DNA of 57,073 nt. Source: a virus. This document shows, in pieces, positions 1 through 57,073 of the stretch. The DNA lies in the IMG/VR virus record IMGVR_UViG_3300036861_000774. One strand, given 5' to 3'. The translations under genes were made by a program, and so were the position numbers. Position 1 is the stretch's first letter. The number at the start of each line of letters is the position of its first letter. A model generated the notes under the pieces. That model did not search any database and had not been told where the DNA came from. It saw nothing but the letters and a program-made list of their open reading frames with translations.

Positions 1-127
1 AGCCCGCGCAGGGCGCCAAGCGTGTTCTCGGCGACCGGATGGCCGCCTACGAAGCCGAGCAGGCCAGGATTCGACGCGCGGCCGAGCTGGCGGTCCAACG
101 GGAGCGGGAGCGCCTGGAGGCTGAGGA
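1..127. repeat. Terminal direct repeat, left copy (identical to 56947..57073)
   Basis: Read directly: bases 1-127 match 56947-57073 base for base. Confidence 0.9.
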
Positions 128-503
128 ACGGGCCCGCGTTGCCGTTGAGGAGCGCCGACTCCGGCAAGAGGAAGAGGACCGACGGTTGGCCGAGGCCTCC
201 GCCGCCGAGGCGATCGGCGACACCGTCCGGGCCGAGGCCATCGTGTCGGCGCCCATTGTGACCGCTCCGGTGGTGCCTCGGCCGGTATTCGTCGCGCCCC
301 CGCCCGTTCAGGTCACGAAGGCCGAGGGTGTGTCCTTCCGCGAGGAGTGGGACTTCGAGGTCACCAACGCGGCGGTCATTCCCCGCGAGTACCTCTCGGT
401 CGACGAGGTGAAGATCCGGCGCGTGGTCAAGGCGATGAAGGGCCAAACGAACATCCCTGGCGTGCGCGCCTTCTCCAAGCCCACGGCGGCGATGAGGGCG
501 TAG
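3..503 (+). CDS. C-terminal part of the junction-spanning coiled-coil early protein (N-terminal part at 56727..57073; 240 aa when joined)
   Basis: The reading frame of ORF 39..503 is open back to base 3. It is in phase with the ORF that runs off the right end. It has an Arg/Glu-rich coiled-coil segment and lies next to the recombination genes. Confidence 0.6.
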   Translation, partial: PAQGAKRVLGDRMAAYEAEQARIRRAAELAVQRERERLEAEERARVAVEERRLRQEEEDRRLAEASAAEAIGDTVRAEAIVSAPIVTAPVVPRPVFVAPPPVQVTKAEGVSFREEWDFEVTNAAVIPREYLSVDEVKIRRVVKAMKGQTNIPGVRAFSKPTAAMRA

Positions 504-716
504 GGGAATGACGATGTGCTCGCTGCGACGTGGCAGCGCCGATGCTGGGTTCCCCCATCACAAGGCCGCAAGCGGACGGCTGCCAACGGTGGGGAATCCG
601 GCCAGCGAGCATTTCTCATATCGGAGGGCCAGTTGAGCCCCCAAGCGCGCGCGGATAGAGTGCAGGCCACCCGGCGTCCTACACAGGACGCGACTCATCC
701 TCAAGGGTGGCCCAAC

Positions 717-1664
717 ATGCTCATGAGCAAGGCGGCAGCAGATTTCCTCGACGATTGCAAGACGCGCGGGCTCTCGCAGGCGACCAGGGATTCCTATCGC
801 TCTGACCTGACCCTTCTTTACGGACTCGCCGCGGTGATCGCCGCCGATAACGTCATCCACTTCTCGCCCGAACTGGTCCGCGACTACTTCGTCAAGCTCG
901 CAAGTAAGGGCCTCAGTGCAGCGACGCTCCATCGGCGCCGGGCGAGCATCAACCAATTCGCCCAGTGGTGTCTCGTGCGGCGACTCATCTCAGACAATCC
1001 GATGGCCCATACGCCGGTGATCAAGCGACCGAAGCGGCGGCCCCGGCCCTTCGCAAGCGTGACGCGGGAGAAACTTGAGGCGCTCGAGTTGGCGCCAGTC
1101 GATGCGGTGATCCGCGGGCTCCTCTTCCATGCGGGTCTCCGCGTGTCCGAGGTCTGCGGTCTGCTCGTGAGGGACGTGGAGTTTGGGGCGCATGAGCACG
1201 ATGGCGCGATCCGGGTGCTCGGGAAAGGCAACAAGGAGCGCGTGATCCCATTGACCGCCGAGCTCTGGCACCACCTGCGCGACTACATGCTGGCCCATTC
1301 CGCCATCGATCACTTGGACGCCTGCGTCCTGACCTGGGGTCTGGCACGTCCCTTCTCGCGGCGGATGATCGAACGCAAGACTCGGATGTGGGGTCGAGCG
1401 GCGAAGGTCGATGACCGCGTGATTCCCCATAAATTCCGGCATTCTTTTGCGACTCGGCTGCTCGACCGCGGCGCGGATCTTCGCCAAATCCAAGAACTCA
1501 TGGGTCACGCCGACCTGAATACGACGGCCGGCTACTTGGATGCGACTCGGCTGCGTGATGCCGTCGACCTGCTCTCACAGAGGCCGGCGACAGAAAAGAT
1601 TCTGGACCTCGGTTCTGCGCCTCCCGCACTTCCGGATGACTGCGAGGGAAGCGGTGCCACGTAA
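717..1664 (+). CDS. int: Tyrosine recombinase / phage integrase
   Basis: It has a core-binding-like N-terminus (TRDSYRSDLTLL). The catalytic region reads GLRVSE ... HKFRHSFATRLL ... LMGHADLNTTAGYL (R, HxxR and Y). The start is taken at ATG 717 inside ORF 516..1664. Confidence 0.9.
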   Translation: MLMSKAAADFLDDCKTRGLSQATRDSYRSDLTLLYGLAAVIAADNVIHFSPELVRDYFVKLASKGLSAATLHRRRASINQFAQWCLVRRLISDNPMAHTPVIKRPKRRPRPFASVTREKLEALELAPVDAVIRGLLFHAGLRVSEVCGLLVRDVEFGAHEHDGAIRVLGKGNKERVIPLTAELWHHLRDYMLAHSAIDHLDACVLTWGLARPFSRRMIERKTRMWGRAAKVDDRVIPHKFRHSFATRLLDRGADLRQIQELMGHADLNTTAGYLDATRLRDAVDLLSQRPATEKILDLGSAPPALPDDCEGSGAT

Positions 1665-1757
1665 GAGCCCGATACCACTGAGGAATAGTGGAAGTGCGTC
1701 AGAGACGGCCTGTAAGCCGGGTGGGTTGCCCCTCCCTGTTTCGATCGGCAACCGCTC

Positions 1758-2270
1758 GTGAAATCAGACGAGCCGACCGGTATAGTTCTGGACCTCGCGC
1801 CGAAGCCGGTAACACGGTCCGAAGGTTCTGTGCCCCACCGCCGCGGCGTTCCTGCCCGACCGCCTGAAGAACGATTCTGGGAGCACGTCGATCAAGAGAA
1901 CGCCGCGCCTTGCTGGCGCTGGACGGGGAACATCAGCCCACAGACCGGGTATGGGCGGCTCTGGTCCGCCGCTTTGGGTCGCAACGTCCAGGCCCATCAG
2001 ATCGCCTACGAACTCTTCAAGGGCCCGATCCCACCCGGACTCCAGCCCGATCATACCTGTCGCAACCGCTGGTGCGTGAACTGGGACCACCTCGAGGCCG
2101 TTACGCGCAGGGTCAACATTCTCCGCGGCGACAGCCCGAGCGCCCAGAACGCGCGGAAGACTGAGTGCAAGGCCGGCCATCCGTTCACGCCTGAGACGAC
2201 TCACATCACGACGCAGGGCCGCCGCCATTGCCTCCTCTGCCGCCCTATCCGCAGGCTCCCATGTCCATGA
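1758..2270 (+). CDS. HNH endonuclease (copy 1)
   Basis: Motifs CWRWTG ... GYGRLW ... AHQIAYEL ... PDHTCRNRWCVNWDHLEAVT are typical of free-standing phage HNH nucleases. GTG start. Confidence 0.8.
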   Translation: MKSDEPTGIVLDLAPKPVTRSEGSVPHRRGVPARPPEERFWEHVDQENAAPCWRWTGNISPQTGYGRLWSAALGRNVQAHQIAYELFKGPIPPGLQPDHTCRNRWCVNWDHLEAVTRRVNILRGDSPSAQNARKTECKAGHPFTPETTHITTQGRRHCLLCRPIRRLPCP

Positions 2271-2950
2271 CCCGCACGGTGCTCGGGCGCAAACGCCTTC
2301 AGGCGGTCGACACGGCCGAGGCGATCGCGATCAACGGTCTCCCCTCAGACGCGGAGCTGAACGAGACGGTGAAGAAAACGCTGACAGATACCCACAAAAG
2401 GGGGTGCGACAGCACGGCGACGTCGTTGGGTGCGGCCCAAAGCGCGGAGGACATGGGTGAAGTGTGGAAGCCGATGCTGGCGGTGCGCGGGGATTCGACC
2501 CCGCCGGCCACGAAGCACAGGCCCGCGAGCTTGAGACGCGGCGCTTCCCGCGCTGTAGAGACCGTCACCAGAGTCAACGGCCCCCGACATGACGCAGAAC
2601 CGGCGGTAGCCAGCACTGCCGCCGGCTTTATATCCAAGGAGTCCCCGATGCCTCAATGCGGTTACTGCCACCGGGTCGACGGCACGCACAGCAAGAGCTG
2701 CAAGAGTGGCCAGCCGTGCAAGCTCTGCGCGAAGCGGGCGCCGGAGAAGTGTCTCCATCACGGCGGCGCATCCGTGGACAAGACGGCCGGGCGGCGCGAG
2801 CGGATTGTGGTCGCACGTGGCAAGGTGCCCCGCGTCGCGCCCGTGGACGGCGTGCGAGCCCTGTTGATCGACACACTCGAGGAGGAACTGGTCCAGACGC
2901 GCGCCGAAGTCCGTGTGCTGGAGTCGATGCTCGGGAAAGCACGGGCATGA
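2261..2950 (+). CDS. Hypothetical protein with a Cys-rich segment
   Basis: ATG 2261 overlaps the upstream stop. Third-codon positions are GC-rich throughout. It contains CGYCHRVDGTHSKSCKSGQPCKLCAKRAPEKC. An internal AAGGAG plus ATG at 2648 could be a second start. Confidence 0.55.
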   Translation: MSMTRTVLGRKRLQAVDTAEAIAINGLPSDAELNETVKKTLTDTHKRGCDSTATSLGAAQSAEDMGEVWKPMLAVRGDSTPPATKHRPASLRRGASRAVETVTRVNGPRHDAEPAVASTAAGFISKESPMPQCGYCHRVDGTHSKSCKSGQPCKLCAKRAPEKCLHHGGASVDKTAGRRERIVVARGKVPRVAPVDGVRALLIDTLEEELVQTRAEVRVLESMLGKARA

Positions 2951-3077
2951 GGCGGTTCTGCCTCTGTGACTGTTGCGGCGACCGCGTGGAGTTGCCGCCA
3001 TTCGTCCTCGATTTCACGTGCAGTGGTCGCCGACGATGCCGGCCGTGCTTCTTGTGGTGTCGCTGAGGAGGCCCGCC

Positions 3078-3401
3078 ATGATCCTCCAGGCCGAGTATGA
3101 ATCGATCCTCCGTCGGTTGGCTGATCTCCGGCCAAGCGCCGCCCAGCAGCACGGCGACGAGCAGGACGTGGCGGTAGCCACCGAGGTCCAAGAGTTGACC
3201 CTGCTGCAGCGGGAACGGCTCCAGAAGCGCGCTCTGGCGCTGGAGGCGGCCCTGGAGCGGGTGAAAGACGGCTCCTGGGGCATCTGTCTTGCCTGCGATC
3301 ACAAGGTTGAGCCACGGCGGCTCCAAGCGGCTCCAGAGGCTGAATACTGCCTGCGTTGTGCTGAGCGTCTGGAGCGCGACGCCAAGGCCCAGCGGCGATG
3401 A
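3078..3401 (+). CDS. DksA/TraR-family C4 zinc-finger protein
   Basis: GAGGAGG lies upstream of ATG 3078. The C-terminal CLACDHKVEPRRLQAAPEAEYCLRC is a four-cysteine DksA/TraR finger that follows a coiled-coil segment. Confidence 0.75.
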   Translation: MILQAEYESILRRLADLRPSAAQQHGDEQDVAVATEVQELTLLQRERLQKRALALEAALERVKDGSWGICLACDHKVEPRRLQAAPEAEYCLRCAERLERDAKAQRR

Positions 3402-3613
3402 CCGACGCGTTCCGCCAGATCAAGGATGGGGCGCTTCTCCAGAGCGGGAGCGACACGGAGAGGGCCATGGCGATGCTCGTCGTGCCGGCGCTACATTACA
3501 CCAACACGCTATTCCGTCCGAACCTCCTCATCAATACTGGTGAAGGTTTCTTCCTCGCTCTCACGCTGAAAGATCAGTTCATTCCCCCGACGGTCCGGCG
3601 CGAGGCGCAGTGA
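3398..3613 (+). CDS. Hypothetical protein (71 aa)
   Basis: ATGA overlap with the upstream gene and GTGATG overlap with the downstream gene. No recognisable motif. Confidence 0.4.
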   Translation: MTDAFRQIKDGALLQSGSDTERAMAMLVVPALHYTNTLFRPNLLINTGEGFFLALTLKDQFIPPTVRREAQ

Positions 3614-4062
3614 TGGGTGACAAGAGCGCGATCGAGTGGCGAAAGCCTGGTCAAGCCGGCGAAAAGAATCACCAGTGGAGGGGCGGGCGCGTCATCGCCT
3701 CTAATGGTTACGTCCTTCTGAAAATGCCGGGCCACCATCTCGCCGACGTGCGCGGCTACGTGTATGAGCATCGACTCGTCGCAGAACAGGTACTTGGTCG
3801 GAGGCTCAAGCGCGGCGAGATTCCGCATCACAAGAACGGCTGGAAGCGCGACAACCGCCCAGAAAACATCGAGGTCATGTCGTCGATCGCCGAACACCGC
3901 TTTCACCATCGCGCGATCGGGTCGAAGCGCCGGCTGCCCGGAGAGGCCAATAGGATTATCCAGTGCGCTTACAACTGCGGACATGACCTGGCCCTGTTCG
4001 ACGACTCCGGGCGCCCGCGGACGTTCATCAGCGGTCACAACATGCGGCGCGCCGATGGCTGA
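3610..4062 (+). CDS. HNH endonuclease (copy 2)
   Basis: GYVYEHRLVAEQVLGRRL ... IPHHKNGWKRDNRPENIEV is an HNH core. The gene is translationally coupled on both sides. Confidence 0.8.
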   Translation: MMGDKSAIEWRKPGQAGEKNHQWRGGRVIASNGYVLLKMPGHHLADVRGYVYEHRLVAEQVLGRRLKRGEIPHHKNGWKRDNRPENIEVMSSIAEHRFHHRAIGSKRRLPGEANRIIQCAYNCGHDLALFDDSGRPRTFISGHNMRRADG

Positions 4063-4940
4063 TACCGCGATCGAGTGGAGCGACAAGGTTTGGAACCCGA
4101 TCATCGGGTGTAGCCGCGTCTCGGCCGGGTGTACTGCGTGCTATGCAGAACGCCAAGCGTACCGCAACGCGGCGATGGGGATCAGCCGCTATCGACCGGA
4201 TCTTCGCCGTGATGGCGCTCGCCGATCGGCACACGTTTCAGATCCTCACGAAGCGGCCCGAGCGGATGCGCGCCTACTTCGCTGACGGCTGGGATGGGGT
4301 GTTCTACCGATTCGAGGACACGCCGGAGCATCGCCGAATAGACCACGAGGGCAATAGCGGCAACAAGGAGTGGAGCCAGGAAGCTGCCGACCGAGTGAGC
4401 CACGCGCGGCAGGCGATGCACGGCGCGCCCCTCCCGAACGTCTGGCTCGGCGTCTCCGTCGAGAACCAGGCGACGGCGGACGAGCGCATCCCGCTACTGC
4501 TCCAGACGCCGGCGGGGGTTCGGTTCCTCTCCGTAGAGCCGCTATTAGGGCCGGTCAATCTCATGGGGCGCGGACGCTACCTAGCGCACGTGGGTGAGCA
4601 TGGAATCGGCTGGGTGATTATTGGCGGCGAATCAGGCCCCGGCGCGCGGCCGTGCGATCTGGCGTGGATTCGCTCCGTCGTCGCGCAGTGCAAGGCGGCC
4701 GGCGTCCCGGTGTTCGTCAAGCAACTGGGGAGTCTCCCGATCTGGGACGGCTGTGGCCTCATGGCTAACAACACTCCAGGGCCGACCGAGCGCGTTCTCA
4801 TGCGCGAGAAGGTCACCGACAGCGACGGTTACCGCCCCGTCGTCGACGTCGAGATGCTGCGGCTGCGCCTCCGCGACCGCAAGGGCGGCTCAATGGAAGA
4901 ATGGCCCGAGGATCTGCGCGTGCGGGAATTCCCGAAGTGA
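4055..4940 (+). pseudogene. Gp37/Gp68 (DUF5131) family gene, disrupted by an internal deletion plus a frame change
   Basis: The N-terminal motif IEWSDKVWNPIIGCSRVSAGCTACYAE is in frame 2, up to about 4197. The rest (RIFAVMALADRHTFQILTKRPERM ... GVSVENQ ... FLSVEPLLGP ... GWVIIGGESGPGARP ... VFVKQLG) is in frame 0, from about 4189. The conserved FVNSMSDLFHE-type segment between them is absent. Confidence 0.7.
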
Positions 4941-5302
4941 GCCCGACCGCGCGCACGCTGAAGCACTGCCGGGAGCTCGGCTGGGTCGCCGATGTCGTCG
5001 AGCGGTTCATCCCGGGCGCACGGGTTCGTCGCGACCTATTCGGATTCATCGACGTCGTGATCCTCGACGGCAAGCCGGGCGTGTTGGGCGTCCAAGCATG
5101 CAGCACAGGGGATCAGTCCACAAGACTCGCCAAAATCGGCCAGGAGCCGAGGGCGGGGCTCTGGCTGGCCGCTGGGAACCGGGTGCAGGTGTGGGGCTGG
5201 GCCAAGCGAGGGCCGAGGGGCAAGCGCAAGCTGTGGGAGCTGACGATGACCGACTGGTGTCCGGGTGCCAATGCCCCCCGCGCGCCCGAGCCGCAGGGAT
5301 GA
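4937..5302 (+). CDS. Putative PD-(D/E)XK-type nuclease / Holliday-junction-resolvase-like protein
   Basis: GTGA overlap at 4937. The pattern LKHCRELGWVADVVERF ... RRDLFGFIDVVIL ... LGVQAC resembles Hjc-like nucleases. Called on motif resemblance only. Confidence 0.4.
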   Translation: MSPTARTLKHCRELGWVADVVERFIPGARVRRDLFGFIDVVILDGKPGVLGVQACSTGDQSTRLAKIGQEPRAGLWLAAGNRVQVWGWAKRGPRGKRKLWELTMTDWCPGANAPRAPEPQG

Positions 5303-5439
5303 GCCGCACGCAGATGTTCCCGGCACTCTTGATCGTGCTGGATCTCGGCGCGTCGGCCGTCTACGCCTTTGATGCGGACGCTCGGCGATCAGTCTACTGG
5401 CTCGCGGCGGCGATCCTGACGTTCGTGGTGACGTTTTGA
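5299..5439 (+). CDS. Small membrane protein (46 aa)
   Basis: ATGA overlap upstream and TTGA overlap downstream. Two hydrophobic stretches: FPALLIVLDLGASAVYAF and VYWLAAAILTFVVTF. Confidence 0.45.
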   Translation: MSRTQMFPALLIVLDLGASAVYAFDADARRSVYWLAAAILTFVVTF

Positions 5440-7970
5440 TCGACGACTACCGTGCGTTCCTCGAGGCCAAGGCCGTGCTCGCGCCGCAGGCCGGCTTTAC
5501 GGTGGAGGATGCCGAGATTCATCCGCTGCTGAAGCCGCATCAGCGCGTGATGGTGCGATGGGCGGTGGCCGGTGGACGGCGCGCTATCTTCGCCGCCTTC
5601 GGACTCGGCAAGACCATGATTCAGATCGAGGCGGTGCGGCTGACGCTCTCGCGGATGGGTGGACGCGGGCTCATTGTGCTCCCGCTCGGCGTTCGTCAGG
5701 AGTTCACGCGCGACGCGGCCAAGATCGGTGTCCCACTCACGTTCATCCGGCGCATCGAAGAGGCGGCGGACCCGACGGGTATCTATCTCACCAACTACGA
5801 GACCGTACGCGACGGCAAGCTGGATGCCACCCAGTTCTCCGTCACGAGTCTCGACGAGGCCTCGACGCTGCGAGGGTTCGGCGGCACCAAGACCTTCCGC
5901 CAATTCATGCGCCTGTTCGAGGGGTCCGGGAAGTTCCGGTTCGTGGCCACGGCGACGCCAGATCCGAATGAGTATATCGAGCTGCTTGCCTACGCGGCCT
6001 TTCTCGACGTGATGGACGTCGGCCAGGCCAAGACCAGATTCTTCAAGCGCGATAGTGAGCACGCCGATGCTCTGACGATCCATCCGCACAAGGAACGCGA
6101 GTTCTGGCTGTGGGTGTCGTCGTGGGCGCTCTTCGTTCAGCGGCCGAGCGATCTGGGATTCTCCGACGAAGGCTACGCGCTCCCGCCCATGACGGTCCGC
6201 TGGCACGAACTGCCGAGCGATCACGCGCAGGCGGGCCAAGAATCAGACGGCCAGGCCAGGATGTTCCGCAGTGCGGCCTATGGTGTCAGCGATGCCGCCC
6301 GGGAGAAGCGGGACACGCTGCCGGCGCGGATCGAGAAGCTCCTGGCACTGCGTGCCGAGGACCCGGGCGCGCATCGCGTGATCTGGCACGACCTCGAGGC
6401 CGAGCGCCACGCGATCGAACGGGCGATGCCCGAGGCCGTGTCGGTCTACGGCAACCAAGACCTTGGGAATCGTGAGGCCGCCATCATCGCGTTCTCCGAC
6501 GGCGAGATTGCCGAGCTGGCGGCCAAACCCGTCATCGCTGGGAGCGGCTGTAACTTTCAACGGTTCTGTGCGTGGGCTATCTTTCTCGGGATCGGCTTCA
6601 AATTCAATGACTTCATTCAGGCCGTTCACAGGATTCACCGTTTTCTGCAGGAGCGGCCGGTGCGTATTGACCTGATCTACACAGAAGCGGAGCGGCCGAT
6701 CCGCCAGATCCTCGAGGCGAAGTGGGCGCGGCACGTCGGCCAGGCAGAGAAGATGGGCGCGCTCATCCGGGAATACGGGCTCGCGGAGGCGGCCATCGTC
6801 GGAGCGATGCGGCGCAGCATCGGCGTGGAACGCGCGGAGGTTGCGGGCGAGATGTACCAGCTCATCAATGGCGATGCCGTGGAGGAGACGCGGGCGATGC
6901 ATGACGGCATCGCGGACCTTATCATCACGTCGATCCCGTTCGCGAGCCAGTACGAGTACACGCCGAGTTACAACGATTTCGGCCATACGGACGACAACGC
7001 GCACTTCTGGCAACAGATGGACTTCCTCACGCCGCACTTGCTGCGCGTCCTCGAGCCCGGGCGCGTCTGTGTCATCCACGTCAAGGATCGAGTGACGCCA
7101 GGTGGCTTGACGGGGCTCGGATTTCAGACTGTGCAGCCATTCCACGCTGAGGCGATCGCTCATTACCGGCAACATGGCTTTGCCTACCTCGGCATGAAGA
7201 CCGTCGTGACCGACGTCGTGCGCGAGAACAATCAAACCTATCGTCTCGGCTGGACGGAGCAATGTAAGGACGGGTCGCGGATGGGGTGCGGCATGCCGGA
7301 ATATCTGCTGCTGTTTCGCAAGCCGCCGACGGACGCGACGAACGGATACGCCGACGTGCCGGTGGTGAAAGACAAGAAACTCTGGCGCGGAGATCACTGG
7401 GACCACGAGAACGGCTACAGCCGGGCGCGCTGGCAACTCGATGCCCATGGATTCATGCGCTCGAACGGGAATCGACTGCTGGCACCTGATGAGTTGGTCG
7501 GGCTCCCGGCGGATCAGGCATTCAAACGATACCGCGAGCACTCGCGGTCAACCGTCTATGACTTTGAGCATCACGTCGCGTGCGGCGAAGCACGCGAGTC
7601 GGCGCGCCAGCTCCCGCCGTCGTTCATGCTGCTCCCGCCGCAATCATGGCATCCGGATGTCTGGACCGACGTGGCGAGAATGCGGACGCTCAATATGATG
7701 CAGGAGCGGCGCGGCCAGCAAATGCATCTGTGTCCTCTTCAGTTTGATATCGTCGAGCGGCTGATCGCGCAATTCAGCATGCCGGCCGAGACGATCTTCG
7801 ATCCCTTCGCGGGGCTCATGACGGTTCCGTATTGCGCCGTGAAGATGGGGCGCCATGGCGTCGGCGTCGAGCTCAGCCCGACCTACTACGCGGATGGGGT
7901 GCGGTACGTCGAAGCCATGGCACGAGAGATCGCGATGCCGACGCTCTTCGATCTGGCGCCCCGCCCATGA
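5436..7970 (+). CDS. SNF2/SF2 helicase fused to an N6/N4-type (beta-class) DNA methyltransferase
   Basis: Helicase motifs: AAFGLGKT (I), LDEAS (II), ATATP (III) and QAVHRIHR (VI). Methyltransferase motifs follow in the order IV then I: LIITSIPF ... FDPFAGLMTVPYCAVKMGRHGVGVEL. Confidence 0.85.
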   Translation: MIDDYRAFLEAKAVLAPQAGFTVEDAEIHPLLKPHQRVMVRWAVAGGRRAIFAAFGLGKTMIQIEAVRLTLSRMGGRGLIVLPLGVRQEFTRDAAKIGVPLTFIRRIEEAADPTGIYLTNYETVRDGKLDATQFSVTSLDEASTLRGFGGTKTFRQFMRLFEGSGKFRFVATATPDPNEYIELLAYAAFLDVMDVGQAKTRFFKRDSEHADALTIHPHKEREFWLWVSSWALFVQRPSDLGFSDEGYALPPMTVRWHELPSDHAQAGQESDGQARMFRSAAYGVSDAAREKRDTLPARIEKLLALRAEDPGAHRVIWHDLEAERHAIERAMPEAVSVYGNQDLGNREAAIIAFSDGEIAELAAKPVIAGSGCNFQRFCAWAIFLGIGFKFNDFIQAVHRIHRFLQERPVRIDLIYTEAERPIRQILEAKWARHVGQAEKMGALIREYGLAEAAIVGAMRRSIGVERAEVAGEMYQLINGDAVEETRAMHDGIADLIITSIPFASQYEYTPSYNDFGHTDDNAHFWQQMDFLTPHLLRVLEPGRVCVIHVKDRVTPGGLTGLGFQTVQPFHAEAIAHYRQHGFAYLGMKTVVTDVVRENNQTYRLGWTEQCKDGSRMGCGMPEYLLLFRKPPTDATNGYADVPVVKDKKLWRGDHWDHENGYSRARWQLDAHGFMRSNGNRLLAPDELVGLPADQAFKRYREHSRSTVYDFEHHVACGEARESARQLPPSFMLLPPQSWHPDVWTDVARMRTLNMMQERRGQQMHLCPLQFDIVERLIAQFSMPAETIFDPFAGLMTVPYCAVKMGRHGVGVELSPTYYADGVRYVEAMAREIAMPTLFDLAPRP

Positions 7971-8683
7971 CTGTGAACGGCCCACTCATCCTCAGCATCT
8001 TTCCTGGTCTCGACCTCTTGGGCCGCGCCTTCGAGGAGGAATGGCCGGAGGCGTGTATCGTGCGTGGCCCTGATCTCCTCTGGGGCGGGGACATCAAGCG
8101 CTTTCACCCACCGGCCGGGAAGTTCGACGGCGTGATCGGCGGGCCACCGTGTCAGTTCGCATCAATCGGGAATCGCGGCCCCAATCGTATCATCACGGCG
8201 GAGAATCTAACTCCGGAGTTAGAGCGCTGCGTGGCAGCTGCCGAGCCCGAATGGTTCCTAATGGAGAACGTCCCGCCGGCGCCCCTACCTGAAGTTGCGG
8301 GCTACATCGTCAAGGACATCCTGCTCCAGAATCGGTGGCTCGGCCAGGCTCAGCAGCGGCAACGCCGATTCTCCTTCGGCACGCACGACGGGCGGGAGTT
8401 GCACGTGCAGCTCGCGGCACTCGAATCAATCGAGCGCGAGTACGCCGTCCTAGCGACGGAGCATAAAGGGCAGACCCACCCAGGAGCGAAAGGTCGCAAG
8501 CGCTATCTGAAGGGGCGGCCGCTCTCGCGTCGGTGTGAACTCCAGGGATTGCCCGCGGATTTCGCTGACCGCCTTCCGTTTACGGACAAATGGCGCGGCA
8601 TCGTCATCGGCAACGGCGTCCCGCTTGCGATGGGCCGGGCCATCGCGAACGCCGTGAAGCGCGCTCTGGCGCCCCGCCCATGA
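7967..8683 (+). CDS. DNA (cytosine-5) methyltransferase, short form
   Basis: Motifs in canonical order: FPGLDLLG (I), GGPPCQ (IV), MENV (VI), QRRFSFG (VIII) and IGNGVP (X). ATGA overlap with the upstream methyltransferase fusion. Confidence 0.85.
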   Translation: MTVNGPLILSIFPGLDLLGRAFEEEWPEACIVRGPDLLWGGDIKRFHPPAGKFDGVIGGPPCQFASIGNRGPNRIITAENLTPELERCVAAAEPEWFLMENVPPAPLPEVAGYIVKDILLQNRWLGQAQQRQRRFSFGTHDGRELHVQLAALESIEREYAVLATEHKGQTHPGAKGRKRYLKGRPLSRRCELQGLPADFADRLPFTDKWRGIVIGNGVPLAMGRAIANAVKRALAPRP

Positions 8684-8744
8684 TCGCGGAGCTGGAGATT
8701 GCTGAGCACAAGGCGCGCCCCGCGTCGCGGAGAGGGAAGCGGTG

Positions 8745-8876
8745 ATGTTTGAGCACGAGCGGATTGTGGAGATGGAGTGCGGCTGCCGCTATGATACGGG
8801 GACTGGAATCCGTACAGCGCCCTGTGAGGACCATCGCGACTGGCCGCCGGTGACCACCGCGCGGAGGCGGGGATGA
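8745..8876 (+). CDS. Micro-ORF (43 aa), Cys-containing
   Basis: Translated by hand: MFEHERIVEMECGCRYDTGTGIRTAPCEDHRDWPPVTTARRRG. TGATG and ATGA coupling on both sides. It is below the ORF-track size cutoff. Confidence 0.3.
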   Translation: MFEHERIVEMECGCRYDTGTGIRTAPCEDHRDWPPVTTARRRG

Positions 8877-9055
8877 CGTGCAACGAGTGCAATAAGCCGA
8901 TCGGGGAAGGCGAGCCGATGGTGGTGCTTTACATCGCGCTGAACGAGATACCTCAACGTGAGACGTTCACCGGGATCGTCTGGCATCCAGCGTGTGCGCC
9001 CGCCGAGCGAAGCCATCTTCTCGATGAAGCGGAGCAGATCAGCCATGCAGCCTGA
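8873..9055 (+). CDS. Small CxxC protein (60 aa)
   Basis: MTCNECNKPIGEG ... WHPACAP. ATGA coupling upstream. Confidence 0.4.
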   Translation: MTCNECNKPIGEGEPMVVLYIALNEIPQRETFTGIVWHPACAPAERSHLLDEAEQISHAA

Positions 9056-9566
9056 CCCGCCGGAGGGCGCGATGAGCGAGGGGATCCACATCACGGCAAC
9101 TTGCGAACACGCCGGGGATGGATTCGCGTGTACGGAGTGTATCGAGCAGGCCCTCAATGGACAACTGGCGGCGACGCTTCGTGTTCGCGAGGACGCCAAC
9201 AAGTGGTTTCGCGCCTATCAGGAAGAGTTCAGCGAGAGCACGCGGCTCCGTTCTGAGGTCGCCCGCCTGAGCGAGGAGCGGGATCGCGAGAAGGCCAACG
9301 CGGAAGACGGCTATCGCCGCGCGATTCAGGTGACGCGCCACGTCGGTGAGCAGGAGGCCGAGGTCGCCCGCCTGCGTGGGGCGCTCCAGGCAGTGTCGGA
9401 CTATGCGACCGCGCCTTATCGACTTAACCAGCCGTGGTGCTATTGCCTCGTCTGTGATGCGCCGGCCGCTCAAGCATGGCGGGATGTCGCCCACGCTGAA
9501 GATTGCCCGATGCCCGCGGTAGACGCCGCCCTCGCCGCCTCCGACGCGGGCCGGGAGGGGACGTAG
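9045..9566 (+). CDS. Hypothetical coiled-coil protein
   Basis: The start is taken at ATG 9045 inside ORF 8958..9566. Cys clusters flank a coiled-coil segment. The C-terminal codons fall inside the 34-bp direct repeat. Confidence 0.5.
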   Translation: MQPDPPEGAMSEGIHITATCEHAGDGFACTECIEQALNGQLAATLRVREDANKWFRAYQEEFSESTRLRSEVARLSEERDREKANAEDGYRRAIQVTRHVGEQEAEVARLRGALQAVSDYATAPYRLNQPWCYCLVCDAPAAQAWRDVAHAEDCPMPAVDAALAASDAGREGT

Positions 9567-9569
9567 ATG
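9536..9569 (+). repeat. 34-bp direct repeat, copy 1 (CGCCTCCGACGCGGGCCGGGAGGGGACGTAGATG)
   Basis: Read directly. It is identical to 9719..9752 and covers a gene end, a Shine-Dalgarno-like GGGAGGGG, a TAG stop and the next ATG. Confidence 0.9.
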
Positions 9570-9749
9570 CGAATAAAAGTAGCACCGAAAATGTGGCTAC
9601 ACGTCTGGATTCGCCATCCAGTCGCGCAGAAATATCAAGTCTGGCCTCGTGGCGTCTGGAGAGGTCTCGGCGCTGTGGGTCTTTCGGTGTATCGCCTTCA
9701 GGTTATGTTCACATATCGCGCCTCCGACGCGGGCCGGGAGGGGACGTAG
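9567..9749 (+). other. 183-bp lower-GC insert between the two direct-repeat copies. It contains a 60-aa ORF of doubtful coding status
   Basis: It is visibly AT-richer than the flanks (for example gaataaaagtagcaccgaaaatg). The ORF has weak third-position GC bias and ends with the duplicated ASDAGREGT codons. There is a hairpin CTGGAT-tcgcc-ATCCAG at about 9605-9621. Confidence 0.5.
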
Positions 9750-9752
9750 ATG
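9719..9752 (+). repeat. 34-bp direct repeat, copy 2
   Basis: Identical to 9536..9569. It supplies the ribosome-binding site and ATG of the gene at 9750. Confidence 0.9.
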
Positions 9753-10268
9753 AGCAAGGCGAGCGAGTGGGTTAAACAGAGAGATGAGACAAGCCGCCTA
9801 CGAATCAGAGGACGCAATGGTCGGATTCACGCGGATGTGTGCACGGATTGGCAGGGCTCATCCCCGCGTCTGCACATCAGGGATAGGGAGTTGGCTCCCG
9901 ATGAGGCGCTGACTCTCGCTCGCTGGATTGTGGATATGTTCGCAGAGCCCACCCCCGAGAGCGTGATGAACTGCGGATGTATCTCGTTCTGCTTCGTGCG
10001 CTCAAGACGTGGCGAGCGACCGGGGGCCGCTGAGGAGGAAGGAATGGACCCTGACTACAGCATCGAGGACCGCGCGATGGAAGAGTGCCCGCACGACCTC
10101 ATTTCGTGCGTGGATTGCGGTCGGCCATTCGCGTACGCGCGTGGGGATGTCGTGCCGGAACAGCGGACCGGCACGCAGAACGCGATGATCTACGCCACGA
10201 TGACGTTCGGAAGCGCCGTCGAGGCGGCGCGCCCAGGAGGGGCCGCGCCCGAACAGGAGACGCCGTGA
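9750..10268 (+). CDS. Hypothetical protein (172 aa)
   Basis: The ORF has a Shine-Dalgarno-like GGGAGGGG upstream. No recognised domain. Confidence 0.5.
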   Translation: MSKASEWVKQRDETSRLRIRGRNGRIHADVCTDWQGSSPRLHIRDRELAPDEALTLARWIVDMFAEPTPESVMNCGCISFCFVRSRRGERPGAAEEEGMDPDYSIEDRAMEECPHDLISCVDCGRPFAYARGDVVPEQRTGTQNAMIYATMTFGSAVEAARPGGAAPEQETP

Positions 10269-10300
10269 ACAGGCCAGCTGAGAGTCCACGAGGCGCCACG

Positions 10301-10612
10301 ATGAATCACACGCCAGGGCCGTGGCACGTTAGCAAGCGCAGTCACGGCGGCGCCATCTGCGGCGTCGATGGGCCGAATGGTGAATGTGTAGCCGTGATCT
10401 GGGCTGATGCCGGCGACGGCATGAAGGCCCACCTTCCCGAATGGGAAACCAATGCTCACGTGCTCGCCGCCGCGCCGGAGATGCTAGAAGCGTTGCGAGA
10501 TATCCTTGAAAAGATCGAACGCAATGAAGGGCCGCTTACCGGCCTTGAGATCTATATCCGCGATCGCGCCCAGGCCGCCTCCACCTCGTCGGCGCGTCGG
10601 AAGGTCCCATGA
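10301..10612 (+). CDS. HTPGPW / AAAPEML-motif phage protein (paralog A)
   Basis: MNHTPGPWHV ... NAHVLAAAPEMLEALRDI. A paralog of the minus-strand gene 11409..11687. The start is taken at ATG 10301 inside ORF 10085..10612. Confidence 0.6.
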   Translation: MNHTPGPWHVSKRSHGGAICGVDGPNGECVAVIWADAGDGMKAHLPEWETNAHVLAAAPEMLEALRDILEKIERNEGPLTGLEIYIRDRAQAASTSSARRKVP

Positions 10613-10767
10613 GTGACCCGGAGCGGGCGGTGGACGCTGCGGAAAGAATCAGCGCCGTCGTTGACATGCACGACAACGCGGTCACGGTCTGCGGGTGTTC
10701 GTGGCCAGCGATCTGTCCCCACGTTCCAGCGCCCTCCCTCCAGGTCGCATCCGTGGACAAGGCGTGA
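10609..10767 (+). CDS. Micro-ORF (52 aa)
   Basis: Translated by hand: MSDPERAVDAAERISAVVDMHDNAVTVCGCSWPAICPHVPAPSLQVASVDKA. ATGA overlap upstream. Confidence 0.35.
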   Translation: MSDPERAVDAAERISAVVDMHDNAVTVCGCSWPAICPHVPAPSLQVASVDKA

Positions 10768-10777
10768 GGAGGAAGGG

Positions 10778-10924
10778 ATGAAGAAGCATCGTTGCGGCGG
10801 CGACTTGGTACCAGCAATTGTTGCTGTCGTGGGCGAAGGTACAGCGGCGACTTTATACGAAGGATTCCGCTGTAGTCACTGCCACGGTGAGTTGATTCCC
10901 GCTGCTGAGGGGCCGGGGGCATGA
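10778..10924 (+). CDS. Small zinc-ribbon-like protein (48 aa)
   Basis: GAGGAGGAAGGG lies upstream of ATG 10778. Sequence: MKKHRCGGDL ... FRCSHCHGEL. Confidence 0.4.
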   Translation: MKKHRCGGDLVPAIVAVVGEGTAATLYEGFRCSHCHGELIPAAEGPGA

Positions 10925-11271
10925 GCGCACGCTGTCTTCGCTGCGGTGCTGGTAATGAGTGGATCGAGGGAAAAGCGACGCATCGCGCTGAGGCCGCCCC
11001 CCAGGCCAGCGGCGGGCGGGAAGATGTCGTTGTAGCAGCACGAAAGATCGCAGCGGCGTTTGGCTCTGGCAATCACCATCGTCACGTTCACGAACTCGTC
11101 GCCGCCGTCGAGAATCTCAAAGATGACGTCCCCCGCAGCCTGACGCGGAAGGAGATCGCGACCATTACGAAGAAGACCTATTACGCGTGGCGTGCGGCGC
11201 AGCCCTATTCAGCAGTCGACACGGTCTGGATTGCCATCGCCGACGCGATCCTAGCGCGGGGGAAGGGATGA
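10921..11271 (+). CDS. Hypothetical protein (116 aa)
   Basis: ATGA overlap upstream. It has an N-terminal CLRCGAG. It converges on the minus-strand cassette. Confidence 0.5.
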   Translation: MSARCLRCGAGNEWIEGKATHRAEAAPQASGGREDVVVAARKIAAAFGSGNHHRHVHELVAAVENLKDDVPRSLTRKEIATITKKTYYAWRAAQPYSAVDTVWIAIADAILARGKG

Positions 11272-11412
11272 TCACGGCGGCTTCTCCTTCCTCGGCCGCC
11301 CGCCCTTCTTCCCGTTCGCGCGAACGGCGAGGGTCTTGGCAGGGGACTTCGCCTGGCCGCCTTTGCGGCCGAGTATCGCGGCAGCGTTCTGGCGTTCCTT
11401 GCGCGTGCTCAT
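11272..11412 (-). CDS. Small basic KGG-motif protein (46 aa)
   Basis: Translated by hand from the minus strand: MSTRKERQNAAAILGRKGGQAKSPAKTLAVRANGKKGGRPRKEKPP. ATGA overlap with the gene upstream of it on the minus strand. Confidence 0.4.
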   Translation of the reverse strand: MSTRKERQNAAAILGRKGGQAKSPAKTLAVRANGKKGGRPRKEKPP

Positions 11413-11687
11413 GCTCCCTCGATCCTGGAGAGCAGGGCGCGGGCATCATCTTCCAGGCCGCGGTGAAGCGCCTTGCCGTCGGCTATCTCGACCACCTGAC
11501 GAATGATCGCCAGCATCTCCGGCGCGGCGGCGATCAGACAGGCGTTGGCTTCCCGTTGCCCGTCTTCTTGTCCTTCGGCGACGGTCACAATTTCATAGCC
11601 CGACTCGCCCGGTCCGCAAACCCAGACGCCATCGCGGGCTATGTCATGTATATTCACCGTCCACGGTCCCGGCGTGTGCTTGGTCAT
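11409..11687 (-). CDS. HTPGPW / AAAPEML-motif phage protein (paralog B)
   Basis: MTKHTPGPWTV ... NACLIAAAPEMLAIIRQV. Same family as 10301..10612 but inverted. Confidence 0.6.
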   Translation of the reverse strand: MTKHTPGPWTVNIHDIARDGVWVCGPGESGYEIVTVAEGQEDGQREANACLIAAAPEMLAIIRQVVEIADGKALHRGLEDDARALLSRIEGA

Positions 11688-11690
11688 GGC

Positions 11691-12092
11691 TTACCGCTCC
11701 TTGTCCATCAGCGCGACGGCGTCAGCCAAGTTCGTCTCGCCGAGGACGATACGCCGATCATCGTCATCGTGGGCGGACAGCAGCGCTTCGAGCACCTCGC
11801 CATCCGCCTGCCAGTCTGCTCCCGCCTCGATCAACAGGACGGGCACCCGGATAAGGCCCGCGGCGCGGGCGGCAGCCAGGCGGTGCGAGCCTGTAAGGGC
11901 GCGATCAGTGCCGTAGCGCACGACGAGGAGGGGTCGGCCTGCCCAGCCGCGTCGCTCCATCGCTTTGGTCAGGCGAGCCAGTTTGCGAGCGTCGCGCACC
12001 TCGTGCCGCTCCTCAATCGCGTGGGGGCTCAGCTCCGTCGCCTGGAGCACCATACCCGCCTCCTGCCCGTGCGTCGTCATGCCCGTCGTCAT
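11691..12092 (-). CDS. ParB-like nuclease domain protein
   Basis: The motif ALTGSHRLAAARAAG matches the ParB/Srx GxxRxxAA box. It is the first gene of the minus-strand cassette. Confidence 0.7.
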   Translation of the reverse strand: MTTGMTTHGQEAGMVLQATELSPHAIEERHEVRDARKLARLTKAMERRGWAGRPLLVVRYGTDRALTGSHRLAAARAAGLIRVPVLLIEAGADWQADGEVLEALLSAHDDDDRRIVLGETNLADAVALMDKER

Positions 12093-12100
12093 GCCCTGAG

Positions 12101-12123
12101 AATATCAAAGCGCTTAGGATATT
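12101..12123. promoter_or_regulatory. Inverted repeat AATATC-N11-GATATT in an AT-richer divergent intergenic region
   Basis: Read directly. It lies between the divergent starts at 12092 (-) and about 12148-12178 (+). Confidence 0.35.
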
Positions 12124-12147
12124 GCAAGCGGAATCTTCACGCAAGAT

Positions 12148-12426
12148 GTGGGGGCGCCGCGTGAGGAGCTACCACCGGTGGGCGCACATGCTCCAGCATG
12201 CTCCGGCATGTTGGCCAAGCCCATGACTCGCCCCTGCGGCCACTGCAACGGACGCCGGCCCGTCGAGATCCTGGGCGCCAGCTCGACGTTCCCATGTCCC
12301 GCCTGCGGCGCCATCAGCGTCCTATTTTGCCACCGCTGCGGAGCCCGCGGCGTGCCCACGGTCCAGGTCGATGACAGCCCCGAACGCCTCTGCTCGGGGT
12401 GCCGGGTGGAGAGAAAGGCGGGGTGA
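12148..12426 (+). CDS. Multi-CxxC zinc-finger protein
   Basis: CGHCNG ... CPACG ... CHRCG ... CSGC. The start is uncertain. GTG 12178 has GAGGAG 9 nt upstream. Confidence 0.45.
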   Translation: MGAPREELPPVGAHAPACSGMLAKPMTRPCGHCNGRRPVEILGASSTFPCPACGAISVLFCHRCGARGVPTVQVDDSPERLCSGCRVERKAG

Positions 12427-12427
12427 G

Positions 12428-12703
12428 ATGAAGCCGAGCATCCGATTTGAAATCTTCAAGAGAGATGGGTTCACATGTGCGTATTGTGGGCGCCGAAGCC
12501 CCGATGTCATTCTTGAAGTTGATCATGTCCTCGCTACGGTGAACGGTGGTACCGACGATAGCGAGAACTTGGTCACCTCCTGCTGGGAGTGTAATCGCGG
12601 GAAGGCGGCACGCCGGCTCGATCAAACCGCACCCGTCATTGATGTCAAGGAGCGCGCGGAGCGCCTGGACGAACATGAGCGGCAGATCACCGAGTATGCT
12701 TGA
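12428..12703 (+). CDS. HNH endonuclease (copy 3, McrA-like small form)
   Basis: RFEIFKRDGFTCAYCGRR ... LEVDHVLATVNGGTDDSENLVTSCWECNRGK. Confidence 0.8.
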   Translation: MKPSIRFEIFKRDGFTCAYCGRRSPDVILEVDHVLATVNGGTDDSENLVTSCWECNRGKAARRLDQTAPVIDVKERAERLDEHERQITEYA

Positions 12704-12743
12704 TCCTCTTCCAGCAAGACGCCAGCCTGAGTCTGGACTATAA

Positions 12744-13424
12744 ATGGCTCGTGGCACGTACCGCGGCGTCTACAGCGTCTTGGTCGACGACCCGGACTTT
12801 CGACGGCTTTCACCCCCGGCGCGCCATACGCTGCTCACCATGCGCGTCAGCAAGGAGGTCGGGATAGCCTGCCTCTGGGTGCTCGAGCCCATCACGGTGG
12901 CCAAGCAGACAGGCCTTCCCCTGGAGACGGTCGAGGGCGCCCTTGGCGAGTTATCCACATCACCATCGGCCGCTCGTCCGTGGCTCTACCGTGATGGCGA
13001 CGTTGCGTGGCTTCGCAACGGCTTGCGACACGATCCTTCCACTTCGTTGCGGTCCGCGCCCGTTCGCGCCCATTGCCTTCGAGTAGTCTCGTCACTCCCG
13101 GTGTGTGCCCTACTCAGAAAGTTCTGTCGTTATTACAAACTGCCATACCCTCTGGCCAAGGGTCACCGTACCCGTATCGAGGCGGTCTCACCTCCGAGTC
13201 CTAAGAACCGAAGAACCGATACTCCGAAGAACCGAACTACAGAACCGGTGGACGGTGTGGATAACTCCTCGCTCGTCGCCCAACCTCCCCAACAACCCGA
13301 CCCGTTGCTCTCGCAACCGGACCCGAACGGCAACGACCCGACCCACGACACCGCGACTGCGGTCGCCGTCTCCCGGTTCAAAGCCGAGTGGGCCATCCGC
13401 CATCCCGACGAGGCGCAGCCGTAA
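12744..13424 (+). CDS. Hypothetical protein (226 aa) upstream of the packaging genes
   Basis: A good ORF. Its C-terminal half is Pro/Thr/Asn-rich and carries four AGAACCG repeats at the DNA level (13204-13247). Confidence 0.5.
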   Translation: MARGTYRGVYSVLVDDPDFRRLSPPARHTLLTMRVSKEVGIACLWVLEPITVAKQTGLPLETVEGALGELSTSPSAARPWLYRDGDVAWLRNGLRHDPSTSLRSAPVRAHCLRVVSSLPVCALLRKFCRYYKLPYPLAKGHRTRIEAVSPPSPKNRRTDTPKNRTTEPVDGVDNSSLVAQPPQQPDPLLSQPDPNGNDPTHDTATAVAVSRFKAEWAIRHPDEAQP

Positions 13425-13426
13425 AA

Positions 13427-13831
13427 ATGCCCACTCGCCCGAAGTCGCCATGCCGAATCCCAGGGTGCCCGAAGCTCGGCTGCCAAGAGCATCGCCGGGC
13501 GCCGGACCTGAGGCCCTCAGCAGCGGCCAGGGGATACGACGCGAGGCATCGCAATGAGTGGCGACCCGGCGTGCTGGCTCGCTATCCGGGCTGCACCGAT
13601 CCAGACGGGCGACATCCGGATGAGCGACGCGCCTCAGTGGAGGCCGATCACATCGTGCCGATACGAGACTGGCGTGATCACCCCTGGGCGCAACGCCGGC
13701 TTGCTGAGATTCTCACCAAGCGGCGTCGAGTATGGACATGGCTGGACTGCTGGTCGCTCGACAACGGCGATGGACTTTGCAAGCCGTGTCACACCGCGAA
13801 AACGTCACGCGAACGCGTGAAAAATCCTTGA
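13427..13831 (+). CDS. HNH endonuclease (copy 4, terminase-associated position)
   Basis: CRIPGCPKL ... VEADHIVPIRDW ... DNGDGLCKPCHTAKT. It lies immediately upstream of the small and large terminase genes. Confidence 0.75.
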   Translation: MPTRPKSPCRIPGCPKLGCQEHRRAPDLRPSAAARGYDARHRNEWRPGVLARYPGCTDPDGRHPDERRASVEADHIVPIRDWRDHPWAQRRLAEILTKRRRVWTWLDCWSLDNGDGLCKPCHTAKTSRERVKNP

Positions 13832-13842
13832 CGATCTCAAAT

Positions 13843-13898
13843 CCTAGACCTGTTCAAAGGCAATTTTCACCGGGCGCACGTTCTGGGCCCGGTCTAGG
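13843..13898. promoter_or_regulatory. Inverted repeat CCTAGACC-N40-GGTCTAGG in the HNH/terminase intergenic region
   Basis: Read directly. This is an AT-richer 80-bp gap. TTGACG overlaps the HNH stop at 13828. Confidence 0.3.
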
Positions 13899-13911
13899 GT
13901 AAAGTAACGCC

Positions 13912-14253
13912 ATGGGACTGCACGGGCCGCTTGCGCTCCTGGATGTTTCGCGCGGCAATCCTGGCCGGCGAAGTTCCCCGGGTCCGAAGGTCCCGCCTGA
14001 GGTCGTCGAGGACGCGAAGGGCATTTACAAACGCCTGAAGGCCCTCGGGGATTACTACGGGACTGAGGCGGAGGCCCAGATGGCCCAGAAGTCAAAGCGC
14101 CCATCGCCTGCGCTCTGGGCCGCGCTGAAGTGCTGGAAGGAGGCGCTGTACGTGGCCTACCGGATTGCCGGGGTGGCGGTCGACCCGACGGAGCGAGACA
14201 CGCTGGCCCTTCACCTTGCGAAACGGCCGAAAGTCCCGCGCCCGTCCGCCTGA
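13912..14253 (+). CDS. terS: Terminase small subunit (P27-like)
   Basis: Called from its size, its position directly before the large terminase, and an N-terminal G-x-P-G-R pattern followed by helical AxxxW/Y segments like P27-family small terminases. Confidence 0.55.
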   Translation: MGLHGPLALLDVSRGNPGRRSSPGPKVPPEVVEDAKGIYKRLKALGDYYGTEAEAQMAQKSKRPSPALWAALKCWKEALYVAYRIAGVAVDPTERDTLALHLAKRPKVPRPSA

Positions 14254-16042
14254 GGATCCCGTCACCGCCTACGCGCGTGACGTAGTGGAAGGACGTATTG
14301 TCGCCGGGATTCCCGTCACGCTCGCTTGTCGACGCCATCTCCGGGATCTTGAGGACGGCGTCACCCGCGGTTTGGCATGGCATCCCGAGCGAGCGCAGCA
14401 TGCGCTCGACTTCTTCCGGGACTTTCTCGTCTTGCCTGATGGGCCCCAGGCCGGCGAGCCGTTTGTCCTGAGCTCATGGGCCCTCTTCACCGTCGGCAGT
14501 TTGCACGGATGGTTCAACCCCGATGGCTACCGACGATTCCGGCAGGCATTCGTCCTCACAGGGAAGGGCAGTGGCAAAACGCCGGTTGGGGCGGGGCTCT
14601 GCGTCTACGCGATGGTGGCGGACGCCATGACCGGGGCCCAGTGCTTCGTCGCCGCGACCTCGAGGGATCAGGCGGGTATCCCGTTTACCGACTGCAAACG
14701 GATTCTTGGTCCCGAGCTGAAGGCCCGGCTTGAAATCCTCGAGCACAATATCGCGATGCCGGCGACGGGCGCGTTCATCCGGCCGATTTCTTCGGAGGCC
14801 CGAACGCTGGATGGTAAACGGGTGTACTTCGCGCTGATGGACGAGCTCCACGAGCATCGGGATCGGGAAGTGGTCAACAAGATGCGGGCCGGGACCAAGG
14901 GGAACCGCGAGAGCCTCCTCTTCGCGATCACCAACGCGGGGGAGAACCGGGAGTCGATCTGCTGGGATTTCCACGAGAAGAGCCTCAAGGTGCTGAACGG
15001 CACCCTCGAGGATGACGAGTGGTTCGCCTACGTCTGTCAGCTCGACCCGTGCGCGAAGTGCCGAAAGGCCGGTCATATCGCCCGGCAGGATGGCTGCCCA
15101 GACTGCGATGACTGGCGCGACGAGCAGATATGGGTGAAAACCAATCCGCTCGTCGGCGTGACAATCCCCGAGTCCTATCTGCGTGCGGAGGTTAAGAACG
15201 CCGTCGATATTCCGTCGAGCGAGAGCATGGTCAGACGCCTGAACTTCTGCGAGTGGCTCACCGGAGCCTCCAGGTGGTTCACGGCTGACCAATGGGCGGC
15301 GTGTGGCATGCCGGTGGATCAGGAGGCCCTCAAGGGCCGGCCGTCCGTGCTCGGCATCGACCTTGCCAACACGCGGGATCTGGCGGCGGCGGTGCTCATC
15401 TGCCCGACGCCGGACTTCTTCGCCGAGATCACGACCGATTTGGACGGGAATGTCACGATCGGAGAGGTCGCCGGCGGGCTGGACGTGCTCTGCTGGGTGT
15501 GGTGTCCCGAGGCCACAGTTCTTGAGCAGAGCAAGCGGGGCGTGCCCTACGATGCGTGGGTGCGGAGCGGCGCGCTTATCGCCACGTCAGGGGATGCGAT
15601 CGACCACCGAGCGATCCGCCGGCACATCGTGGCGCTCCGATCGGCGGGCTACTGGATTCAGGAAATCGCCTATGACCCTGCATTTTCGGTCCAGTTTGCG
15701 CAAGATCTGCAAGATCAGGACGCATTTGTCGTCGTTCCGATCGCCCAGGACTACCGAATGATGACGGAGCCGTGCTCGATCTTGGAGACGCTCGTCGTGA
15801 CCCGCCGTCTTCGACACGGCAATACCCCAGTGCTTCGTTACGCTGCGGCCAACGTGATCCTTGAGCGGGATGGCGGGGGACGAATGCGCCCGAGCAAGAA
15901 AAAGAGCGACCCGAATGGCAAGATCGACCCGATTTCGGCCCTGGTGACGGGCCTGAAGCGGCTCCACGTCCTGCGGATGTCGCAACAGCGGGCGGAGCCG
16001 ATCATGGGTCCCCCGCGAGCAACGGCAGGGATGCCGTGGTGA
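14165..16042 (+). CDS. terL: Terminase large subunit
   Basis: The N-terminus AYARDVVEGRIVAG is typical of large terminases. Walker A is TGKGSGKT and Walker B is FALMDELHE. The C-terminal part looks like a nuclease-type region. The start is uncertain (TTG 14165 overlaps terS). Confidence 0.85.
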   Translation: MPGWRSTRRSETRWPFTLRNGRKSRARPPEDPVTAYARDVVEGRIVAGIPVTLACRRHLRDLEDGVTRGLAWHPERAQHALDFFRDFLVLPDGPQAGEPFVLSSWALFTVGSLHGWFNPDGYRRFRQAFVLTGKGSGKTPVGAGLCVYAMVADAMTGAQCFVAATSRDQAGIPFTDCKRILGPELKARLEILEHNIAMPATGAFIRPISSEARTLDGKRVYFALMDELHEHRDREVVNKMRAGTKGNRESLLFAITNAGENRESICWDFHEKSLKVLNGTLEDDEWFAYVCQLDPCAKCRKAGHIARQDGCPDCDDWRDEQIWVKTNPLVGVTIPESYLRAEVKNAVDIPSSESMVRRLNFCEWLTGASRWFTADQWAACGMPVDQEALKGRPSVLGIDLANTRDLAAAVLICPTPDFFAEITTDLDGNVTIGEVAGGLDVLCWVWCPEATVLEQSKRGVPYDAWVRSGALIATSGDAIDHRAIRRHIVALRSAGYWIQEIAYDPAFSVQFAQDLQDQDAFVVVPIAQDYRMMTEPCSILETLVVTRRLRHGNTPVLRYAAANVILERDGGGRMRPSKKKSDPNGKIDPISALVTGLKRLHVLRMSQQRAEPIMGPPRATAGMPW

Positions 16043-16393
16043 ACAACGGATTATATCGGTGTAGTGGATGCCACCAACCCGCCCGGCCCTGTAACTGCGG
16101 GGAGCGAAAACTCGGGACGAGATGTCCTAGCGAGGGCTGTGTCATTGATCGCCGCATTTACCATCCCGAATGTTGTCCGCGGCGCCGTCGGCATCGGTCC
16201 AGATTTCAGGGCGCATGCTGTCGTCACGGAAGTAGCCTGGTGCTGGCTAGGCGGTACGTGGCCTATCGAACGAGTCTTGAACGGCGACCCCTGTGGTAGC
16301 GCCCCGGCTCCCCGACGAAGACGAGGACGAGATCGAAGAGGAGGAAGAGGCGGAGGAGCGTCGGCAACGGGAACGGAGGCACGAAGAGGCGTG

Positions 16394-16585
16394 ATGGAAC
16401 CGGGATTTTACTGGGCGACTTATCCCGACGGAAGCTGGAGCGTGGTGGAAGTCTACGACCTGGCTGGCGTTGACGAGCGCTACGTCCGCTTCATCGGCTC
16501 CGATCAGGATTGTTCGCTGAGCACGTTTGCGCATGAGCGTCACGCATTCGGGCCGCGCATTACGCCCCCGGAAGGACCACGATGA
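16394..16585 (+). CDS. Hypothetical protein (63 aa)
   Basis: The start is taken at ATG 16394 inside ORF 16064..16585. ATGA coupling to the next gene. Confidence 0.4.
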   Translation: MEPGFYWATYPDGSWSVVEVYDLAGVDERYVRFIGSDQDCSLSTFAHERHAFGPRITPPEGPR

Positions 16586-16935
16586 GCCCCTGCCCGAGCA
16601 CGCACGGCGGTGCCGGCTACTCGGTCGGCACGTACTGGGACGGCACCGCGCTGATCTGTGGCCTGTGCGGCGCGCGCATCGAGAACCCGCAACCGACGGG
16701 CAGCCGAGAAATCTACCGATCCACGGTGGTGTGGTGGAAGCCGTGGACGTGGCTCCGTCAGGAAATGATCACCACCGCCCTCTGGCCTGACTTCATCGGC
16801 CAGCCTCCGATCACGGGAGAGTGGTGTCACTGCCGCTGCCTGCACCGCAACTGCAAATCTGTCCTATCGATCGGCCCGAATGACTCCCACAAGCACTATC
16901 CCGGGCTCCCGTGCCCCCTACAGTGCCCCCGATGA
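16582..16935 (+). CDS. Hypothetical Cys/Trp-rich protein (117 aa)
   Basis: The ORF is translationally coupled on both sides. Confidence 0.45.
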   Translation: MSPCPSTHGGAGYSVGTYWDGTALICGLCGARIENPQPTGSREIYRSTVVWWKPWTWLRQEMITTALWPDFIGQPPITGEWCHCRCLHRNCKSVLSIGPNDSHKHYPGLPCPLQCPR

Positions 16936-17405
16936 GCCTCGCCAGCTTCCTGAAGCGACGAGCGCGTCCGCACGACTGGCTGGCGCACGAAACCGGCCGC
17001 TCGCTACCGCAGTGGCTACGCTACGTCGAGGACCGCATCGCGGCCCATACGACGCCGCCCGATGATCCGAACCACGGCCACACCGACTCGTCTTGGATTG
17101 CGGATCTCGTGCTCGAAATCAAGCGCCTCGGGACGATCGGGAAGCGGCCCTTCGACGAAAACATGCGCATCTCGCGCATCACGGGCCTGATTCTCTGCGC
17201 GTGGTATGCGCACGTGCACCGCGCGAAAGTAATGGACCCGAGACGGCCGATCGCGCTGCGCCGCGAAGCCTATGAGCGCCGGCAGTCCTGGCTCGCCGAA
17301 CTCGCTCTCGCCCTGCACGATGAGCGGCACGACCCAGAGCTCTGGCCCGATCAGGAATGGGAGTCGCCGTTCCTGCCGAATGCGAGGAACGGAGACTTCG
17401 TGTGA
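16932..17405 (+). CDS. Hypothetical protein (157 aa)
   Basis: ATGA overlap at 16932 and GTGA overlap with the portal start. Confidence 0.5.
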   Translation: MSLASFLKRRARPHDWLAHETGRSLPQWLRYVEDRIAAHTTPPDDPNHGHTDSSWIADLVLEIKRLGTIGKRPFDENMRISRITGLILCAWYAHVHRAKVMDPRRPIALRREAYERRQSWLAELALALHDERHDPELWPDQEWESPFLPNARNGDFV

Positions 17406-18760
17406 GCCTGGTCAGCCGCGTCCGCTCCTACTTCCGCCCCGCGCCGTCGCCGCCTCCGCCATCGGCCGGCGAGGTCGCCTTCGCCGATCCGCGCCGGCTG
17501 TTCCCCTCCGGCTACTCGACGCCGTACAACCCGTCGGCGCTCGTCCGCGGCCGCGGCATGCGCATTTTCGAGGAAATGCGCAAGGATGATCAGGTCAAAG
17601 CGGCGCTCGCATTCAAAAAACACACGGTGATCGCGACCGGATGGACGGTGTCGAGCCCGGAAGGGCAGCCCGATGATTGGGAGCCAACGCGATTCGTGCG
17701 ATGGGTCCTGGAGAATCTTGACCCCACGGAGATCGGGAGCGTCACGCTCGACGGGGATTTGTATGAAGTCTTGGGGGCCCTCGACTTCGGCTTCAGTCTC
17801 ACCGAAAAGATCTGGGCGCCCATCGAATTCGGCGAGTTTTCGGGGAAAATCGGCCTGAAAAGCCTGAAAACGCGGGCACCGCATGACTTCCGCTTCGAGC
17901 AAGACGTCTACGGCAATCTGAATCCTGACGGGATCGTGCAGCCGGCAAACCCGAACTTTCCGGGCGGCAAGCTTCCCAGAGAGAAGTTCGCGCTCTTTAC
18001 GTACCAGTCTGAATTCGGCAATCCGTACGGGAGTTCGGATCTCGAAGCTGCGTATTTCCCATGGTGGATCAAGTCCAACGCCCAAAAATGGCTCGCGATG
18101 CTGCTCGAACGGCTCGGAATCCCCCCGATCTTTGGCCTCTACAATCCGAATATGTACAGCGGCGGGGCCGTTATCGATGAACTGAAGAAAGTGATGCAAA
18201 ACCTCCAGGCTGCGACGTTCGGCGTGATTCCGCGGCCGACGAAAGACGCGCTGGAGTTCTGGGCACCGGAACTCGCGGGGCAAGCGACGCGCGTCTTCAT
18301 CCCCTCGATGGAGTATCTGAACAACGCGATCGCCCGGGCGTTGCTCATGCCGGGGCTCTTGGGGATGACGTCGGACACTGCCGAGGGGTCGTTTGCCCGC
18401 GCGAAGGTCCATTTTGACGTCTTCATGCTGGTCGTCGAGAAGATTCGGAAGGATCTTGAGCTCGTCGTGATGATGCACCAGATCGTGCGCCCGCTGGTCG
18501 ATCTGAACTATCCTGGGATCGCGGAGTATCCGCTCTGGCGGTTCATGCCGTTGACCGATGATCTGCGGATCGAGCTGCTCGACCGGTGGGAGAAACTTGT
18601 CAACGCGAAGGTCGTGGTCCCGCAACAGGACGACGAGCCCTACATCAGAAAACTGGTGAAGTTTCCCGAGAAAAAACCGGGCACGGAGATTCCTATCGAG
18701 GAGCCTGCGGCCTCGAACGGACGCGCTGCTGAGGCGGTCACGACGGAAGGCGAGGCGTGA
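17402..18760 (+). CDS. Portal protein (Mu gp29 / DUF935-like)
   Basis: It lies downstream of the large terminase gene. FEEMRKDDQVKAALAFKKHTVIATGWTV matches the DUF935 N-terminal signature. It is about 450 aa. Confidence 0.7.
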   Translation: MSLVSRVRSYFRPAPSPPPPSAGEVAFADPRRLFPSGYSTPYNPSALVRGRGMRIFEEMRKDDQVKAALAFKKHTVIATGWTVSSPEGQPDDWEPTRFVRWVLENLDPTEIGSVTLDGDLYEVLGALDFGFSLTEKIWAPIEFGEFSGKIGLKSLKTRAPHDFRFEQDVYGNLNPDGIVQPANPNFPGGKLPREKFALFTYQSEFGNPYGSSDLEAAYFPWWIKSNAQKWLAMLLERLGIPPIFGLYNPNMYSGGAVIDELKKVMQNLQAATFGVIPRPTKDALEFWAPELAGQATRVFIPSMEYLNNAIARALLMPGLLGMTSDTAEGSFARAKVHFDVFMLVVEKIRKDLELVVMMHQIVRPLVDLNYPGIAEYPLWRFMPLTDDLRIELLDRWEKLVNAKVVVPQQDDEPYIRKLVKFPEKKPGTEIPIEEPAASNGRAAEAVTTEGEA

Positions 18761-18957
18761 TGGCGACGGAGTTCAACGATCTCGTCCCGCTGACGGAGAT
18801 CGCTCGGCGTCTGGAACTCCATCCGAAAACGGTGAAACGTCTGCACCGTGGCGAAGGTCTCCCGCTGATCCGCTTGACCGACGGCGGCCCCTACTACGGC
18901 TTCTGGTCCTCCGTGCAGGCGTGGGCTCGCAAACGAGGGGATATCGTGAAAACCTGA
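18757..18957 (+). CDS. Excisionase/MerR-type helix-turn-helix DNA-binding protein
   Basis: LVPLTEIARRLELHPKTVKRLHRGEGLPLIRL fits the excisionase-family HTH pattern. It is coupled to the portal stop. Confidence 0.55.
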   Translation: MMATEFNDLVPLTEIARRLELHPKTVKRLHRGEGLPLIRLTDGGPYYGFWSSVQAWARKRGDIVKT

Positions 18958-19076
18958 CCTCGTGTCAAGGGTATAAATCGGAATCTAGCGGCACAACCCC
19001 CCCCTCCAACCGGAACATCTCGGCTTTCCTGAAAATCGACCCTTTACGGTAGTAGCGGCATGGGCACTGTGCTCGA

Positions 19077-20609
19077 TTGCAGGTGAGCGCCGTCGCGACC
19101 TACGTCATCGAAAAACGCGGCGAGAAATGGTGTCTGCTTACCCATGACCGCAGTCGCGTCCTCGGTTGTCACGATAGCCAGGCGGACGCCGAAGCCCAGG
19201 AACGCGCCGTCCAGGCGCGCAAACACGCCGAAAAGGACCTCTACACGGTTCCCGCGGTCGAGATCTTCCGCACCGGCAAGTGGAACGGGGATGACTACAG
19301 CACACAGGACCTCGACGCGATGGTCGCTGCGGCCTCGACCGTTGGGTTCACGCCGCCGATCAAGGCGGGGCATGAGGACGCGGGCGGGAAGCCCGCGCTC
19401 GGCTGGGTCGAGAACCTCCGGCGGGTTGGCTCGACGCTCGTGGCCGATCTGGTCGCGCTGCCGAAGAAGGTGTACGACGCGATCAAGCGGCGCTCGTACG
19501 ATCGCGTGTCGGCCGAGATCTACTGGGATCTGGAGCGCAACGGCCAGACCTTCCCGCGCGTCCTGAAGGCGCTGGCCCTGCTCGGCGCCGAGATTCCGGC
19601 GGTTGATCTCCAGCCGCTCCACGCGTTTCTGTCGATGCCGCCGATGCCGTCCCTTCCCGCCGCGAAGTTTGCGACCTACGCGGTGGATCTGAAAGCGCAC
19701 GCGGTCGTCATCACCCGGGAGCAGATGGCCGCGCTTTGTCCCGAGTGCGCCACGCAGATGACGGCAAAGAAGATCACGGCGCTGCGGATTCCGCGTGACG
19801 ACGCTGGGACCTATGACTTCGCGGAGGCGTTCAAGCCTTACGCGGGTTTCTCGGACGCGCTCTGCGAGAAATTCTCCCCGGCCGAGGGGTTCCGGACACG
19901 CTGCGCCGGCACCATGGCGGCCAATGTGGACGATGCCGAAGCGTTCTGTAACAGCCTCAAAGAGTGGTGCGGCCTCATGGCCGAGCGCCGGAGGGCGAAG
20001 ATGGCCGACGACAACAAGGACCAGGCGATCGCGGATCTCACGGCCGAGGTGGCCCAGCTCAAGCAGCAATTGCAGGCCAAGGACGGCGAGATCGTGGTGC
20101 CCCTCACGCAGCTGAAGGAGATGCAGGAGAAGATCGCTCGCCTCGAGCCGCTGGAGGCCGTTGAAGTCAAGCTCCAGCAGAAAGAAACCGAGCTCGACGA
20201 GGTCCAGGAGCAGCATCGCCGGGAGCGGGTGGCGCACAAGGTGGCGGGCCTGAAGATCCCCGCCCTGCGATCCTTCGCTCGGGTGTTCTACGACCTGGCG
20301 TTGCACACCAACGGCGCTCGGACCTACACGCTTCTCGGTGAGGGCAAGAAGCAACTGAGCGCCGAGGACATCGTCGACGCCTGGATCGGCGAGATGAACC
20401 AGAAAGCCGACTGGCTGTTCCAGACGTTCTCGACGAAGTCGAAGCCGGTGGACACCGACGAGCCGGATGAGCCCGGAGCCCGGGTGGCCTATCGCGTTCA
20501 GAAGTACCTCGAGCAGAACAAACTCGATCGCGTGAAGGACTACCGCAAGGCGCTCACCACCGTGCTCGATGCGGACCCAGAACTGAAGCTGGCCTACAGC
20601 ACCTCGTAG
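19077..20609 (+). CDS. Prohead protease / scaffolding fusion (Mu gpI-like)
   Basis: The N-terminus PPIKAGHEDAGGKPALGWVENLRRVGSTLVADL ... YDRVSAEIYW resembles the Mu I protease domain. The C-terminus is a long coiled coil (AEVAQLKQQLQAKDGE ...). The start is either TTG 19077 or GTG 19083. Confidence 0.55.
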   Translation: MQVSAVATYVIEKRGEKWCLLTHDRSRVLGCHDSQADAEAQERAVQARKHAEKDLYTVPAVEIFRTGKWNGDDYSTQDLDAMVAAASTVGFTPPIKAGHEDAGGKPALGWVENLRRVGSTLVADLVALPKKVYDAIKRRSYDRVSAEIYWDLERNGQTFPRVLKALALLGAEIPAVDLQPLHAFLSMPPMPSLPAAKFATYAVDLKAHAVVITREQMAALCPECATQMTAKKITALRIPRDDAGTYDFAEAFKPYAGFSDALCEKFSPAEGFRTRCAGTMAANVDDAEAFCNSLKEWCGLMAERRRAKMADDNKDQAIADLTAEVAQLKQQLQAKDGEIVVPLTQLKEMQEKIARLEPLEAVEVKLQQKETELDEVQEQHRRERVAHKVAGLKIPALRSFARVFYDLALHTNGARTYTLLGEGKKQLSAEDIVDAWIGEMNQKADWLFQTFSTKSKPVDTDEPDEPGARVAYRVQKYLEQNKLDRVKDYRKALTTVLDADPELKLAYSTS

Positions 20610-20624
20610 GGGAGGGACTAACAG

Positions 20625-21014
20625 ATGGCGGAATTTGGCGCTCCGGAACTCCTCACGTTGACGCTGGAGGCGGCGGCCGATCTGAGCGCGGTCCAGTACC
20701 ACGTCGTGCGCCATTCGGCGGCTCAGAAGTGCAACGTGGCCAGTGACGCCACCAACAGCGGCGTCCTCGGGATTCTTCAGACGAAGCCGAAGTCGGGCGA
20801 GTTCGGTACGGTGGCCGTCGGGGGCAAATCCAAGGCCGTCGCGGGAGCGGCGATCACACTGCCGGCAGTCATCACGCATAACAGCAGTGGGCGGGTGGCG
20901 ACGGTCACGTCCGGTCAGATGGCGATCGGCCGGGCGCTCGAAGCCGCCTCGGCTGATGGCGACATCATCACCGTCCTCCTGTTCCAGCCGGTGCGCTGGG
21001 CGGGCGCGGCGTAA
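20625..21014 (+). CDS. Head decoration-like protein (DUF2190-like)
   Basis: A 129-aa Gly/Ala/Val-rich beta-type protein directly upstream of the capsid gene. GGGGAGGG lies upstream. Confidence 0.55.
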   Translation: MAEFGAPELLTLTLEAAADLSAVQYHVVRHSAAQKCNVASDATNSGVLGILQTKPKSGEFGTVAVGGKSKAVAGAAITLPAVITHNSSGRVATVTSGQMAIGRALEAASADGDIITVLLFQPVRWAGAA

Positions 21015-21025
21015 GGGGGCCGATT

Positions 21026-21994
21026 ATGGAGAAGCGCTACGCCGTCGCCGCCGCCAGTGGACGGGACGCCCATCTCGACGCACCGCTGACCAACCTCGCG
21101 GTCGCGGCCTTCGCCTCCGGGGCGGAGGGCTACATCGCCTCCCAGATCTTCCCGGCCGTTCCCGTGGACAAGCAGTCGAACCGCTACTACATCATCGATC
21201 CGGACTCGTGGCTCCGCGTGCCGGACACCCGGAGAGCGCCCAAGACCCGACCGAATCGTATCGAGTTCAAGGTGTCCTCGGACGCCTACTTCGCGAACAA
21301 CTACGCGTTGGCGGGCGACATCGCGAAGGAGGATCTCGCCAACGCCGATCGCGCGCTCCAGGTTCGTGAGAACACCACGAACATCGTGCTCCAGTCGCTC
21401 CTGCAAGACTTCGAGGTCCGGGTCGCGAACCAGGTGACCTCGGCCACCAACGTCGGCTCGGGTGTGACCGTCTCCAGCAAGTGGAGCGATCTCACGAACT
21501 CCAACCCGCTCGTCGACGTGACGACGGCGATCGCCTTCATTCGACAGACGACCGGTATCATGCCGAACACCCTGGTGGTCGACGAGGATACCTACCAGGT
21601 GCTCCGACGCCATTCGAAGCTCCTGGAGCTGTATAAGTACACGTCCGGTGGCCTGCTCGGTGACGACCAGATCGCCGCAGCGATGGGCGTGACGCGTCTG
21701 CTCCGCGGGCGCGGCATCGTGAACCGGGCCCTCGAAGGTCAGACGGCCTCGATGGTCAATATCTGGGGCAACAACGCCTTGCTGGCCTACGTGCAGCCGG
21801 GGCTCAGCATGATGACGGCCACGCTGGGGCTGGCCCTTCAGTGGACGCCGGAGGGCATCCCGGGCCCGATGGCCGTCTATCGCTACGACGATCCGGACCC
21901 CGGAAAAAAGGTGGAGACGGTCGAAGCCTGTTACTACCAGGCCGAAAAGATCGTCGGCAAGAACCTCGGCTATCTGATGGTGGCGCCGAGATAA
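21026..21994 (+). CDS. Major capsid protein
   Basis: Called from its position after the protease and decoration genes, its size (322 aa), and the N-terminal signature YIASQIFPAVPVDKQSNRYYI seen in E-type/HK97-fold capsid proteins. Confidence 0.7.
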   Translation: MEKRYAVAAASGRDAHLDAPLTNLAVAAFASGAEGYIASQIFPAVPVDKQSNRYYIIDPDSWLRVPDTRRAPKTRPNRIEFKVSSDAYFANNYALAGDIAKEDLANADRALQVRENTTNIVLQSLLQDFEVRVANQVTSATNVGSGVTVSSKWSDLTNSNPLVDVTTAIAFIRQTTGIMPNTLVVDEDTYQVLRRHSKLLELYKYTSGGLLGDDQIAAAMGVTRLLRGRGIVNRALEGQTASMVNIWGNNALLAYVQPGLSMMTATLGLALQWTPEGIPGPMAVYRYDDPDPGKKVETVEACYYQAEKIVGKNLGYLMVAPR

Positions 21995-22194
21995 TGCAGC
22001 GCGTCTTCATCAGGCAGACTGCCGACTTTAGGGTCGGTGACCTGAGCCCAGAAAACTGGTCCGACCCGCAGTGGGAGTCGTTTCAGCGCGCCCATGGTCC
22101 GCAGGAGACGTATTCGGTTACCGTGGAGGAGGCTCAGAAGGTTGGCGCCGAGACCATCGCGGCTCAGCGTGGTCGGCGTGGACCGCGCCCGTAG
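21994..22194 (+). CDS. Hypothetical head-module protein (66 aa)
   Basis: TAATG coupling to the capsid gene stop. Confidence 0.4.
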   Translation: MQRVFIRQTADFRVGDLSPENWSDPQWESFQRAHGPQETYSVTVEEAQKVGAETIAAQRGRRGPRP

Positions 22195-22203
22195 GGCGGC
22201 GCC

Positions 22204-22542
22204 ATGATCACGTACCCCACGATCCCGCTGAGCGGGACCGTGACCGACGTCATCGACGTCTCGCAGGCCCGCGACAACCTTGGGCTGTGGATTCCGACGA
22301 TCACCAGTGGGCAGGTATTGCTTCGCGGCTCATTCGATCAGACGTCGGCCAACTTCGTGCCCGTCTTCAACCCGAATGCGACCCCGATCTCGTCCCGCTG
22401 GTACGTGGATGCGGCGGCGGGCAACCTCACCCTGGCCATCGACTGGCAGGCCGTCACGTTTCCGTTCATCAAGCTGGAGACGTCGGTAGTTCAGGCCGCC
22501 GTCCGTTCGTTCGCCGTGTTTAGCAAGGGGGCCGGGGCGTGA
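22204..22542 (+). CDS. Hypothetical head-module protein (112 aa)
   Basis: A good ORF with GTGA coupling to the next gene. Confidence 0.45.
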   Translation: MITYPTIPLSGTVTDVIDVSQARDNLGLWIPTITSGQVLLRGSFDQTSANFVPVFNPNATPISSRWYVDAAAGNLTLAIDWQAVTFPFIKLETSVVQAAVRSFAVFSKGAGA

Positions 22543-25475
22543 CGGGCCTCGATATTTGTCTCCTTGTGTCAGGGCTGCCGTTTCAAGGCGATAGCCTGGA
22601 GAAAAAAAGCCTTGGGGGCGCGGAAACGGCCGGGCTTTGCCTGGCGCGGGAGCTCGCCCGTCTGGGTCATCACGTCATGATGTTCACGAACGGTGGATCC
22701 GGCGGCGTCTACGACGGGGTCGTGTATCGATCGGTCCACGAATTCACCGATTACGCCACCTCGGCGCCCCATGACGTGACCATTGTCCAGCGGCTCCCGC
22801 AAGGGTTTGCCACGAGGATGGCGAGCCGGCTCAACGTGCTCTGGTGCCACGATCTGGCGCTGGTGCGCCAGGCCGCGACCTTCAAGGCCGTGCTCTGGAA
22901 CGTCGACCGCGTGGCCGTCTTGTCGAAGTTCATGGCGGAACAGTACCGCGAGGTCTACGGCATCCCCGACGAGGTGCTCTGGACCACGCGGAACGGGATC
23001 GATCTGACCCTCTTCGATGGGTTGCACGATCGCCCGCGCGATCGCTGCACGCCGCTCGTCTACGGAGCTCGCCCGGAGCGCGGGATCGACGTGCTGTTGA
23101 CGACGATCTTTCCGCGTCTGCTCCGCGAGGAGCCGGGTCTCACGCTGAAAATCGCGACCTACGATAATCCGGTCCCTAATCTCCGCCCCTTCTACGACAA
23201 CGTTAACGCCCTGATCGAGCGGTTTGGGGACCGGATCGTCTTCCTTGGATCGCTCCCGAAGCGCCAGTATTACGAGCATCTTGCGACTGCCGGCGTGTAC
23301 GTGTATCCGACGCCCTCGCCGGCCGAACCGATGTTCGCCGAGATTTCCTGCATTACCGCCATGGAGTGCCAGGCGGCAGGGTTGCCGATCGTGACGAGTC
23401 GCCGCGGCGCGCTTCCAGAGACGATCGCGCCCGCTGCGGGGGTCTTGATCGACGGCGAGCCGGGCACGGAGGCGTACGCCGATGCATTCTGTGACGCTGT
23501 CCTGCGCTACGTGCGTGACGACGCGTTCTGGCGCGCGGCCTCCACCGCTGGGCGCGAGCGCGCGTCCTCGCTCGACTGGCGCGGGGTTGCCGAGGAATGG
23601 TCGGACGAATTCCATCGACTGATCCGGACGCGGAACGAGAGTCCACATCGACTCGTTCATCATTTCATCAAGCGGTCTGACATCATGGCGGCGCAGGCGG
23701 TCCTCGATCGCGAACTCGCCGAAGCGCCAGTTCTGATTGAGTCCGGGTGGCTCAAGCGACGCGAACCATTCGTAGAGCTCCGCGACCGCATCGCGCGCGA
23801 CTGGGCCTTCAGCTCGACTCGCGACGCGATCCGCGAACAGTACGAGAAGATCGGCCAGACCCATACCGACGTCTTCGAGCAGGTGCCACGCGAGCCCCGG
23901 TTCCAGATGCTGGAGCAGTGGTTCACGGCCCATCCAGAGATCACGCGCGTCCTTGATTTCGGCTGCGCGCATGGGGGCTACGCCGTCAACATGACCAATC
24001 GCGTGGGACGGGAATGGGTCGGAGTCGACGTCGACAAGTATTCGATCGAATGGTGCGAGAAGAATCGCCGGGAACGGTCCACGAATCCCGAAGCGCTCCG
24101 GTTCGTCGTCGGCGACGATCAGGTTGATCTGTCGAACGAAGCGCCCTTCGATTGCCTCCTGCTCTTCGAGATCCTGGAGCACGTGCCCGATCCGACTACG
24201 CTAATCGACCGGCTCGAGCGGTGGGTCAAACCGGACGGCTATGTGTTGATCACCGTGCCCTACGGCCCGTGGGAATGGATGTCGTACGAGACGTATCCCC
24301 ATCGGTGCCATCTCTGGGAATTCGACGCGCATGATCTCCGCGATCTCTTCGGGAAGAAGCGGCAGCGCATCACGCAGGTGATGCGGGCGGGAGCCTGCGA
24401 AGACCTGAATGAGCCGATCGGCTGGAACATCATCGAATACCGCGTTGACGGCACGCCGACCGGCCGGATCGATATGGAGCGAAAGCTCGCGCTTCAGCGT
24501 CCGCGGGAGACCGTCTCGGCCCTCATGATCGCGGGCCCAAACGCCGAGGAGACGCTCCACTGGTCGCTGCGATCCATCAGGCACGTCGCCGATGAGATCG
24601 TAATCGCCGATACCGGCATGACCGACGAGGCCAGTCGGATCTGCGCGCAGTATCGCGCCCGCATCATTCCAGGCTCGAATCCGACCGAGGCTGGCTTCGA
24701 GACGCCACGGAACGAAGCGCTGGCCCACTGCCGGATGGACTGGGTGCTGTGGATCGACACCGACGAGCGGCTGACCGATCCGCAGAAGCTCCACAAGTAC
24801 CTCCGGACGAACATCTTCCGGGGCTATTCGATCAAGCAACATCATTTCGCGTGCGACACCGCGATTGCGCAAGATCTACCGGTCCGGTGTTTCCGGCGGA
24901 CGCCTGACGCTGAGGGTCGGATGCTCCGGTGGTACGGGATGATCCACGAACATCCCGAGGCCGAGCTGAACAAAGGCCCCGGACTCGCGATCGTGCTGTC
25001 GGATGTGCACATCGCCCATGTCGGGTATCTGATCGAGTCGGGACGGCGCCGACGGTTCGGGCGGAATTGGCCCCTGCTCCAGAAGGACATGGAGAAGTAC
25101 CCGGATCGCATCATTCAGAAACATTTCATCTGCCGGGACAATCTCTTGCTCGCGCAGTGGGAACTTCAGCAGAACGACGGCGTGATGACGCCTGCGATTC
25201 GTGCGCGGCTTGAGGAAGTCAAGCGCCTGTACCGCGAGCACTTCCTCGGCAAAGGGACGTTCCTGGGCACGGATGCATTGCCCTATTACTCCGACGCGCT
25301 CCAGATGCTCGGGGAGGGCGTCGAGGTCGCCTTCGGCGTCGGCGCATCCAAGGAGCCCGGGGCGACCGTCGGGACGCCGATGAAGGCGAGGTTCGCGACG
25401 ATCGAGGAGGCCGAGAAGGAGATTGCGTGGCGCACACGCGAGGCCATGGCGCCCTGGGTGTCGCCATGGTGGTAG
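22539..25475 (+). CDS. Tri-domain enzyme: GT4-type glycosyltransferase, class I SAM methyltransferase and GT2-type glycosyltransferase
   Basis: GT4: GGAETAGLCLARELARLGHHV ... ITAMECQAAGLPIVTSRRGALPE. Methyltransferase: VLDFGCAHGGYAV ... LLFEILEHVPDP ... PDGYVLI. GT2: SALMIAGPNAEETL ... IVIADTGMTD ... VLWIDTDERL. Confidence 0.85.
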   Translation: MTGLDICLLVSGLPFQGDSLEKKSLGGAETAGLCLARELARLGHHVMMFTNGGSGGVYDGVVYRSVHEFTDYATSAPHDVTIVQRLPQGFATRMASRLNVLWCHDLALVRQAATFKAVLWNVDRVAVLSKFMAEQYREVYGIPDEVLWTTRNGIDLTLFDGLHDRPRDRCTPLVYGARPERGIDVLLTTIFPRLLREEPGLTLKIATYDNPVPNLRPFYDNVNALIERFGDRIVFLGSLPKRQYYEHLATAGVYVYPTPSPAEPMFAEISCITAMECQAAGLPIVTSRRGALPETIAPAAGVLIDGEPGTEAYADAFCDAVLRYVRDDAFWRAASTAGRERASSLDWRGVAEEWSDEFHRLIRTRNESPHRLVHHFIKRSDIMAAQAVLDRELAEAPVLIESGWLKRREPFVELRDRIARDWAFSSTRDAIREQYEKIGQTHTDVFEQVPREPRFQMLEQWFTAHPEITRVLDFGCAHGGYAVNMTNRVGREWVGVDVDKYSIEWCEKNRRERSTNPEALRFVVGDDQVDLSNEAPFDCLLLFEILEHVPDPTTLIDRLERWVKPDGYVLITVPYGPWEWMSYETYPHRCHLWEFDAHDLRDLFGKKRQRITQVMRAGACEDLNEPIGWNIIEYRVDGTPTGRIDMERKLALQRPRETVSALMIAGPNAEETLHWSLRSIRHVADEIVIADTGMTDEASRICAQYRARIIPGSNPTEAGFETPRNEALAHCRMDWVLWIDTDERLTDPQKLHKYLRTNIFRGYSIKQHHFACDTAIAQDLPVRCFRRTPDAEGRMLRWYGMIHEHPEAELNKGPGLAIVLSDVHIAHVGYLIESGRRRRFGRNWPLLQKDMEKYPDRIIQKHFICRDNLLLAQWELQQNDGVMTPAIRARLEEVKRLYREHFLGKGTFLGTDALPYYSDALQMLGEGVEVAFGVGASKEPGATVGTPMKARFATIEEAEKEIAWRTREAMAPWVSPWW

Positions 25476-25486
25476 GGCGGTGAGCG

Positions 25487-26002
25487 ATGCCAGCGACCCT
25501 GCCAGTCTCCTATACGACCACGAGTCTGATGTTCATCACGTTGCCGGATCTCGGCAGCGTGACGACGCTGAGCAGCGCCCACATCGCGACCTTCGCTGGT
25601 GAGGCCGAGTCCGAGATCAATGCCAACATCGCGAGGTATTACGCACTCCCGCTGACGGTTGACGTTCCGCTCCTGACGACCCTCGCGACCGATATCGCGA
25701 TTTACAAGATCTTGACTCGGCGGTTATTCACGGCCGAGCGTCTGGCCGCCAGCCCCTGGCCCGATCGGTACCGGGAATCTATCGCCATGCTGCTCAGGGT
25801 CGCGGCCGGCGAATTGCCACTCGTCGATGCGTCTGGCGCCATGCTTCCCGGACGCACCGATGTGGCCGAGGTGTTCTCGACGACGAAGAACTACAAGCCG
25901 ACGTTCTGGGAAGGCCCGAATCAGTATCAGTGGATCGATCAGCAGAAGGTGGAGGACGAGGCTGCCGCCCGGGACATCACGCTTCGGAACATGGTGCGCT
26001 GA
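25487..26002 (+). CDS. Head-tail connector protein (Mu gp36 / DUF1320-like)
   Basis: AESEINANIARYYALPL ... LATDIAIYKILTRR matches the DUF1320 pattern. Confidence 0.65.
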   Translation: MPATLPVSYTTTSLMFITLPDLGSVTTLSSAHIATFAGEAESEINANIARYYALPLTVDVPLLTTLATDIAIYKILTRRLFTAERLAASPWPDRYRESIAMLLRVAAGELPLVDASGAMLPGRTDVAEVFSTTKNYKPTFWEGPNQYQWIDQQKVEDEAAARDITLRNMVR

Positions 26003-26436
26003 TGCGGATTGATTACTGGGGTCTGGAAGAAGAGGTGAAGGCGATCCTCGATACCGAATTGGTCGATGGGCACGTTGATATCGAGCGCGAGTTTCAGTTC
26101 GCGAGCGAATCGACACCATGGGTCGGGATCTATCTCGATCGCCGTGACGCCCCTGCCAGTCTGCAACCTCTCGCGGCTGGCAAGCAGACGCGGATGCTCG
26201 TCCGCCTTCGCCTCGACTGCCGAGCCTACAGCCTGGAGTCGATCGCTCGGGCGAGTCAGTTCCGCGATGAACTCATCGGGCGCGTGGAAGTCGCGCTCAT
26301 GAAGCACCGAGACCTGAACGGGAAGGCGACGGCGAGCTGGCTGGAGGGCGGGTCGTTCTCGCGTGTGCCTCAGCAGGACGGCTGGATCAGTGGCGGCGAA
26401 GTGATGCTCGTGGCCGACGTGAAAGCGACGACGTAA
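26002..26436 (+). CDS. Head-tail joining / tail completion-like protein (144 aa)
   Basis: TGATG coupling. Called on its position between the connector and the tail tube only. Confidence 0.4.
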   Translation: MRIDYWGLEEEVKAILDTELVDGHVDIEREFQFASESTPWVGIYLDRRDAPASLQPLAAGKQTRMLVRLRLDCRAYSLESIARASQFRDELIGRVEVALMKHRDLNGKATASWLEGGSFSRVPQQDGWISGGEVMLVADVKATT

Positions 26437-26448
26437 AGGAGAGCCCGC

Positions 26449-27411
26449 ATGCCCTACGGATTCGCGGGATTTATCGGTTTTGCGGAGGAGACGACGTGGG
26501 GCACCCCCGTCGGTGTCAACTCGGGCGATTTCATCGAGGCGATGAGCGAGAACGTCACCCTCGCGATCGATCGCTATGAGGCCCGCAACATCGTCGGCCG
26601 GTTCGTGGAGGGCGACGACTTCGCGGGAACACGGCGAATCGTCGGCGATCTTGTGTTCCCGGCCCATCCGCTGCATCTGGGCCGGTTCCTGAAAGCCAAC
26701 TTCGGCAATATCTCGACGGTCACGGTGGTACTCTCCGGCTTCCTGTGGGAGGTGGACTTCCGCCCTGCCACAGCCGACGCGGCGGCGAACAATCCCCTGC
26801 CGCCTCTAACGCTGGAGATCTTTCGCGACGTTACGAGCTCCAACCGCTACGCCGGCGCGCAGGTCACGAAGCTGGGTCTGTCGGTGCAGCCGAACCAGGA
26901 CCTTCGGGCGACGGCGAGCATTCTCGCGAAGACGACCAGCATGGTGGCGAAGTCGACCCCGACGTATCCGGCGACTGGAACCAACCCGTTCGTGTTCGAC
27001 ACCGCGAGCGTGCAGATTGCTGGCAGCGCCGTGGATTACGTCGAATCGCTGGCCATCGAGTTCGACAACCAGCTCGAGGGCATCCCGGTCTTGAACAACT
27101 CGACTGACATCGCGAGGGTGCGACGGCGCGGTGCCCAGCAGATTCGGGTACGAGGCACGGTTGGGTTCGAGACCGCGGCGGAATATGGGCGCTTCACGCA
27201 ACAGAGCGAAGCCAACCTCGTCGCGTCCTGGGCCCAGACGAATTCGTTCGGGCTTGTGCTGCGGGTCCCGCGACTGATTTACACGGCGTTTCCGCTCGGA
27301 ATGCCAGGCGATCAACGGCTCACGGTGGCCTTCGAGGGCATGGGGCGCTTTGACGCGACGCTGGGCTTCGCGCTGCAGGCACGGCTGACGACCGTGAAGA
27401 GCAACTACTGA
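26449..27411 (+). CDS. Major tail tube protein
   Basis: A 320-aa protein immediately upstream of the frameshifted chaperone pair. Its N-terminus FAEETTWGTPV is typical of siphovirus tube proteins. Confidence 0.6.
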   Translation: MPYGFAGFIGFAEETTWGTPVGVNSGDFIEAMSENVTLAIDRYEARNIVGRFVEGDDFAGTRRIVGDLVFPAHPLHLGRFLKANFGNISTVTVVLSGFLWEVDFRPATADAAANNPLPPLTLEIFRDVTSSNRYAGAQVTKLGLSVQPNQDLRATASILAKTTSMVAKSTPTYPATGTNPFVFDTASVQIAGSAVDYVESLAIEFDNQLEGIPVLNNSTDIARVRRRGAQQIRVRGTVGFETAAEYGRFTQQSEANLVASWAQTNSFGLVLRVPRLIYTAFPLGMPGDQRLTVAFEGMGRFDATLGFALQARLTTVKSNY

Positions 27412-27782
27412 TGAAATGCCTGACGCGCGATCAGATCCTCGCCGCAGAAGACCTCCCGCGGAAGCTCGTCGAAGTCCCAGAGTGGGGCGGGTCGGTCTAC
27501 GTCCGACATCTAACGGCCCAGGAGCGGGTCGAGTGGGCCTCGCAGGCCGATGCGCCAAAAGGACACACCATCGCGAGCCTCTTGGTGCTCTGTCTTGTGG
27601 ACGCGGATGGCCATCATGTATTCACGAAGGACGACATCCCGAAACTGCTGGAGAAAAACGGCGTCGTGGTCGATCGCCTCGCCGGCGAAGTCATCGAGCT
27701 CAACGGGCTGCGGGCGCGGGACGAGGAGCGGATCCTAAAAAACTCCGGGGCCGGCCCGAGCGCCGGCTCCACCTCCGAATAG
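27411..27782 (+). CDS. Tail assembly chaperone (G-like, zero-frame product)
   Basis: It lies between the tube and tape-measure genes, is 123 aa, and has a slippery heptamer near its 3' end. Confidence 0.7.
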   Translation: MKCLTRDQILAAEDLPRKLVEVPEWGGSVYVRHLTAQERVEWASQADAPKGHTIASLLVLCLVDADGHHVFTKDDIPKLLEKNGVVVDRLAGEVIELNGLRARDEERILKNSGAGPSAGSTSE

Positions 27783-27928
27783 CGAGAGAGCTGGGGATGC
27801 CATCGGTGCGTGAGCTCTACCACCGGGTGACGAACGCGGAATTGGTCGAACTCGTCGCGCTCTATGTGCTGGAGGCGGAGGACATGCGGCGCATAGAGAC
27901 CGAGGCGCGGTTAAGGAGCGCCCACTGA
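27411..27928 (+). CDS. Tail assembly chaperone -1 frameshift fusion product (GT-like)
   Basis: After the slip at A_AAA_AAC (27737..27743), the -1 frame reads LRGRPERRLHLRIARELGMPSVRELYHRVTNAELVELVALYVLE to the stop at 27928. This is the tail of ORF 27416..27928. Confidence 0.65.
27737..27743 (+). promoter_or_regulatory. Programmed -1 ribosomal frameshift slippery site A_AAA_AAC
   Basis: The heptamer is in the X_XXY_YYZ phase of the chaperone frame (codons CTA AAA AAC). A GC-rich stretch (ccggggccggcccgagcgccggc) follows it. Confidence 0.65.
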
Positions 27929-28497
27929 TGGAGGTCAGCGGCGATGTCCGGCTCACCGGCCTCAAGGAACTTGACGATGCGCTTCGCGGGATTTCCGCTG
28001 AGGTCCGCGGCCCGATCATGCGCGACGCCCTGAAAGCCGGGGGCGAGGTAATCCGCGAGGGTGCCGCGAAGAACATCCATAGCCGGAGCGGACAGACTGC
28101 CGCCGAGCTGAACGTCGAGATTCAAATCGGTGATGAAGAGGTCGGCGGCGCTGCGGCAATTGGGGCGATCAAGGGCGGCCGTCCGACCAAGCGCAACCAC
28201 ATTCTGAACTTCCTGGAATTCGGCACGAAGGCCCATAACGAACCGAAGCGCCGGGGACGACTTCGCCGATTCGAGGCGCGAGCCGGGAAGTCGCTGAAGT
28301 CGATCAACGCGGCGAAGCGCGTCGCCTTCGGCGGCCGCGTGTTCTCACGTGTGCATCATCCCGGTATTCAGCCCCAGGCCCCCCTGACGAACGCGCTCGC
28401 GGATCAGGCCGGGGCCGCCATCGAAGCATTCATCCGGACAGCGTGGCGGGGTATCGAGGCCACGGCGGTCCGCTTCTCGGGGAAAGCGGGAGGATAG
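27928..28497 (+). CDS. HK97 gp10-family protein
   Basis: LTGLKELDDALRGI ... SRSGQTAAEL ... LEFGT ... HHPGIQPQAPL fits the HK97 gp10 family pattern. Confidence 0.6.
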   Translation: MEVSGDVRLTGLKELDDALRGISAEVRGPIMRDALKAGGEVIREGAAKNIHSRSGQTAAELNVEIQIGDEEVGGAAAIGAIKGGRPTKRNHILNFLEFGTKAHNEPKRRGRLRRFEARAGKSLKSINAAKRVAFGGRVFSRVHHPGIQPQAPLTNALADQAGAAIEAFIRTAWRGIEATAVRFSGKAGG

Positions 28498-28525
28498 GGC
28501 AATCGCGACAGCCGGCGCCCTAATT

Positions 28526-30691
28526 GTGGAGTTAAGGCTCAACGCCGTCGCGTTCCATGCCGAGCTCGACAGGGCGCGTAGCAACCTGGGTCGTACCGGA
28601 AAATCGAGCGAGACCTTGGCCGGCCAGATGCGCGAAGGAACCGTCGCGATCCGAGCCATGGGCGGCGAGGTTCTCTCTAAGTTCAACCCAGCGCTGGGGG
28701 GCGCGGTCTCGGCGTTCTCGGCCGTGACGCGCGAAGCGAAGACCCTGCCCATCGCCCTTGGCCTGACGACCCTGGCCGTGGGCGCTGCATCGATCGGCCT
28801 CAGCATCTACATCGAAAAACTGGATGAGGCCCAAAAGTTCACGGCCAAGCTCGGGTTCGCGCAGAAGTCGGCCGATCTCGGCGCCATCCGCGGACTGCTC
28901 TCCGATAACGCGCAGGCCATGGAGCTCTTCAGGATCCGCGCCGAGCAGGCGAGCAAAGCCTTGCAGGGCCAGCAGGTCTTTCGGGACCTCGCCCAAGGGA
29001 AGGTTGGCGGACTCCAGGACTTCGGGAAGGGCGCGCTGGCGAATATCCAGAACGCCCTGACCGGCGCGATTGCCGCCGCGCAAAACTTCTTCGCGCCCAA
29101 AGGGCTTGAGCAACTGAAGAAGGAGAGCGCCGAAGCCGGCGAGGCCCTCAAGCACATCTTGCCGAGCGAGACGGTGCGGATCACGGCCGAATGGCGGGCG
29201 GCGCTCGACCGTGTCAATCTCTCCCTAGCGCAGATCCAGGCCGAGAGCGCCGCGACCCAGAACGATCTCGATGGGTTCACGCAGGCGATGCGTGTTCAGC
29301 AGGAGGCGGCGGGGAGCCTTGCGCTGAAGCTCGAAGAGGCGCGACGCGCGCGCGGTGAATTCGAGTTGGCGCAGATCCGGGCTCGCACCGAGTTGGCCCC
29401 GGGGGCCCTCGACATTGAACTGGCTAACAAGCGGAGAGAGATCGAGACCGACATCGTCAAGATCCGGGGCGATGCGCTAACGGCGGAACTCCAGGGTCAA
29501 GAAAAACTCCGCGTAGGCCGGCTCGCCATCATCGAGCGTCGGCAGGCGGCGTTTCCGCCCGAGCCGGGCATCGAAGAGGCGGGGTTGCATGAGGCGCTCG
29601 GGGCTGGCATCCCGCTCGGGACGACGTTTCCTGAGGTTCTCGCCCGAGGCCGTGAGGCCGCGCGTGGATTCGACGATGCGATCGCCGCAATTATCAAGAC
29701 GGGCCAATTGCTCGGGCCAACGATGGATGCGGCGGCAGAAGAATTATCGGCGGTCGAAGCCGAGTTGCGCCGCCTTGCAGCCACTGATCTTCCGGCCACC
29801 GACAGTGCCTTGCAAGCGCTGGCCAGCCGATTTCAGACGCTACAGGTTCGTCAGACGATGCAGGAACTCTCGCGCGAGACGAAGATCGCTGAAGCTCAAG
29901 CCCGCCTGCTCGGGGGCGCGTTCGATGAGACGCCGCGGAAGATCGAGCTGATTCAAGCCGCAATGGTGTCGCTCCTCCGGGAAGGGATCGACCCGACCGA
30001 TGCCAGACTCCAGCGACTGAAGGCCGACTTTGACCGGCTCCGCGATATCGAGGGCGTCAAGGACGCCTTCCGCGGGACGTTCCAGGACATTACCAGCAGC
30101 CTCATCAACACGATCCGCACGGCCCAGAACGCGGGCGACGCCATGCTCAAGATCGTCGACAACGCCGTGACGGGCTTCGCCAACCGGATGCTCAACGTCG
30201 CGCTCAGGCCGCTCGAGGAAGAGCTTGCGCGACTCGCCGGGCGGCTCGGCGGGTTCATCTTCGGTGCCCCGTCCGGCACCCCGACTGCTGGGACCGATGT
30301 CGCCCTGGCCAAGGGCGGGGTCATCGGCGGTGACTTCCTCCCCTTCCGCGCCTTCGCCACTGGCGGTGTCGCGCGACGGCCCACGTTGGGCTTGATCGCC
30401 GAACACCCGGGCATGCAGGAGGCGGTCATCCCGCTTCAGGGCGGCGCAATCCCGGTCGCGTTTCAGGGGGGCGGCGATGCCCCTCGCGGCGCAGTGCCCA
30501 GCGTGATTGTGCAGGTCATCAACCAGGTTCCGGGCGCCGAATCTACGACCCAGGAATCAACCGGGCCCAACGGGGAACGACTGATCCAGATCCTCGTGGC
30601 AAAGGCGTTCCGCGATCAACTCCATCGTGGAGCCTTCGACCGCGATCTTGGCCTGGGCTTCGGGATGAGTCGCCGACCAGTGGGGCGCTAG
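28526..30691 (+). CDS. Tape measure protein
   Basis: A 721-aa protein, Ala/Leu/Gln-rich and predicted helical, located after the chaperone pair. Confidence 0.8.
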   Translation: MELRLNAVAFHAELDRARSNLGRTGKSSETLAGQMREGTVAIRAMGGEVLSKFNPALGGAVSAFSAVTREAKTLPIALGLTTLAVGAASIGLSIYIEKLDEAQKFTAKLGFAQKSADLGAIRGLLSDNAQAMELFRIRAEQASKALQGQQVFRDLAQGKVGGLQDFGKGALANIQNALTGAIAAAQNFFAPKGLEQLKKESAEAGEALKHILPSETVRITAEWRAALDRVNLSLAQIQAESAATQNDLDGFTQAMRVQQEAAGSLALKLEEARRARGEFELAQIRARTELAPGALDIELANKRREIETDIVKIRGDALTAELQGQEKLRVGRLAIIERRQAAFPPEPGIEEAGLHEALGAGIPLGTTFPEVLARGREAARGFDDAIAAIIKTGQLLGPTMDAAAEELSAVEAELRRLAATDLPATDSALQALASRFQTLQVRQTMQELSRETKIAEAQARLLGGAFDETPRKIELIQAAMVSLLREGIDPTDARLQRLKADFDRLRDIEGVKDAFRGTFQDITSSLINTIRTAQNAGDAMLKIVDNAVTGFANRMLNVALRPLEEELARLAGRLGGFIFGAPSGTPTAGTDVALAKGGVIGGDFLPFRAFATGGVARRPTLGLIAEHPGMQEAVIPLQGGAIPVAFQGGGDAPRGAVPSVIVQVINQVPGAESTTQESTGPNGERLIQILVAKAFRDQLHRGAFDRDLGLGFGMSRRPVGR

Positions 30692-31042
30692 ATGGCGGTC
30701 TGGCCCGCGTCCTTGCCGCAAGCCCCCAACGCGGATGGTTATGCCGAGCACGCACCGAAAACCATCATCCGTACCGAGATGGAGGCAGGGCCACCGAAGA
30801 TGCGTCGGCGGTTCACGGCGGGTATCCGCCCGTTTGAGATGAAAATCGCGATGACGAAGTCGGAGACCCAGGTGCTTGACGCCTTCTTCGTTACGACGCT
30901 CGTTGGTGGATCACTCGCTTTTGACTGGATCCACCCGCGTACGGGAGCGGCGGCATCGTTCCGCTTTGTGAAGCCGCCCACGTATAGCGCGAAGAGCGAT
31001 AACGCGTGGGATGTGGCTCTGAGCGTGGAGGTCCTTCCCTAG
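30692..31042 (+). CDS. Minor tail protein (gpM-like position)
   Basis: A 116-aa ORF that starts directly after the tape-measure stop. Confidence 0.5.
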   Translation: MAVWPASLPQAPNADGYAEHAPKTIIRTEMEAGPPKMRRRFTAGIRPFEMKIAMTKSETQVLDAFFVTTLVGGSLAFDWIHPRTGAAASFRFVKPPTYSAKSDNAWDVALSVEVLP

Positions 31043-31057
31043 ATGCTAGCGACCATC

Positions 31058-31501
31058 TCACTGCGTCAATTCGATCGTGCCGCCCGTACACTTCTTCACG
31101 GTCGGCCACGCTTTTTCATCGATGTGCCGTGCCCCAGCAGCCGGCCCATTACCGCCGACGAGTCTCGACAGTCGCGTCTCGATCACAACGCGCCCCTGCT
31201 CTTGAGTGAACGTCAGATCGAGAATCGGTACGGGATTCATGCTTCCGGGGACGTAGCCGGTCACCGTCGCGCGGTGCTCCTCGGGGCGTTGATGAACCTG
31301 ATAGATGAGGTTTCCGGCTTGCAACGTCCACATGCTACTCGGGGCAGTCTGAAGCCCCTCCGCGACGCAATTGGCGATGATCCAATAGTCGCCGGTGGCT
31401 ATTGCTTGGCGCGTTGGCGGCGTCTGTCGAACCTCTTGAAGGCTCATCGTGCATGCGGTACTGAACAGCGCGACCAGTACAGGGAGAACCCGAGGATTCA
31501 T
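31058..31501 (-). CDS. Putative lipoprotein (moron, antisense to the tail operon)
   Basis: MNPRVLPVLVALFSTAC is a signal peptide plus a lipobox-compatible STAC. The mature part has a balanced composition. A competing + strand ORF at 31043..31555 cannot be excluded. Confidence 0.5.
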   Translation of the reverse strand: MNPRVLPVLVALFSTACTMSLQEVRQTPPTRQAIATGDYWIIANCVAEGLQTAPSSMWTLQAGNLIYQVHQRPEEHRATVTGYVPGSMNPVPILDLTFTQEQGRVVIETRLSRLVGGNGPAAGARHIDEKAWPTVKKCTGGTIELTQ

Positions 31502-31555
31502 GCGGCGGTGACGATACCTCCGCGACGCGAGCGTGTCAAGCGGAGCTGGCCGTAA

Positions 31556-32032
31556 ATGGCGCGCACACTGTCAGCCACGGCCGTCGCAGCCCTCATGGCG
31601 CAAGAGACAAGTGAGGTGTTCCTCGGTCTTTTGACCTTGAGCCATCCGGATCTATCGCCGCCAATCCGAATCGTGAACGACACCGTAAACGTCACGAGCC
31701 GCGGGAATATATATATCGCATTTCCGTATCGTCTTGAGATGCCGTGGGAGCGAGACGACGAGCTCCCGCAAGTAACGCTCGAGATCGACAACGTGGACCG
31801 CACGATCGTCCAGGCTGTGCGGGCACTCTCGGCGCGCAAGGATCTGACGGCACTCTTCGAGGTCGTGCTGGCCAGTTCGCCGGACACTGTTGAACTGGCC
31901 GAGCTATTCACTCTGCGCGGCGCGGAGTACGACGCCCTCGTGGTCCGCGGCCGACTCCAGTTTGAAGATGTCCTGAACGAGCCGTTTCCGGCCGATTCGT
32001 TCACGCCGGCCACTACACCGGGAATCTTCTGA
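31556..32032 (+). CDS. Minor tail protein (DUF1833-like, gpL-analogous position)
   Basis: EVFLGLLTLSHPDLSPPIRIVND ... PQVTLEIDNVDR matches the DUF1833 pattern. Confidence 0.6.
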   Translation: MARTLSATAVAALMAQETSEVFLGLLTLSHPDLSPPIRIVNDTVNVTSRGNIYIAFPYRLEMPWERDDELPQVTLEIDNVDRTIVQAVRALSARKDLTALFEVVLASSPDTVELAELFTLRGAEYDALVVRGRLQFEDVLNEPFPADSFTPATTPGIF

Positions 32033-35000
32033 TGGTGCCCCCCTGGACCCGTGACTATATCGGCATCCCCTGGAAGAGCAAGGGGCGCGACCGAATGGGG
32101 TGCGATTGTCTCGGGTTGGCCCGGCTGGTCTGGGCAGAGCAATTCGGCCTGAAGATTCCGTCGTACGACGAATGCTATGCGACCGCTGAGGATCTTCAGG
32201 AAATCGCGCGCATCATCGCCGCCGAGAGTGGCTCCTGGCGCAAGGTTCCGACGGAGGATGCGCGGGCGGGCGATGGCGTGCTGTTACGGGTCCTCGGTAA
32301 CCCGAGTCACATCGGGGTCGTCGTGGAGCCGCCGACATTCTTGCATGTAGCGCCGGGGATCAACGCGTGCCTCGATGATTACACGCGCCCGCACTGGGCC
32401 AAACGCTTGCTCGGCATCCATCGCCACGAGGATCTCTTGAGTGAGGCGTCACCGGACGCTCTCGCCTCACGGGTTATCGCGCCGGCCGAGATTCTTGATC
32501 CGAACTCCACGCTCAGGAGCCTTATCCTTCCGCACCCCTTCTCGAACGAGCGCATCGACAGGACGATCAAGGTTGGCGCCACGCTCGCAGAGATTCTCGA
32601 GGATGCCGGGTTGCCCATCGGGCCGATGCGCGGATTCTCGATTCGCGTCTTTATCGACGGCCACGGGCCGATCCCTCGAGAGTGGTGGTCGCGCATCAAG
32701 CCGAAAGCGGGCCGGATAGTTACTGCGCGCATCATCCCGGCCAATGCGGGAGGGGGTGGCGGCAAGAACGTGCTCGGGATGGTTCTGATGGTGGCCGTCA
32801 TTGTCGTGGCGATCGTCGCTCAACAGTACTACGCGGTCGCTCTCGCAGGGGCGCTTGGGGTCTCGGCGGCCACGGCGAGCGCCCTCATTGGTGCCGGCGT
32901 CATCGTCGCAGGCGGCCTCCTGATAAACGCGATTGCGCCCCCTCAGACCCCGAGCCTCGGGAGACTGAGCGGTGCGGCGAGTAGTCGATCATCACTCGAC
33001 GGGTCAAGCCCGACGCTCTCTATTACCGGTACGCGCAATCAGATGAGCCCCTATGGCCCGATTCCGCGCGTGTATGGTCGACATCGCATGTTCCCGCCGC
33101 TTGGGGCATCGACGTTCACGGAAGTCGTCGGGAGTGATCAGTACTTGCGCATGGTCCTTGTGCCTGGCTATGGCCCGCTGAACATCACCACTATTCAAAT
33201 CGGGGACAATCCGATCCTAAACTTCCAGGGCGTCGAGGTCGAGATCCGCCAGGGTTATAGCAACGACACGCCGCTGACGCTCTACACGGATGACATACAC
33301 GAAGACCCGCTCTCCGTCGTGCTCACCCAGGCCGGAGGATCGGCCATCCGAACCACTCAATCTGATGCCGATGAGATCAGTGTCGATATTGTGTTCCCGA
33401 ATGGTCTCTTCGCGCTTGCATCCGATGGCACACGCCTGCTCGCTACGGTCGCCGTCACCGTCGAATATCGTCTCGTCGGCGCGACATCCTGGACGCTGCT
33501 CGCAGAGGACGGCGATTTCAACCCCAGTACATGGGTCTCGGGCGTGTTCCGACGCGGTCGCCGGTGGACTACCAACAAAGGACAGTATGAAGTCAAGCTG
33601 ACCCGGACGACGGCCGACTCAAGCGATTTGAAGATTCACGATCAAGTGTTTTGGTCGGCGCTACGGACGATCCGTCATCGGGACCCGATTACGAAGACGG
33701 GCCTTGCCAAGATCGGGCTTCGGATTAAAGCGACCGACCAGCTTAACGGTGTCGTTGATCAACTCAACTGCATCGTTGAGTCGATCATCCCGGACTGGGA
33801 TGCGGGCAGCGGGACCTGGATCACGCGCGCGACGAGCAATCCAGCCTCGATTTATCGGGACATTCTCCAGGGTTCTGCGAATGCTAGACCGGTCGCCGAT
33901 GCGCGTATCGACCTTCCGGGACTTCAGGCATGGCATGAGGCGAACGCTACGGCCGGCCGCTTCTTCAACGCCATCATCGACTTTCGGACCACCCTGTTTC
34001 AGGCGCTCCGGGATGTCGCGGCAGTCGGACGAGCGTCCTTTGCCATGAAGGACGGGAAATATTCCGTCGTTCGTGACATCCCTCAGACAGTGCCGATTCA
34101 GCATTTCACCCCAAGGAACAGTAAAGACTTCAAGAGCACCAAGGCGCTGCCGGATCTTCCTCACGCGTTCAAGGCGCGATTCATCAACCCGAACGCTAAC
34201 TGGCAGCAAGATGAGCGGATCGTCTATGACGATGGCTTCAACGCCGACGGGAGCGGCGGCTTGACGCCGGCGTCAAAGTTCGAGGTCCTCGAACTGCTCG
34301 GCGTGACGGACTCTAATCAGGCGTGGCGGGACGGTCGCTATCACATTGCGGTGGCCCGTCTTCGTCCCGAGACGTACGAGCTGATGACGGATATCGAGCA
34401 CCTCATCTGCCAGCGGGGCGATCTGGTGAAGGTCGTGCACGATGTGCCGCTCTGGGGGTTGGCGTATGGGCGGGTGAAGGCTGTCCAGGTCGACGGGAGT
34501 GGCAATGCCACCGGGGTGACGGTCGACGAGATCTGCACGATGGAGATCGGGAAGAGTTATGCGATGCGCTTCCGGCGATCGACCGGAGCCTCGGTCATGC
34601 AGCAAGTGATCACCGCCGCCGGCGAGCAGACGACCGTGACATTCACCGTAGCCATCTTGGCGGCCAGTAAGCCGGCCGTTGGGGATCTCTTCCTATTCGG
34701 TCTGCTCAATAGTGAGAGCGTGGACCTCCTCGTCCAAGGCATCGACCCTGGACCCGACTTCTCGGCGAAACTGACCCTGGTCGACGCCTCGCCGGCCGTG
34801 CACACGGCCGATACGGGCCCGATTCCGGCCTTCGAATCCCAGATCACGCAGCCAGCGCTGATCCAGCGCCAGTCGCCCGCGCCGATTATCGATAGCGTCG
34901 TGTCGAACGAAGATGTGCTGACGCGGGCCATCGATGGTGCGCTCGAGAGCCGCATCCTGGTCGGTTTGCACTTCGTTTCGACGACCGACGTGCCCGCGAT

Positions 35001-36237
35001 CTACATCCAGGCGCGCTATCGCGAGACCGCCGCTGCGGGAGCGGTCGAGAACAAGTGGATCAACCTCGCGCCGGTACCCGCCGAAGCGGGCCAGGTCTCG
35101 ATCGCGCCCGTGCAAGACGGCATTGCCTACGACATCCGGATACGTTCAATCGGGGGGCTGGGAGAAACATCCGAGTGGATCGATATTCTCAATCACACGG
35201 TGATCGGCAAGACATCCGCACCGCCAGACGTCTCGACGCTGTTCGTCATGGGCACACTACTCTCGTGGAGCTATCCGAATCCTCCGCGCGACTTCGCCGG
35301 GTTCCGGGTCAAGGCTAGGGCAGGGACGGCGAGTGTTTGGTCGGGCGCCAATCAGCTCCATGACGGCCTGATCACCCCGACCGAGCTCGACATCGCTGGC
35401 CGCCTCGGCGCCGGGACCCAGACGATCATGGTCAAGGCGGTGGACGTCGCCGAGAACGAGAGCGCGGGCGCGGCAGTCCTGACGCTCAATCTCGGCGACC
35501 CGACCATCGACAACATTATCCTCACGATCGACTACGGTGCACTCGGCTACCCGGGCACGATCGTCAATGGCTCGGTCGTCGGTTCGGAGATCCGCGCCAC
35601 GAGTGATGCGTCGCTCTACCTCCCGAAGGGCGAGGCCGCGTACCTGCCCGACGGCGCCGCACTCTACCTGCCCACGACGTACTTTGAGATGAGTTACGCG
35701 GCGGTCGTCATACCTGATGCCGATGCGGTACCGGCGGAACTTTCTGTCGCGGTCACGACGCAGGGGGAGGACTATTTCCTCGAGTTCCGCGGCCGCGGCG
35801 ACAACGCGCTCTATCTCCCGATCGGCAGCGATCTCTACCTGACGAACGGCGCCGGTCTCTATCTCGGCGGCCCAGAACCCTACCAGCCTTGGCCTGGGAA
35901 GCTCGAAGTCACGCGCGCGACCTACGATGTCCGCGCGACGGTCGCCGCCGGCGCCACGCAGGGGAAGATCACTTCCTTCGTGGCCAAGGTCGACGTGCCG
36001 GACATCGACGAGGTCCTGGAGGATGTGGCGCTCGCCTCCGGCGGCACGCGCCTGCCCATCACGAAGCACTACCGGAAGATCGCGCACGTGGGCGCCGATC
36101 TTCAGGACACCGGCACGGGGGCGGTGAGCATCCTCCAGCTCGACAATGATCCGATGCTCGGGCCGCTGCGCAAGGCGATCAACGCTGCCGGCGCCGGCGT
36201 CGCCGCCGTGGTCGACTTCCGCGTCAGGGGCTACTGA
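32032..36237 (+). CDS. NlpC/P60 peptidase fused to a gpJ-like host-specificity (central tail fibre) protein
   Basis: The N-terminus GCDCLGLARLVWAEQFG ... GDGVLLRV ... PSHIGVVVEP carries the NlpC/P60 Cys and His. A hydrophobic Gly/Ala/Val segment follows, and then more than 1000 aa typical of gpJ-size proteins. Confidence 0.8.
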   Translation: MVPPWTRDYIGIPWKSKGRDRMGCDCLGLARLVWAEQFGLKIPSYDECYATAEDLQEIARIIAAESGSWRKVPTEDARAGDGVLLRVLGNPSHIGVVVEPPTFLHVAPGINACLDDYTRPHWAKRLLGIHRHEDLLSEASPDALASRVIAPAEILDPNSTLRSLILPHPFSNERIDRTIKVGATLAEILEDAGLPIGPMRGFSIRVFIDGHGPIPREWWSRIKPKAGRIVTARIIPANAGGGGGKNVLGMVLMVAVIVVAIVAQQYYAVALAGALGVSAATASALIGAGVIVAGGLLINAIAPPQTPSLGRLSGAASSRSSLDGSSPTLSITGTRNQMSPYGPIPRVYGRHRMFPPLGASTFTEVVGSDQYLRMVLVPGYGPLNITTIQIGDNPILNFQGVEVEIRQGYSNDTPLTLYTDDIHEDPLSVVLTQAGGSAIRTTQSDADEISVDIVFPNGLFALASDGTRLLATVAVTVEYRLVGATSWTLLAEDGDFNPSTWVSGVFRRGRRWTTNKGQYEVKLTRTTADSSDLKIHDQVFWSALRTIRHRDPITKTGLAKIGLRIKATDQLNGVVDQLNCIVESIIPDWDAGSGTWITRATSNPASIYRDILQGSANARPVADARIDLPGLQAWHEANATAGRFFNAIIDFRTTLFQALRDVAAVGRASFAMKDGKYSVVRDIPQTVPIQHFTPRNSKDFKSTKALPDLPHAFKARFINPNANWQQDERIVYDDGFNADGSGGLTPASKFEVLELLGVTDSNQAWRDGRYHIAVARLRPETYELMTDIEHLICQRGDLVKVVHDVPLWGLAYGRVKAVQVDGSGNATGVTVDEICTMEIGKSYAMRFRRSTGASVMQQVITAAGEQTTVTFTVAILAASKPAVGDLFLFGLLNSESVDLLVQGIDPGPDFSAKLTLVDASPAVHTADTGPIPAFESQITQPALIQRQSPAPIIDSVVSNEDVLTRAIDGALESRILVGLHFVSTTDVPAIYIQARYRETAAAGAVENKWINLAPVPAEAGQVSIAPVQDGIAYDIRIRSIGGLGETSEWIDILNHTVIGKTSAPPDVSTLFVMGTLLSWSYPNPPRDFAGFRVKARAGTASVWSGANQLHDGLITPTELDIAGRLGAGTQTIMVKAVDVAENESAGAAVLTLNLGDPTIDNIILTIDYGALGYPGTIVNGSVVGSEIRATSDASLYLPKGEAAYLPDGAALYLPTTYFEMSYAAVVIPDADAVPAELSVAVTTQGEDYFLEFRGRGDNALYLPIGSDLYLTNGAGLYLGGPEPYQPWPGKLEVTRATYDVRATVAAGATQGKITSFVAKVDVPDIDEVLEDVALASGGTRLPITKHYRKIAHVGADLQDTGTGAVSILQLDNDPMLGPLRKAINAAGAGVAAVVDFRVRGY

Positions 36238-37763
36238 TGACGACGCTCCCGGCAACCGGGTATTTCACCAATGCCTCGCGGACGAACGCAGAGGCCAAGC
36301 AGGGCCAGGACGACGTCCTCGCTTTCCTGCGGCAGATGCCGGGCGGCGATGCGCCCACGACGCTCACGCTGGCCTCCGACCAGGTCACGCCGACCAAGGG
36401 CACGCACGCGATCGACACGGAAGCCGCCGCGTCCACCGACAACCTCGCGCAGATCCTCCAGACAAACTTGCCCGACGGCAGCTATCTCTTCATCCACAGC
36501 GCCAATAACTCGCGCACGGTGGTGGTCAAGCATGCCGCCGGCGGCACCGGGCAGATCTCGCTCAGCGATGGCCTCGACTTCTCTCTGACCGAAGTCACGA
36601 TGTGGCTCCTCCTCCAGCGCAACGGCACGCTCTGGGAGGAACGCCTCCGTTACTACGGCAATGCGCCGGCGCGGCTCACGCGACGGCAGGACTGGTCGAA
36701 GGGCGCCAACATCGCCTCGGCTGCCACGATCACGCCCGGGAACGACGGGAACTACTTTGAAATCACCGGCACGACCACCATCACGGCGATCGCGAGCGTG
36801 GCGGCCGGGTCACTCATCGCCCTTGAGTTCCAGGGAATCCTGACCTTCACCCACAACGCCAGCACGCTCATCCTACCCGGAGCCGCCAACATCATCACGG
36901 CGGCCGGAGACACCGCGAGCTTCGTCAGCCTTGGCAGCGGCAACTGGCGATGCCTCTCCTATCAGAAGGCGAACGGAACCCCGCCGGTTGCCACGGCCCT
37001 CCCTCGCGGCTATGCTGCGGGCGGGCTCGTAACCTATATCAGCGGCACCTCGATCTCGATCGGCCCCGGGTCCTTCCGCGATGACGCCGATACTGAAAAC
37101 CTGTTACTCGCATCCACCCTGACGATGTCGGGCAATGGGGCTTGGGTCGTTGGCAACAACCAGCCGAAGGACTCCAGCGATCTCACGCTTTCCAACGGGA
37201 TGACGGTGCACTGGCACATCATCAAGCGTGTGGATACTGGCGTGGTCGATATCCTCCGGTCGGCGAGCGCCACGTCCCCCGTGCTACCGACGAACTACAC
37301 GAAGTCCCGCCGCTGGAAGTCGTTCAAGTTCACGTCCGGCGCGCAGACGTTCCAGAGTTTCACGCACACGCCGTGGAACGACATGATCCGTTATGCCACG
37401 TCCACACTCGACGTCAATCTCACGTCCCCCGGTACCGGCTCTCAACTGCGAACGCTGAATATTCCGACCGGCGTCGTCGTCGAGGTCTTCTTCAATGCCC
37501 GTGGCACCGGCCACGCGGGGGCTGGCTTCGCCGGCGTTGTCTTCAGTGATCCAGCGTCGGCAAACGAAACACCCTCACTGACCGCCGCACCTCTCTCGAT
37601 GCTCTACAGCGACGCTGGCGTGGTCAACAACAGCCTGGGCTCGTTCAGGATTCTCTCAAACACATCAGGCCAAATCCGGAGCACGAACGACGCCTCGGAC
37701 GCCAGCACGACATTGGAGATCGCGACGTGGGCTTATATCGACGCGGGCGGGAGGAACGCGTAA
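36237..37763 (+). CDS. Tail fibre-like protein (508 aa)
   Basis: TGATG coupling to the gpJ-like gene. Thr/Ser/Gly/Asn-rich with beta-type composition. No motif recognised. Confidence 0.45.
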   Translation: MTTLPATGYFTNASRTNAEAKQGQDDVLAFLRQMPGGDAPTTLTLASDQVTPTKGTHAIDTEAAASTDNLAQILQTNLPDGSYLFIHSANNSRTVVVKHAAGGTGQISLSDGLDFSLTEVTMWLLLQRNGTLWEERLRYYGNAPARLTRRQDWSKGANIASAATITPGNDGNYFEITGTTTITAIASVAAGSLIALEFQGILTFTHNASTLILPGAANIITAAGDTASFVSLGSGNWRCLSYQKANGTPPVATALPRGYAAGGLVTYISGTSISIGPGSFRDDADTENLLLASTLTMSGNGAWVVGNNQPKDSSDLTLSNGMTVHWHIIKRVDTGVVDILRSASATSPVLPTNYTKSRRWKSFKFTSGAQTFQSFTHTPWNDMIRYATSTLDVNLTSPGTGSQLRTLNIPTGVVVEVFFNARGTGHAGAGFAGVVFSDPASANETPSLTAAPLSMLYSDAGVVNNSLGSFRILSNTSGQIRSTNDASDASTTLEIATWAYIDAGGRNA

Positions 37764-38128
37764 TGCCGCAATGCCTCTTCGACCGAGCGACTTTGCTCTT
37801 CGTGGGCGGCTCGATGTTCGACCAAATTCCGCACGACGAGGCAACGCATATCCAAATCACGCTGGCGACCTATCCCGACCTCCGCACCGATCGCTGGGAC
37901 GGCGCGACGGGTGTCCGTCCGGCCACCGGGGCCGAGTTGGCGGCCTTCGACGACGCGCAGAAGACGGCGCAGGCCGACCTGACGCCGAATAAGCTGTTGC
38001 TTGCAGCGGTGACCTATCTGACGGCTCGGATTAACGAGCTTCGCACACAGCCGACGACGGCCTTTCCGGCGCTGACGGCCTCCGATGTGAAGAACGGGAT
38101 CATCACAGCATTCAAGGCGCAATCATAA
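37763..38128 (+). CDS. Hypothetical protein (121 aa), possible fibre assembly factor
   Basis: TAATG coupling. It is the last gene before a terminator. Confidence 0.4.
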   Translation: MPQCLFDRATLLFVGGSMFDQIPHDEATHIQITLATYPDLRTDRWDGATGVRPATGAELAAFDDAQKTAQADLTPNKLLLAAVTYLTARINELRTQPTTAFPALTASDVKNGIITAFKAQS

Positions 38129-38228
38129 AGACGCGTGACATGACGGAGGGACTTCGGTAACGATGTAAACAGACGATTCGCGCCGACCCGCCTGCCTGAT
38201 CAGTGGGCGGGGGCGACAGCCGAGAAGA

Positions 38229-38268
38229 GGGGTCTTTGGGCGCCCAAGCCAAAGGCCCCTTTTCTTTT
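38229..38268 (+). terminator. Rho-independent terminator
   Basis: Stem GGGGTCTTTGG / CCAAAGGCCCC (one G-T pair) followed by TTTTCTTTT. Confidence 0.6.
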
Positions 38269-38292
38269 GGCGCGGGATAAGGAGGACCGCGG

Positions 38293-38670
38293 ATGGGCGA
38301 TGTCGAGCGGATCGAGACGGTGCGGGAGCGCCGGTTGGCGCTGACGCAGAGCTGTCCCGATTGCCGGCGCCGTCAGGGGCTGCTGGAGCGTCAGGAGATT
38401 CTTCTGAACGCGGAGCGGCTCGCCTTCGCGCAGAAAAAGGCCGAACAGGACCAGCGCATCGCCGTTCTCGGCCACGGCACGCTCGATGAGCTGCTTGAAC
38501 AAGTCCAGGCGCTGGCCGTCGGGGGCTACGTGGAGGTGCGAATCAATCGGACCGGTGCCCATGTCGAGTGTCGACCGGCCGCGGGCCGGAACACGACGCT
38601 CCGAGCCAGTGGCGAGCGGATGGAGGCGGCGCTGGCGGCGCTACTCACGCAACTGGGAGCCCACACATGA
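38293..38670 (+). CDS. Hypothetical protein (125 aa)
   Basis: AAGGAGG lies upstream of the ATG. It has a CPDC motif and a helical N-terminus. Confidence 0.45.
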   Translation: MGDVERIETVRERRLALTQSCPDCRRRQGLLERQEILLNAERLAFAQKKAEQDQRIAVLGHGTLDELLEQVQALAVGGYVEVRINRTGAHVECRPAAGRNTTLRASGERMEAALAALLTQLGAHT

Positions 38671-38822
38671 GCGAGCCCGAGATCCGCACGTGCGCGTTCC
38701 GGGGCTGCGGGCTGACGTTCATCGTCACCGCCGGGAGCCGGGGCCGACCCAAGCTCTATTGCGCGACCACGTGCCGCCGACGCGCGGCCGCCGATGGGAA
38801 GAAACGTCGATCCACCAAATGA
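38667..38822 (+). CDS. Small zinc-finger-like protein (51 aa)
   Basis: ATGA overlap. Sequence: CAFRGCGLTF ... PKLYCATTCRRRA. Confidence 0.4.
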   Translation: MSEPEIRTCAFRGCGLTFIVTAGSRGRPKLYCATTCRRRAAADGKKRRSTK

Positions 38823-38956
38823 GCCGCGCGATGAAGCGACTGGCAACGTTCCTGGGTGAACTCGGATCTCGGCCCGGCTGGCCGCGATAGGCCCGGCGAT
38901 GGATGCTCTTTTAACAAACCGATCGAACAACACACGTCGAATGCAGGAGACCTCCA

Positions 38957-39085
38957 ATGTTACTCGGCCTCCTCTTCTTCGGTGCGTTGGCTCTTTCGGA
39001 AGGGGACTTCTCGCATGGTGACAGGTGTCCGCGTGCCGTATTCACGCGGGGTCATCGCCTGGGCCGACACATTAAAGGCGGATAA
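38957..39085 (+). CDS. Possible 42-aa hydrophobic peptide
   Basis: AGGAG lies 7 nt upstream of ATG 38957. Hand translation: MLLGLLFFGALALSEGDFSHGDRCPRAVFTRGHRLGRHIKGG. It sits in an otherwise intergenic, lower-GC stretch. Confidence 0.25.
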   Translation: MLLGLLFFGALALSEGDFSHGDRCPRAVFTRGHRLGRHIKGG

Positions 39086-39104
39086 GGCCGGGGCCTTTTC
39101 TTTT
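39084..39104 (+). terminator. Weak terminator-like hairpin plus T-tract
   Basis: AAGGC-cggg-GCCTT followed by TTCTTTT. It shares the 16-nt CCTTTTCTTTTGGCGC with the terminator at 38258..38273. Confidence 0.35.
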
Positions 39105-39133
39105 GGCGCAGAGAGAGGAGCGCAGACGATTCG

Positions 39134-39613
39134 ATGACGATTGTCGTTGTCGCGGTCCACGAGGAGTGCCCGGCGGTGGTCGCGCTCCGCTCATACCGAC
39201 TGCCGTTCGATCTGGTGCGCGTGCGCGATGAGTTCACCTACGGCCAGACGCTCACGCGCTACTGGCAGGCGGGCGAGACGTTTATCAACGTTGAGCACGA
39301 CATCGTGCCGTGGCCCGGCGCCCTGGAGGCGCTGTGGGCGTGCGATCGGCCCGCCTGGTGCGGCTACGAATATCCGGTCGGCTACTCGGGCAAATTCGGC
39401 CGGTCGCTCGGCTGTGTCCTTTTTCACGACGCATTCCTGCGCACGCATCCCGACGTGTCGTGGACCGATGTCCCCTGGTCCACCCTCGATGCGTCCATCT
39501 ACCGGACGATGGGCCAGACGTGGCACACACACGTCCCGCCTGTCGCGCATCTCACGCCCCTCAAAACCCTGGCGGGCATCTCTGCAGTGCACTCAATCAC
39601 GACCGAGTATTAG
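39134..39613 (+). CDS. Hypothetical protein, possibly a GT-A-like nucleotide-sugar transferase
   Basis: GAGAGGAG lies upstream. FINVEHDIVPWPGAL contains an acidic ExD motif in the position of a DxD motif. This is a weak call. Confidence 0.3.
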   Translation: MTIVVVAVHEECPAVVALRSYRLPFDLVRVRDEFTYGQTLTRYWQAGETFINVEHDIVPWPGALEALWACDRPAWCGYEYPVGYSGKFGRSLGCVLFHDAFLRTHPDVSWTDVPWSTLDASIYRTMGQTWHTHVPPVAHLTPLKTLAGISAVHSITTEY

Positions 39614-39627
39614 AGAGGAGCACGACA

Positions 39628-40065
39628 ATGGCGAGGTATGCGTGCGGAGTCTTGACGGGGGCCGGGTCGACCACCCTGCCGATCATTTCCTTGTACAGCA
39701 TTGCGGGCGTGAGCCCGTCCATTCGTGAGTGCGGGCTCACCAACACGACCGCGACCGCCGTCGCCCTGAAGCTCGTGTATCTGACGACCGCGGGTACCCA
39801 GGGCGCTGGCCTGACGGAGACGAAGTATCGCGATGGCGCGGCGGCGGCAAGCTCGACGGGCTTCACCACACACACGGTCGCCCCGACTCTGGGCAACGAC
39901 CTCGGCTATCGTGCCTCGCTCGGCGCGGCCGTCGGGGCGGGCGTGATCTGGACCTTCGGCGATCAGGGCATCACCCCGCCCGTCGGAACGGCGAACGGCC
40001 TCGGTGTCATCGTGGAAAACGGTACGGGGCAGGCGATCCAGGCCTACATCGTGTTTGACGAGTGA
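39628..40065 (+). CDS. Hypothetical Thr/Gly/Ala-rich beta-type protein (145 aa)
   Basis: GAGAGGAG lies upstream of ATG 39628. Confidence 0.5.
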   Translation: MARYACGVLTGAGSTTLPIISLYSIAGVSPSIRECGLTNTTATAVALKLVYLTTAGTQGAGLTETKYRDGAAAASSTGFTTHTVAPTLGNDLGYRASLGAAVGAGVIWTFGDQGITPPVGTANGLGVIVENGTGQAIQAYIVFDE

Positions 40066-40559
40066 TGTCTCTCGACGAATTGTTTCTGAAGCATGGCACG
40101 GACAAAAGCTCGACGGGCCACAACTATGCGCCTATCTACGAGCGCTATCTCCAGCCGGACACCATCACGTCACTCCTCGAGCTCGGGGTCGCTTCGGGCG
40201 CATCGCTCCGGGCGTGGCGGGATTGGTGTCCGCGAGCGCGGATTCACGGGATCGAGCGTGACGCTCACGTGGCTCTTGCTATCGAGGGCTGCGTGATTCA
40301 TTACGTTGATGCGACAGACAAGAGACTGACCGACTTCCTCGGCGTGTTCGACGTCGTGATCGACGACGCCTCCCATGAGGTCGCGCAGATCGAACGCGCC
40401 CTTGAACTGCTCTGGCCCCATCTCACTCCAGGGGGCTGGTACGTGATCGAAGACCTCGCGGCGCATGCCACTGTTGGAGGAGTGGCGCTCTTCCTCCGGC
40501 CGGGCGTGACCGAGTTGCATCGTCATGGCGAGATCCTCTTCGCCAGAAAGGCCGAGTGA
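40062..40559 (+). CDS. Class I SAM-dependent methyltransferase (sugar O-methyltransferase-like)
   Basis: HGTDKSSTGHNYAPIYERYL ... LLELGVASGASL ... VIDDASH ... LTPGGWYVIEDL. The GTDK...H-Y pattern is typical of methyltransferases found in glycan clusters. Confidence 0.7.
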   Translation: MMSLDELFLKHGTDKSSTGHNYAPIYERYLQPDTITSLLELGVASGASLRAWRDWCPRARIHGIERDAHVALAIEGCVIHYVDATDKRLTDFLGVFDVVIDDASHEVAQIERALELLWPHLTPGGWYVIEDLAAHATVGGVALFLRPGVTELHRHGEILFARKAE

Positions 40560-40807
40560 TGGATTACCGCTGTTTCAAGATCCGGGTCGGGCACGGAAGC
40601 CCCACGAACGACCACAACGGCGTGTCGGTGATGAAGACGTACTTCGACGTGTTCCTGGAGCCCGTCCATTCGCAAGCCGACACGTCAGGCGGGCTGGCGC
40701 AGATCCGCCTCGGCCTCTGGAACGACTGCGAGTTCAAGCAGGGCGAGGTGTACAGCATCGACCTCAGCGCGAAGCCGGTGACCTTCACGATGGTGCGCAA
40801 CGCATGA
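40556..40807 (+). CDS. Hypothetical protein (83 aa)
   Basis: Translationally coupled on both sides. Confidence 0.45.
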   Translation: MMDYRCFKIRVGHGSPTNDHNGVSVMKTYFDVFLEPVHSQADTSGGLAQIRLGLWNDCEFKQGEVYSIDLSAKPVTFTMVRNA

Positions 40808-41022
40808 TGACACTCCACGCCGGGAATGGGCATTCCGTTTCCGCCAGCGAGCAGTCGTGGATCGCCGGCCTCGTCATGCTGCTCTCCGAGCAGGAGCGCG
40901 AGCGCCTGATGGAGATCGTCTCGACGCGGATGGAGGTGCCGAAAATCAGCAACCTCGAAGTGGAGACGGAGATTTTGAAGAATGGCACACGGGTGAAGTT
41001 GATCGGGGGGTCGATGGTCTAA
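40804..41022 (+). CDS. Hypothetical protein (72 aa)
   Basis: ATGA overlap upstream and TAATG overlap downstream. Confidence 0.4.
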   Translation: MMTLHAGNGHSVSASEQSWIAGLVMLLSEQERERLMEIVSTRMEVPKISNLEVETEILKNGTRVKLIGGSMV

Positions 41023-43595
41023 TGCCGGGCCCTAACGACACCGACAGTTACGGCGGCTGGAAGGACTTTCCGATCAGTCCACCGGGGACCGGGAAATGGG
41101 CTGTCTCCCGGCTGGGTCGTCAATGGCTCTTCGTCACGCCCGAAGGCTACGGGCTTTGGATGAACGCTATCTTCGACGCCGAAGCGGATACGTCGACCGA
41201 CGAAGGCGCGATCTCCTATTCGGCTACGGCGGGCAACCGCATTCCCGTACTGCTCTTAAAATACGGGAGCATGGCGAACTGGGCGGCGGCGATCAAGAAG
41301 AAGTTGACGTACTGGGGTTTCAACACCCTCGGGGACTATACGAACTTCAACCTCTGGAGCCTGATTCCCTTCACCCACATCATTAGCATAACGATCAACG
41401 CGGCGAAAAACCGAGATTTCGGTAGCGGAACATATGGCTCGGCCAGTGCAACCCGGGACCTCACGTCGGGCACGCCGTCAACGTTCACAGGCTGGACGGG
41501 CTCACCATCGCCAGATGTTTATGCTCCGCAATACAAGACGTATGCGACAGGATACTGCGCTGACGACTCGGTCACGGGTCTCGGCACGGTGAATGGAGGA
41601 GGCCAGTTGATTGGCATCGCCACTGATGACATGGACTTCCTCTACGGCTTCAACCGGGCGACGACCGATGCCCTAAACGGGATGGCGACGTTCTCACCCC
41701 AGTGGCATATCGGCTACCTCGTCATGATCGGTCGCCCGGTCCAGGCCGAGGGGAACGTGTCGCAAGGCATCGGGCTCATCACCTACAACGATCCGATCCT
41801 CTACAGCAAGCGGGCTCTCCGCAACACGGTCGTAGGGCGCCATGGCACGCTCTCGGCGCTCGGCGTGACAGTCAGCACGAGCGGCACCGCCGCGACGTTC
41901 TCTGGCGTGCATGGCCTCGCCGTCGGGGATTTCATCACGATCACGAGCGGCCCCGAATCCGGGGACATCCGGCGCGTCAATGCCGTCCCGACGACGTCCA
42001 CGGCCACGCTCGAATGGGCCTTCTATGCAGATCAATCAGCGGGGACCTCGGTCTCCAAGATTCCGGCGACCGGGGCGTTGACGGCTCTCAATACCTCCTG
42101 GGGTTCAAGCTATACGACTTTCGCCGAGCAGGACATCGCCCGAACCGGTGATCCGTGGAACGAGTCGCGCTTCGTCGACGGCACGGCCGGCTGTAACTGC
42201 GTAAATGGAAATACGACGGTGACGCTCGACGCCGGAGTCCGCGTGCCTTTACGCACCGATGGCAGCGACGTCGACAAATTGTTCAAGATCATCAGCGGCC
42301 TTTCCGGAGGTGGGGATCTTCTGACGTCAATTGCGTCCGTCACGGATAGCCTGACGGCGGTTCTCCGGACGGCCCCCACCGTGACCGCCAAGCGTGACTA
42401 TCGGATCGTCCGCGAAGCCGCCGCTGGCTTCCCGACGCTCGAAGCTCTCTGGGGCAACGGGGTCCGACTCGATTACTCGGGGCTCGCGAAACTGACCGTG
42501 GTGGCCTACGACTCAAACAACATGAAGAACACGTTCACCGTGAAGGTGAACGGCGTCACCAAGGGTACGGATGACGGTGCCGGCAATATCACCGGCGCCA
42601 CAATCGCCTCGGGCACCATCAATTACACGACCGGGGCCGTGGGTTTCACCTTTACAGCGGGCAACGCCCCGCCGGATGGCGCTACGCTGACCTTCAACTA
42701 CACGGGCTCGGGCTATGGAATCGGCACGTCGTTCCTGGACGAAGATGGCCACAACTCTTGGATGCCCACGAACCATGACGGTCTGGAACCGTTTAGCGGG
42801 ACCACATCGGGCTTCCGGGCAGACCTCGACGCATTTCTGTTTGACTTTGCGAAGCAGTATGCCCGGGTCACATCCACGGCGATCAAGGCGCATTTCACGG
42901 GCCATCTCGTCTTCGGCCCCGTCACACTCGGCGCGCGCTCGCAGTCGGGGGCTCCACGCAAGGAAATCTATCAGGGACTCGCCACCTCCTTTGACGTTTT
43001 CAATGTCCAGGCGGCCGACCAGAATCAGCTCGACTGGGCGGTCACCTATCTCGGTGACAAGCCGTTCGTGACGTGGGAGGACATCACCGCGAATCCCGAC
43101 TCTCGGATGCGGGGCAATCCGCCGGGGGTTGATCCAAGCACTCCTGCGGACTGGACCAAGCACGGCCAGAAGCAACGTGGCCAGTCGTGGCAAGCCGTAG
43201 TAGCTAACATTCACACGTTGAAGAGCGAAGCCGGGGTGGCGAATATTGCTGGCTTCAAATGGTGGGAGTTCCGCGATCGACTCTCAGAGAGCGCAAATTA
43301 CGGGTTTCTGTCGATCGCCGACAACTGGTACGACGGCTGCGAGGCGCGGCGGCATGGATTAATGGTCAACGGTCTGGACGATCTCGCCTGTGGCGGGCCG
43401 ATGGCGGCCCTCATGCGCCCCCGCACGGATCGCTGGGGCTGGACGCTGATCGATGAACGCACCGATTTCGGCGACTTCATGTCGGCGGTGCTCTCGGCCA
43501 ACTTCTCGGCATATGCGGCCGTCGCGGCCAACGTCGGTATGCTAGGCACGCCGCCTCCAGGCGTCATCCATCGGTTCGCCCGGCGGTTTCGATGA
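41022..43595 (+). CDS. Large putative glycan-active tail-associated protein (glycoside-hydrolase-like ends, 857 aa)
   Basis: LTYWGFNTLGDYTNF and the C-terminal FKWWEFRDRLSESANYGFLSIADNWYDG resemble TIM-barrel glycosidase signatures. The middle is Thr/Gly-rich and Ig-like. This is a weak call. Confidence 0.4.
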   Translation: MPGPNDTDSYGGWKDFPISPPGTGKWAVSRLGRQWLFVTPEGYGLWMNAIFDAEADTSTDEGAISYSATAGNRIPVLLLKYGSMANWAAAIKKKLTYWGFNTLGDYTNFNLWSLIPFTHIISITINAAKNRDFGSGTYGSASATRDLTSGTPSTFTGWTGSPSPDVYAPQYKTYATGYCADDSVTGLGTVNGGGQLIGIATDDMDFLYGFNRATTDALNGMATFSPQWHIGYLVMIGRPVQAEGNVSQGIGLITYNDPILYSKRALRNTVVGRHGTLSALGVTVSTSGTAATFSGVHGLAVGDFITITSGPESGDIRRVNAVPTTSTATLEWAFYADQSAGTSVSKIPATGALTALNTSWGSSYTTFAEQDIARTGDPWNESRFVDGTAGCNCVNGNTTVTLDAGVRVPLRTDGSDVDKLFKIISGLSGGGDLLTSIASVTDSLTAVLRTAPTVTAKRDYRIVREAAAGFPTLEALWGNGVRLDYSGLAKLTVVAYDSNNMKNTFTVKVNGVTKGTDDGAGNITGATIASGTINYTTGAVGFTFTAGNAPPDGATLTFNYTGSGYGIGTSFLDEDGHNSWMPTNHDGLEPFSGTTSGFRADLDAFLFDFAKQYARVTSTAIKAHFTGHLVFGPVTLGARSQSGAPRKEIYQGLATSFDVFNVQAADQNQLDWAVTYLGDKPFVTWEDITANPDSRMRGNPPGVDPSTPADWTKHGQKQRGQSWQAVVANIHTLKSEAGVANIAGFKWWEFRDRLSESANYGFLSIADNWYDGCEARRHGLMVNGLDDLACGGPMAALMRPRTDRWGWTLIDERTDFGDFMSAVLSANFSAYAAVAANVGMLGTPPPGVIHRFARRFR

Positions 43596-44074
43596 CCACG
43601 AATAAGCAAGCCTTCGGGACCTCGACCAGCCTCACGATTACGCTGAACAGCCTGACCAGTTCATCCACGGCGGGACGGGAATCGACGGCCGGTGACAACA
43701 CCACGGATCTCTTCTTCGATGTCCTGGTCAGCTTGCGTCTGAATGTGGCCGCGGGCACACCCGCGAACGATCAAAGTATCTACCTGTACGCCTATGGCTC
43801 AGAAGATGGCACGAACTATACCGACAATGCCACCGGCACGGATGCACCGATCACGCTGCGCGATCCCTTCAACGTCTCGTCCCCATTGATCCTGCGCGTG
43901 CCCATCCTCGTCGGCGGGGTGACGTTTAAGACGCATCCCATCGGACTTCGCCAATGGTTCGGGGGCAGTCTGCCGAGGAAGTGGGGGATCATCGTGCGCA
44001 ATAACTGCGGGCTCAGCCTAGCGGCGAGCGGCAACGCCGCGACTTATACCGGCATCTTCTCGACGAATACATAA
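43592..44074 (+). CDS. Hypothetical Ser/Thr-rich beta-type protein (160 aa)
   Basis: ATGA coupling. Confidence 0.5.
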   Translation: MTTNKQAFGTSTSLTITLNSLTSSSTAGRESTAGDNTTDLFFDVLVSLRLNVAAGTPANDQSIYLYAYGSEDGTNYTDNATGTDAPITLRDPFNVSSPLILRVPILVGGVTFKTHPIGLRQWFGGSLPRKWGIIVRNNCGLSLAASGNAATYTGIFSTNT

Positions 44075-44764
44075 ATGGCGCGCGAGTTCACGACGACTAC
44101 GGATCAGGTTGCCTTTACCAGTGATGCCGGGCTGAACATCACCGGCGACATTACCATCTATGCATGGATCTATCTGAACGCGGGAGCGGTCTATCACGAA
44201 CTCGTCGCGAAGATGGCGACCAATCGCGGGACCGATGTCCCCTATCTCTTCCGGACCACGAACGCGAATCCTCCTGTTCTCTTCTTCTCGCGGGCGCACG
44301 CATCGGCTCCGGCTTCAGCCAGTTCAACCGGAACGATTTCAATCGGGGCATGGCATTGGGTGTGCGTGACCCATGACGGAACCACGGCGACGTTCTACAT
44401 CGATGATCCCGCGACCGCTGATAGTTCGCCCGGACTGAACCTCATCCCGACGACGACAACCGACGATATGACGATTGGAGAAGGCGAGGGGAATCTTGGG
44501 GGGAATTGTCGCATCGCCTGGGTCGGCATTCATACCGCTGTTCTGGGAGCGGATGATCGCGCGACCGCCAAGAATGAAGGCGTCGTTTCGACCAGCGGGA
44601 TTCTCGGATGCCAGCTCGGGTCGGACCCGGAGCCGGATACCCTCGGAAGTCGCTCCGGCACGGTGACGGGAAGCACCGTCATCGATGGACCACCCGGCGT
44701 TCCGGCTGGGGCGCCGCCCTCCCCAACCATCATCGGCGTCCTGTCGAGCGGCCTCCGCTGGTAG
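44075..44764 (+). CDS. LamG / concanavalin-A-like lectin domain protein
   Basis: GDITIYAWIYLNAG ... LVAKM ... GAWHWVCVTHDGTTATFYIDD fits the Laminin_G_3 pattern. Confidence 0.6.
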   Translation: MAREFTTTTDQVAFTSDAGLNITGDITIYAWIYLNAGAVYHELVAKMATNRGTDVPYLFRTTNANPPVLFFSRAHASAPASASSTGTISIGAWHWVCVTHDGTTATFYIDDPATADSSPGLNLIPTTTTDDMTIGEGEGNLGGNCRIAWVGIHTAVLGADDRATAKNEGVVSTSGILGCQLGSDPEPDTLGSRSGTVTGSTVIDGPPGVPAGAPPSPTIIGVLSSGLRW

Positions 44765-44767
44765 CGG

Positions 44768-44998
44768 ATGGCATCGGTGGCGTGGATGCAACTGAATAAC
44801 GGGCTTCAGTCAGGCGCCGAAACGATCGCCATCGGGAATCAGTCGCTCGCCGATGCGAACGCCTATCTCTCGGCGAAAGCCGCGAGTCATACGGCGGGTG
44901 GTTGGACGGTGACCTGGGCGGGCCTGACGGCCTTCACCGCAGTGAAGAGTTACCCGAATGGAATGACGAAGAGCCGCACCTTCACGCTGAGTCTCTGA
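44768..44998 (+). CDS. Hypothetical protein (76 aa)
   Basis: A closely spaced ORF within the operon. Confidence 0.4.
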   Translation: MASVAWMQLNNGLQSGAETIAIGNQSLADANAYLSAKAASHTAGGWTVTWAGLTAFTAVKSYPNGMTKSRTFTLSL

Positions 44999-44999
44999 C

Positions 45000-45710
45000 A
45001 TGGCCGTCTCACCTGACGTCGCGACCGAGTCACATACTGGGACGGCAGGATCGGCGAGTGAAGCCTCCTTCTCGTGGTCGCACACCGGGGCGGCCTCCGG
45101 CGTCAAGGGCGTGCTCGTGTTCACCTTCGTCAATGCGAATGCGAATGACGCCCTCGGCGTCACCTATGGCGGCGTGCAGATGGCCCCCGTCTCGGGCGGG
45201 CGAGCCGTCGACACGGTGACTGAGCCCGGGGACTGCAAAGCCTGGTTCCTCAGTACCGGCGTACCGCAAGGGACGAAGACGGTTGTCGTGACTCGAAACA
45301 ACAACGCCAATGTGATGTACGCCGTGGCCTGCACGGTCCTGGCGGCTTCCAACATGGACACGGACGTCCATACCGCTGGCATCGTGCTTGTGCAAGAGGA
45401 CAACACGCTGGCCGAGCAGAGCGTGACGGACGGTTCGCCTGGCTCGAATAGCTTGCGCTATGCCGGCGTCAATTCGGGGCTGGCCACGCCACCCGCGCAG
45501 GGCGCCAGCTCCACGGCGTTGCAGAGTATCGACTTCACGTCGCGGGGCTGCGCGGTCGTCCGCGAGACGACCGCGGGGCAGGGGGCTCGCTCCGTAGGAT
45601 TCTCCTCCGGGACGAGCGACGACGTCGCGGCGGTCCATCTCGCCGTCAAAGAGATCGCGCAATCGCTTCCGACGCCTGACCGACACATGGCGCCGATGGT
45701 CCCTGAATGA
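45000..45710 (+). CDS. Hypothetical protein (236 aa)
   Basis: The ORF has ATGA coupling to the repeat protein. Confidence 0.5.
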   Translation: MAVSPDVATESHTGTAGSASEASFSWSHTGAASGVKGVLVFTFVNANANDALGVTYGGVQMAPVSGGRAVDTVTEPGDCKAWFLSTGVPQGTKTVVVTRNNNANVMYAVACTVLAASNMDTDVHTAGIVLVQEDNTLAEQSVTDGSPGSNSLRYAGVNSGLATPPAQGASSTALQSIDFTSRGCAVVRETTAGQGARSVGFSSGTSDDVAAVHLAVKEIAQSLPTPDRHMAPMVPE

Positions 45711-47767
45711 GGTTCCTCTATGGCGTGCCGCGAACGCCAGACGTCACGCCACCCTCGCGGTTCGTCAAGATTCCGACGCCGATCCCTCTAGCAGGCAAGC
45801 CGTACCGGATCATTGCCCCGCTCAAGCCGGACCCGGATCGCATTCTCCGGTCGACGTTGATCGGCCAAGTGCTCCTCCCGATCCCGGCGTTGTTGTTCCT
45901 AAAGCCGCTCAAGGCGGTCGCCCAGCCGATCGCGACCGTAGCCGCCTCTGCGCTCCTCACGTTCACCCTGCCCGCGGCCCCGCAAGTCACGACGGTCCCG
46001 AAGCCGCTGACCGCTGTCGTCCAATCAGCCGAGGATGCCCTTCGCCCGACGCGCCTGTTTGGCTCCGCGCCGGAGCCCGGCCTTCCGAATCTCCTGTTCC
46101 AGCGCCCGCTGGCCGGGATTCCACAGCCCGACATCGTGGTGCGGGCGCCCGCACTTGTCAGCGTGCCGGTTGCGGAGCGGACGCCGCTCTTCTTGCGCCC
46201 CCTGGTGGGCGTCGATCAGCCGATTCCATTCGTCGGGCCGCCGAGTCTCATCACAGTTCGATTCGCCGATCTGATTCCGCCAACCCGCCTCTTCGGCGTC
46301 GAGCAGCCGCCGTTTGTCAACCCGCCGTCCCGACTCCTTCAGGTGCCGGTGGCAGAGACCCCGCCGTCGTTCCCGGACCTCCTTTTCTTCCGTCCGCTCG
46401 CAGGGGTCCTCCAGCCCGAGCCGGGACTGCGATCGATCTCGCTGCTTGTCGGCGGGCGGTTGCCGTTCACGGCGGCCCCTCTTGATCTCCTCTTCCAGCG
46501 GCCCCTGCAAGGCCGCCCGGTCGATCTACCCCAGGCGTCGGCTCCCGCGATCATTCGGGTGCCCTTCGCGGAGGCGGTGCCGACATTCCTCCGTCCACTC
46601 CGCGGGCTGTGCATTGAGCCGGAACCAGAGTTCGGCTCGGTTGTTCTCTTCGGACTTGAGCCAGACCGCGATGTGTTGTTCCTCCGGCCGCTCCAGGGCC
46701 GGCCCGCGCACTTCCCGCTGGTCGCCGATCCGCCGCGGATCATTCAAGTGCCCTTCGAAGTCCCCCTGCCGCCGCTCGACATCCTGTTTCAGCGCCCGCT
46801 GGCGGGGATTGTTCAGCGCCCGGTCGTGGTCCGGCCGGCCTTGCTGCTCCAGGTCCCGTTTGCGGAATTACCGCCCCAGAAGCCCCTCATCGGTATTCTG
46901 CAGGCACCGTTCCCCGTCGATCCCTCGCGGATCATCGGGGTGCCCTTTGCAGTGGCCGAGCCGCCGATTAATATCGGCTTCCAGCGCCCGCTCGTCGGAA
47001 CGATTCAGCCCGAGGTCCTCGTTCCATCCCCGCGACTCCTCCGTGTTCCGTTCGCTGACCTGATCCCATTCCGCCTCATCGTCGCGGGCCTGGACCAACA
47101 GCCCCTCATCACTGGTCTATCGAGAATCCTTCGGGTGACGTTCCCGGACGTCACGACTCCGGCGTTCGATGTTCTCTCTCAGCGTCCGCATCAAGGGGTG
47201 GCCCAGCCGGACATCGTCGTCTCACCGTCCTCACTGGTACAGGTTCCCTTTGCGGAGCGGATCCCGCTCTTCCTTCGCCCTCTGGTGGCCATCGTTCAGC
47301 CCGATGTCGTTGTGCCGCCATCGGGTATCGTCCGCGTGCCCGACGCAGAGCTCGTTCCGTTCCGCCTGGTCCTGCCAGGCATTGTGCAAGCGCCTTTCGT
47401 CACCGATCCCTCGCGGATCATCCGGGTACCGTTTGCGGTGCCGTTCATCCCGATCAACGTCTTGTTCCAGCGGCCGCTCCAGGGGATTCCGAAAGCGCCC
47501 TTCGTCGTATCGGCGCCCCTCATCATTCACGTTCTCTTTGCCGAGCGCACGCCGCCGCCGCGAGCGATGCGGGGCATCGAGCAGGCCCTCATTGAGGTCC
47601 GGCTACCGACGATCATTCCCAAGTGGCCGCTGGCCTCGGCGGCGCGGTTGCCTGATGTGATCATCGGGAGTGCGCCGAATCTGCTGGCCCGTCGGACGGC
47701 GGTCTCGCTCAATCCTGACCGCCGCGCTCCCTCATTGAATCCGCGGAGGACAGCCCCCAATGTGTGA
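45707..47767 (+). CDS. Proline-rich protein built from about 16-17 degenerate repeats of about 31-33 aa
   Basis: The recurring unit is LFxRPLxGxxQPxxxVxxPxxxxVPFAExxP. Examples: LLFQRPLAGIPQPDIVVRAPALVSVPVAERTP and LSQRPHQGVAQPDIVVSPSSLVQVPFAERIP. Three-unit blocks show a higher-order super-repeat. Confidence 0.7.
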   Translation: MRFLYGVPRTPDVTPPSRFVKIPTPIPLAGKPYRIIAPLKPDPDRILRSTLIGQVLLPIPALLFLKPLKAVAQPIATVAASALLTFTLPAAPQVTTVPKPLTAVVQSAEDALRPTRLFGSAPEPGLPNLLFQRPLAGIPQPDIVVRAPALVSVPVAERTPLFLRPLVGVDQPIPFVGPPSLITVRFADLIPPTRLFGVEQPPFVNPPSRLLQVPVAETPPSFPDLLFFRPLAGVLQPEPGLRSISLLVGGRLPFTAAPLDLLFQRPLQGRPVDLPQASAPAIIRVPFAEAVPTFLRPLRGLCIEPEPEFGSVVLFGLEPDRDVLFLRPLQGRPAHFPLVADPPRIIQVPFEVPLPPLDILFQRPLAGIVQRPVVVRPALLLQVPFAELPPQKPLIGILQAPFPVDPSRIIGVPFAVAEPPINIGFQRPLVGTIQPEVLVPSPRLLRVPFADLIPFRLIVAGLDQQPLITGLSRILRVTFPDVTTPAFDVLSQRPHQGVAQPDIVVSPSSLVQVPFAERIPLFLRPLVAIVQPDVVVPPSGIVRVPDAELVPFRLVLPGIVQAPFVTDPSRIIRVPFAVPFIPINVLFQRPLQGIPKAPFVVSAPLIIHVLFAERTPPPRAMRGIEQALIEVRLPTIIPKWPLASAARLPDVIIGSAPNLLARRTAVSLNPDRRAPSLNPRRTAPNV

Positions 47768-47776
47768 GGTGCTCTG

Positions 47777-48094
47777 ATGGCAACGACAGATCTCACGACC
47801 GGATGGACGGCACCGATCGATCACCAGCTCCTAGCAAATGACATCCCACTCGACGTGACGGGTATGACGGTTGAGCTCGTCCTCACTGATCGTAACGGTG
47901 TGGCCATCGACACGTCCGGCGATATCACCGTCGAAGACGCCGCGACCGGGAAGGTGCGGTACAACCCGGACCCCGCGGATATCGACCACACGAGGGAACC
48001 GTATACGTGTCACTGGAAGGTCACCGACGGCGGCGGTAAGGTCGCTTATTTCCCGAACGGCGGGCCGGACGTGTACCGGATCTTTAAGGCATGA
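47777..48094 (+). CDS. Ig-like (BppU N-terminal-like) domain protein
   Basis: LDVTGMTVELVLTDRNG ... GKVRYNP ... YTCHWKVTDGGGKVAYFP fits the pattern of phage Ig-like receptor-binding accessory domains. Confidence 0.45.
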   Translation: MATTDLTTGWTAPIDHQLLANDIPLDVTGMTVELVLTDRNGVAIDTSGDITVEDAATGKVRYNPDPADIDHTREPYTCHWKVTDGGGKVAYFPNGGPDVYRIFKA

Positions 48095-48348
48095 CCGACG
48101 TTCCCAAGAACGGCACTCGCTGGACGATCCTCGCGATGCTCGTCTTCGTGGCGAGCACGTTCATTGGCGGCTATACCTTCATTAATGCCAACTTCGTGAC
48201 GCGCCGGGAGTTCGATGAAGTGAAGATGGAGCAGGCGCGCCGCACGCCGATCGTCTACGGATCCATCAACACGACAGCCTTCGAATTGGTTGAGATCAAA
48301 CGGCGCTTGGAAATCATCGAGTCTCTACTCCGAAAGGAGCGGCGGTGA
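48091..48348 (+). CDS. Single-pass membrane protein (85 aa)
   Basis: Transmembrane segment WTILAMLVFVASTFIGGYTFI followed by a charged coiled-coil tail. Confidence 0.5.
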   Translation: MTDVPKNGTRWTILAMLVFVASTFIGGYTFINANFVTRREFDEVKMEQARRTPIVYGSINTTAFELVEIKRRLEIIESLLRKERR

Positions 48349-48638
48349 AGGCGTTCGTAGTGGGGCTCGCCAGCGTCAATTTGCTGCTCGTGCTCGTCAC
48401 CTGGTACTACTACTTCCGGGTGTGGTGGGCGACCAGTGGGGACTTCGAGGGCGCCGTGCCTTTTCACGTCGTCATGGTTGGTCTCTCCTACGTCATCTTC
48501 GCCGGCTTGGCGCTGGAGCATGTCGACGGTTGGCGCGGCCTGGCAACCCTGTTCGCCTATGCGATGGCGACCGGCTCTTTGGCCTGGGTGCTGTATTACG
48601 AGCGCATGCGGTTTCTGACACTGCGGAGGCTATCGTGA
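48345..48638 (+). CDS. Multi-pass membrane protein, holin candidate (97 aa)
   Basis: Three to four hydrophobic segments: FVVGLASVNLLLVLVTWYYYF, FHVVMVGLSYVIFAGLAL and LFAYAMATGSLAWVLYY. Confidence 0.5.
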   Translation: MKAFVVGLASVNLLLVLVTWYYYFRVWWATSGDFEGAVPFHVVMVGLSYVIFAGLALEHVDGWRGLATLFAYAMATGSLAWVLYYERMRFLTLRRLS

Positions 48639-48802
48639 GAGAGATCCTCGTCGCCGAGCCGACGCTTGTTCGGCATTGTCCCTACTGCGGGGCGGAGATC
48701 ATCGGAGACCGGATGTGTCTGGTCCATCTGATCGTCGATGATGAGTGGGCGGCGGGCAATCGAGCGATGTGCGCCTTCCTGCACCGGAGGAGGGAAGAAT
48801 GA
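48635..48802 (+). CDS. Small CxxC protein (55 aa)
   Basis: GTGA overlap. Contains CPYCGAEI. Confidence 0.35.
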   Translation: MREILVAEPTLVRHCPYCGAEIIGDRMCLVHLIVDDEWAAGNRAMCAFLHRRREE

Positions 48803-49152
48803 GAAAGACACTGGTCGCCGCGCTGCTCTGCTGGACCGTCGTCGCCGAGCCCGGCCGTGTTCTCGACGGCGATACCTTCGACGCGAAGCTCTGGATCTGG
48901 CCCGCGATCTACACGCTCGACAAGGTGCGCGTGCTGGGCGTGGACACGCCGGAGATAACTGGCGGCACGCCAGAGACGCGGGCTGCCGCCCAAGCGGCGA
49001 AGGCGTTCACGGCCGCATGGCTCGCGAAGGGCGAGATCTTGGTCGAAGTGTGTAAAAGAGACAGCTTCGGCCGGTTGCTTGGAAGAGTAACTCGACAAGG
49101 TGAAGATTTAGCCGATGCGCTGATAAAAACCGGAATGGGAGTGCCGCGTTGA
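48799..49152 (+). CDS. Secreted staphylococcal-nuclease-like thermonuclease
   Basis: Signal-like MRKTLVAALLCWTVVA. SNase motifs: VLDGDTF ... VRVLGVDTPE ... DSFGRLLGRV ... DLADALIKTGMG. Confidence 0.75.
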   Translation: MRKTLVAALLCWTVVAEPGRVLDGDTFDAKLWIWPAIYTLDKVRVLGVDTPEITGGTPETRAAAQAAKAFTAAWLAKGEILVEVCKRDSFGRLLGRVTRQGEDLADALIKTGMGVPR

Positions 49153-49427
49153 CCGTCGAGCGGCCCGTCGGAATGCCAGATTACATGCGGCCGGATTTGG
49201 ACCTGGGCGGCGACGTCTATGTCGAATTCACGCATTGGTCGAAGGAGCATCACCCCGATGCGCCGGATCCAGCCGGCGGCCTGCTTTGGCGTCCTGAGAA
49301 CGAACGCTTCGGGCGCCCGATCTGGACGCTCAGCGCCATGGAGCCGCTCGATCTCGCGCCGTCTTTTCTCTGTCACTGCGGCTTCCACGGATTCATTCGG
49401 CAAGGGCGATGGGTGTCGGTGTCATGA
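49149..49427 (+). CDS. Hypothetical protein (DUF6527-like C-terminus)
   Basis: LAPSFLCHCGFHGFIRQGRW. TTG start with TTGA overlap. Confidence 0.35.
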   Translation: MTVERPVGMPDYMRPDLDLGGDVYVEFTHWSKEHHPDAPDPAGGLLWRPENERFGRPIWTLSAMEPLDLAPSFLCHCGFHGFIRQGRWVSVS

Positions 49428-49861
49428 ATCTCCACCTCACCCGCAAGTGGTTCACCGATCACTCGACCATCGGCGAGTTGATGCTCGATGGGAAGTGGGA
49501 GTGTCTGGTTCTGGAGCCCGCAGCGAAGGGCGAGCACCCACGCATCCCGACAGGCCGCTACCGTGTCGTCCTCACGCCCAGCGGCCGCGCGAAAGCTGGG
49601 ACGCTCTGGTCACCGCGGCCTGATCACGCGCTGCCGCTGCTGCTCGATGTGCCAGGGCGCGAAGCGATCCGCGTCCACGCGGGGAATTCATCGAAGGACA
49701 CCGAGGGCTGCCTACTCGTTGGTGAGCGCCGCTTCGCAGACACACTCGACGGCAGCCGGATCGCGCTCATCGCCCTGATGGCGGAGCTCGACATGGGCCT
49801 GGCCGATGGAGGCGAGGTCTACATCACGATCGTCGATGCTGACGAAGGGGTGCTCGCATGA
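49424..49861 (+). CDS. DUF5675-like protein (YkuD-like fold suspected), candidate cell-wall enzyme
   Basis: STIGELMLDGKWECLVLEP ... RIPTGRYRVVL ... LLLDVPGREAIRVHAGNSSKDTEGCLLVG fits the DUF5675 pattern and has a His ... Gly-Cys motif. Confidence 0.55.
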   Translation: MNLHLTRKWFTDHSTIGELMLDGKWECLVLEPAAKGEHPRIPTGRYRVVLTPSGRAKAGTLWSPRPDHALPLLLDVPGREAIRVHAGNSSKDTEGCLLVGERRFADTLDGSRIALIALMAELDMGLADGGEVYITIVDADEGVLA

Positions 49862-50049
49862 AGCACTGCGCGACGTGCAATTGCCCAGAGGCGAACGATA
49901 CCGCCCATCCCTACGGGACCTGCTCGGGATGTGGCGCCGCCATGCCTTCGCCGGCTGCGACGCACGTCTGCGTGGTCTGGAGCCGGTTCATCATCGACAA
50001 CACGGGATGCCGTCCAATGCCCGGACTGTTCTTCACGGTCAAGATGTGA
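49858..50049 (+). CDS. Small Cys-rich protein (63 aa)
   Basis: ATGA overlap. Contains CATCNC ... CSGCG. Confidence 0.4.
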   Translation: MKHCATCNCPEANDTAHPYGTCSGCGAAMPSPAATHVCVVWSRFIIDNTGCRPMPGLFFTVKM

Positions 50050-50354
50050 CCGGCCTCCTCCCTCCCCTCGACAAGACGACGCTCACGCTGCTCATCGCGG
50101 GTATGGTCGGCTCGTTCCTCCATGCGCTGGTGACCTTCGATCGCCGGACACTCAGCCGCCAGACTGCCGTCGAGACGGTGCTGGGGGGGCTCGCCGGTCC
50201 ATTGCTTCAGAGCATCCCGGTATTCCTGGACCTACGGCCGTGGGGCCAGGTCGTGGCCACACTCGTCATCACCTACGCGGTGCCGGACGTCGTCATCAAC
50301 CTGATCCGACAGCTCGCGGCCAAATGGGGCGCGAAAGCCGGAGGTAGCCCATGA
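50046..50354 (+). CDS. Multi-pass membrane protein (102 aa), holin candidate
   Basis: GTG 50046 overlaps the upstream stop region. Hydrophobic segments: TLTLLIAGMVGSFLHALV, VLGGLAGPLLQSIPVFL and VVATLVITYAV. Confidence 0.45.
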   Translation: MTGLLPPLDKTTLTLLIAGMVGSFLHALVTFDRRTLSRQTAVETVLGGLAGPLLQSIPVFLDLRPWGQVVATLVITYAVPDVVINLIRQLAAKWGAKAGGSP

Positions 50355-50497
50355 GCCACTTCGTGCTCGGCCTCGCCATCGGGCTCGTGTTCGGGATCGT
50401 GACCGGCGGTATTCTCACGCATCTCTACGCCGATAACCTCGTCAACCAGTTTCGCGCCGAGATTCAATCTCTCGAAGCACGACTGCGGCCAAGGTGA
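50351..50497 (+). CDS. Small single-pass membrane protein (48 aa)
   Basis: Translated by hand: MSHFVLGLAIGLVFGIVTGGILTHLYADNLVNQFRAEIQSLEARLRPR. ATGA and GTGA coupling. Confidence 0.4.
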   Translation: MSHFVLGLAIGLVFGIVTGGILTHLYADNLVNQFRAEIQSLEARLRPR

Positions 50498-50931
50498 TTT
50501 GCGCCTTTCTCCTCTCAAGGTCCTTGCGTTGCTGGGTTATCACTGGTGGCATACTCTTGGCGCTTGCTGCCGGCTCCTGGGCACTCGGCAAGGTCACGGA
50601 TTGGAGGATCGGCCTGCCCGCGGCCATCAAGGAGGACCAGGGCGTCCGCCAAGAGCTCCAGGACACCAAGGAGCAGCTGGCCACGTCTCAGGGCGCTATC
50701 CGGGAGATGAGCAAGCAGATCGGCACGCTGACCGTGGAGGCGAACGGCCACAAGGCGAAGGCGCTCGCGGCCGCGGCGCGGGCCCAGACCGCGGCGGGCG
50801 AGGTGGCGAGGCTGCGGGGGCTGGTCAGCGACCTGGAGGCGGCGAGAAAAGCCACCCCGGTGCCCAGGAGCGCCGAGGAGGCCGCGGCCGCGCTCAGGGC
50901 CTTGGGCTACCCCGCGGAGGCTCGCCCTTGA
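50494..50931 (+). CDS. i-spanin-like protein (N-terminal transmembrane segment plus coiled coil)
   Basis: Transmembrane segment WVITGGILLALAAGSWALG followed by a coiled coil (ELQDTKEQLATSQGAIREMSKQIGTL). Confidence 0.5.
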   Translation: MICAFLLSRSLRCWVITGGILLALAAGSWALGKVTDWRIGLPAAIKEDQGVRQELQDTKEQLATSQGAIREMSKQIGTLTVEANGHKAKALAAAARAQTAAGEVARLRGLVSDLEAARKATPVPRSAEEAAAALRALGYPAEARP

Positions 50932-51389
50932 GGCGCGCCGTGCTGGCGGCGGCCATCTTGGCGGTGACCACGGGATCGGCTGCGGCACAGGGACCGGCCG
51001 TGATCCTGCCCGAGGAGTCGGCGGTACGAGCTGCCGCCGACCTCGCCAGCGCACGCAAGGCCGACGCGATCATCGAAAGTCTCAAGGCCGAGATCGAGGC
51101 GCAGCGCCGGCAGATGACCGAACTCCAGGCCCAGGTCGACGAACTCCGCGCCGAAGCCCACGCCCGCGAAATCGCAATGGCGATCGCCGAGGACCGGGAG
51201 AAGCGGCGGCAGGAGGATGATGGGCGGGTGGCCACGGCCTTTGCCCGAGCCGAGGCCACCATCGAACGGAGCGAGAAGGCACTGGAGAAGGCACAGGCGA
51301 GGATCGAGTCGCTCGAACGTCGGCAGTTCTGGTCGGCGATCCTCGGTCCCCTCGGCCTGGTGATCGGGTTCCTGGCTCGAGGGTTCTAG
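50928..51389 (+). CDS. Signal peptide, coiled coil and C-terminal transmembrane protein (unimolecular-spanin-like topology, no lipobox Cys)
   Basis: TTGA overlap. N-terminus LRRAVLAAAILAVTTGSAAAQG, a central coiled coil, and a C-terminal FWSAILGPLGLVIGFLARGF. Confidence 0.45.
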   Translation: MRRAVLAAAILAVTTGSAAAQGPAVILPEESAVRAAADLASARKADAIIESLKAEIEAQRRQMTELQAQVDELRAEAHAREIAMAIAEDREKRRQEDDGRVATAFARAEATIERSEKALEKAQARIESLERRQFWSAILGPLGLVIGFLARGF

Positions 51390-51390
51390 C

Positions 51391-52032
51391 TCACTTGGAT
51401 ACGAGCGACCTCGTCGTCGAGACGAGGTCGCGGCCCGCCTCCGTCGTGAGGCGATTCAGGATCGGTGCGAAGCCCGGATCGATTCTGAAGTAGTATGCCT
51501 GTCGCGGTTCAGCGCGTAATGCCTGGGTGATCTCCTCGCGGGTGAAGAACATGCTGTAGTACACGACGCCGAGCACCCGATCACCCGGCGGGATCTTGAT
51601 GGCGGCGTGTTCCCCGGCCGCGATGGCGTAGAGTTCCGTGCCATCAACAGTCACGGTGAGGATCGCTCCGCCACCGATGAAGCGAAGCTCTCGGGCGATG
51701 ATGACCTCGGCAGCATCGTCCTGAACAACAGGCAGCGTCCCGACCAGCCCATGGGCGCAGCCGGCGAGCATGAGGAGGCCAGCAAGACAGAGCAGCTTCG
51801 ACGTTAACCGGCCATGTGGCCTCTCCGGATCGACCTCTTCATACTCGTCGTCGTCATCCTGCACGGGCCCGAGCCCGAACAGCATCGCGAACGTCACGAT
51901 GGGCGAGAAGACAAGGCTGAGGAAGAACCAGCCGCCGCGATTTCGGTGTAGCCGACCGGCGTAGAACATCGCCGCGAGGCTCAGCGGAATCGTAAGGAAG
52001 ACGTAAACGACGATCAAGTCGATGAAGTTCAT
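51391..52032 (-). CDS. Membrane protein with an internal lipobox-like motif and a DUF2846-like C-terminal domain
   Basis: Two N-terminal transmembrane segments, an acidic linker DDDDEYEE, then LLCLAGLLMLAGC, then TVTVDGTELYAIAAGEHAAIKIPPGDRVLGV. It lies downstream of the leftward regulator. Confidence 0.6.
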   Translation of the reverse strand: MNFIDLIVVYVFLTIPLSLAAMFYAGRLHRNRGGWFFLSLVFSPIVTFAMLFGLGPVQDDDDEYEEVDPERPHGRLTSKLLCLAGLLMLAGCAHGLVGTLPVVQDDAAEVIIARELRFIGGGAILTVTVDGTELYAIAAGEHAAIKIPPGDRVLGVVYYSMFFTREEITQALRAEPRQAYYFRIDPGFAPILNRLTTEAGRDLVSTTRSLVSK

Positions 52033-52218
52033 TGCCTCCTCCTCACCACGGAATGAAGTCTAGCAGACGCGTACCTAGCGCAGCTATGAAGGCGGGCTAC
52101 CACCACCCAGATCCCCCGATGTAGTTGAGTAGCCTCGCCACGGGTACCAGCCACATGGCCGCCTCGGTCACGCCCCGAAAGAAATCGACGTAGATTACGT
52201 TTCCCCGCCGGGCCCGCG

Positions 52219-52560
52219 CTACTTTTTGACCGGGATGGCGGAACGTCGTCCCGATGCCGGCACATCCTCAATGGCGAGCACCGTCTCGATGAGGGTCCAG
52301 TCTCGGCCCGACCCGCGCGTTCGTCTCCATAAACTGTCCAGCAGGCGATGCGCCCTCGCGAGCGGAGCCGCCTGGGGATCCGGCCGAGCCACCTGCTCCT
52401 TGATAAGTGCGAGCAGCCGATAGGCCGGCACGTTGTCCGTCTCCCTCCATCCCCTCCACGTCTTCTCGTTCACGCCGTGGATGAGGCGGTCTTCCGAGCC
52501 GGCCAAGCGTTCCGCCTCGGCCCACGTAAATGGCGTGGAGTGCGTTCCCTTTCGGCCCAT
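52219..52560 (-). CDS. Leftward regulator, candidate lysogeny repressor
   Basis: It is divergent from the Cro-like gene across the operator-bearing intergenic region. It has a possible HTH around TWAEAERLAGSEDRLIHGVNEKTWRGW. No peptidase domain. Confidence 0.45.
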   Translation of the reverse strand: MGRKGTHSTPFTWAEAERLAGSEDRLIHGVNEKTWRGWRETDNVPAYRLLALIKEQVARPDPQAAPLARAHRLLDSLWRRTRGSGRDWTLIETVLAIEDVPASGRRSAIPVKK

Positions 52561-52568
52561 ATTTGGTG

Positions 52569-52611
52569 CCGAAACATTCGGTTGACAAAGGCCGAATCAT
52601 TCGGCTACGCT
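52569..52611. promoter_or_regulatory. Switch region: two near-identical palindromic operators flanking a rightward promoter
   Basis: GCCGAAaCATTCGG (52568-52581) and GCCGAAtCATTCGG (52591-52604) each have CCGAA/TTCGG arms. TTGACA is at 52582-52587 and TACGCT at 52606-52611, with 18-nt spacing. Confidence 0.5.
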
Positions 52612-52629
52612 CTGCACCTGAACCTGAAC

Positions 52630-52869
52630 ATGAGGACGGCCACGCGGGAAGTCAAGCGACGCACGACGCAGCGCAAGAACGCGCTCAAGACCAGCGGCCA
52701 CACCTATGACGACCTCGCGCGGCTCGCCGGCGTCTCGTGGCGAATGGTCAAGTTTTGGATCGACGGTGAACGGACCAGCGCAAAGATTGCGAAAGCCTTT
52801 ACCACGCTGACCGGAGAATCGGATTCCATCGACCGTCAACCCCTATCTATCCCATCTGGTCGCGCGTGA
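52630..52869 (+). CDS. Cro-like HTH regulator
   Basis: HTH segment HTYDDLARLAGVSWRMVKFWIDGER. It is the first rightward gene after the operators. The ATG lies only about 19 nt from the -10 element and has no Shine-Dalgarno motif. Confidence 0.55.
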   Translation: MRTATREVKRRTTQRKNALKTSGHTYDDLARLAGVSWRMVKFWIDGERTSAKIAKAFTTLTGESDSIDRQPLSIPSGRA

Positions 52870-52904
52870 TGTCCAGCGAAGCCTCCTCTTTTTTTGTTCT
52901 TCGT

Positions 52905-52940
52905 CTTCACATGGCTTCAACACGCTTCACGGTCCTTCAC
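52905..52940 (+). repeat. Four CTTCA(C/A) hexamers at exact 10-bp spacing
   Basis: Read directly: CTTCAC at 52905, CTTCAA at 52915, CTTCAC at 52925 and CTTCAC at 52935. The array ends 1 nt before ATG 52942. Confidence 0.8.
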
Positions 52941-52941
52941 G

Positions 52942-53316
52942 ATGGCCGGGCGCGTTTTTCCTAGCCTGAGGGAGGCGCTGCATGGAACTGCGACCGGATA
53001 TAGCCACGGCATGAAGATGCTCGCTGCGGCACTGGATTACTCGCCCTCCGAACTTTCGATGCGCACCACCCTCGGAGGAGACAGCGCGCGTCCCTATCCG
53101 GCCGATGACGAACACCTCCTCAAGATCATGCAGGAGACCGGAGATCATAGCTTCTTACTGACGCTCTGTTCGCTCCTCGGCTACGAGCCGCCGGCGCCGA
53201 AGAAGGAGCGTATCGGCGAGCTGGTGCAGCAGCTCGAGGGGGACCTACGACGCGTGGAATCAGGCATGCAGCAATTGCGCCTAGCCTTTGGCGACGAGAA
53301 GGGGAAAAAGCGGTGA
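52942..53316 (+). CDS. CII-like (CP76-type) phage regulatory protein
   Basis: LAAALDYSPSELSMRTTLGGDSARPYPADDEHLLKIMQETGDHSFLLTLCSLLGY resembles the CP76/CII family pattern. The start could also be TTG 52894. Confidence 0.5.
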   Translation: MAGRVFPSLREALHGTATGYSHGMKMLAAALDYSPSELSMRTTLGGDSARPYPADDEHLLKIMQETGDHSFLLTLCSLLGYEPPAPKKERIGELVQQLEGDLRRVESGMQQLRLAFGDEKGKKR

Positions 53317-53531
53317 CCCACTTCGACCCTTGGCCGGCCACACAGGTCGAGAGGAACTTCCGCACCTGGATCGAGATGGCGCCCCTGGAGCATGTCGAGT
53401 CCGTCGTGCGGGCGCTGGTGTGGGCGACGACCCTCCGCCGGATTCCGGGCTCGACGCATCTCCAGTGTGCCCTCTCGGAGATCGAAGAGGCCAACCGCTC
53501 GGCGCGGTCGGTGACGGATGGGATGGCGTGA
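53313..53531 (+). CDS. Hypothetical protein (72 aa)
   Basis: GTGA overlap upstream and TGATG overlap downstream. Confidence 0.4.
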   Translation: MTHFDPWPATQVERNFRTWIEMAPLEHVESVVRALVWATTLRRIPGSTHLQCALSEIEEANRSARSVTDGMA

Positions 53532-53841
53532 TGACCATTCGCAAACTCGCCGTATGGCTCTGGGGCGCCCCGAGACCGCTCCCTCCTCCCAGGGCCGCGG
53601 CGAGTCATTTCGGCCCGTTGCTGTGGCGCCACATCGACGTTCCGCCGCGCACGAGCCGGCACATGACCGCGTGGCTCTGTGCGGGCGTGCTGGTCGCTGG
53701 CTCGGGTCTGTTCGCCGTCCAGAAGGCTCACGACGCGGCGAAGGCAAGAGCCGAGGCGTGCGTACATAGATTCGCTCGGGAATCCGCGCGCGATCCGATC
53801 GTCAGGCGGCTGGACCTGCGGATGCTGAAGGGGGAGGAGCC

Positions 53842-53845
<4 letters not shown>
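53531..53845 (+). CDS. Hypothetical protein with one transmembrane segment (104 aa)
   Basis: The start is taken at ATG 53531 inside ORF 53288..53845. Hydrophobic segment WLCAGVLVAGSGLFAV. Confidence 0.4.
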
Positions 53846-54575
<730 letters not shown>

Positions 54576-54579
<4 letters not shown>

Positions 54580-54848
54580 CCGAGTTCCGTCTGCTGGTGA
54601 ACGCGCTGGGGGCGATGGACCGGGCGCTCGAAAGGAGAGTCATGGAACGGTACATCGGGACAAAGATCGTGCTGGCCGAGCCGGAAATGAAGGATGGTCG
54701 CGACGGATACGCCGTCGTGTATGAGGACGGCTATCGCTCGTGGTCACCGAAGGAGACGTTCGAGCACGCGTATCGGCTACTGACCTACGGCGAGCTCAAT
54801 CTGGTCATCGACAAGTCGCCAACCCCGGCGTGGAAACGCGGTTCCTGA
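54576..54848 (+). CDS. N4 gp49 / Sf6 gp66-like protein
   Basis: YIGTKIVLAEPEMKDGRDGYAVVYEDGYRSWSPKETFEHAYRLL matches that family signature. The true start may be the internal ATG near 54642. Confidence 0.55.
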
Positions 54849-54973
54849 TGAACCCCCTCGCCGCCGTGCGCGACCGCGCGTTCGATCGGGACGACGAGCC
54901 GGAGGTGAGGCGGGAGGTGAAGGAGCAGGAAGCGGAGAGGAACGCGGAGTGGCGGAAGCGCCATACGCCGTGA
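54848..54973 (+). CDS. Micro-ORF (41 aa), charged
   Basis: TGATG coupling. Sequence: MNPLAAVRDRAFDRDDEPEVRREVKEQEAERNAEWRKRHTP. Confidence 0.3.
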   Translation: MNPLAAVRDRAFDRDDEPEVRREVKEQEAERNAEWRKRHTP

Positions 54974-55050
54974 GTGTCAAGTGGGGCGGTGATCGATACG
55001 TTCGGGGTATCAATTGGCGGCGCGTCGCCCAGATGAAAAGGAAGGACGCC

Positions 55051-55353
55051 ATGACGATCCAGAAGATTGATGTCGGGAATTACGTCGAGTGCGACTTCTG
55101 CTCAAAGCAGTACACGGGAAAGCCCGATGTCGGCGGACTCCTTTTCGGATCGAAGGGCGCGTGCCCGGAGTGCGCGCCGAGACTGGAACAAGATGCCGAG
55201 AAGTACGGTGAGACGGAGCACATCAAGGCGAGATGTCCCGAGGGGATGTCATTTGCCGCGTGGATAGTGTGGCTTCGGGATGGCAACAACACGATCACGA
55301 TTCGGACCGGGGACGATGCTCTCGATATGTTTCGTCCCCGGCGCCGGCCGTAG
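55051..55353 (+). CDS. Cys-rich hypothetical protein (about 100 aa)
   Basis: AAGGAAGGA lies upstream of ATG 55051. Contains CDFCSKQY ... CPECAP ... RCPEG. Confidence 0.45.
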   Translation: MTIQKIDVGNYVECDFCSKQYTGKPDVGGLLFGSKGACPECAPRLEQDAEKYGETEHIKARCPEGMSFAAWIVWLRDGNNTITIRTGDDALDMFRPRRRP

Positions 55354-55363
55354 AGGAGAACAC

Positions 55364-56191
55364 ATGGCAGAGACAGTGATCGCGACCCGAGAGGCAACCC
55401 TGATGCGCCTCGATCCCCAGGCGCTCATCGCCAAAGCCATCGACGCTGGCGCCGGCATCGATACCATCGAACGCCTCGTCGCACTGGCGAAAGATATCCG
55501 CGAGGTGCAGGCCAAGGAAGCCTGGTACGCCGCGATGGCGGAGTTTCAGGAGACCTGCCCGACCATCTACAAGACGAACAAAGCGAACATCCCAACGCGT
55601 AGCGGTGGCGGGTTCTCATACAGCTATGCCCCGCTGGACGAGATCCTCAGCGTCGTTCAGCCCGTGATGGGGAAGCTCGGTCTGTCGGTGTCGTGGACGC
55701 ATCGTTTCGAGGCAGCGACTGCGGTATCGAATTGCCGCATCTCCCACGAACTCGGTCACCACGAGGAATCCGGCGACGTGACCATTCCCATCGACAAGAG
55801 CGAGGACGGCCGCGGGGCCAGCTCCGCGCAGCGCGTGGGCATCGCCATGACCTATTCCAAGCGGTACTCGCTACTCGCCGCCATCGGCAAGGCGCCAGAG
55901 GACGACGAGGACGGCGACGCGGGTGACACCCGTGATACCAGGCAGGCCAGCGATTCCCAGGGCGCTCGGAAGCCAGCCGGTTCGGGGAGCGGCGCCACCG
56001 AGTCGCCCGTCATCAGCGGGCCGCAGCTCAACCGTTTTTGGGCGATCGCGCGCGGGATGAAGCCTGTCGGCTGGACCGAGGAGCAGGTTCACGACTTGTT
56101 GACGGCGCATCAGATCAACCACGCGAAAGAGATCCCAGTCGTCAAGTACGAGGCGCTGTGCGACGTTCTCAAGGCGGGGCCGAAGAAGTGA
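55364..56191 (+). CDS. erf: ERF-family single-strand annealing protein
   Basis: GAGGAG lies upstream. FSYSYAPLDEILSVVQPVMGKLGLS ... AQRVGIAMTYSKRYSLLAAIG ... EDDEDGD parallels the P22 Erf motifs. Confidence 0.75.
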   Translation: MAETVIATREATLMRLDPQALIAKAIDAGAGIDTIERLVALAKDIREVQAKEAWYAAMAEFQETCPTIYKTNKANIPTRSGGGFSYSYAPLDEILSVVQPVMGKLGLSVSWTHRFEAATAVSNCRISHELGHHEESGDVTIPIDKSEDGRGASSAQRVGIAMTYSKRYSLLAAIGKAPEDDEDGDAGDTRDTRQASDSQGARKPAGSGSGATESPVISGPQLNRFWAIARGMKPVGWTEEQVHDLLTAHQINHAKEIPVVKYEALCDVLKAGPKK

Positions 56192-56730
56192 TCTTCCCGC
56201 GGGTGACCGAGATTCTGCGCGCTACCGGGCTGGCTGGCGACTTCTCCCGCATCCCGGTGCCGGTGCTGGAGGCGGCGCGCGTCCGCGGGGTCGCAGTCCA
56301 TGAAGCGATCGAAGCGCTTGTGTACCACTACGAAGGGGAACCGCTTGCCGCCGACGAGGTGCCATACGTCGGCGCCTACGAGCGATTCGTCAAGGATTCG
56401 GGTTTTGATCCCATCGCCTGTGAGATCGAGGTCATTCACGCGGCGTGGGGCTACCGGGGTCACCCCGATCTGGTCGGCTGGCTGGTCAGCAAGCGAGCGA
56501 TTCTCGACGTCAAGACCGGAGACCAGACCGGCGCCGCTTATCAGCTCGCCGCGTATCGGCTGGCCTGGAACGCCGAGCATCCTACGGAGCCTGTGGAGGT
56601 CATCGCGGTGCTGGAGCTTCGCGACCACGGAGACCCTCCGTATAGGCTGCACGAGATCGAGAGCGCGGGCGCCGAGCGCGTCTGGCTCGCCGCGATGATC
56701 GTGTTCCAGGCGCAACAGGAGGCCGCATGA
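56188..56730 (+). CDS. PD-(D/E)XK exonuclease (YqaJ/Cas4-like)
   Basis: GTGA overlap with erf. VTEILRATG ... GVAVHEAIE ... GHPDLVGW ... ILDVKTG ... YQLAAY fits the D ... D-x-K nuclease core. Confidence 0.65.
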   Translation: MIFPRVTEILRATGLAGDFSRIPVPVLEAARVRGVAVHEAIEALVYHYEGEPLAADEVPYVGAYERFVKDSGFDPIACEIEVIHAAWGYRGHPDLVGWLVSKRAILDVKTGDQTGAAYQLAAYRLAWNAEHPTEPVEVIAVLELRDHGDPPYRLHEIESAGAERVWLAAMIVFQAQQEAA

Positions 56731-57073
56731 GCACCGAAGTCGTCGCACTCGAACGTCAGGCGTCGGACATGGTGACGGAGATCAATGGGCTGGCGGTGAT
56801 CGACCCGCCCAGCTTCGAGCGGGCGGGCATCATGGCGCGCACCGTGGCCGGCTACATAAAGCGGGTCGGCGAGGTGCTTGACCCGATCGTGGCCGCTGCC
56901 CATGATGCGCACAAGATCGCGGTCGCGCAGCGGGACGCCCTCCTGAAGCCCGCGCAGGGCGCCAAGCGTGTTCTCGGCGACCGGATGGCCGCCTACGAAG
57001 CCGAGCAGGCCAGGATTCGACGCGCGGCCGAGCTGGCGGTCCAACGGGAGCGGGAGCGCCTGGAGGCTGAGGA
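56727..57073 (+). CDS. N-terminal part of the junction-spanning coiled-coil early protein (continues at 3..503)
   Basis: ATGA overlap with the exonuclease stop. The ORF is open to the window end and is in phase with 3..503 through the 127-bp overlap. Confidence 0.6.
   Translation, partial: MSTEVVALERQASDMVTEINGLAVIDPPSFERAGIMARTVAGYIKRVGEVLDPIVAAAHDAHKIAVAQRDALLKPAQGAKRVLGDRMAAYEAEQARIRRAAELAVQRERERLEAE
56947..57073. repeat. Terminal direct repeat, right copy (identical to 1..127)
   Basis: Read directly. Confidence 0.9.

Follow-up and report, generated by a model that had tools for sequence, protein, structure and literature searches.

Two glycosyltransferase activities are combined with a chain-capping SAM methyltransferase in Geobacillus WsaE and in E. 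coli O8/O9a WbdA with WbdD, which serve lipid-linked acceptors at the membrane and are encoded in polysaccharide gene clusters. Among viruses, some mycobacteriophages encode glycosyltransferases that act on their capsid and tail tube proteins (Freeman et al. 2023, cited in PMC11600133). Virion glycosylation in clusters F, O and C (Che8, Corndog, Myrna) likewise involves phage glycosyltransferases plus an O-methyltransferase, with cluster O phages carrying three tandem glycosyltransferase (GT) genes downstream of the O-methyltransferase gene. In Cluster J mycobacteriophages, an insertion of 8–10 genes separates the major capsid gene from the head-tail connector gene and includes several glycosyltransferases, SAM methyltransferases and a fused methyltransferase (MT)-GT protein (Pope et al. 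2013, PMC3706429). In chlorovirus PBCV-1, the three-domain GT-GT-MT enzyme A064R lengthens the glycan of the major capsid protein and adds a methyl group to its terminal sugar (PMC7826918); in A064R, as in A111/114R, two glycosyltransferase domains and one methyltransferase are joined in a single viral protein.

Here, we describe a 978-aa protein with this same complement of domains, encoded in a phage head operon (IMG/VR record IMGVR_UViG_3300036861_000774; the window is the whole stretch of 57,073 nt that was analysed). The genes concerned are listed below, with candidate acceptors of the proposed glycosylation marked.

17357–18760, plus strand: Mu-type portal, start of the head module (Pfam Portal_Mu, 4.6e-50)
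20625–21014, plus strand: 129-aa capsid cement/decoration protein, candidate acceptor (Phage_cement_2, 2.3e-8, above cut-off; PHROG 673)
21026–21994, plus strand: major capsid protein, candidate acceptor (PHROG 1005, 2.4e-67)
22204–22542, plus strand: conserved 112-aa protein, candidate auxiliary capsid protein and candidate acceptor (GTGA overlap with the next gene)
22539–25475, plus strand: fusion gene, 978-aa GT4/SAM-methyltransferase/GT2 enzyme (GTG start, TAG stop; ORF and translation)
25487–26002, plus strand: head-tail adaptor of the Mu gp36/DUF1320 type (Pfam Phage_Mu_Gp36, 8e-12)
26449–27411, plus strand: tail tube protein, candidate acceptor by analogy with mycobacteriophages (Pfam Phage_tube_2, 3.9e-23)

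The glycosyltransferase and methyltransferase genes of Cluster J phages occupy the same genomic position as this fusion gene. Whereas mycobacteriophages rely on several separate genes, in sets that differ by cluster, a single GT4-MT-GT2 polypeptide is encoded here by a fixed core gene, and its hosts appear to be Gram-negative lineages, going by the labels of metagenome-assembled genomes (MAGs). Unlike WsaE and WbdA/WbdD, the enzyme belongs to a head operon and carries a GT2 domain of a subgroup whose characterised members use polypeptide acceptors. By analogy, A064R would be the nearest functional counterpart of a GT+GT+MT fusion acting on capsid, but it stems from a eukaryotic giant virus, has the domain order GT-GT-MT, measures 638 aa and acts on an N-linked glycan; it was absent from the top 50 BFVD fold matches of the fusion protein, and there is therefore no evidence of common descent. 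The preliminary description had not recognised the arrangement as a described one. The Cluster J insertion (PMC3706429) and A064R (PMC7826918) narrow this claim, which stands for the GT4-MT-GT2 fusion family itself: the family, and its core-gene status in a large uncultivated phage lineage, appear undescribed.

The gene had been read as one uninterrupted ORF, translationally coupled to its upstream neighbour and located between the capsid genes and a DUF1320-type connector gene. ORF calling and translation confirmed 978 aa for 22539–25475, Pfam and PHROG assignments of the neighbours confirmed the location, and at the junction (GGGGCGTGACGGGC) the GTG at 22539–22541 overlaps the TGA stop (22540–22542) of the 112-aa ORF. 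The motif AAGGGGG lies ~10 nt 5′ of this GTG; downstream, the TAG (25473–25475) is followed 11 nt further on by the ATG of the gp36-type adaptor. JGI calls a 969-aa protein, automatically named ‘glycosyltransferase involved in cell wall biosynthesis’. Of the two starts, the GTG at 22539 is preferable, because residues 4–9 (LDI...) are kept across aligned homologues and the first β-strand of the AlphaFold model falls there (E5-10). The high-GC window is full of long spurious ORFs, such as a 537-aa antisense ORF. For the fusion gene, a chance-ORF reading was rejected on the strength of more than 500 full-length homologues, representing 435 clusters at 50% identity; the 120 homologues listed all match at E ≤ 1e-281 and nearly all over the full length.

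The protein divides as follows.

22539–23648, plus strand: GT-B/GT4 domain, aa 1–370 (Pfam; Gly-rich loop SLGGAE, 24–29; EX7E, E268...E276)
23649–23918, plus strand: helical linker, aa 371–460, the least conserved segment
23919–24458, plus strand: class I SAM-dependent methyltransferase, aa 461–640 (motif I VLDFGCAHGG; D497)
24459–25028, plus strand: GT-A/GT2 domain of the GmaR/ThuS/SunS type, aa 641–830 (DxD, D740-T-D742; invariant motif GMIHEHPE, 800–807)
25029–25472, plus strand: C-terminal helical domain with a small β element, aa 831–978, conserved

Pfam and PDB profile searches supported the anticipated two glycosyltransferases and one methyltransferase, all three above Pfam thresholds. 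Glyco_transf_4 matched residues 26–157 (42 bits; cut-off 28.5) and Glyco_trans_1_4 residues 179–319 (45.6 bits; cut-off 27); Methyltransf_23 matched residues 463–605 (70 bits, 2.6e-19; cut-off 27), as did Methyltransf_11/25/31/12 within the same domain; and Glycos_transf_2 matched residues 668–748 (37.1 bits; cut-off 23.3). The motifs VLDFGCAHGG (471–480), EILEHVPDP (544–552) and WIDTDERL (738–745) lie where they had been noted. Foldseek with the predicted structure agreed, the GT4 domain retrieving GT4 enzymes (ManT 7qsg, PimB' 3oka and MshA 3c4q; target TM 0.69–0.72, E ~1e-15). PDB profile matches of the methyltransferase domain were small-molecule and sugar O/N-methyltransferases. In an alignment of 45 homologues spanning 45–76% identity, G26, G27, E29, E268 and E276 of the GT4 domain, G475, G479, D497, E544 and E547 of the methyltransferase, and D740, D742, E743, H803, E804, H805 and E807 of the GT2 domain are invariant. 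Column conservation indicates similar constraint across all domains; it is lowest (0.43) in the linker, whose model helices span 369–439 with a fall in pLDDT at 399–401. The AlphaFold model of the whole protein is compact (pLDDT 93.3, pTM 0.92), values that, as a prediction, indicate one fixed three-domain body. The Kyte-Doolittle value over 19 residues never exceeds 1.41; lacking a hydrophobic segment, the enzyme is predicted to be soluble. The C-terminal domain (conservation 0.59; model helices 833–853, 858–878, 885–901, 914–924 and 955–974) had no match in the Pfam scan; it is a possible acceptor-binding module, by analogy with GmaR and SunS, whose GT domains are followed by helical/TPR regions.

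To place the GT2 domain, a profile of it and the C-terminal region was searched against PDB. GmaR, the flagellin glycosyltransferase of Listeria (PMC3150276), was matched at 6e-24 over the whole catalytic domain, followed by the peptide S-glycosyltransferases ThuS (1.4e-13) and SunS (1.9e-10), while all remaining PDB GT2s scored 1.5e-6 or worse, over the first 70–110 residues only. Foldseek was consistent with this placement (ranks 31–37). The likeness to L. monocytogenes GmaR (PDB 22ao, N-terminal GT2), ThuS (7msk) and SunS (7msp/7msn) covers aa ~641–850 and includes the stretch after the DxD (IHE.. / H.GY); a helical region after the GT2 domain is common to the fusion protein, GmaR and SunS. 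The GT2 domain call of the preliminary description was upheld, but not its end at ~760, as the GmaR alignment carries the catalytic domain to ~830–850. On this evidence, the domain belongs to the GmaR/ThuS/SunS subgroup, whose three characterised members all transfer sugar to a polypeptide; the kinship is best read as a subgroup placement, distinct from a measured specificity. In contrast to these relatives, the GT2 domain here is fused behind a GT4 and a methyltransferase, as the C-terminal third of the protein; Pfam detects no TPR family in its helical tail, and neither an anti-repressor domain nor a glycocin gene cluster accompanies it.

The head module had been called Mu-like, which holds for the portal and the gp36 adaptor only. 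Elsewhere, the genome has a terminase of the TerL_ATPase/TerL_nuclease kind and a siphovirus tail of the lambda-J type, and the scanned ORFs included no Mu transposase; a tyrosine integrase marks it as temperate. Two DNA methylase genes also lie in the window, one for a C5-cytosine enzyme (a fragment) and one for an N6/N4 enzyme. No promoter-like site was found within 20500–26500. The 112-aa protein represents a family of ~110 aa (motif D-x-TSANFVR ... FPFxRLETSVAQ) whose genes follow the capsid gene in at least 24 loci and precede the fusion gene wherever a contig holds both. Its model (pLDDT 84) predicts a small jelly-roll, with weak fold matches (E ~1e-3, TM ~0.5) that include jelly-roll chains of the phage capsids 7-7-1, BPP-1 and Carin1 and of the Milano neck/portal-vertex structure.

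A synteny survey found the same fusion between capsid and connector genes to recur in IMG/VR. IMG/VR contigs with homologues number 231, and 31 MAG species of very diverse taxonomy carry them too; none was found in a cultured genome, and tblastn of the 978-aa protein against 50,697 GenBank phages returned none, mycobacteriophages being without a match at E ≤ 1e-5. The fusion gene was found almost without exception between the major capsid and Mu-gp36 adaptor genes; most of 84 loci, as well as loci with database gene calls, share the arrangement capsid–(variable region)–fusion–gp36 adaptor–tube. Capsid homologues lay upstream of the fusion gene in 50 of the 84, and the gp36 adaptor was the next detectable conserved gene 3′ of it in most related loci. 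Among loci recovered with the capsid protein alone, the fusion gene was present on all contigs with sufficient DNA downstream, 43 with a long match and eight cut by a contig end—one of which (L130) has the order capsid–gp36–fusion—and no locus had an adaptor or tube but lacked the fusion gene. Fusion identity correlated with capsid identity (Spearman rho 0.70, p 3e-11, n = 69). In all scorable related phages, the fusion gene is fixed in the head module and co-diverges with it. In 4 of 69 non-redundant loci that include both genes, it lies on the strand opposite the head genes, although it keeps its place between capsid and adaptor if an adaptor was detected; co-transcription with the head genes is therefore not obligatory. 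Related head genes went undetected in 5 of the 31 MAG loci (L086, L088, L089, L098 and L100). L088, a 385-kb Myxococcales contig, has a Ser/Thr kinase, a HEAT-repeat protein, a sigma factor and a trypsin-like peptidase as neighbours; given these five loci and this neighbourhood, the enzyme may also act outside a virion context. Chromosomal copies of the L088 type adjoin small Ser/Thr-rich proteins, and some relatives have extra glycosyltransferases, a glycoside hydrolase and lectin-like proteins close by.

We propose, with a probability of about one half, that the protein is a soluble cytoplasmic trifunctional enzyme glycosylating a phage virion protein late in infection. Virion glycosylation had been suggested in the preliminary description and gains indirect support from the GT2 subgroup and from the head-module position with capsid co-divergence; in addition, the rigid protein keeps all three of its catalytic domains intact and conserved. 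From there we infer the acceptor, step order, sugars, methyl target and benefit to the phage. The GmaR/SunS-type inverting GT2 would begin by glycosylating a Ser/Thr, or possibly Cys, side chain of a head protein, candidate acceptors being the major capsid, 129-aa cement, 112-aa jelly-roll and tail tube proteins. The retaining GT4 would then add a second, alpha-linked sugar or lengthen the chain, and the methyltransferase would O-methylate a sugar hydroxyl, capping or diversifying the glycan, although its target could be protein instead of sugar. Ordinary nucleotide sugars of the host would serve as donors, since no genes for sugar-nucleotide synthesis appear in the scanned part of the genome. 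Mycobacteriophage glycosylation uses Ser/Thr-rich tails on virion proteins; none is obvious in the capsid, cement, 112-aa or tube proteins, which counts against the proposal. The outcome would be a virion coated with methylated glycan; if true, this would be a short methylated sugar chain on a virion protein, as shown so far only in a few mycobacteriophages and algal viruses.

Remodelling of a host envelope glycan (O-antigen, capsule or exopolysaccharide), with a methyl-capped disaccharide unit built or extended on a lipid-linked or cell-surface acceptor, is an unlikely but tenable alternative; its purpose, equally tentative, might be to block superinfection or to keep progeny phage from sticking to debris. 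Sets of GT4, GT2 and methyltransferase typically occur where O-antigens and S-layer glycans are made in an ABC-transporter-dependent way and chains are terminated by a methyl cap (WbdA/WbdD, WsaE). The JGI name, the temperate genome, the carbohydrate-active neighbours in some relatives and the chromosomal, non-phage-looking context of L088 fit as well, as does the opposite-strand gene in a minority of loci, reminiscent of an independently transcribed moron. Yet the GT2 groups with GmaR/ThuS/SunS rather than with GtrB or polymerising types, the protein lacks a membrane segment, and no flippase, Wzx/Wzy or ABC transporter was found among the scanned ORFs of the window. Moreover, the integrase is ~21 kb away from the gene, which is surrounded by late head genes and translationally coupled, and whose behaviour is that of a core gene co-diverging with capsid rather than of a sporadic lysogenic-conversion moron.

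That GmaR, the closest solved GT2 relative, glycosylates flagellin raises the quite improbable alternative of a host protein (e.g. a surface filament like flagellin or pilin, or another receptor) being modified so that a receptor is masked during or after infection. The soluble enzyme and the Ser/Thr-rich proteins beside L088-type copies would suit such a role, but flagellar or pilus genes adjoin the gene in none of the loci examined, and a place beside capsid and adaptor with capsid co-divergence would be unexpected given the very diverse MAGs. We consider it very doubtful that the product is a free molecule in the cytoplasm, be it a glycosylated small molecule or a methylated oligo- or polysaccharide, serving as packaging aid, osmolyte or assembly aid rather than as a protein modification. 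The best GT4 Foldseek match, 7qsg, is a mannosyltransferase of mycobacterial methylmannose polysaccharide synthesis, a pathway in which glycosyl transfer alternates with O-methylation, and the D-glucose O-methyltransferase 6uv6 is among the methyltransferase profile matches; however, 7qsg is only marginally ahead of dozens of other GT4 enzymes, the GT2 affinity is to polypeptide glycosyltransferases, and nothing in the locus suggests such a pathway. Scarcely credible, finally, is glycosylation of hypermodified bases in phage DNA before packaging, as by T4-type and other phage DNA glycosyltransferases. Phage glycosyltransferases decorating 5-hydroxymethylpyrimidines exist (bioRxiv 10.1101/2023.12.21.572611), the window holds the two DNA methylase genes mentioned above, and the gene is presumably expressed together with packaging-stage genes. 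Against this, TET/JBP dioxygenase and dNMP hydroxymethylase are absent among 30 early and late ORFs scanned, the methyltransferase is of the small-molecule class I type rather than a DNA methylase, and the GT2 groups with polypeptide glycosyltransferases. In one homologue (P0017), an intein is inserted at the GMIHEHPE motif of this GT2 domain.

An ORF of 978 codons with a GTG start had been described at 22539–25475 (+), coupled to the gene in front of it by a GTGA overlap, and both features were recovered on translation: the GTG overlaps the TGA stop codon of a 112-codon ORF (22204–22542, +), the DNA reading GGGGCGTGACGGG. A purine-rich AAGGGGG lies ~10 nt 5' of the GTG, and the ATG of the next gene follows 11 nt 3' of the stop codon. 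In the database, the corresponding gene call, P0001, has its start at 22566, nine codons further on, and a length of 969 aa. Because residues 4–9 are conserved across the aligned homologues and form the first β-strand of the predicted Rossmann fold in an AlphaFold2 model, we consider 22539 the better start. Between 20500 and 26500, no sigma-70-like promoter was found; the sole plus-strand terminator-like hairpin straddles the fusion start codon, and the count of such hits in this interval did not exceed that in shuffled sequence. The gene also harbors a 537-codon antisense ORF, and long spurious ORFs do arise in high-GC DNA. Its more than 500 homologues (the 120 listed all at E ≤ 1e-281) nevertheless mark the fusion ORF as a real gene.

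The three enzyme signatures read from the sequence in the preliminary description, namely a GT4 glycosyltransferase, a SAM methyltransferase and a GT2 glycosyltransferase, all scored above the curated Pfam cut-offs, with four sister families accompanying Methyltransf_23. NCBIfam contained no model reaching its cut-off for the fusion protein or its small neighbors.

Pfam families in the fusion protein (encoded at 22539–25475, plus strand)
aa 26–157, Glyco_transf_4 (PF13439), 42 bits, cut-off 28.5
aa 179–319, Glyco_trans_1_4 (PF13692), 45.6 bits, cut-off 27
GT4 part, Glycos_transf_1 (PF00534), 33 bits, cut-off 26.4
aa 463–605, Methyltransf_23 (PF13489), 2.6e-19, 70 bits, cut-off 27
aa 668–748, Glycos_transf_2 (PF00535), 37.1 bits, cut-off 23.3

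Aligning 45 homologues of 45–76% identity revealed invariant positions in each of the three domains. These comprise the Gly-rich loop G26-G27-x-E29 and both glutamates of the C-terminal EX7E motif (E268-ISCITAM-E276) in GT4; G475 and G479 of methyltransferase motif I (VLDFGCAHGG) together with the acidic D497; and both aspartates of the GT2 DxD motif (D740-T-D742). The GT2 domain further contains a striking invariant block, G800-x-x-H803-E-H-P-E807. Column conservation ranged from 0.57 to 0.68 in the GT4, methyltransferase, GT2 and C-terminal parts, and only the helical linker was lower (0.43). This evenness, combined with the invariance of the catalytic positions, argues that all three predicted activities are under purifying selection. 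The AlphaFold2 model built from the 45-homologue alignment (pLDDT 93.3, pTM 0.92 over the whole chain) points to three domains packed rigidly into one body, not strung like beads. It places four to five helices after the GT2 domain, at 833–924 and 955–974, in which Pfam detected no TPR family.

To which known enzymes is each domain closest? The best PDB sequence match of the whole protein was GmaR, the Listeria flagellin glycosyltransferase (PMC3150276). With a profile of the GT2 and C-terminal parts, GmaR was matched at 6e-24 over 195 positions, covering its full catalytic domain, followed by the glycocin S-glycosyltransferases ThuS (1.4e-13) and SunS (1.9e-10). All remaining GT2 structures in the PDB scored 1.5e-6 or worse and aligned over the first 70–110 residues only, beginning with chondroitin synthase (1.5e-6, 68 positions). 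Foldseek, too, retrieved SunS and ThuS for the GT2 region. By these comparisons, the GT2 domain belongs to the GmaR/ThuS/SunS polypeptide-glycosylating subgroup, the characterized members of which all transfer sugar onto polypeptide. We regard this as the strongest single clue to function, it being a subgroup assignment rather than a measured specificity. The fold of the GT4 part matched PimB', MshA and BshA (Foldseek target TM 0.69–0.74). Since this part is about equally close to many retaining GT-B enzymes, including ManT of methylmannose polysaccharide synthesis, PimB', MshA, GlgM and BshA, it is uninformative on the acceptor. The methyltransferase is a generic class I enzyme. Its profile matches were likewise spread, over small-molecule O- and N-methyltransferases (among them a glucose O-methyltransferase (6uv6), UbiG and PMT), and the closest enzymes of solved structure use small molecules and sugars as methyl acceptors.

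Bases 1–127 of the window recur exactly at 56947–57073. As a perfect 127-nt terminal direct repeat is a signature of circular assembly or terminal redundancy, the window represents a complete phage genome with a unit length of 56,946 bp. Its early region (4143–8683) holds a DUF5131 gene and both DNA methylase ORFs.

Features of the window upstream of the head genes
516–1664, tyrosine integrase
1758–2270, HNH endonuclease
4143–4940, DUF5131 protein
5436–7970, 844-aa protein whose C-terminal part contains an N6/N4 DNA methylase domain
7832–8683, ORF of 283 aa that overlaps ORF 5436–7970 and partially matches a C5-cytosine methylase

An ERF recombinase and a PD-(D/E)XK nuclease are also encoded. 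The head and tail genes include a terminase of the TerL_ATPase/TerL_nuclease type and a Mu-type portal, together with a protease, a cement protein of 129 aa (Phage_cement_2), the major capsid protein and the 112-aa protein; next come the fusion enzyme, a Mu gp36-type head-tail adaptor, a tail tube (Phage_tube_2) and a tip protein resembling lambda J. The label ‘Mu-like’, previously given to this module, suits the portal and the adaptor (Portal_Mu 4.6e-50; Phage_Mu_Gp36 8e-12, Pfam) and nothing further, because the window also carries a tyrosine integrase, a TerL-type terminase and siphovirus tail genes. No transposase (MuA/MuB, DDE) was seen among the ORFs scanned, a set excluding some small ORFs. 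The phage is a temperate siphovirus and not a transposable one.

We surveyed synteny across related loci on IMG/VR and MAG contigs (designated by L-numbers). The fusion gene lies between capsid and connector genes in the window, as originally described, and also in most of these loci. The order is strongly conserved, as portal – protease – cement – capsid – (variable region of 0.3–7 kb) – fusion – gp36 adaptor – ... – tube, and in half of the loci with both genes scored the adaptor match starts less than 150 nt past the fusion match. To avoid circularity, a second IMG/VR search used a capsid-protein alignment as query. This search returned 70 new loci, 43 of them with a long fusion match and eight more with a match cut by the contig end, while 19 had too little downstream DNA to score; among the eight with a cut match, L130 was ordered capsid – gp36 – fusion. 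An adaptor or tube without the fusion occurred in none of the 70, a survey that covered the best 80 of 198 matches and used capsid patterns derived from fusion-bearing phages. Moreover, fusion identity tracked capsid identity (Spearman 0.70, p 3e-11, n = 69). Taken together, the fixed synteny, the capsid-anchored survey and this co-divergence argue that the fusion is not a sporadic moron but belongs, by vertical inheritance, to the core genes of a single large uncultivated phage lineage.

Four of 69 non-redundant loci carry the fusion gene on the strand opposite to the capsid gene, still within the capsid–adaptor interval wherever an adaptor was detected, implying that co-transcription with the head genes is not essential. 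An opposite-strand subclade with capsid identities of ~38–42% comprises L059, L074 (=L180), L076, L077 (=L160), L155 and L158; whenever a contig of this subclade includes both capsid and adaptor genes, the fusion gene is placed between the two.

We next asked how widespread the family is. A collection of 5.8 billion proteins contained at least 540 homologues, the best 120 listed being nearly all full-length (955–1000 aa) and of identical architecture. Querying with the C-terminal third returned 435 clusters at 50% identity (E ≤ 1e-30), mostly of ~960–1000 aa; another search with this third gave mostly fragments of the fusion family plus one TPR-GT2 protein. The fusion is encoded on 231 IMG/VR contigs and, in a set of genomes with one per species (185,579 species), at 31 loci, all in MAGs labeled as Myxococcota/Polyangiaceae, Deltaproteobacteria, Desulfarculales, SAR324 and others. 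The hosts are thus apparently Gram-negative, and the 50%-identity clusters come from soil, groundwater, marine and other samples. Long contigs of the MAG set carry prophages, such as L102 (Desulfarculales) and L096 (Deltaproteobacteria). No cultured genome with the fusion was found. Among 50,697 GenBank phages, tblastn detected no full-length homologue; at E ≤ 1e-5, it returned five records, none a mycobacteriophage, matching the GT4 part only at 25–28% identity, and megablast of window positions 15000–35000 against GenBank phages gave no match. Cultured phages that share the capsid family (27–32% identity) lack the fusion, namely the Roseobacter phages CRP-6 and RDJL Phi 1, Pseudomonas RSP/KPP23, and Arthrobacter and Vibrio phages.

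The slot between capsid and fusion genes (e.g., L186:5145-9978, L041:3624-6259, L003:4583-9710) differs in cargo from phage to phage, including Kelch β-propeller and lectin-like Laminin_G_3 proteins (both in L186), a glycoside hydrolase (L041), extra glycosyltransferases and large proteins without a Pfam match. In L052, a 694-aa GT4+GT2 protein devoid of a methyltransferase and a further 690-aa GT4 protein lie 5' of the fusion (L052:1942-4023, L052:4876-6945), and a Laminin_G_3 protein lies 3' of it, ahead of the adaptor gene (L052:11382-12176). A radical-SAM gene sits between the portal and protease genes of L186.

Architectural variants of the protein also occur: P0030 (1249 aa) has an extra N-terminal methyltransferase domain, and P0066 (1344 aa) a duplicated methyltransferase–GT2 unit. 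Inteins (Pfam Intein_splicing/HNH_3) interrupt P0017 (1292 aa), at query residues ~800–803 within the invariant GMIHEHPE motif of GT2, and P0118 (1385 aa), at about residue 24 in the SLGGxE loop of GT4; L043, L048, L069, L093, L094 and L097 probably contain inteins as well. The location of the inteins at catalytic motifs points to an important, conserved phage gene.

Five MAG loci (L086, L088, L089, L098 and L100) had no related head genes detectable by tblastn. Their fusion homologues are full-length, with 41–50% identity in L086, L088 and L089 and 31–34% in L098 and L100. The L088 copy (L088:9989-12955) resides on a 385-kb Myxococcales MAG contig among genes for a Ser/Thr kinase, a HEAT-repeat protein, a sigma factor and a trypsin-like peptidase; immediately 5' of it, three small paralogs rich in Ser/Thr are encoded. 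L089 is of Myxococcales origin too. The L086 homologue is followed by a radical-SAM protein and a further GT4. Copies without head genes may be domesticated or belong to a different mobile element.

The best-supported reading, to which we assign a probability of roughly one half, is that the fusion enzyme glycosylates a virion protein in the cytoplasm. Here, the glycan would most plausibly be begun by the GmaR/SunS-type GT2 domain on a side chain of a protein; addition or extension would fall to the retaining GT4 domain, and O-methylation of a sugar, as performed by A064R of PBCV-1, to the methyltransferase. As candidate acceptors we consider the capsid and cement proteins, the tail tube and the 112-aa protein; no obvious Ser/Thr-rich tail was seen in the head and tube proteins of the window. 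The 112-aa protein is encoded by the gene whose stop overlaps the fusion start, and it belongs to a conserved family without a PDB sequence match. Its conserved Ser/Thr residues include S35, S48 and T93. It is predicted to adopt a jelly-roll (model pLDDT 84) and gave weak fold matches (E ~1e-3, TM ~0.5) to jelly-roll chains of the Agrobacterium phage 7-7-1, Bordetella phage BPP-1 and Carin1 capsids, as well as to a neck/portal vertex jelly-roll chain of phage Milano (E ~1e-3). Because its fold matches to jelly-roll decoration proteins are weak, a role as a decoration protein is a suggestion only. Kinship with the small Ser/Thr-rich proteins 5' of the L088 copy was rejected (profile-profile probability 0.4%).

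Alternatively, the enzyme could remodel glycans of the host envelope, which we deem unlikely, given that the hallmarks of Gtr-type serotype conversion are missing: the fusion protein contains no membrane-spanning or hydrophobic segment, no flippase-like match appeared among the ORFs scanned in the window, and the gene is located within the head operon, separated from the integrase by ~21 kb, whereas O-antigen modules of the Gtr type, made up of a membrane-embedded GT2 (GtrB), a flippase and a serotype-specific GT, sit beside integrase/att. That a host protein is the acceptor seems improbable to us, and that the product is a free methylated saccharide decidedly improbable. Modification of DNA by glycosylation we hold to be very improbable, as a Pfam scan of 30 further window ORFs revealed no TET/JBP-type enzyme, hydroxymethylase or sugar-nucleotide synthesis gene.

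Extending the virion-protein reading to the lineage as a whole gives a bolder and more tentative proposal, which we put below even odds. Here, a widespread lineage of uncultivated tailed phages of Gram-negatives, spanning hundreds of 50%-identity clusters, would make obligatorily glycosylated virions by means of one trifunctional head-operon enzyme that writes a methyl-capped glycan on a capsid-surface protein, for example the cement or the 112-aa jelly-roll protein. On this view, head morphogenesis in the lineage would include virion glycosylation as an ancient core component, and the trait would not be confined to a few actinobacteriophages as an accessory.

Only for some mycobacteriophages is it documented, to our knowledge, that virions are glycosylated by enzymes which the phage itself encodes; there, glycosylation alters antibody recognition. 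It has been established for these phages by Freeman et al. 2023, as relayed in PMC11600133. In Cluster J mycobacteriophages, an insertion of 8–10 genes separates the capsid genes from those for the head-tail connector and contains several glycosyltransferases, SAM methyltransferases, a fused methyltransferase–glycosyltransferase protein and a two-domain glycosyltransferase, the targets of which the authors left open (PMC3706429). Their genomic position equals that of the fusion gene, but the mycobacteriophage enzymes have no detectable sequence relationship to it (tblastn, E ≤ 1e-5). The nearest multidomain precedent comes from a giant algal virus: A064R of chlorovirus PBCV-1 is a three-domain GT-GT-MT enzyme for the capsid glycan (PMC7826918).

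The arrangement had initially been taken as undescribed. This no longer applies to the genomic position, given Cluster J, or to a GT-GT-MT capsid-glycan enzyme, given PBCV-1, and, as far as our literature searches show, still applies to the GT4-MT-GT2 family. In these searches, we found no description of this fusion family, its GmaR-type GT2 domain or its constant place in a head module of the Mu-portal/gp36 kind, nor of its spread through hundreds of uncultivated phage clusters with apparently Gram-negative hosts. The preliminary interpretation is therefore partly supported, being strengthened on the side of a protein acceptor and corrected on novelty and on ‘Mu-like’.

If our reading is true, virion glycosylation would be far commoner than thought, including in phages of Gram-negative hosts, and could belong to the core of the head module, inherited vertically with it. 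The whole pathway would then reside in one soluble 978-aa protein, which would be attractive as a complete tool for glyco-engineering of proteins in the bacterial cytoplasm. The fixed position, together with the invariant HEHPE and ERG motifs, provides a simple metagenome marker for the fusion-bearing lineage.

Three repeat features of the window were noted in passing. At 45707–47767 (+), a 686-aa proline-rich protein without a Pfam match consists almost wholly of degenerate ~32-aa repeats (LLFQRPLxGxxQPxxVVxxPxLxxVPFAE), visible in the DNA as 85-nt and 63-nt repeat families. A 9-nt tandem array (54245–54557; 23 overlapping register copies) lies in ORF 53842–54579 (+), the 245-aa product of which has a long Ala/Asp run (AADAADAAD...) and no Pfam match. 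Finally, a perfect 34-nt direct repeat occurs at 9536–9569 and 9719–9752, 183 nt apart, its 3' end, GGGAGGGGACGTAGATG, resembling a ribosome-binding site followed by ATG; the stop codon of ORF 8958–9566 falls within the first copy, and the ATG of ORF 9750–10268 closes the second.

Follow-up and report, generated by a model that had tools for sequence, protein, structure and literature searches.

A 686-residue, proline-rich protein built of degenerate repeats of about 32 residues is encoded by a real phage gene at 45707..47767 of the window (the whole 57,073-nucleotide stretch of IMG/VR record IMGVR_UViG_3300036861_000774; all coordinates refer to its + strand). The repeat is conserved and under purifying selection, and the gene is coupled to the one before it and belongs to a cassette that recurs in structural-gene neighbourhoods. 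The repeat gene shares this cassette with genes for a protein that binds sugars and an enzyme that cuts them, and for this reason its product is most probably a fibre-like component of the host-attachment apparatus. With a probability of roughly 0.45, the protein would be an adsorption accessory located on the virion surface, fibre-like in its assembled state and folding only on assembly.

The open reading frame begins with an ATG and the coordinates include the stop codon. The ATG overlaps the TGA of an upstream 236-aa gene (ATGA), and other family members start either with this overlap or with a 3–6-nt spacing; inspection by eye reveals no clear Shine-Dalgarno sequence at the repeat-gene starts. 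The coupling, the position and length of the frame, its richness in proline and the single cysteine had all been called correctly in the initial annotation. Its description of the charged residues as few was wrong: D, E, K and R account for 110 of the 686 residues (16%, with Arg at 8.2%) and the net charge is +20. Proline makes up 17.9% of the chain, leucine 13.4%, valine 11.1% and glycine 4.5%; L, V, I or F occupy ~38% of positions and the GRAVY is +0.39. By our own calculation, the Uversky charge–hydropathy boundary puts the protein on the folded side. No signal-peptide-like N-terminus is seen in the sequence. A conserved hydrophobic stretch at aa 68–88 is ~15 residues long, where a membrane-anchoring helix would have at least ~18, with a 19-residue hydropathy window of ~1.3 here (hand calculation) and of 2.0–2.4 in relatives.

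A unit HMM built from the other family members only finds 19 units in the 686-aa protein (full score 259 bits), compared with a mean of 0.085 and a maximum of 2 in 200 composition-preserving shuffles. The degenerate array of ~16–17 units proposed earlier is thus confirmed far above chance. The iterated HMM delimits 17 significant units of 27–36 aa each between aa 63 and ~650, which moves the beginning of the array to ~aa 63 from the ~aa 120 first suggested; outside this set lie a partial unit at aa 4–30 and an irregular unit at aa 294–323. The unit consensus of ~32 aa is LFQRPLAGIVQPVEEVRPSRIIRVPFADPPPP; the LFQRP head is missing from some units. Among 147 units from 15 proteins, conservation reaches 100% for F2, 92% for L1, 85% for P5, 80% for G8 and 74% for Q11. 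Offsets of 31, 65, 162, 228 and 360 dominate the autocorrelation.

The chain opens with a conserved peptide (aa 1–30, MxxLYGVPR... plus the partial unit; 45707..45796), a candidate anchor in which Y5, V7 and R9 are invariant in the five closest proteins. Unit 1 (aa 63–94; 45893..45988) carries a conserved Ala/Val-rich segment, IATVAASALLTF, which is kept across relatives as IAAVAASALIAF and coincides with the sole helix predicted by AlphaFold (aa 68–83). The core array of 32-aa units, defined by the HMM and unit alignments, extends over aa 130–618 (46094..47560). It includes an irregular signature unit (aa 293–333, FLRPLRGLCIEPEPEFGSVVLFGLEPDRDVLFLRPLQGR; 46583..46705) with dense invariant columns from F294 to G331, the best-conserved stretch of the family and recognisable also in its more distant members. 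Comparison with the C-termini of relatives assigns aa 619–686 (47561..47764) to a last degenerate unit and a lineage-specific basic tail.

Three flavours of unit exist, as had been noted, but they do not recur in a constant order. Flavour A is found at aa 130, 360, 491 and 586, flavour B at aa 161, 425 and 521, and flavour C at aa 195, 391, 556 and, weakly, 459. Pairwise unit scores and alignment give an ordered A-B-C triplet only twice, at aa 130–225 (46094..46381) and aa 491–585 (47177..47461); the two share 48% amino acid and 62% nucleotide identity, and the order between them is A-C-B-C'. DNA identity among the units of the gene is only 62–80%, Tandem Repeats Finder reports nothing within the gene, and no long identical DNA was found between its units. 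Paralogous units of the relative P0002, even those most alike, have synonymous sites near saturation, and their dN/dS values are 0.06–0.16. The lack of long identical DNA and the synonymous saturation in P0002 indicate that the units are old, selected copies and not a current recombination hot spot. Length variation by recombination had been proposed; relatives of full length do carry different numbers of units (14–20 in the four closest), but no long identical DNA is shared to speak for recombination.

No named family accommodates the repeat, in agreement with the first reading of the sequence. Zero Pfam families match the protein at E <= 10, PHROGs and NCBIfam contain no match, the best match in a PDB sequence profile search (BcsH, E 0.92) is at chance level, and tblastn against 50,697 GenBank phage records finds none. 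By these searches the repeat is a new family, outside all of these collections. It comprises only 13 clusters among 1.84 billion representatives, all metagenomic, and was not found in IMG/VR and GTDB genomes. The family being tiny and devoid of cultured phages and of IMG/VR or GTDB members, nothing can be transferred to it from a characterised relative.

The 686-aa protein is on record as an identical copy; its closest relatives are 32–35% identical (E down to 6e-59), and family members are 500–760 aa long. Repeats are positionally orthologous across proteins only 33% identical, and two members, P0010 and P0012, score fewer and more divergent units. The C-termini differ among relatives and consist of small beta-rich domains, R..W(F/H)RSGG tails or a fused 95-aa domain. 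The C-terminal domain fused in P0010 is a separate downstream gene in loci L011 and L012 (E 4e-13). Directly downstream of the repeat gene in the window is a gene for a 105-aa BppU_N-like small beta protein (47777..48094; Pfam PF10651, E 2.3e-6), which has no detectable relationship to the 94-aa gene found downstream in L011, the one fused in P0010. The C-terminus of P0004, which we took to be a possible foldon-type trimerisation domain, matched no foldon-containing chain, such as T4 fibritin, at E <= 10 in a phmmer search against PDB sequences.

Terminase, portal, capsid and gpJ-like genes mark the genome as that of a siphovirus; its cassette follows the gene of the gpJ-like tip protein and is separated from the capsid gene by 18 kb. 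It opens with a 145-aa jelly-roll protein (39628..40065), followed by an 82-aa protein (40559..40807) homologous to the 87-aa cassette gene of relatives (tblastn, 36–39% identity to L001, L003 and L005). The next gene call, for an 857-aa protein with the basic tail ...HRFARRFR (41022..43595), gave no match in family searches and occupies the position filled in relatives by polysaccharide-lyase or beta-helix proteins. A 229-aa ConA-like lectin (Laminin_G_3; 44075..44764; Pfam PF13385, E 7.8e-15) ends in ...PSPTIIGVLSSGLRW. The 236-aa protein whose stop overlaps the repeat-gene start (45000..45710) is rich in Ser, Thr, Gly and Ala and ends in MAPMVPE; neither family searches nor tblastn against the 50,697 GenBank phage records returned a match for it.

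Across loci the cassette has the order 145-aa jelly-roll, 82–87-aa protein, polysaccharide lyase/beta-helix enzyme, ConA-like lectin, optional ~235-aa protein and repeat protein, and the repeat gene follows the lectin, the enzyme and the jelly-roll protein in 8/8 loci examined. This synteny, with a lectin and a polysaccharide lyase/beta-helix protein ahead of the gene in nearly every relative, fits the adsorption or fibre role suggested by the initial annotation. The lectin with its C-terminal LRW has an equivalent in all eight loci and also in L013, which lacks a repeat gene. The ~235-aa protein is missing from four of the eight; proteins of 234–239 aa that end in MAPM(I/M)PA or MAPVMSA take the same position, with the ATGA overlap, in L001, L003 and L004. 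The cassette enzymes carry basic C-terminal tails. The repeat gene is the rare last member, and the cassette is common without it (L013, L014), so that the function of the cassette, whatever it is, does not require the repeat protein.

The jelly-roll protein is 68–73% identical across loci whose repeat proteins share only ~33%, and forms 1377 clusters in a large protein collection; tblastn against the 50,697 GenBank phage records gave no match. Its AlphaFold model is all-beta with a pLDDT of 92. The fold is matched only by phage proteins that are themselves uncharacterised and, at low similarity, by capsid proteins of the jelly-roll type, TNF and turret proteins; all PDB fold matches are weak (E at least 0.008, TM at most 0.44). 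The repeat gene has led to a widespread, so far unannotated cassette, with more than 1,300 jelly-roll clusters.

The surroundings of the cassette are structural. In the T7-like L011, tail tubular proteins A and B and internal virion proteins are encoded directly downstream; in L003 a collagen-like tail-fibre gene precedes the cassette; in L001 an SU10-adaptor-like gene follows it; and in L013 the neighbour of the jelly-roll protein matches a 'head protein' PHROG. Here and in L004, small membrane proteins resembling a lysis cassette lie within one or two genes after the repeat gene.

Phage receptor-binding and depolymerase clusters likewise combine a polysaccharide lyase or right-handed beta-helix protein with a ConA-like lectin and are placed between the tail tip gene and the lysis genes. 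Receptor-binding proteins usually attach through a conserved N-terminal anchor. In contrast, the attachment element of the present cassette appears to be C-terminal (LRW, MAPMxPA, basic tails), its lectins and polysaccharide-degrading proteins sharing C-terminal peptides in a reversal of the usual rule. A further difference is the leading 145-aa jelly-roll protein, ~70% identical across very different phages. The cassette crosses tail morphotypes. An understanding of its docking logic would aid host-range prediction and engineering in uncultured phages.

AlphaFold2, run on the repeat protein as a monomer with an alignment of only 5 sequences, gave a mean pLDDT of 27 and no strands, with the single helix in unit 1. 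This leaves the solenoid envisaged by the initial annotation unsupported, the shallow alignment making the result weak evidence against a beta-solenoid. Obtained on a monomer and from so few sequences, the prediction is compatible with an oligomeric fibre. Beta-solenoid or right-handed beta-helix repeats (PbH1, pentapeptide, hexapeptide, LRR) are likewise without a Pfam match at E <= 10 and without predicted strands from that alignment. Collagen-like fibres contain long G-X-Y runs with about 33% Gly; glycine in the repeat protein is 4.5% and no Pfam Collagen match appears at E <= 10. The triple beta-spiral of adenovirus and reovirus is an obligate homotrimer of interdigitated chains, with a regular repeat of ~15–16 residues, fixed hydrophobic positions and a Gly/Pro turn. 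The unit here is 32 aa (27–36), and an offset of 15–16 is absent from the 30 strongest autocorrelation peaks.

The protein nevertheless shares with fibre shafts (adenovirus/reovirus triple beta-spiral, PRD1 P5, T4 fibritin-type and collagen-like fibres) a layout of short conserved N-terminus, copy-variable repeat body and small exchangeable C-terminal domain, a gene in a structural, adsorption-related neighbourhood, and the failure of monomer structure prediction. Interdigitated trimeric fibres usually defeat such prediction. It differs in having no sequence match to any fibre family and in the irregular length of its unit, which is neither ~15 aa nor G-X-Y.

As a fibre-like accessory, the chain would be anchored or oligomerised by its conserved N-terminus (LYPVPR... 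and the Ala-rich helix). The body would comprise ~17 individually conserved 32-residue modules (LFQRPLxGxxQ ... PSxIIRVPFAD ... PP), probably too hydrophobic for an unfolded state in solution and gaining structure only by homo-oligomerisation or partner binding. Module number would set the length or reach of the appendage, and the C-terminal end would be exchangeable between lineages. Translation of this last and rarest member of a presumably mobile cassette is coupled to that of the lectin-like gene before it, and its product may work alongside lectin and enzyme to bind and process a polysaccharide of the host surface.

This reading is supported by the selected protein, the position-specific conservation of its units, the classical fibre layout, the 8/8 synteny, structural neighbours in three genome architectures and the translational coupling, and also by the hydropathy and net charge, which do not suggest a classical disordered chain. 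Against it count the AlphaFold2 prediction, which supports no fold, the irregular unit length, unusual for a geometrically regular shaft, and the small size of the family together with the frequency of cassettes devoid of the repeat gene. A virion fibre of this kind would represent a new fibrous repeat, 32 residues long, hydrophobic and proline-rich, that escapes both the profile libraries now in use and monomer prediction by AlphaFold; its structure would be worth solving.

An unlikely alternative is a multivalent docking scaffold, in which each 32-aa LFQRPLxG unit is a linear motif recruiting one partner (the ~235-aa protein, the lectin or the enzyme) to give a brush of glycan-binding and glycan-cleaving heads, by analogy to a cellulosomal scaffoldin or the UmbC ring. 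Conservation in the first half of the unit resembles that of a binding motif, and the gene always has lectin-like genes beside it, to which it is coupled in translation; its otherwise unrelated partners share only short C-terminal peptides (LRW, MAPMxPA, the basic tails of the enzymes). The Streptomyces umbrella toxin provides a precedent, as the degenerate repeats of its UmbC ring bind adaptor-lectin spokes (bioRxiv 10.1101/2025.04.24.650519). UmbC and scaffoldins share with the present system a degenerate tandem-repeat protein co-encoded with lectin-domain and glycan-active proteins, and partners mutually unrelated except for short conserved terminal peptides. The parallel is one of analogy: nothing links the units to UmbC by homology, and at 32 proline-rich residues they are far smaller than a cohesin domain. 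Moreover, the C-terminal tails occur also where the repeat protein is absent. The presence of LRW in L013 indicates that this tail docks elsewhere than on the repeat protein, or at least not on that protein alone; the very highly conserved jelly-roll protein is a more obvious hub, the ~235-aa protein is often missing, and the repeat unit was not found in the other cassette proteins.

It is similarly improbable that the protein is a flexible, largely disordered proline-rich spacer or whisker, holding a C-terminal element off the particle or acting as an entropic bristle, for which length matters and sequence does not. The low pLDDT over the whole chain, the 18% proline and the variation in unit number and C-termini would suit it, and TonB-type and extensin-like spacers share the high proline content, the extended non-globular prediction and the absence of a confident AlphaFold structure. 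Disordered proline-rich spacers combine low hydropathy, high net charge or both with relaxed selection on sequence and hardly any conservation of particular positions. The repeat protein, in contrast, is strongly hydrophobic (GRAVY +0.39, ~38% L/V/I/F), has a long unit with invariant or nearly invariant positions (F2 100%, P5 85%, G8 80%) under purifying selection (dN/dS 0.06–0.16 between paralogous units), and is without a visible membrane anchor or signal peptide. These properties, with the positional orthology of repeats at 33% protein identity, are unexpected for a sequence-indifferent spacer and speak against a TonB-like one. If the protein were merely an optional spacer, it would represent a well-documented orphan family of limited reach.

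A capsid appendage (head fibre, turret or decoration) docking on the HK97-type capsid common to siphoviruses and podoviruses is a still less likely assignment. It would explain the cassette in phages with tails as different as those of a lambda-J-type siphovirus and a T7-like podovirus, its placement in L011 where capsid-following genes lie in T7-like genomes (cf. LIMEzero), the weak resemblance of the jelly-roll to a capsid turret protein (8qpg) and capsid cement proteins, and the 'head protein' neighbour in L013. However, the cassette of the present genome is remote from the capsid gene and follows the tip protein, the collagen-like tail fibre is immediately upstream in L003, and the fold matches are all weak. 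Equally speculative is a modular, cellulosome- or umbrella-like adsorption organelle, in which a jelly-roll hub would take interchangeable lectins and enzymes through C-terminal peptides (LRW-COOH, R-S-G-G-type) and the repeat protein would be the multivalent backbone, its 14–20 LFQRPLxG units multiplying the heads. Such an organelle would constitute a plug-and-play host-range system common to siphoviruses and podoviruses.

A non-virion protein, either an assembly factor or chaperone for its neighbours or a host-directed late protein acting near the lysis genes, is very unlikely. The lysis-like small membrane proteins downstream here and in L004 would agree with it, but no signal peptide is seen, the hydrophobic stretch is not a convincing transmembrane segment, the downstream genes in L001 and L011 are head–tail adaptor-like and tail tubular rather than lytic, and 500–760 aa with 14–20 selected repeats are atypical of a chaperone. 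A spurious long frame, conceivable in a genome of 64% G+C where several long shadow ORFs overlap in other frames, is for practical purposes refuted by protein-level homologues from contigs of 47–62% G+C, strongly purifying selection, conserved gene position and start-codon coupling, and a repeat profile that scores 344 bits at 45707..47767 and matches this frame only.

The repeat gene (45707..47767, + strand) is an ATG-initiated ORF encoding 686 aa, and its start codon overlaps the stop codon of the upstream 236-aa gene in the sequence ATGA. The protein contains 17.9% Pro, 13.4% Leu and 11.1% Val, with one Cys and one Trp. The ORF length, the ATGA coupling and the single Cys agree with the initial annotation; its description of the protein as having few charged residues was wrong, as there are 56 Arg, 9 Lys, 25 Asp and 20 Glu residues (net charge +20). 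L, V, I or F account for ~38% of the chain, the GRAVY value is +0.39 and the mean net charge is 0.03. Family members of lower GC content contain 11-12% proline and have GRAVY values near 0, indicating that the extreme composition of the window protein is partly GC-driven; the motif persists. The load of Pro (CCN), Leu (CTN) and Phe (TTY) codons also accounts for the strong local strand asymmetry of positions 46001..48000 (GC skew -0.12, AT skew -0.22, C- and T-rich), and no replication feature need be invoked. Long Arg/Ser-rich shadow ORFs overlap the gene (46314..47063 and 47169..47660 on the + strand, and several on the minus strand within 45718..47796). They are by-products of GC-rich, repetitive coding sequence, and the repeat profile matches the annotated frame and none of the overlapping shadow frames.

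A first unit profile, built from anchored units of five homologues, located ~18 units between aa 63 and 637. A non-circular profile, rebuilt from the other family proteins with the window protein left out, found 19 units (259 bits), versus a mean of 0.085 and a maximum of 2 units in 200 shuffles of the same composition. Thus the degenerate repeat proposed earlier is real. Iterating the profile gave 17 significant units of 27-36 aa each; in addition, aa 4-30 form a partial unit and aa 294-323 an irregular one. Because unit length varies, ungapped autocorrelation yields modest peaks (z up to 5.2 vs 4.4 in shuffles) and an HMM is needed instead. A 16-residue half-unit sub-repeat, an idea taken from triple β-spirals, was rejected as this period is absent from the autocorrelation. 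The likeness between LFQRPLAG and IIRVPFAD, judged by eye, has an offset of ~20.

The consensus LFQRPLAGIVQPVEEVRPSRIIRVPFADPPPP was derived from 147 units of 15 proteins. In this set, position 1 is L in 92% of units and position 2 is F in 100% of the units that cover it, followed by R at position 4 (71%), P at 5 (85%), L at 6 (76%), G at 8 (80%), Q at 11 (74%), S or P at 19 (88%), V at 24 (60%), P at 25 (63%) and D at 28 (52%). Pairwise unit scores divide the units of the window protein into three flavours: A (at aa 130, 360, 491 and 586), B (aa 161, 425 and 521) and C, which lacks the LFxRP head (aa 195, 391, 556 and, weakly, 459). The ordered block A-B-C occurs twice, at aa 130-225 and aa 491-585, with 48% protein and 62% DNA identity between the two copies. 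The units between the blocks follow the order A-C-B-C', so that the three-unit super-repeat first described holds for the three flavours and the two blocks and is otherwise only partly regular.

No match to the repeat protein was found in Pfam (E<=10), PHROGs or NCBIfam. The best match in a PDB sequence profile search, BcsH (E 0.92), was discarded as chance, and the initial failure to match the repeat to a named family is borne out. In tblastn searches of 50,697 GenBank phages, neither the repeat protein nor the 145- and 236-aa proteins had a match, and megablast of 20 kb was likewise empty. There are no relatives of the repeat protein among IMG/VR contigs or in 185,579 GTDB species genomes, so that these scans gave no host assignment. 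A word-indexed search of 5.8 billion proteins returned four relatives with 32-35% identity, and when 1.84 billion cluster representatives were searched exhaustively with a profile, 13 proteins were found in all. Every one is metagenomic, several coming from Hainich groundwater assemblies, and the additional matches from a metagenome scan were short Hainich groundwater contigs only. No description of the repeat or of the gene cassette discussed below was found in the literature.

The repeat is ancient and resides at the protein level. Tandem Repeats Finder detected no DNA tandem repeat inside the gene, and its gapless direct-repeat families are 62-80% identical, the listed copies sharing short exact runs only. 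In the metagenomic homologue P0002, four units look nearly identical as protein, while their comparison gives pS values of 0.61-0.76, with almost saturated synonymous sites and few non-synonymous differences; dN/dS is 0.06-0.16 between similar unit pairs. The unit copies are old, with purifying selection maintaining the amino acid sequence of each. The five closest full-length proteins contain 14, 14, 15, 17 and 20 units. Whole-unit insertions and deletions fall mostly in the N-terminal half of P0002 and two other homologues (P0003 and P0005), and the extra units of the window protein sit in its C-terminal half. As to the length variation by recombination that had been suggested, copy number has changed over evolution, with 14 to 20 units in these proteins; with little exact DNA now shared, the present-day gene is a poor substrate for homologous slippage.

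All family members share an N-terminal M-x-x-LYPVPR peptide, a first unit in which a conserved hydrophobic stretch rich in Ala and Val (IAAVAASALIAF) takes the place of the second half, and a repeat array with one signature irregular unit, ...FLRPL..G.QP..PE(Y/F).S..LFGL(D/E)PE.D.LFLRPL.GR. The latter spans aa 293-333 of the window protein and is the best-conserved stretch. A transmembrane anchor at aa 68-88 was considered and is doubtful, as the hydrophobic stretch of the window protein is neither long nor strong enough. The C-termini vary by lineage: some are β-rich ends of ~40-55 aa (FVMILND, or ...PVKVVI), others are basic R..W(F/H)RSGG tails, and the window protein ends in a basic Pro/Arg tail. 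A foldon-like C-terminus in the homologue P0004 found no support and no foldon match. In P0010 (contig L010, 2436-4274) the C-terminus is a fused 95-aa globular domain, which exists as a separate 94-aa gene directly 3' of the repeat gene in contigs L011 (2644-2928) and L012 (4649-4861) (E 4e-13, in a small database). This domain has no Pfam match and no PDB sequence relative; its fusion in P0010 links the two gene products functionally.

Comparison of the contigs of all relatives revealed a conserved gene order. The cassette begins with a 145-aa protein (39628..40065, + strand), which shows 68-73% identity across loci, against only ~33% for the repeat proteins of these loci. It is encoded at 2730-3167 in L001, 1984-2421 in L003, 1083-1520 in L005 and 232-666 in L010, and further at 10001-10438 in L013 and 10001-10441 in L014. 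These contigs have 52-64% G+C, and the other cassette proteins are barely alignable. AlphaFold predicts an all-β jelly-roll (pLDDT 92) whose fold relatives in BFVD are uncharacterised phage proteins (TM up to 0.80); PDB fold matches, to jelly-roll capsid, TNF and turret proteins, are weak. The protein matches no Pfam, PHROG or NCBIfam family, occurs in 1377 clusters of a large protein collection, and is a candidate for the conserved hub of the cassette. A structural neighbour in phage LIMEzero was set aside, its position being uninformative: it is probably an uncharacterised genome-end ORF, identified by length only.

The second cassette member is a protein of 82-87 aa. The third is a variable enzyme-like protein: a polysaccharide lyase in L003 and L010, a right-handed β-helix protein in L004 and L005, and an unclassifiable 857-aa protein in the window. 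The 357-aa protein at this position in L012 (1792-2865) begins with a signal-like segment, contains a poly-Pro/Thr linker and ends in a membrane anchor, unlike the soluble lyase and β-helix proteins of the other loci. Next come a ConA-like lectin of 213-247 aa (44075..44764; Laminin_G_3, E 7.8e-15 in the window and 5.7e-11 in L011), a Ser/Thr/Gly-rich protein of 234-239 aa present in four of eight loci (45000..45710), the repeat protein and, in some loci only, a small β protein. Interspersed in the window cassette are a methyltransferase gene (Methyltransf_24, 164 aa; 40065..40559, + strand) and genes for 72-, 160- and 70-aa proteins. When the window and the non-duplicate loci were translated in all six frames, the 32-aa unit appeared in no other ORF, and the idea of single units acting as docking tags on other cassette proteins was dropped.

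BLAST between loci detected no kinship between the bodies of the proteins upstream of the repeat protein, including the lectins, and their C-terminal tails alone are alike. The lectins of the window and of L001, L003, L004, L005, L010, L011 and L012 all end in ...P.P......(G/S/A)(N/A/G/P)LRW-COOH (44720..44761, + strand, in the window, where the last residues are GVLSSGLRW). All the ~235-aa proteins end in MAPM(V/I/M)P(E/A) or MAPVMSA (45687..45707, + strand, in the window 236-aa protein), and all overlap the repeat gene start by ATGA; where this gene is missing, the lectin stop codon lies 3-6 nt ahead of the repeat gene ATG. With such overlap or spacing, and no Shine-Dalgarno sequence evident by eye at the repeat gene start, translation of the repeat protein appears to be coupled to that of the preceding gene. 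The ATGA junction looks like ordinary termination-reinitiation coupling; inspection by eye revealed no slippery pattern, and a programmed frameshift or fusion was discarded. The enzyme-position proteins have basic tails (QLRSG, SMRNI, NLRLG, and ARRFR in the window) and several repeat proteins terminate in WFRSGG-type tails, giving a common (L/F)R(S/N/L)G(G)-type ending in the former and some of the latter. Conserved peptides at the C-terminus rather than the N-terminus are unusual among phage receptor-binding modules. We read these tails as putative docking peptides.

AlphaFold2 modeling of the window protein, as a monomer with a five-sequence alignment, gave no usable model (mean pLDDT 27, pTM 0.15): strands were absent, and the one helix spanned aa 68-83. 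The solenoid suggested initially is therefore unsupported, within the limits of a shallow alignment and a monomer; given those limits, the result is also compatible with an obligate oligomeric fibre. The chain is too hydrophobic for a classical disordered protein, and by our own calculation it falls on the "folded" side of the Uversky charge-hydropathy boundary. We infer that it gains its fold during assembly, by self-association or together with a partner.

The likeliest reading, with a probability of about 45%, is that the repeat protein is a virion-surface, fibre-like accessory of adsorption. Its N-terminus would serve as an anchor, its body would be a series of 32-aa modules, each under selection, that acquire their fold on assembly, and its distal end would be exchangeable; it would act on host surface polysaccharide in concert with the lectin translated alongside it and the glycan-cleaving enzyme. 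A fibre shaft is what the protein most resembles in working, yet it shows the hallmarks of none of the classes with which it was compared. Gly accounts for only 4.5% of the window protein, which argues against collagen, and the 15-16-residue period of the triple β-spiral is absent; solenoid and LRR profiles do not match the repeat protein, and the foldon comparison was negative. It is a new repeat family and would belong to the general kind of repetitive phage surface appendage proteins. Of the interpretation in the initial annotation, the adsorption or fibre setting and the lack of a known family are retained, and the solenoid is not.

Alternatively, the repeat protein might be a multivalent docking scaffold, analogous to the umbrella-toxin protein UmbC or to scaffoldins. 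The conserved tails would suit such a role, but the LRW-COOH ending also occurs in the L013 lectin, from a cassette lacking the repeat gene, so the repeats are a less likely receptor for it than the very highly conserved jelly-roll protein or a different site on the virion, and we regard the scaffold as unlikely. A flexible spacer, TonB-like and disordered, is equally unlikely; the proline content recalls one, but the hydrophobicity, the conservation and the selection are all too strong for it. Attachment to the capsid instead of the tail is slightly less probable again and concerns location alone; indeed, these alternatives are not all mutually exclusive with the fibre-like accessory. A non-virion factor is a little less probable still. 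A spurious ORF is hardly credible in view of the selection seen on repeat units.

The cassette is carried by diverse phages. L011 derives from a T7-like podovirus, in which the genes directly downstream are homologous to those of tail tubular proteins A and B and of internal virion proteins and for which the standard T7-like gene order of Pantoea phage LIMEzero served as comparison. L001 has an SU10-adaptor-like gene downstream, and L003 a collagen-like tail-fibre gene upstream. L013 and L014 contain the jelly-roll, lyase and lectin core and no repeat gene. Given these varied carriers and the occurrence of the core by itself, the cassette is a mobile structural-accessory module, to which the repeat protein is a rare, optional addition. 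Although itself an orphan whose role is a proposed one, the repeat protein draws attention to a cassette that is widespread, unannotated and marked by an unusual mode of putative C-terminal docking.

The window itself is a siphovirus-like phage genome of the lambda-J type. It encodes a helicase (5436..7970), large terminase (14165..16042), portal (17357..18760), protease (19077..20609), major capsid protein (21026..21994), tail protein (26449..27411) and a 1401-aa lambda-J-like central tail fibre/tip protein (32032..36237, + strand) with an N-terminal NlpC/P60 peptidoglycan peptidase domain (aa 13-130). Between the capsid and tail genes lies the gene for a 978-aa protein in which a GT4 glycosyltransferase, a SAM methyltransferase and a GT2 glycosyltransferase domain are fused (22539..25475, + strand); together with Methyltransf_24, it could possibly glycosylate or methylate virion proteins, or modify a host glycan. 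The repeat gene is located near the end of the late block and is followed by genes for a 105-aa BppU_N-like protein, small membrane proteins, a secreted SNase-like nuclease and a DUF5675 protein. Positions 48091..49861 (+ strand), after the cassette, form a putative lysis and accessory region containing two small membrane proteins (85 and 97 aa, + strand), the nuclease with its signal-peptide-like N-terminus (48799..49152, + strand) and the DUF5675 protein (49424..49861, + strand).
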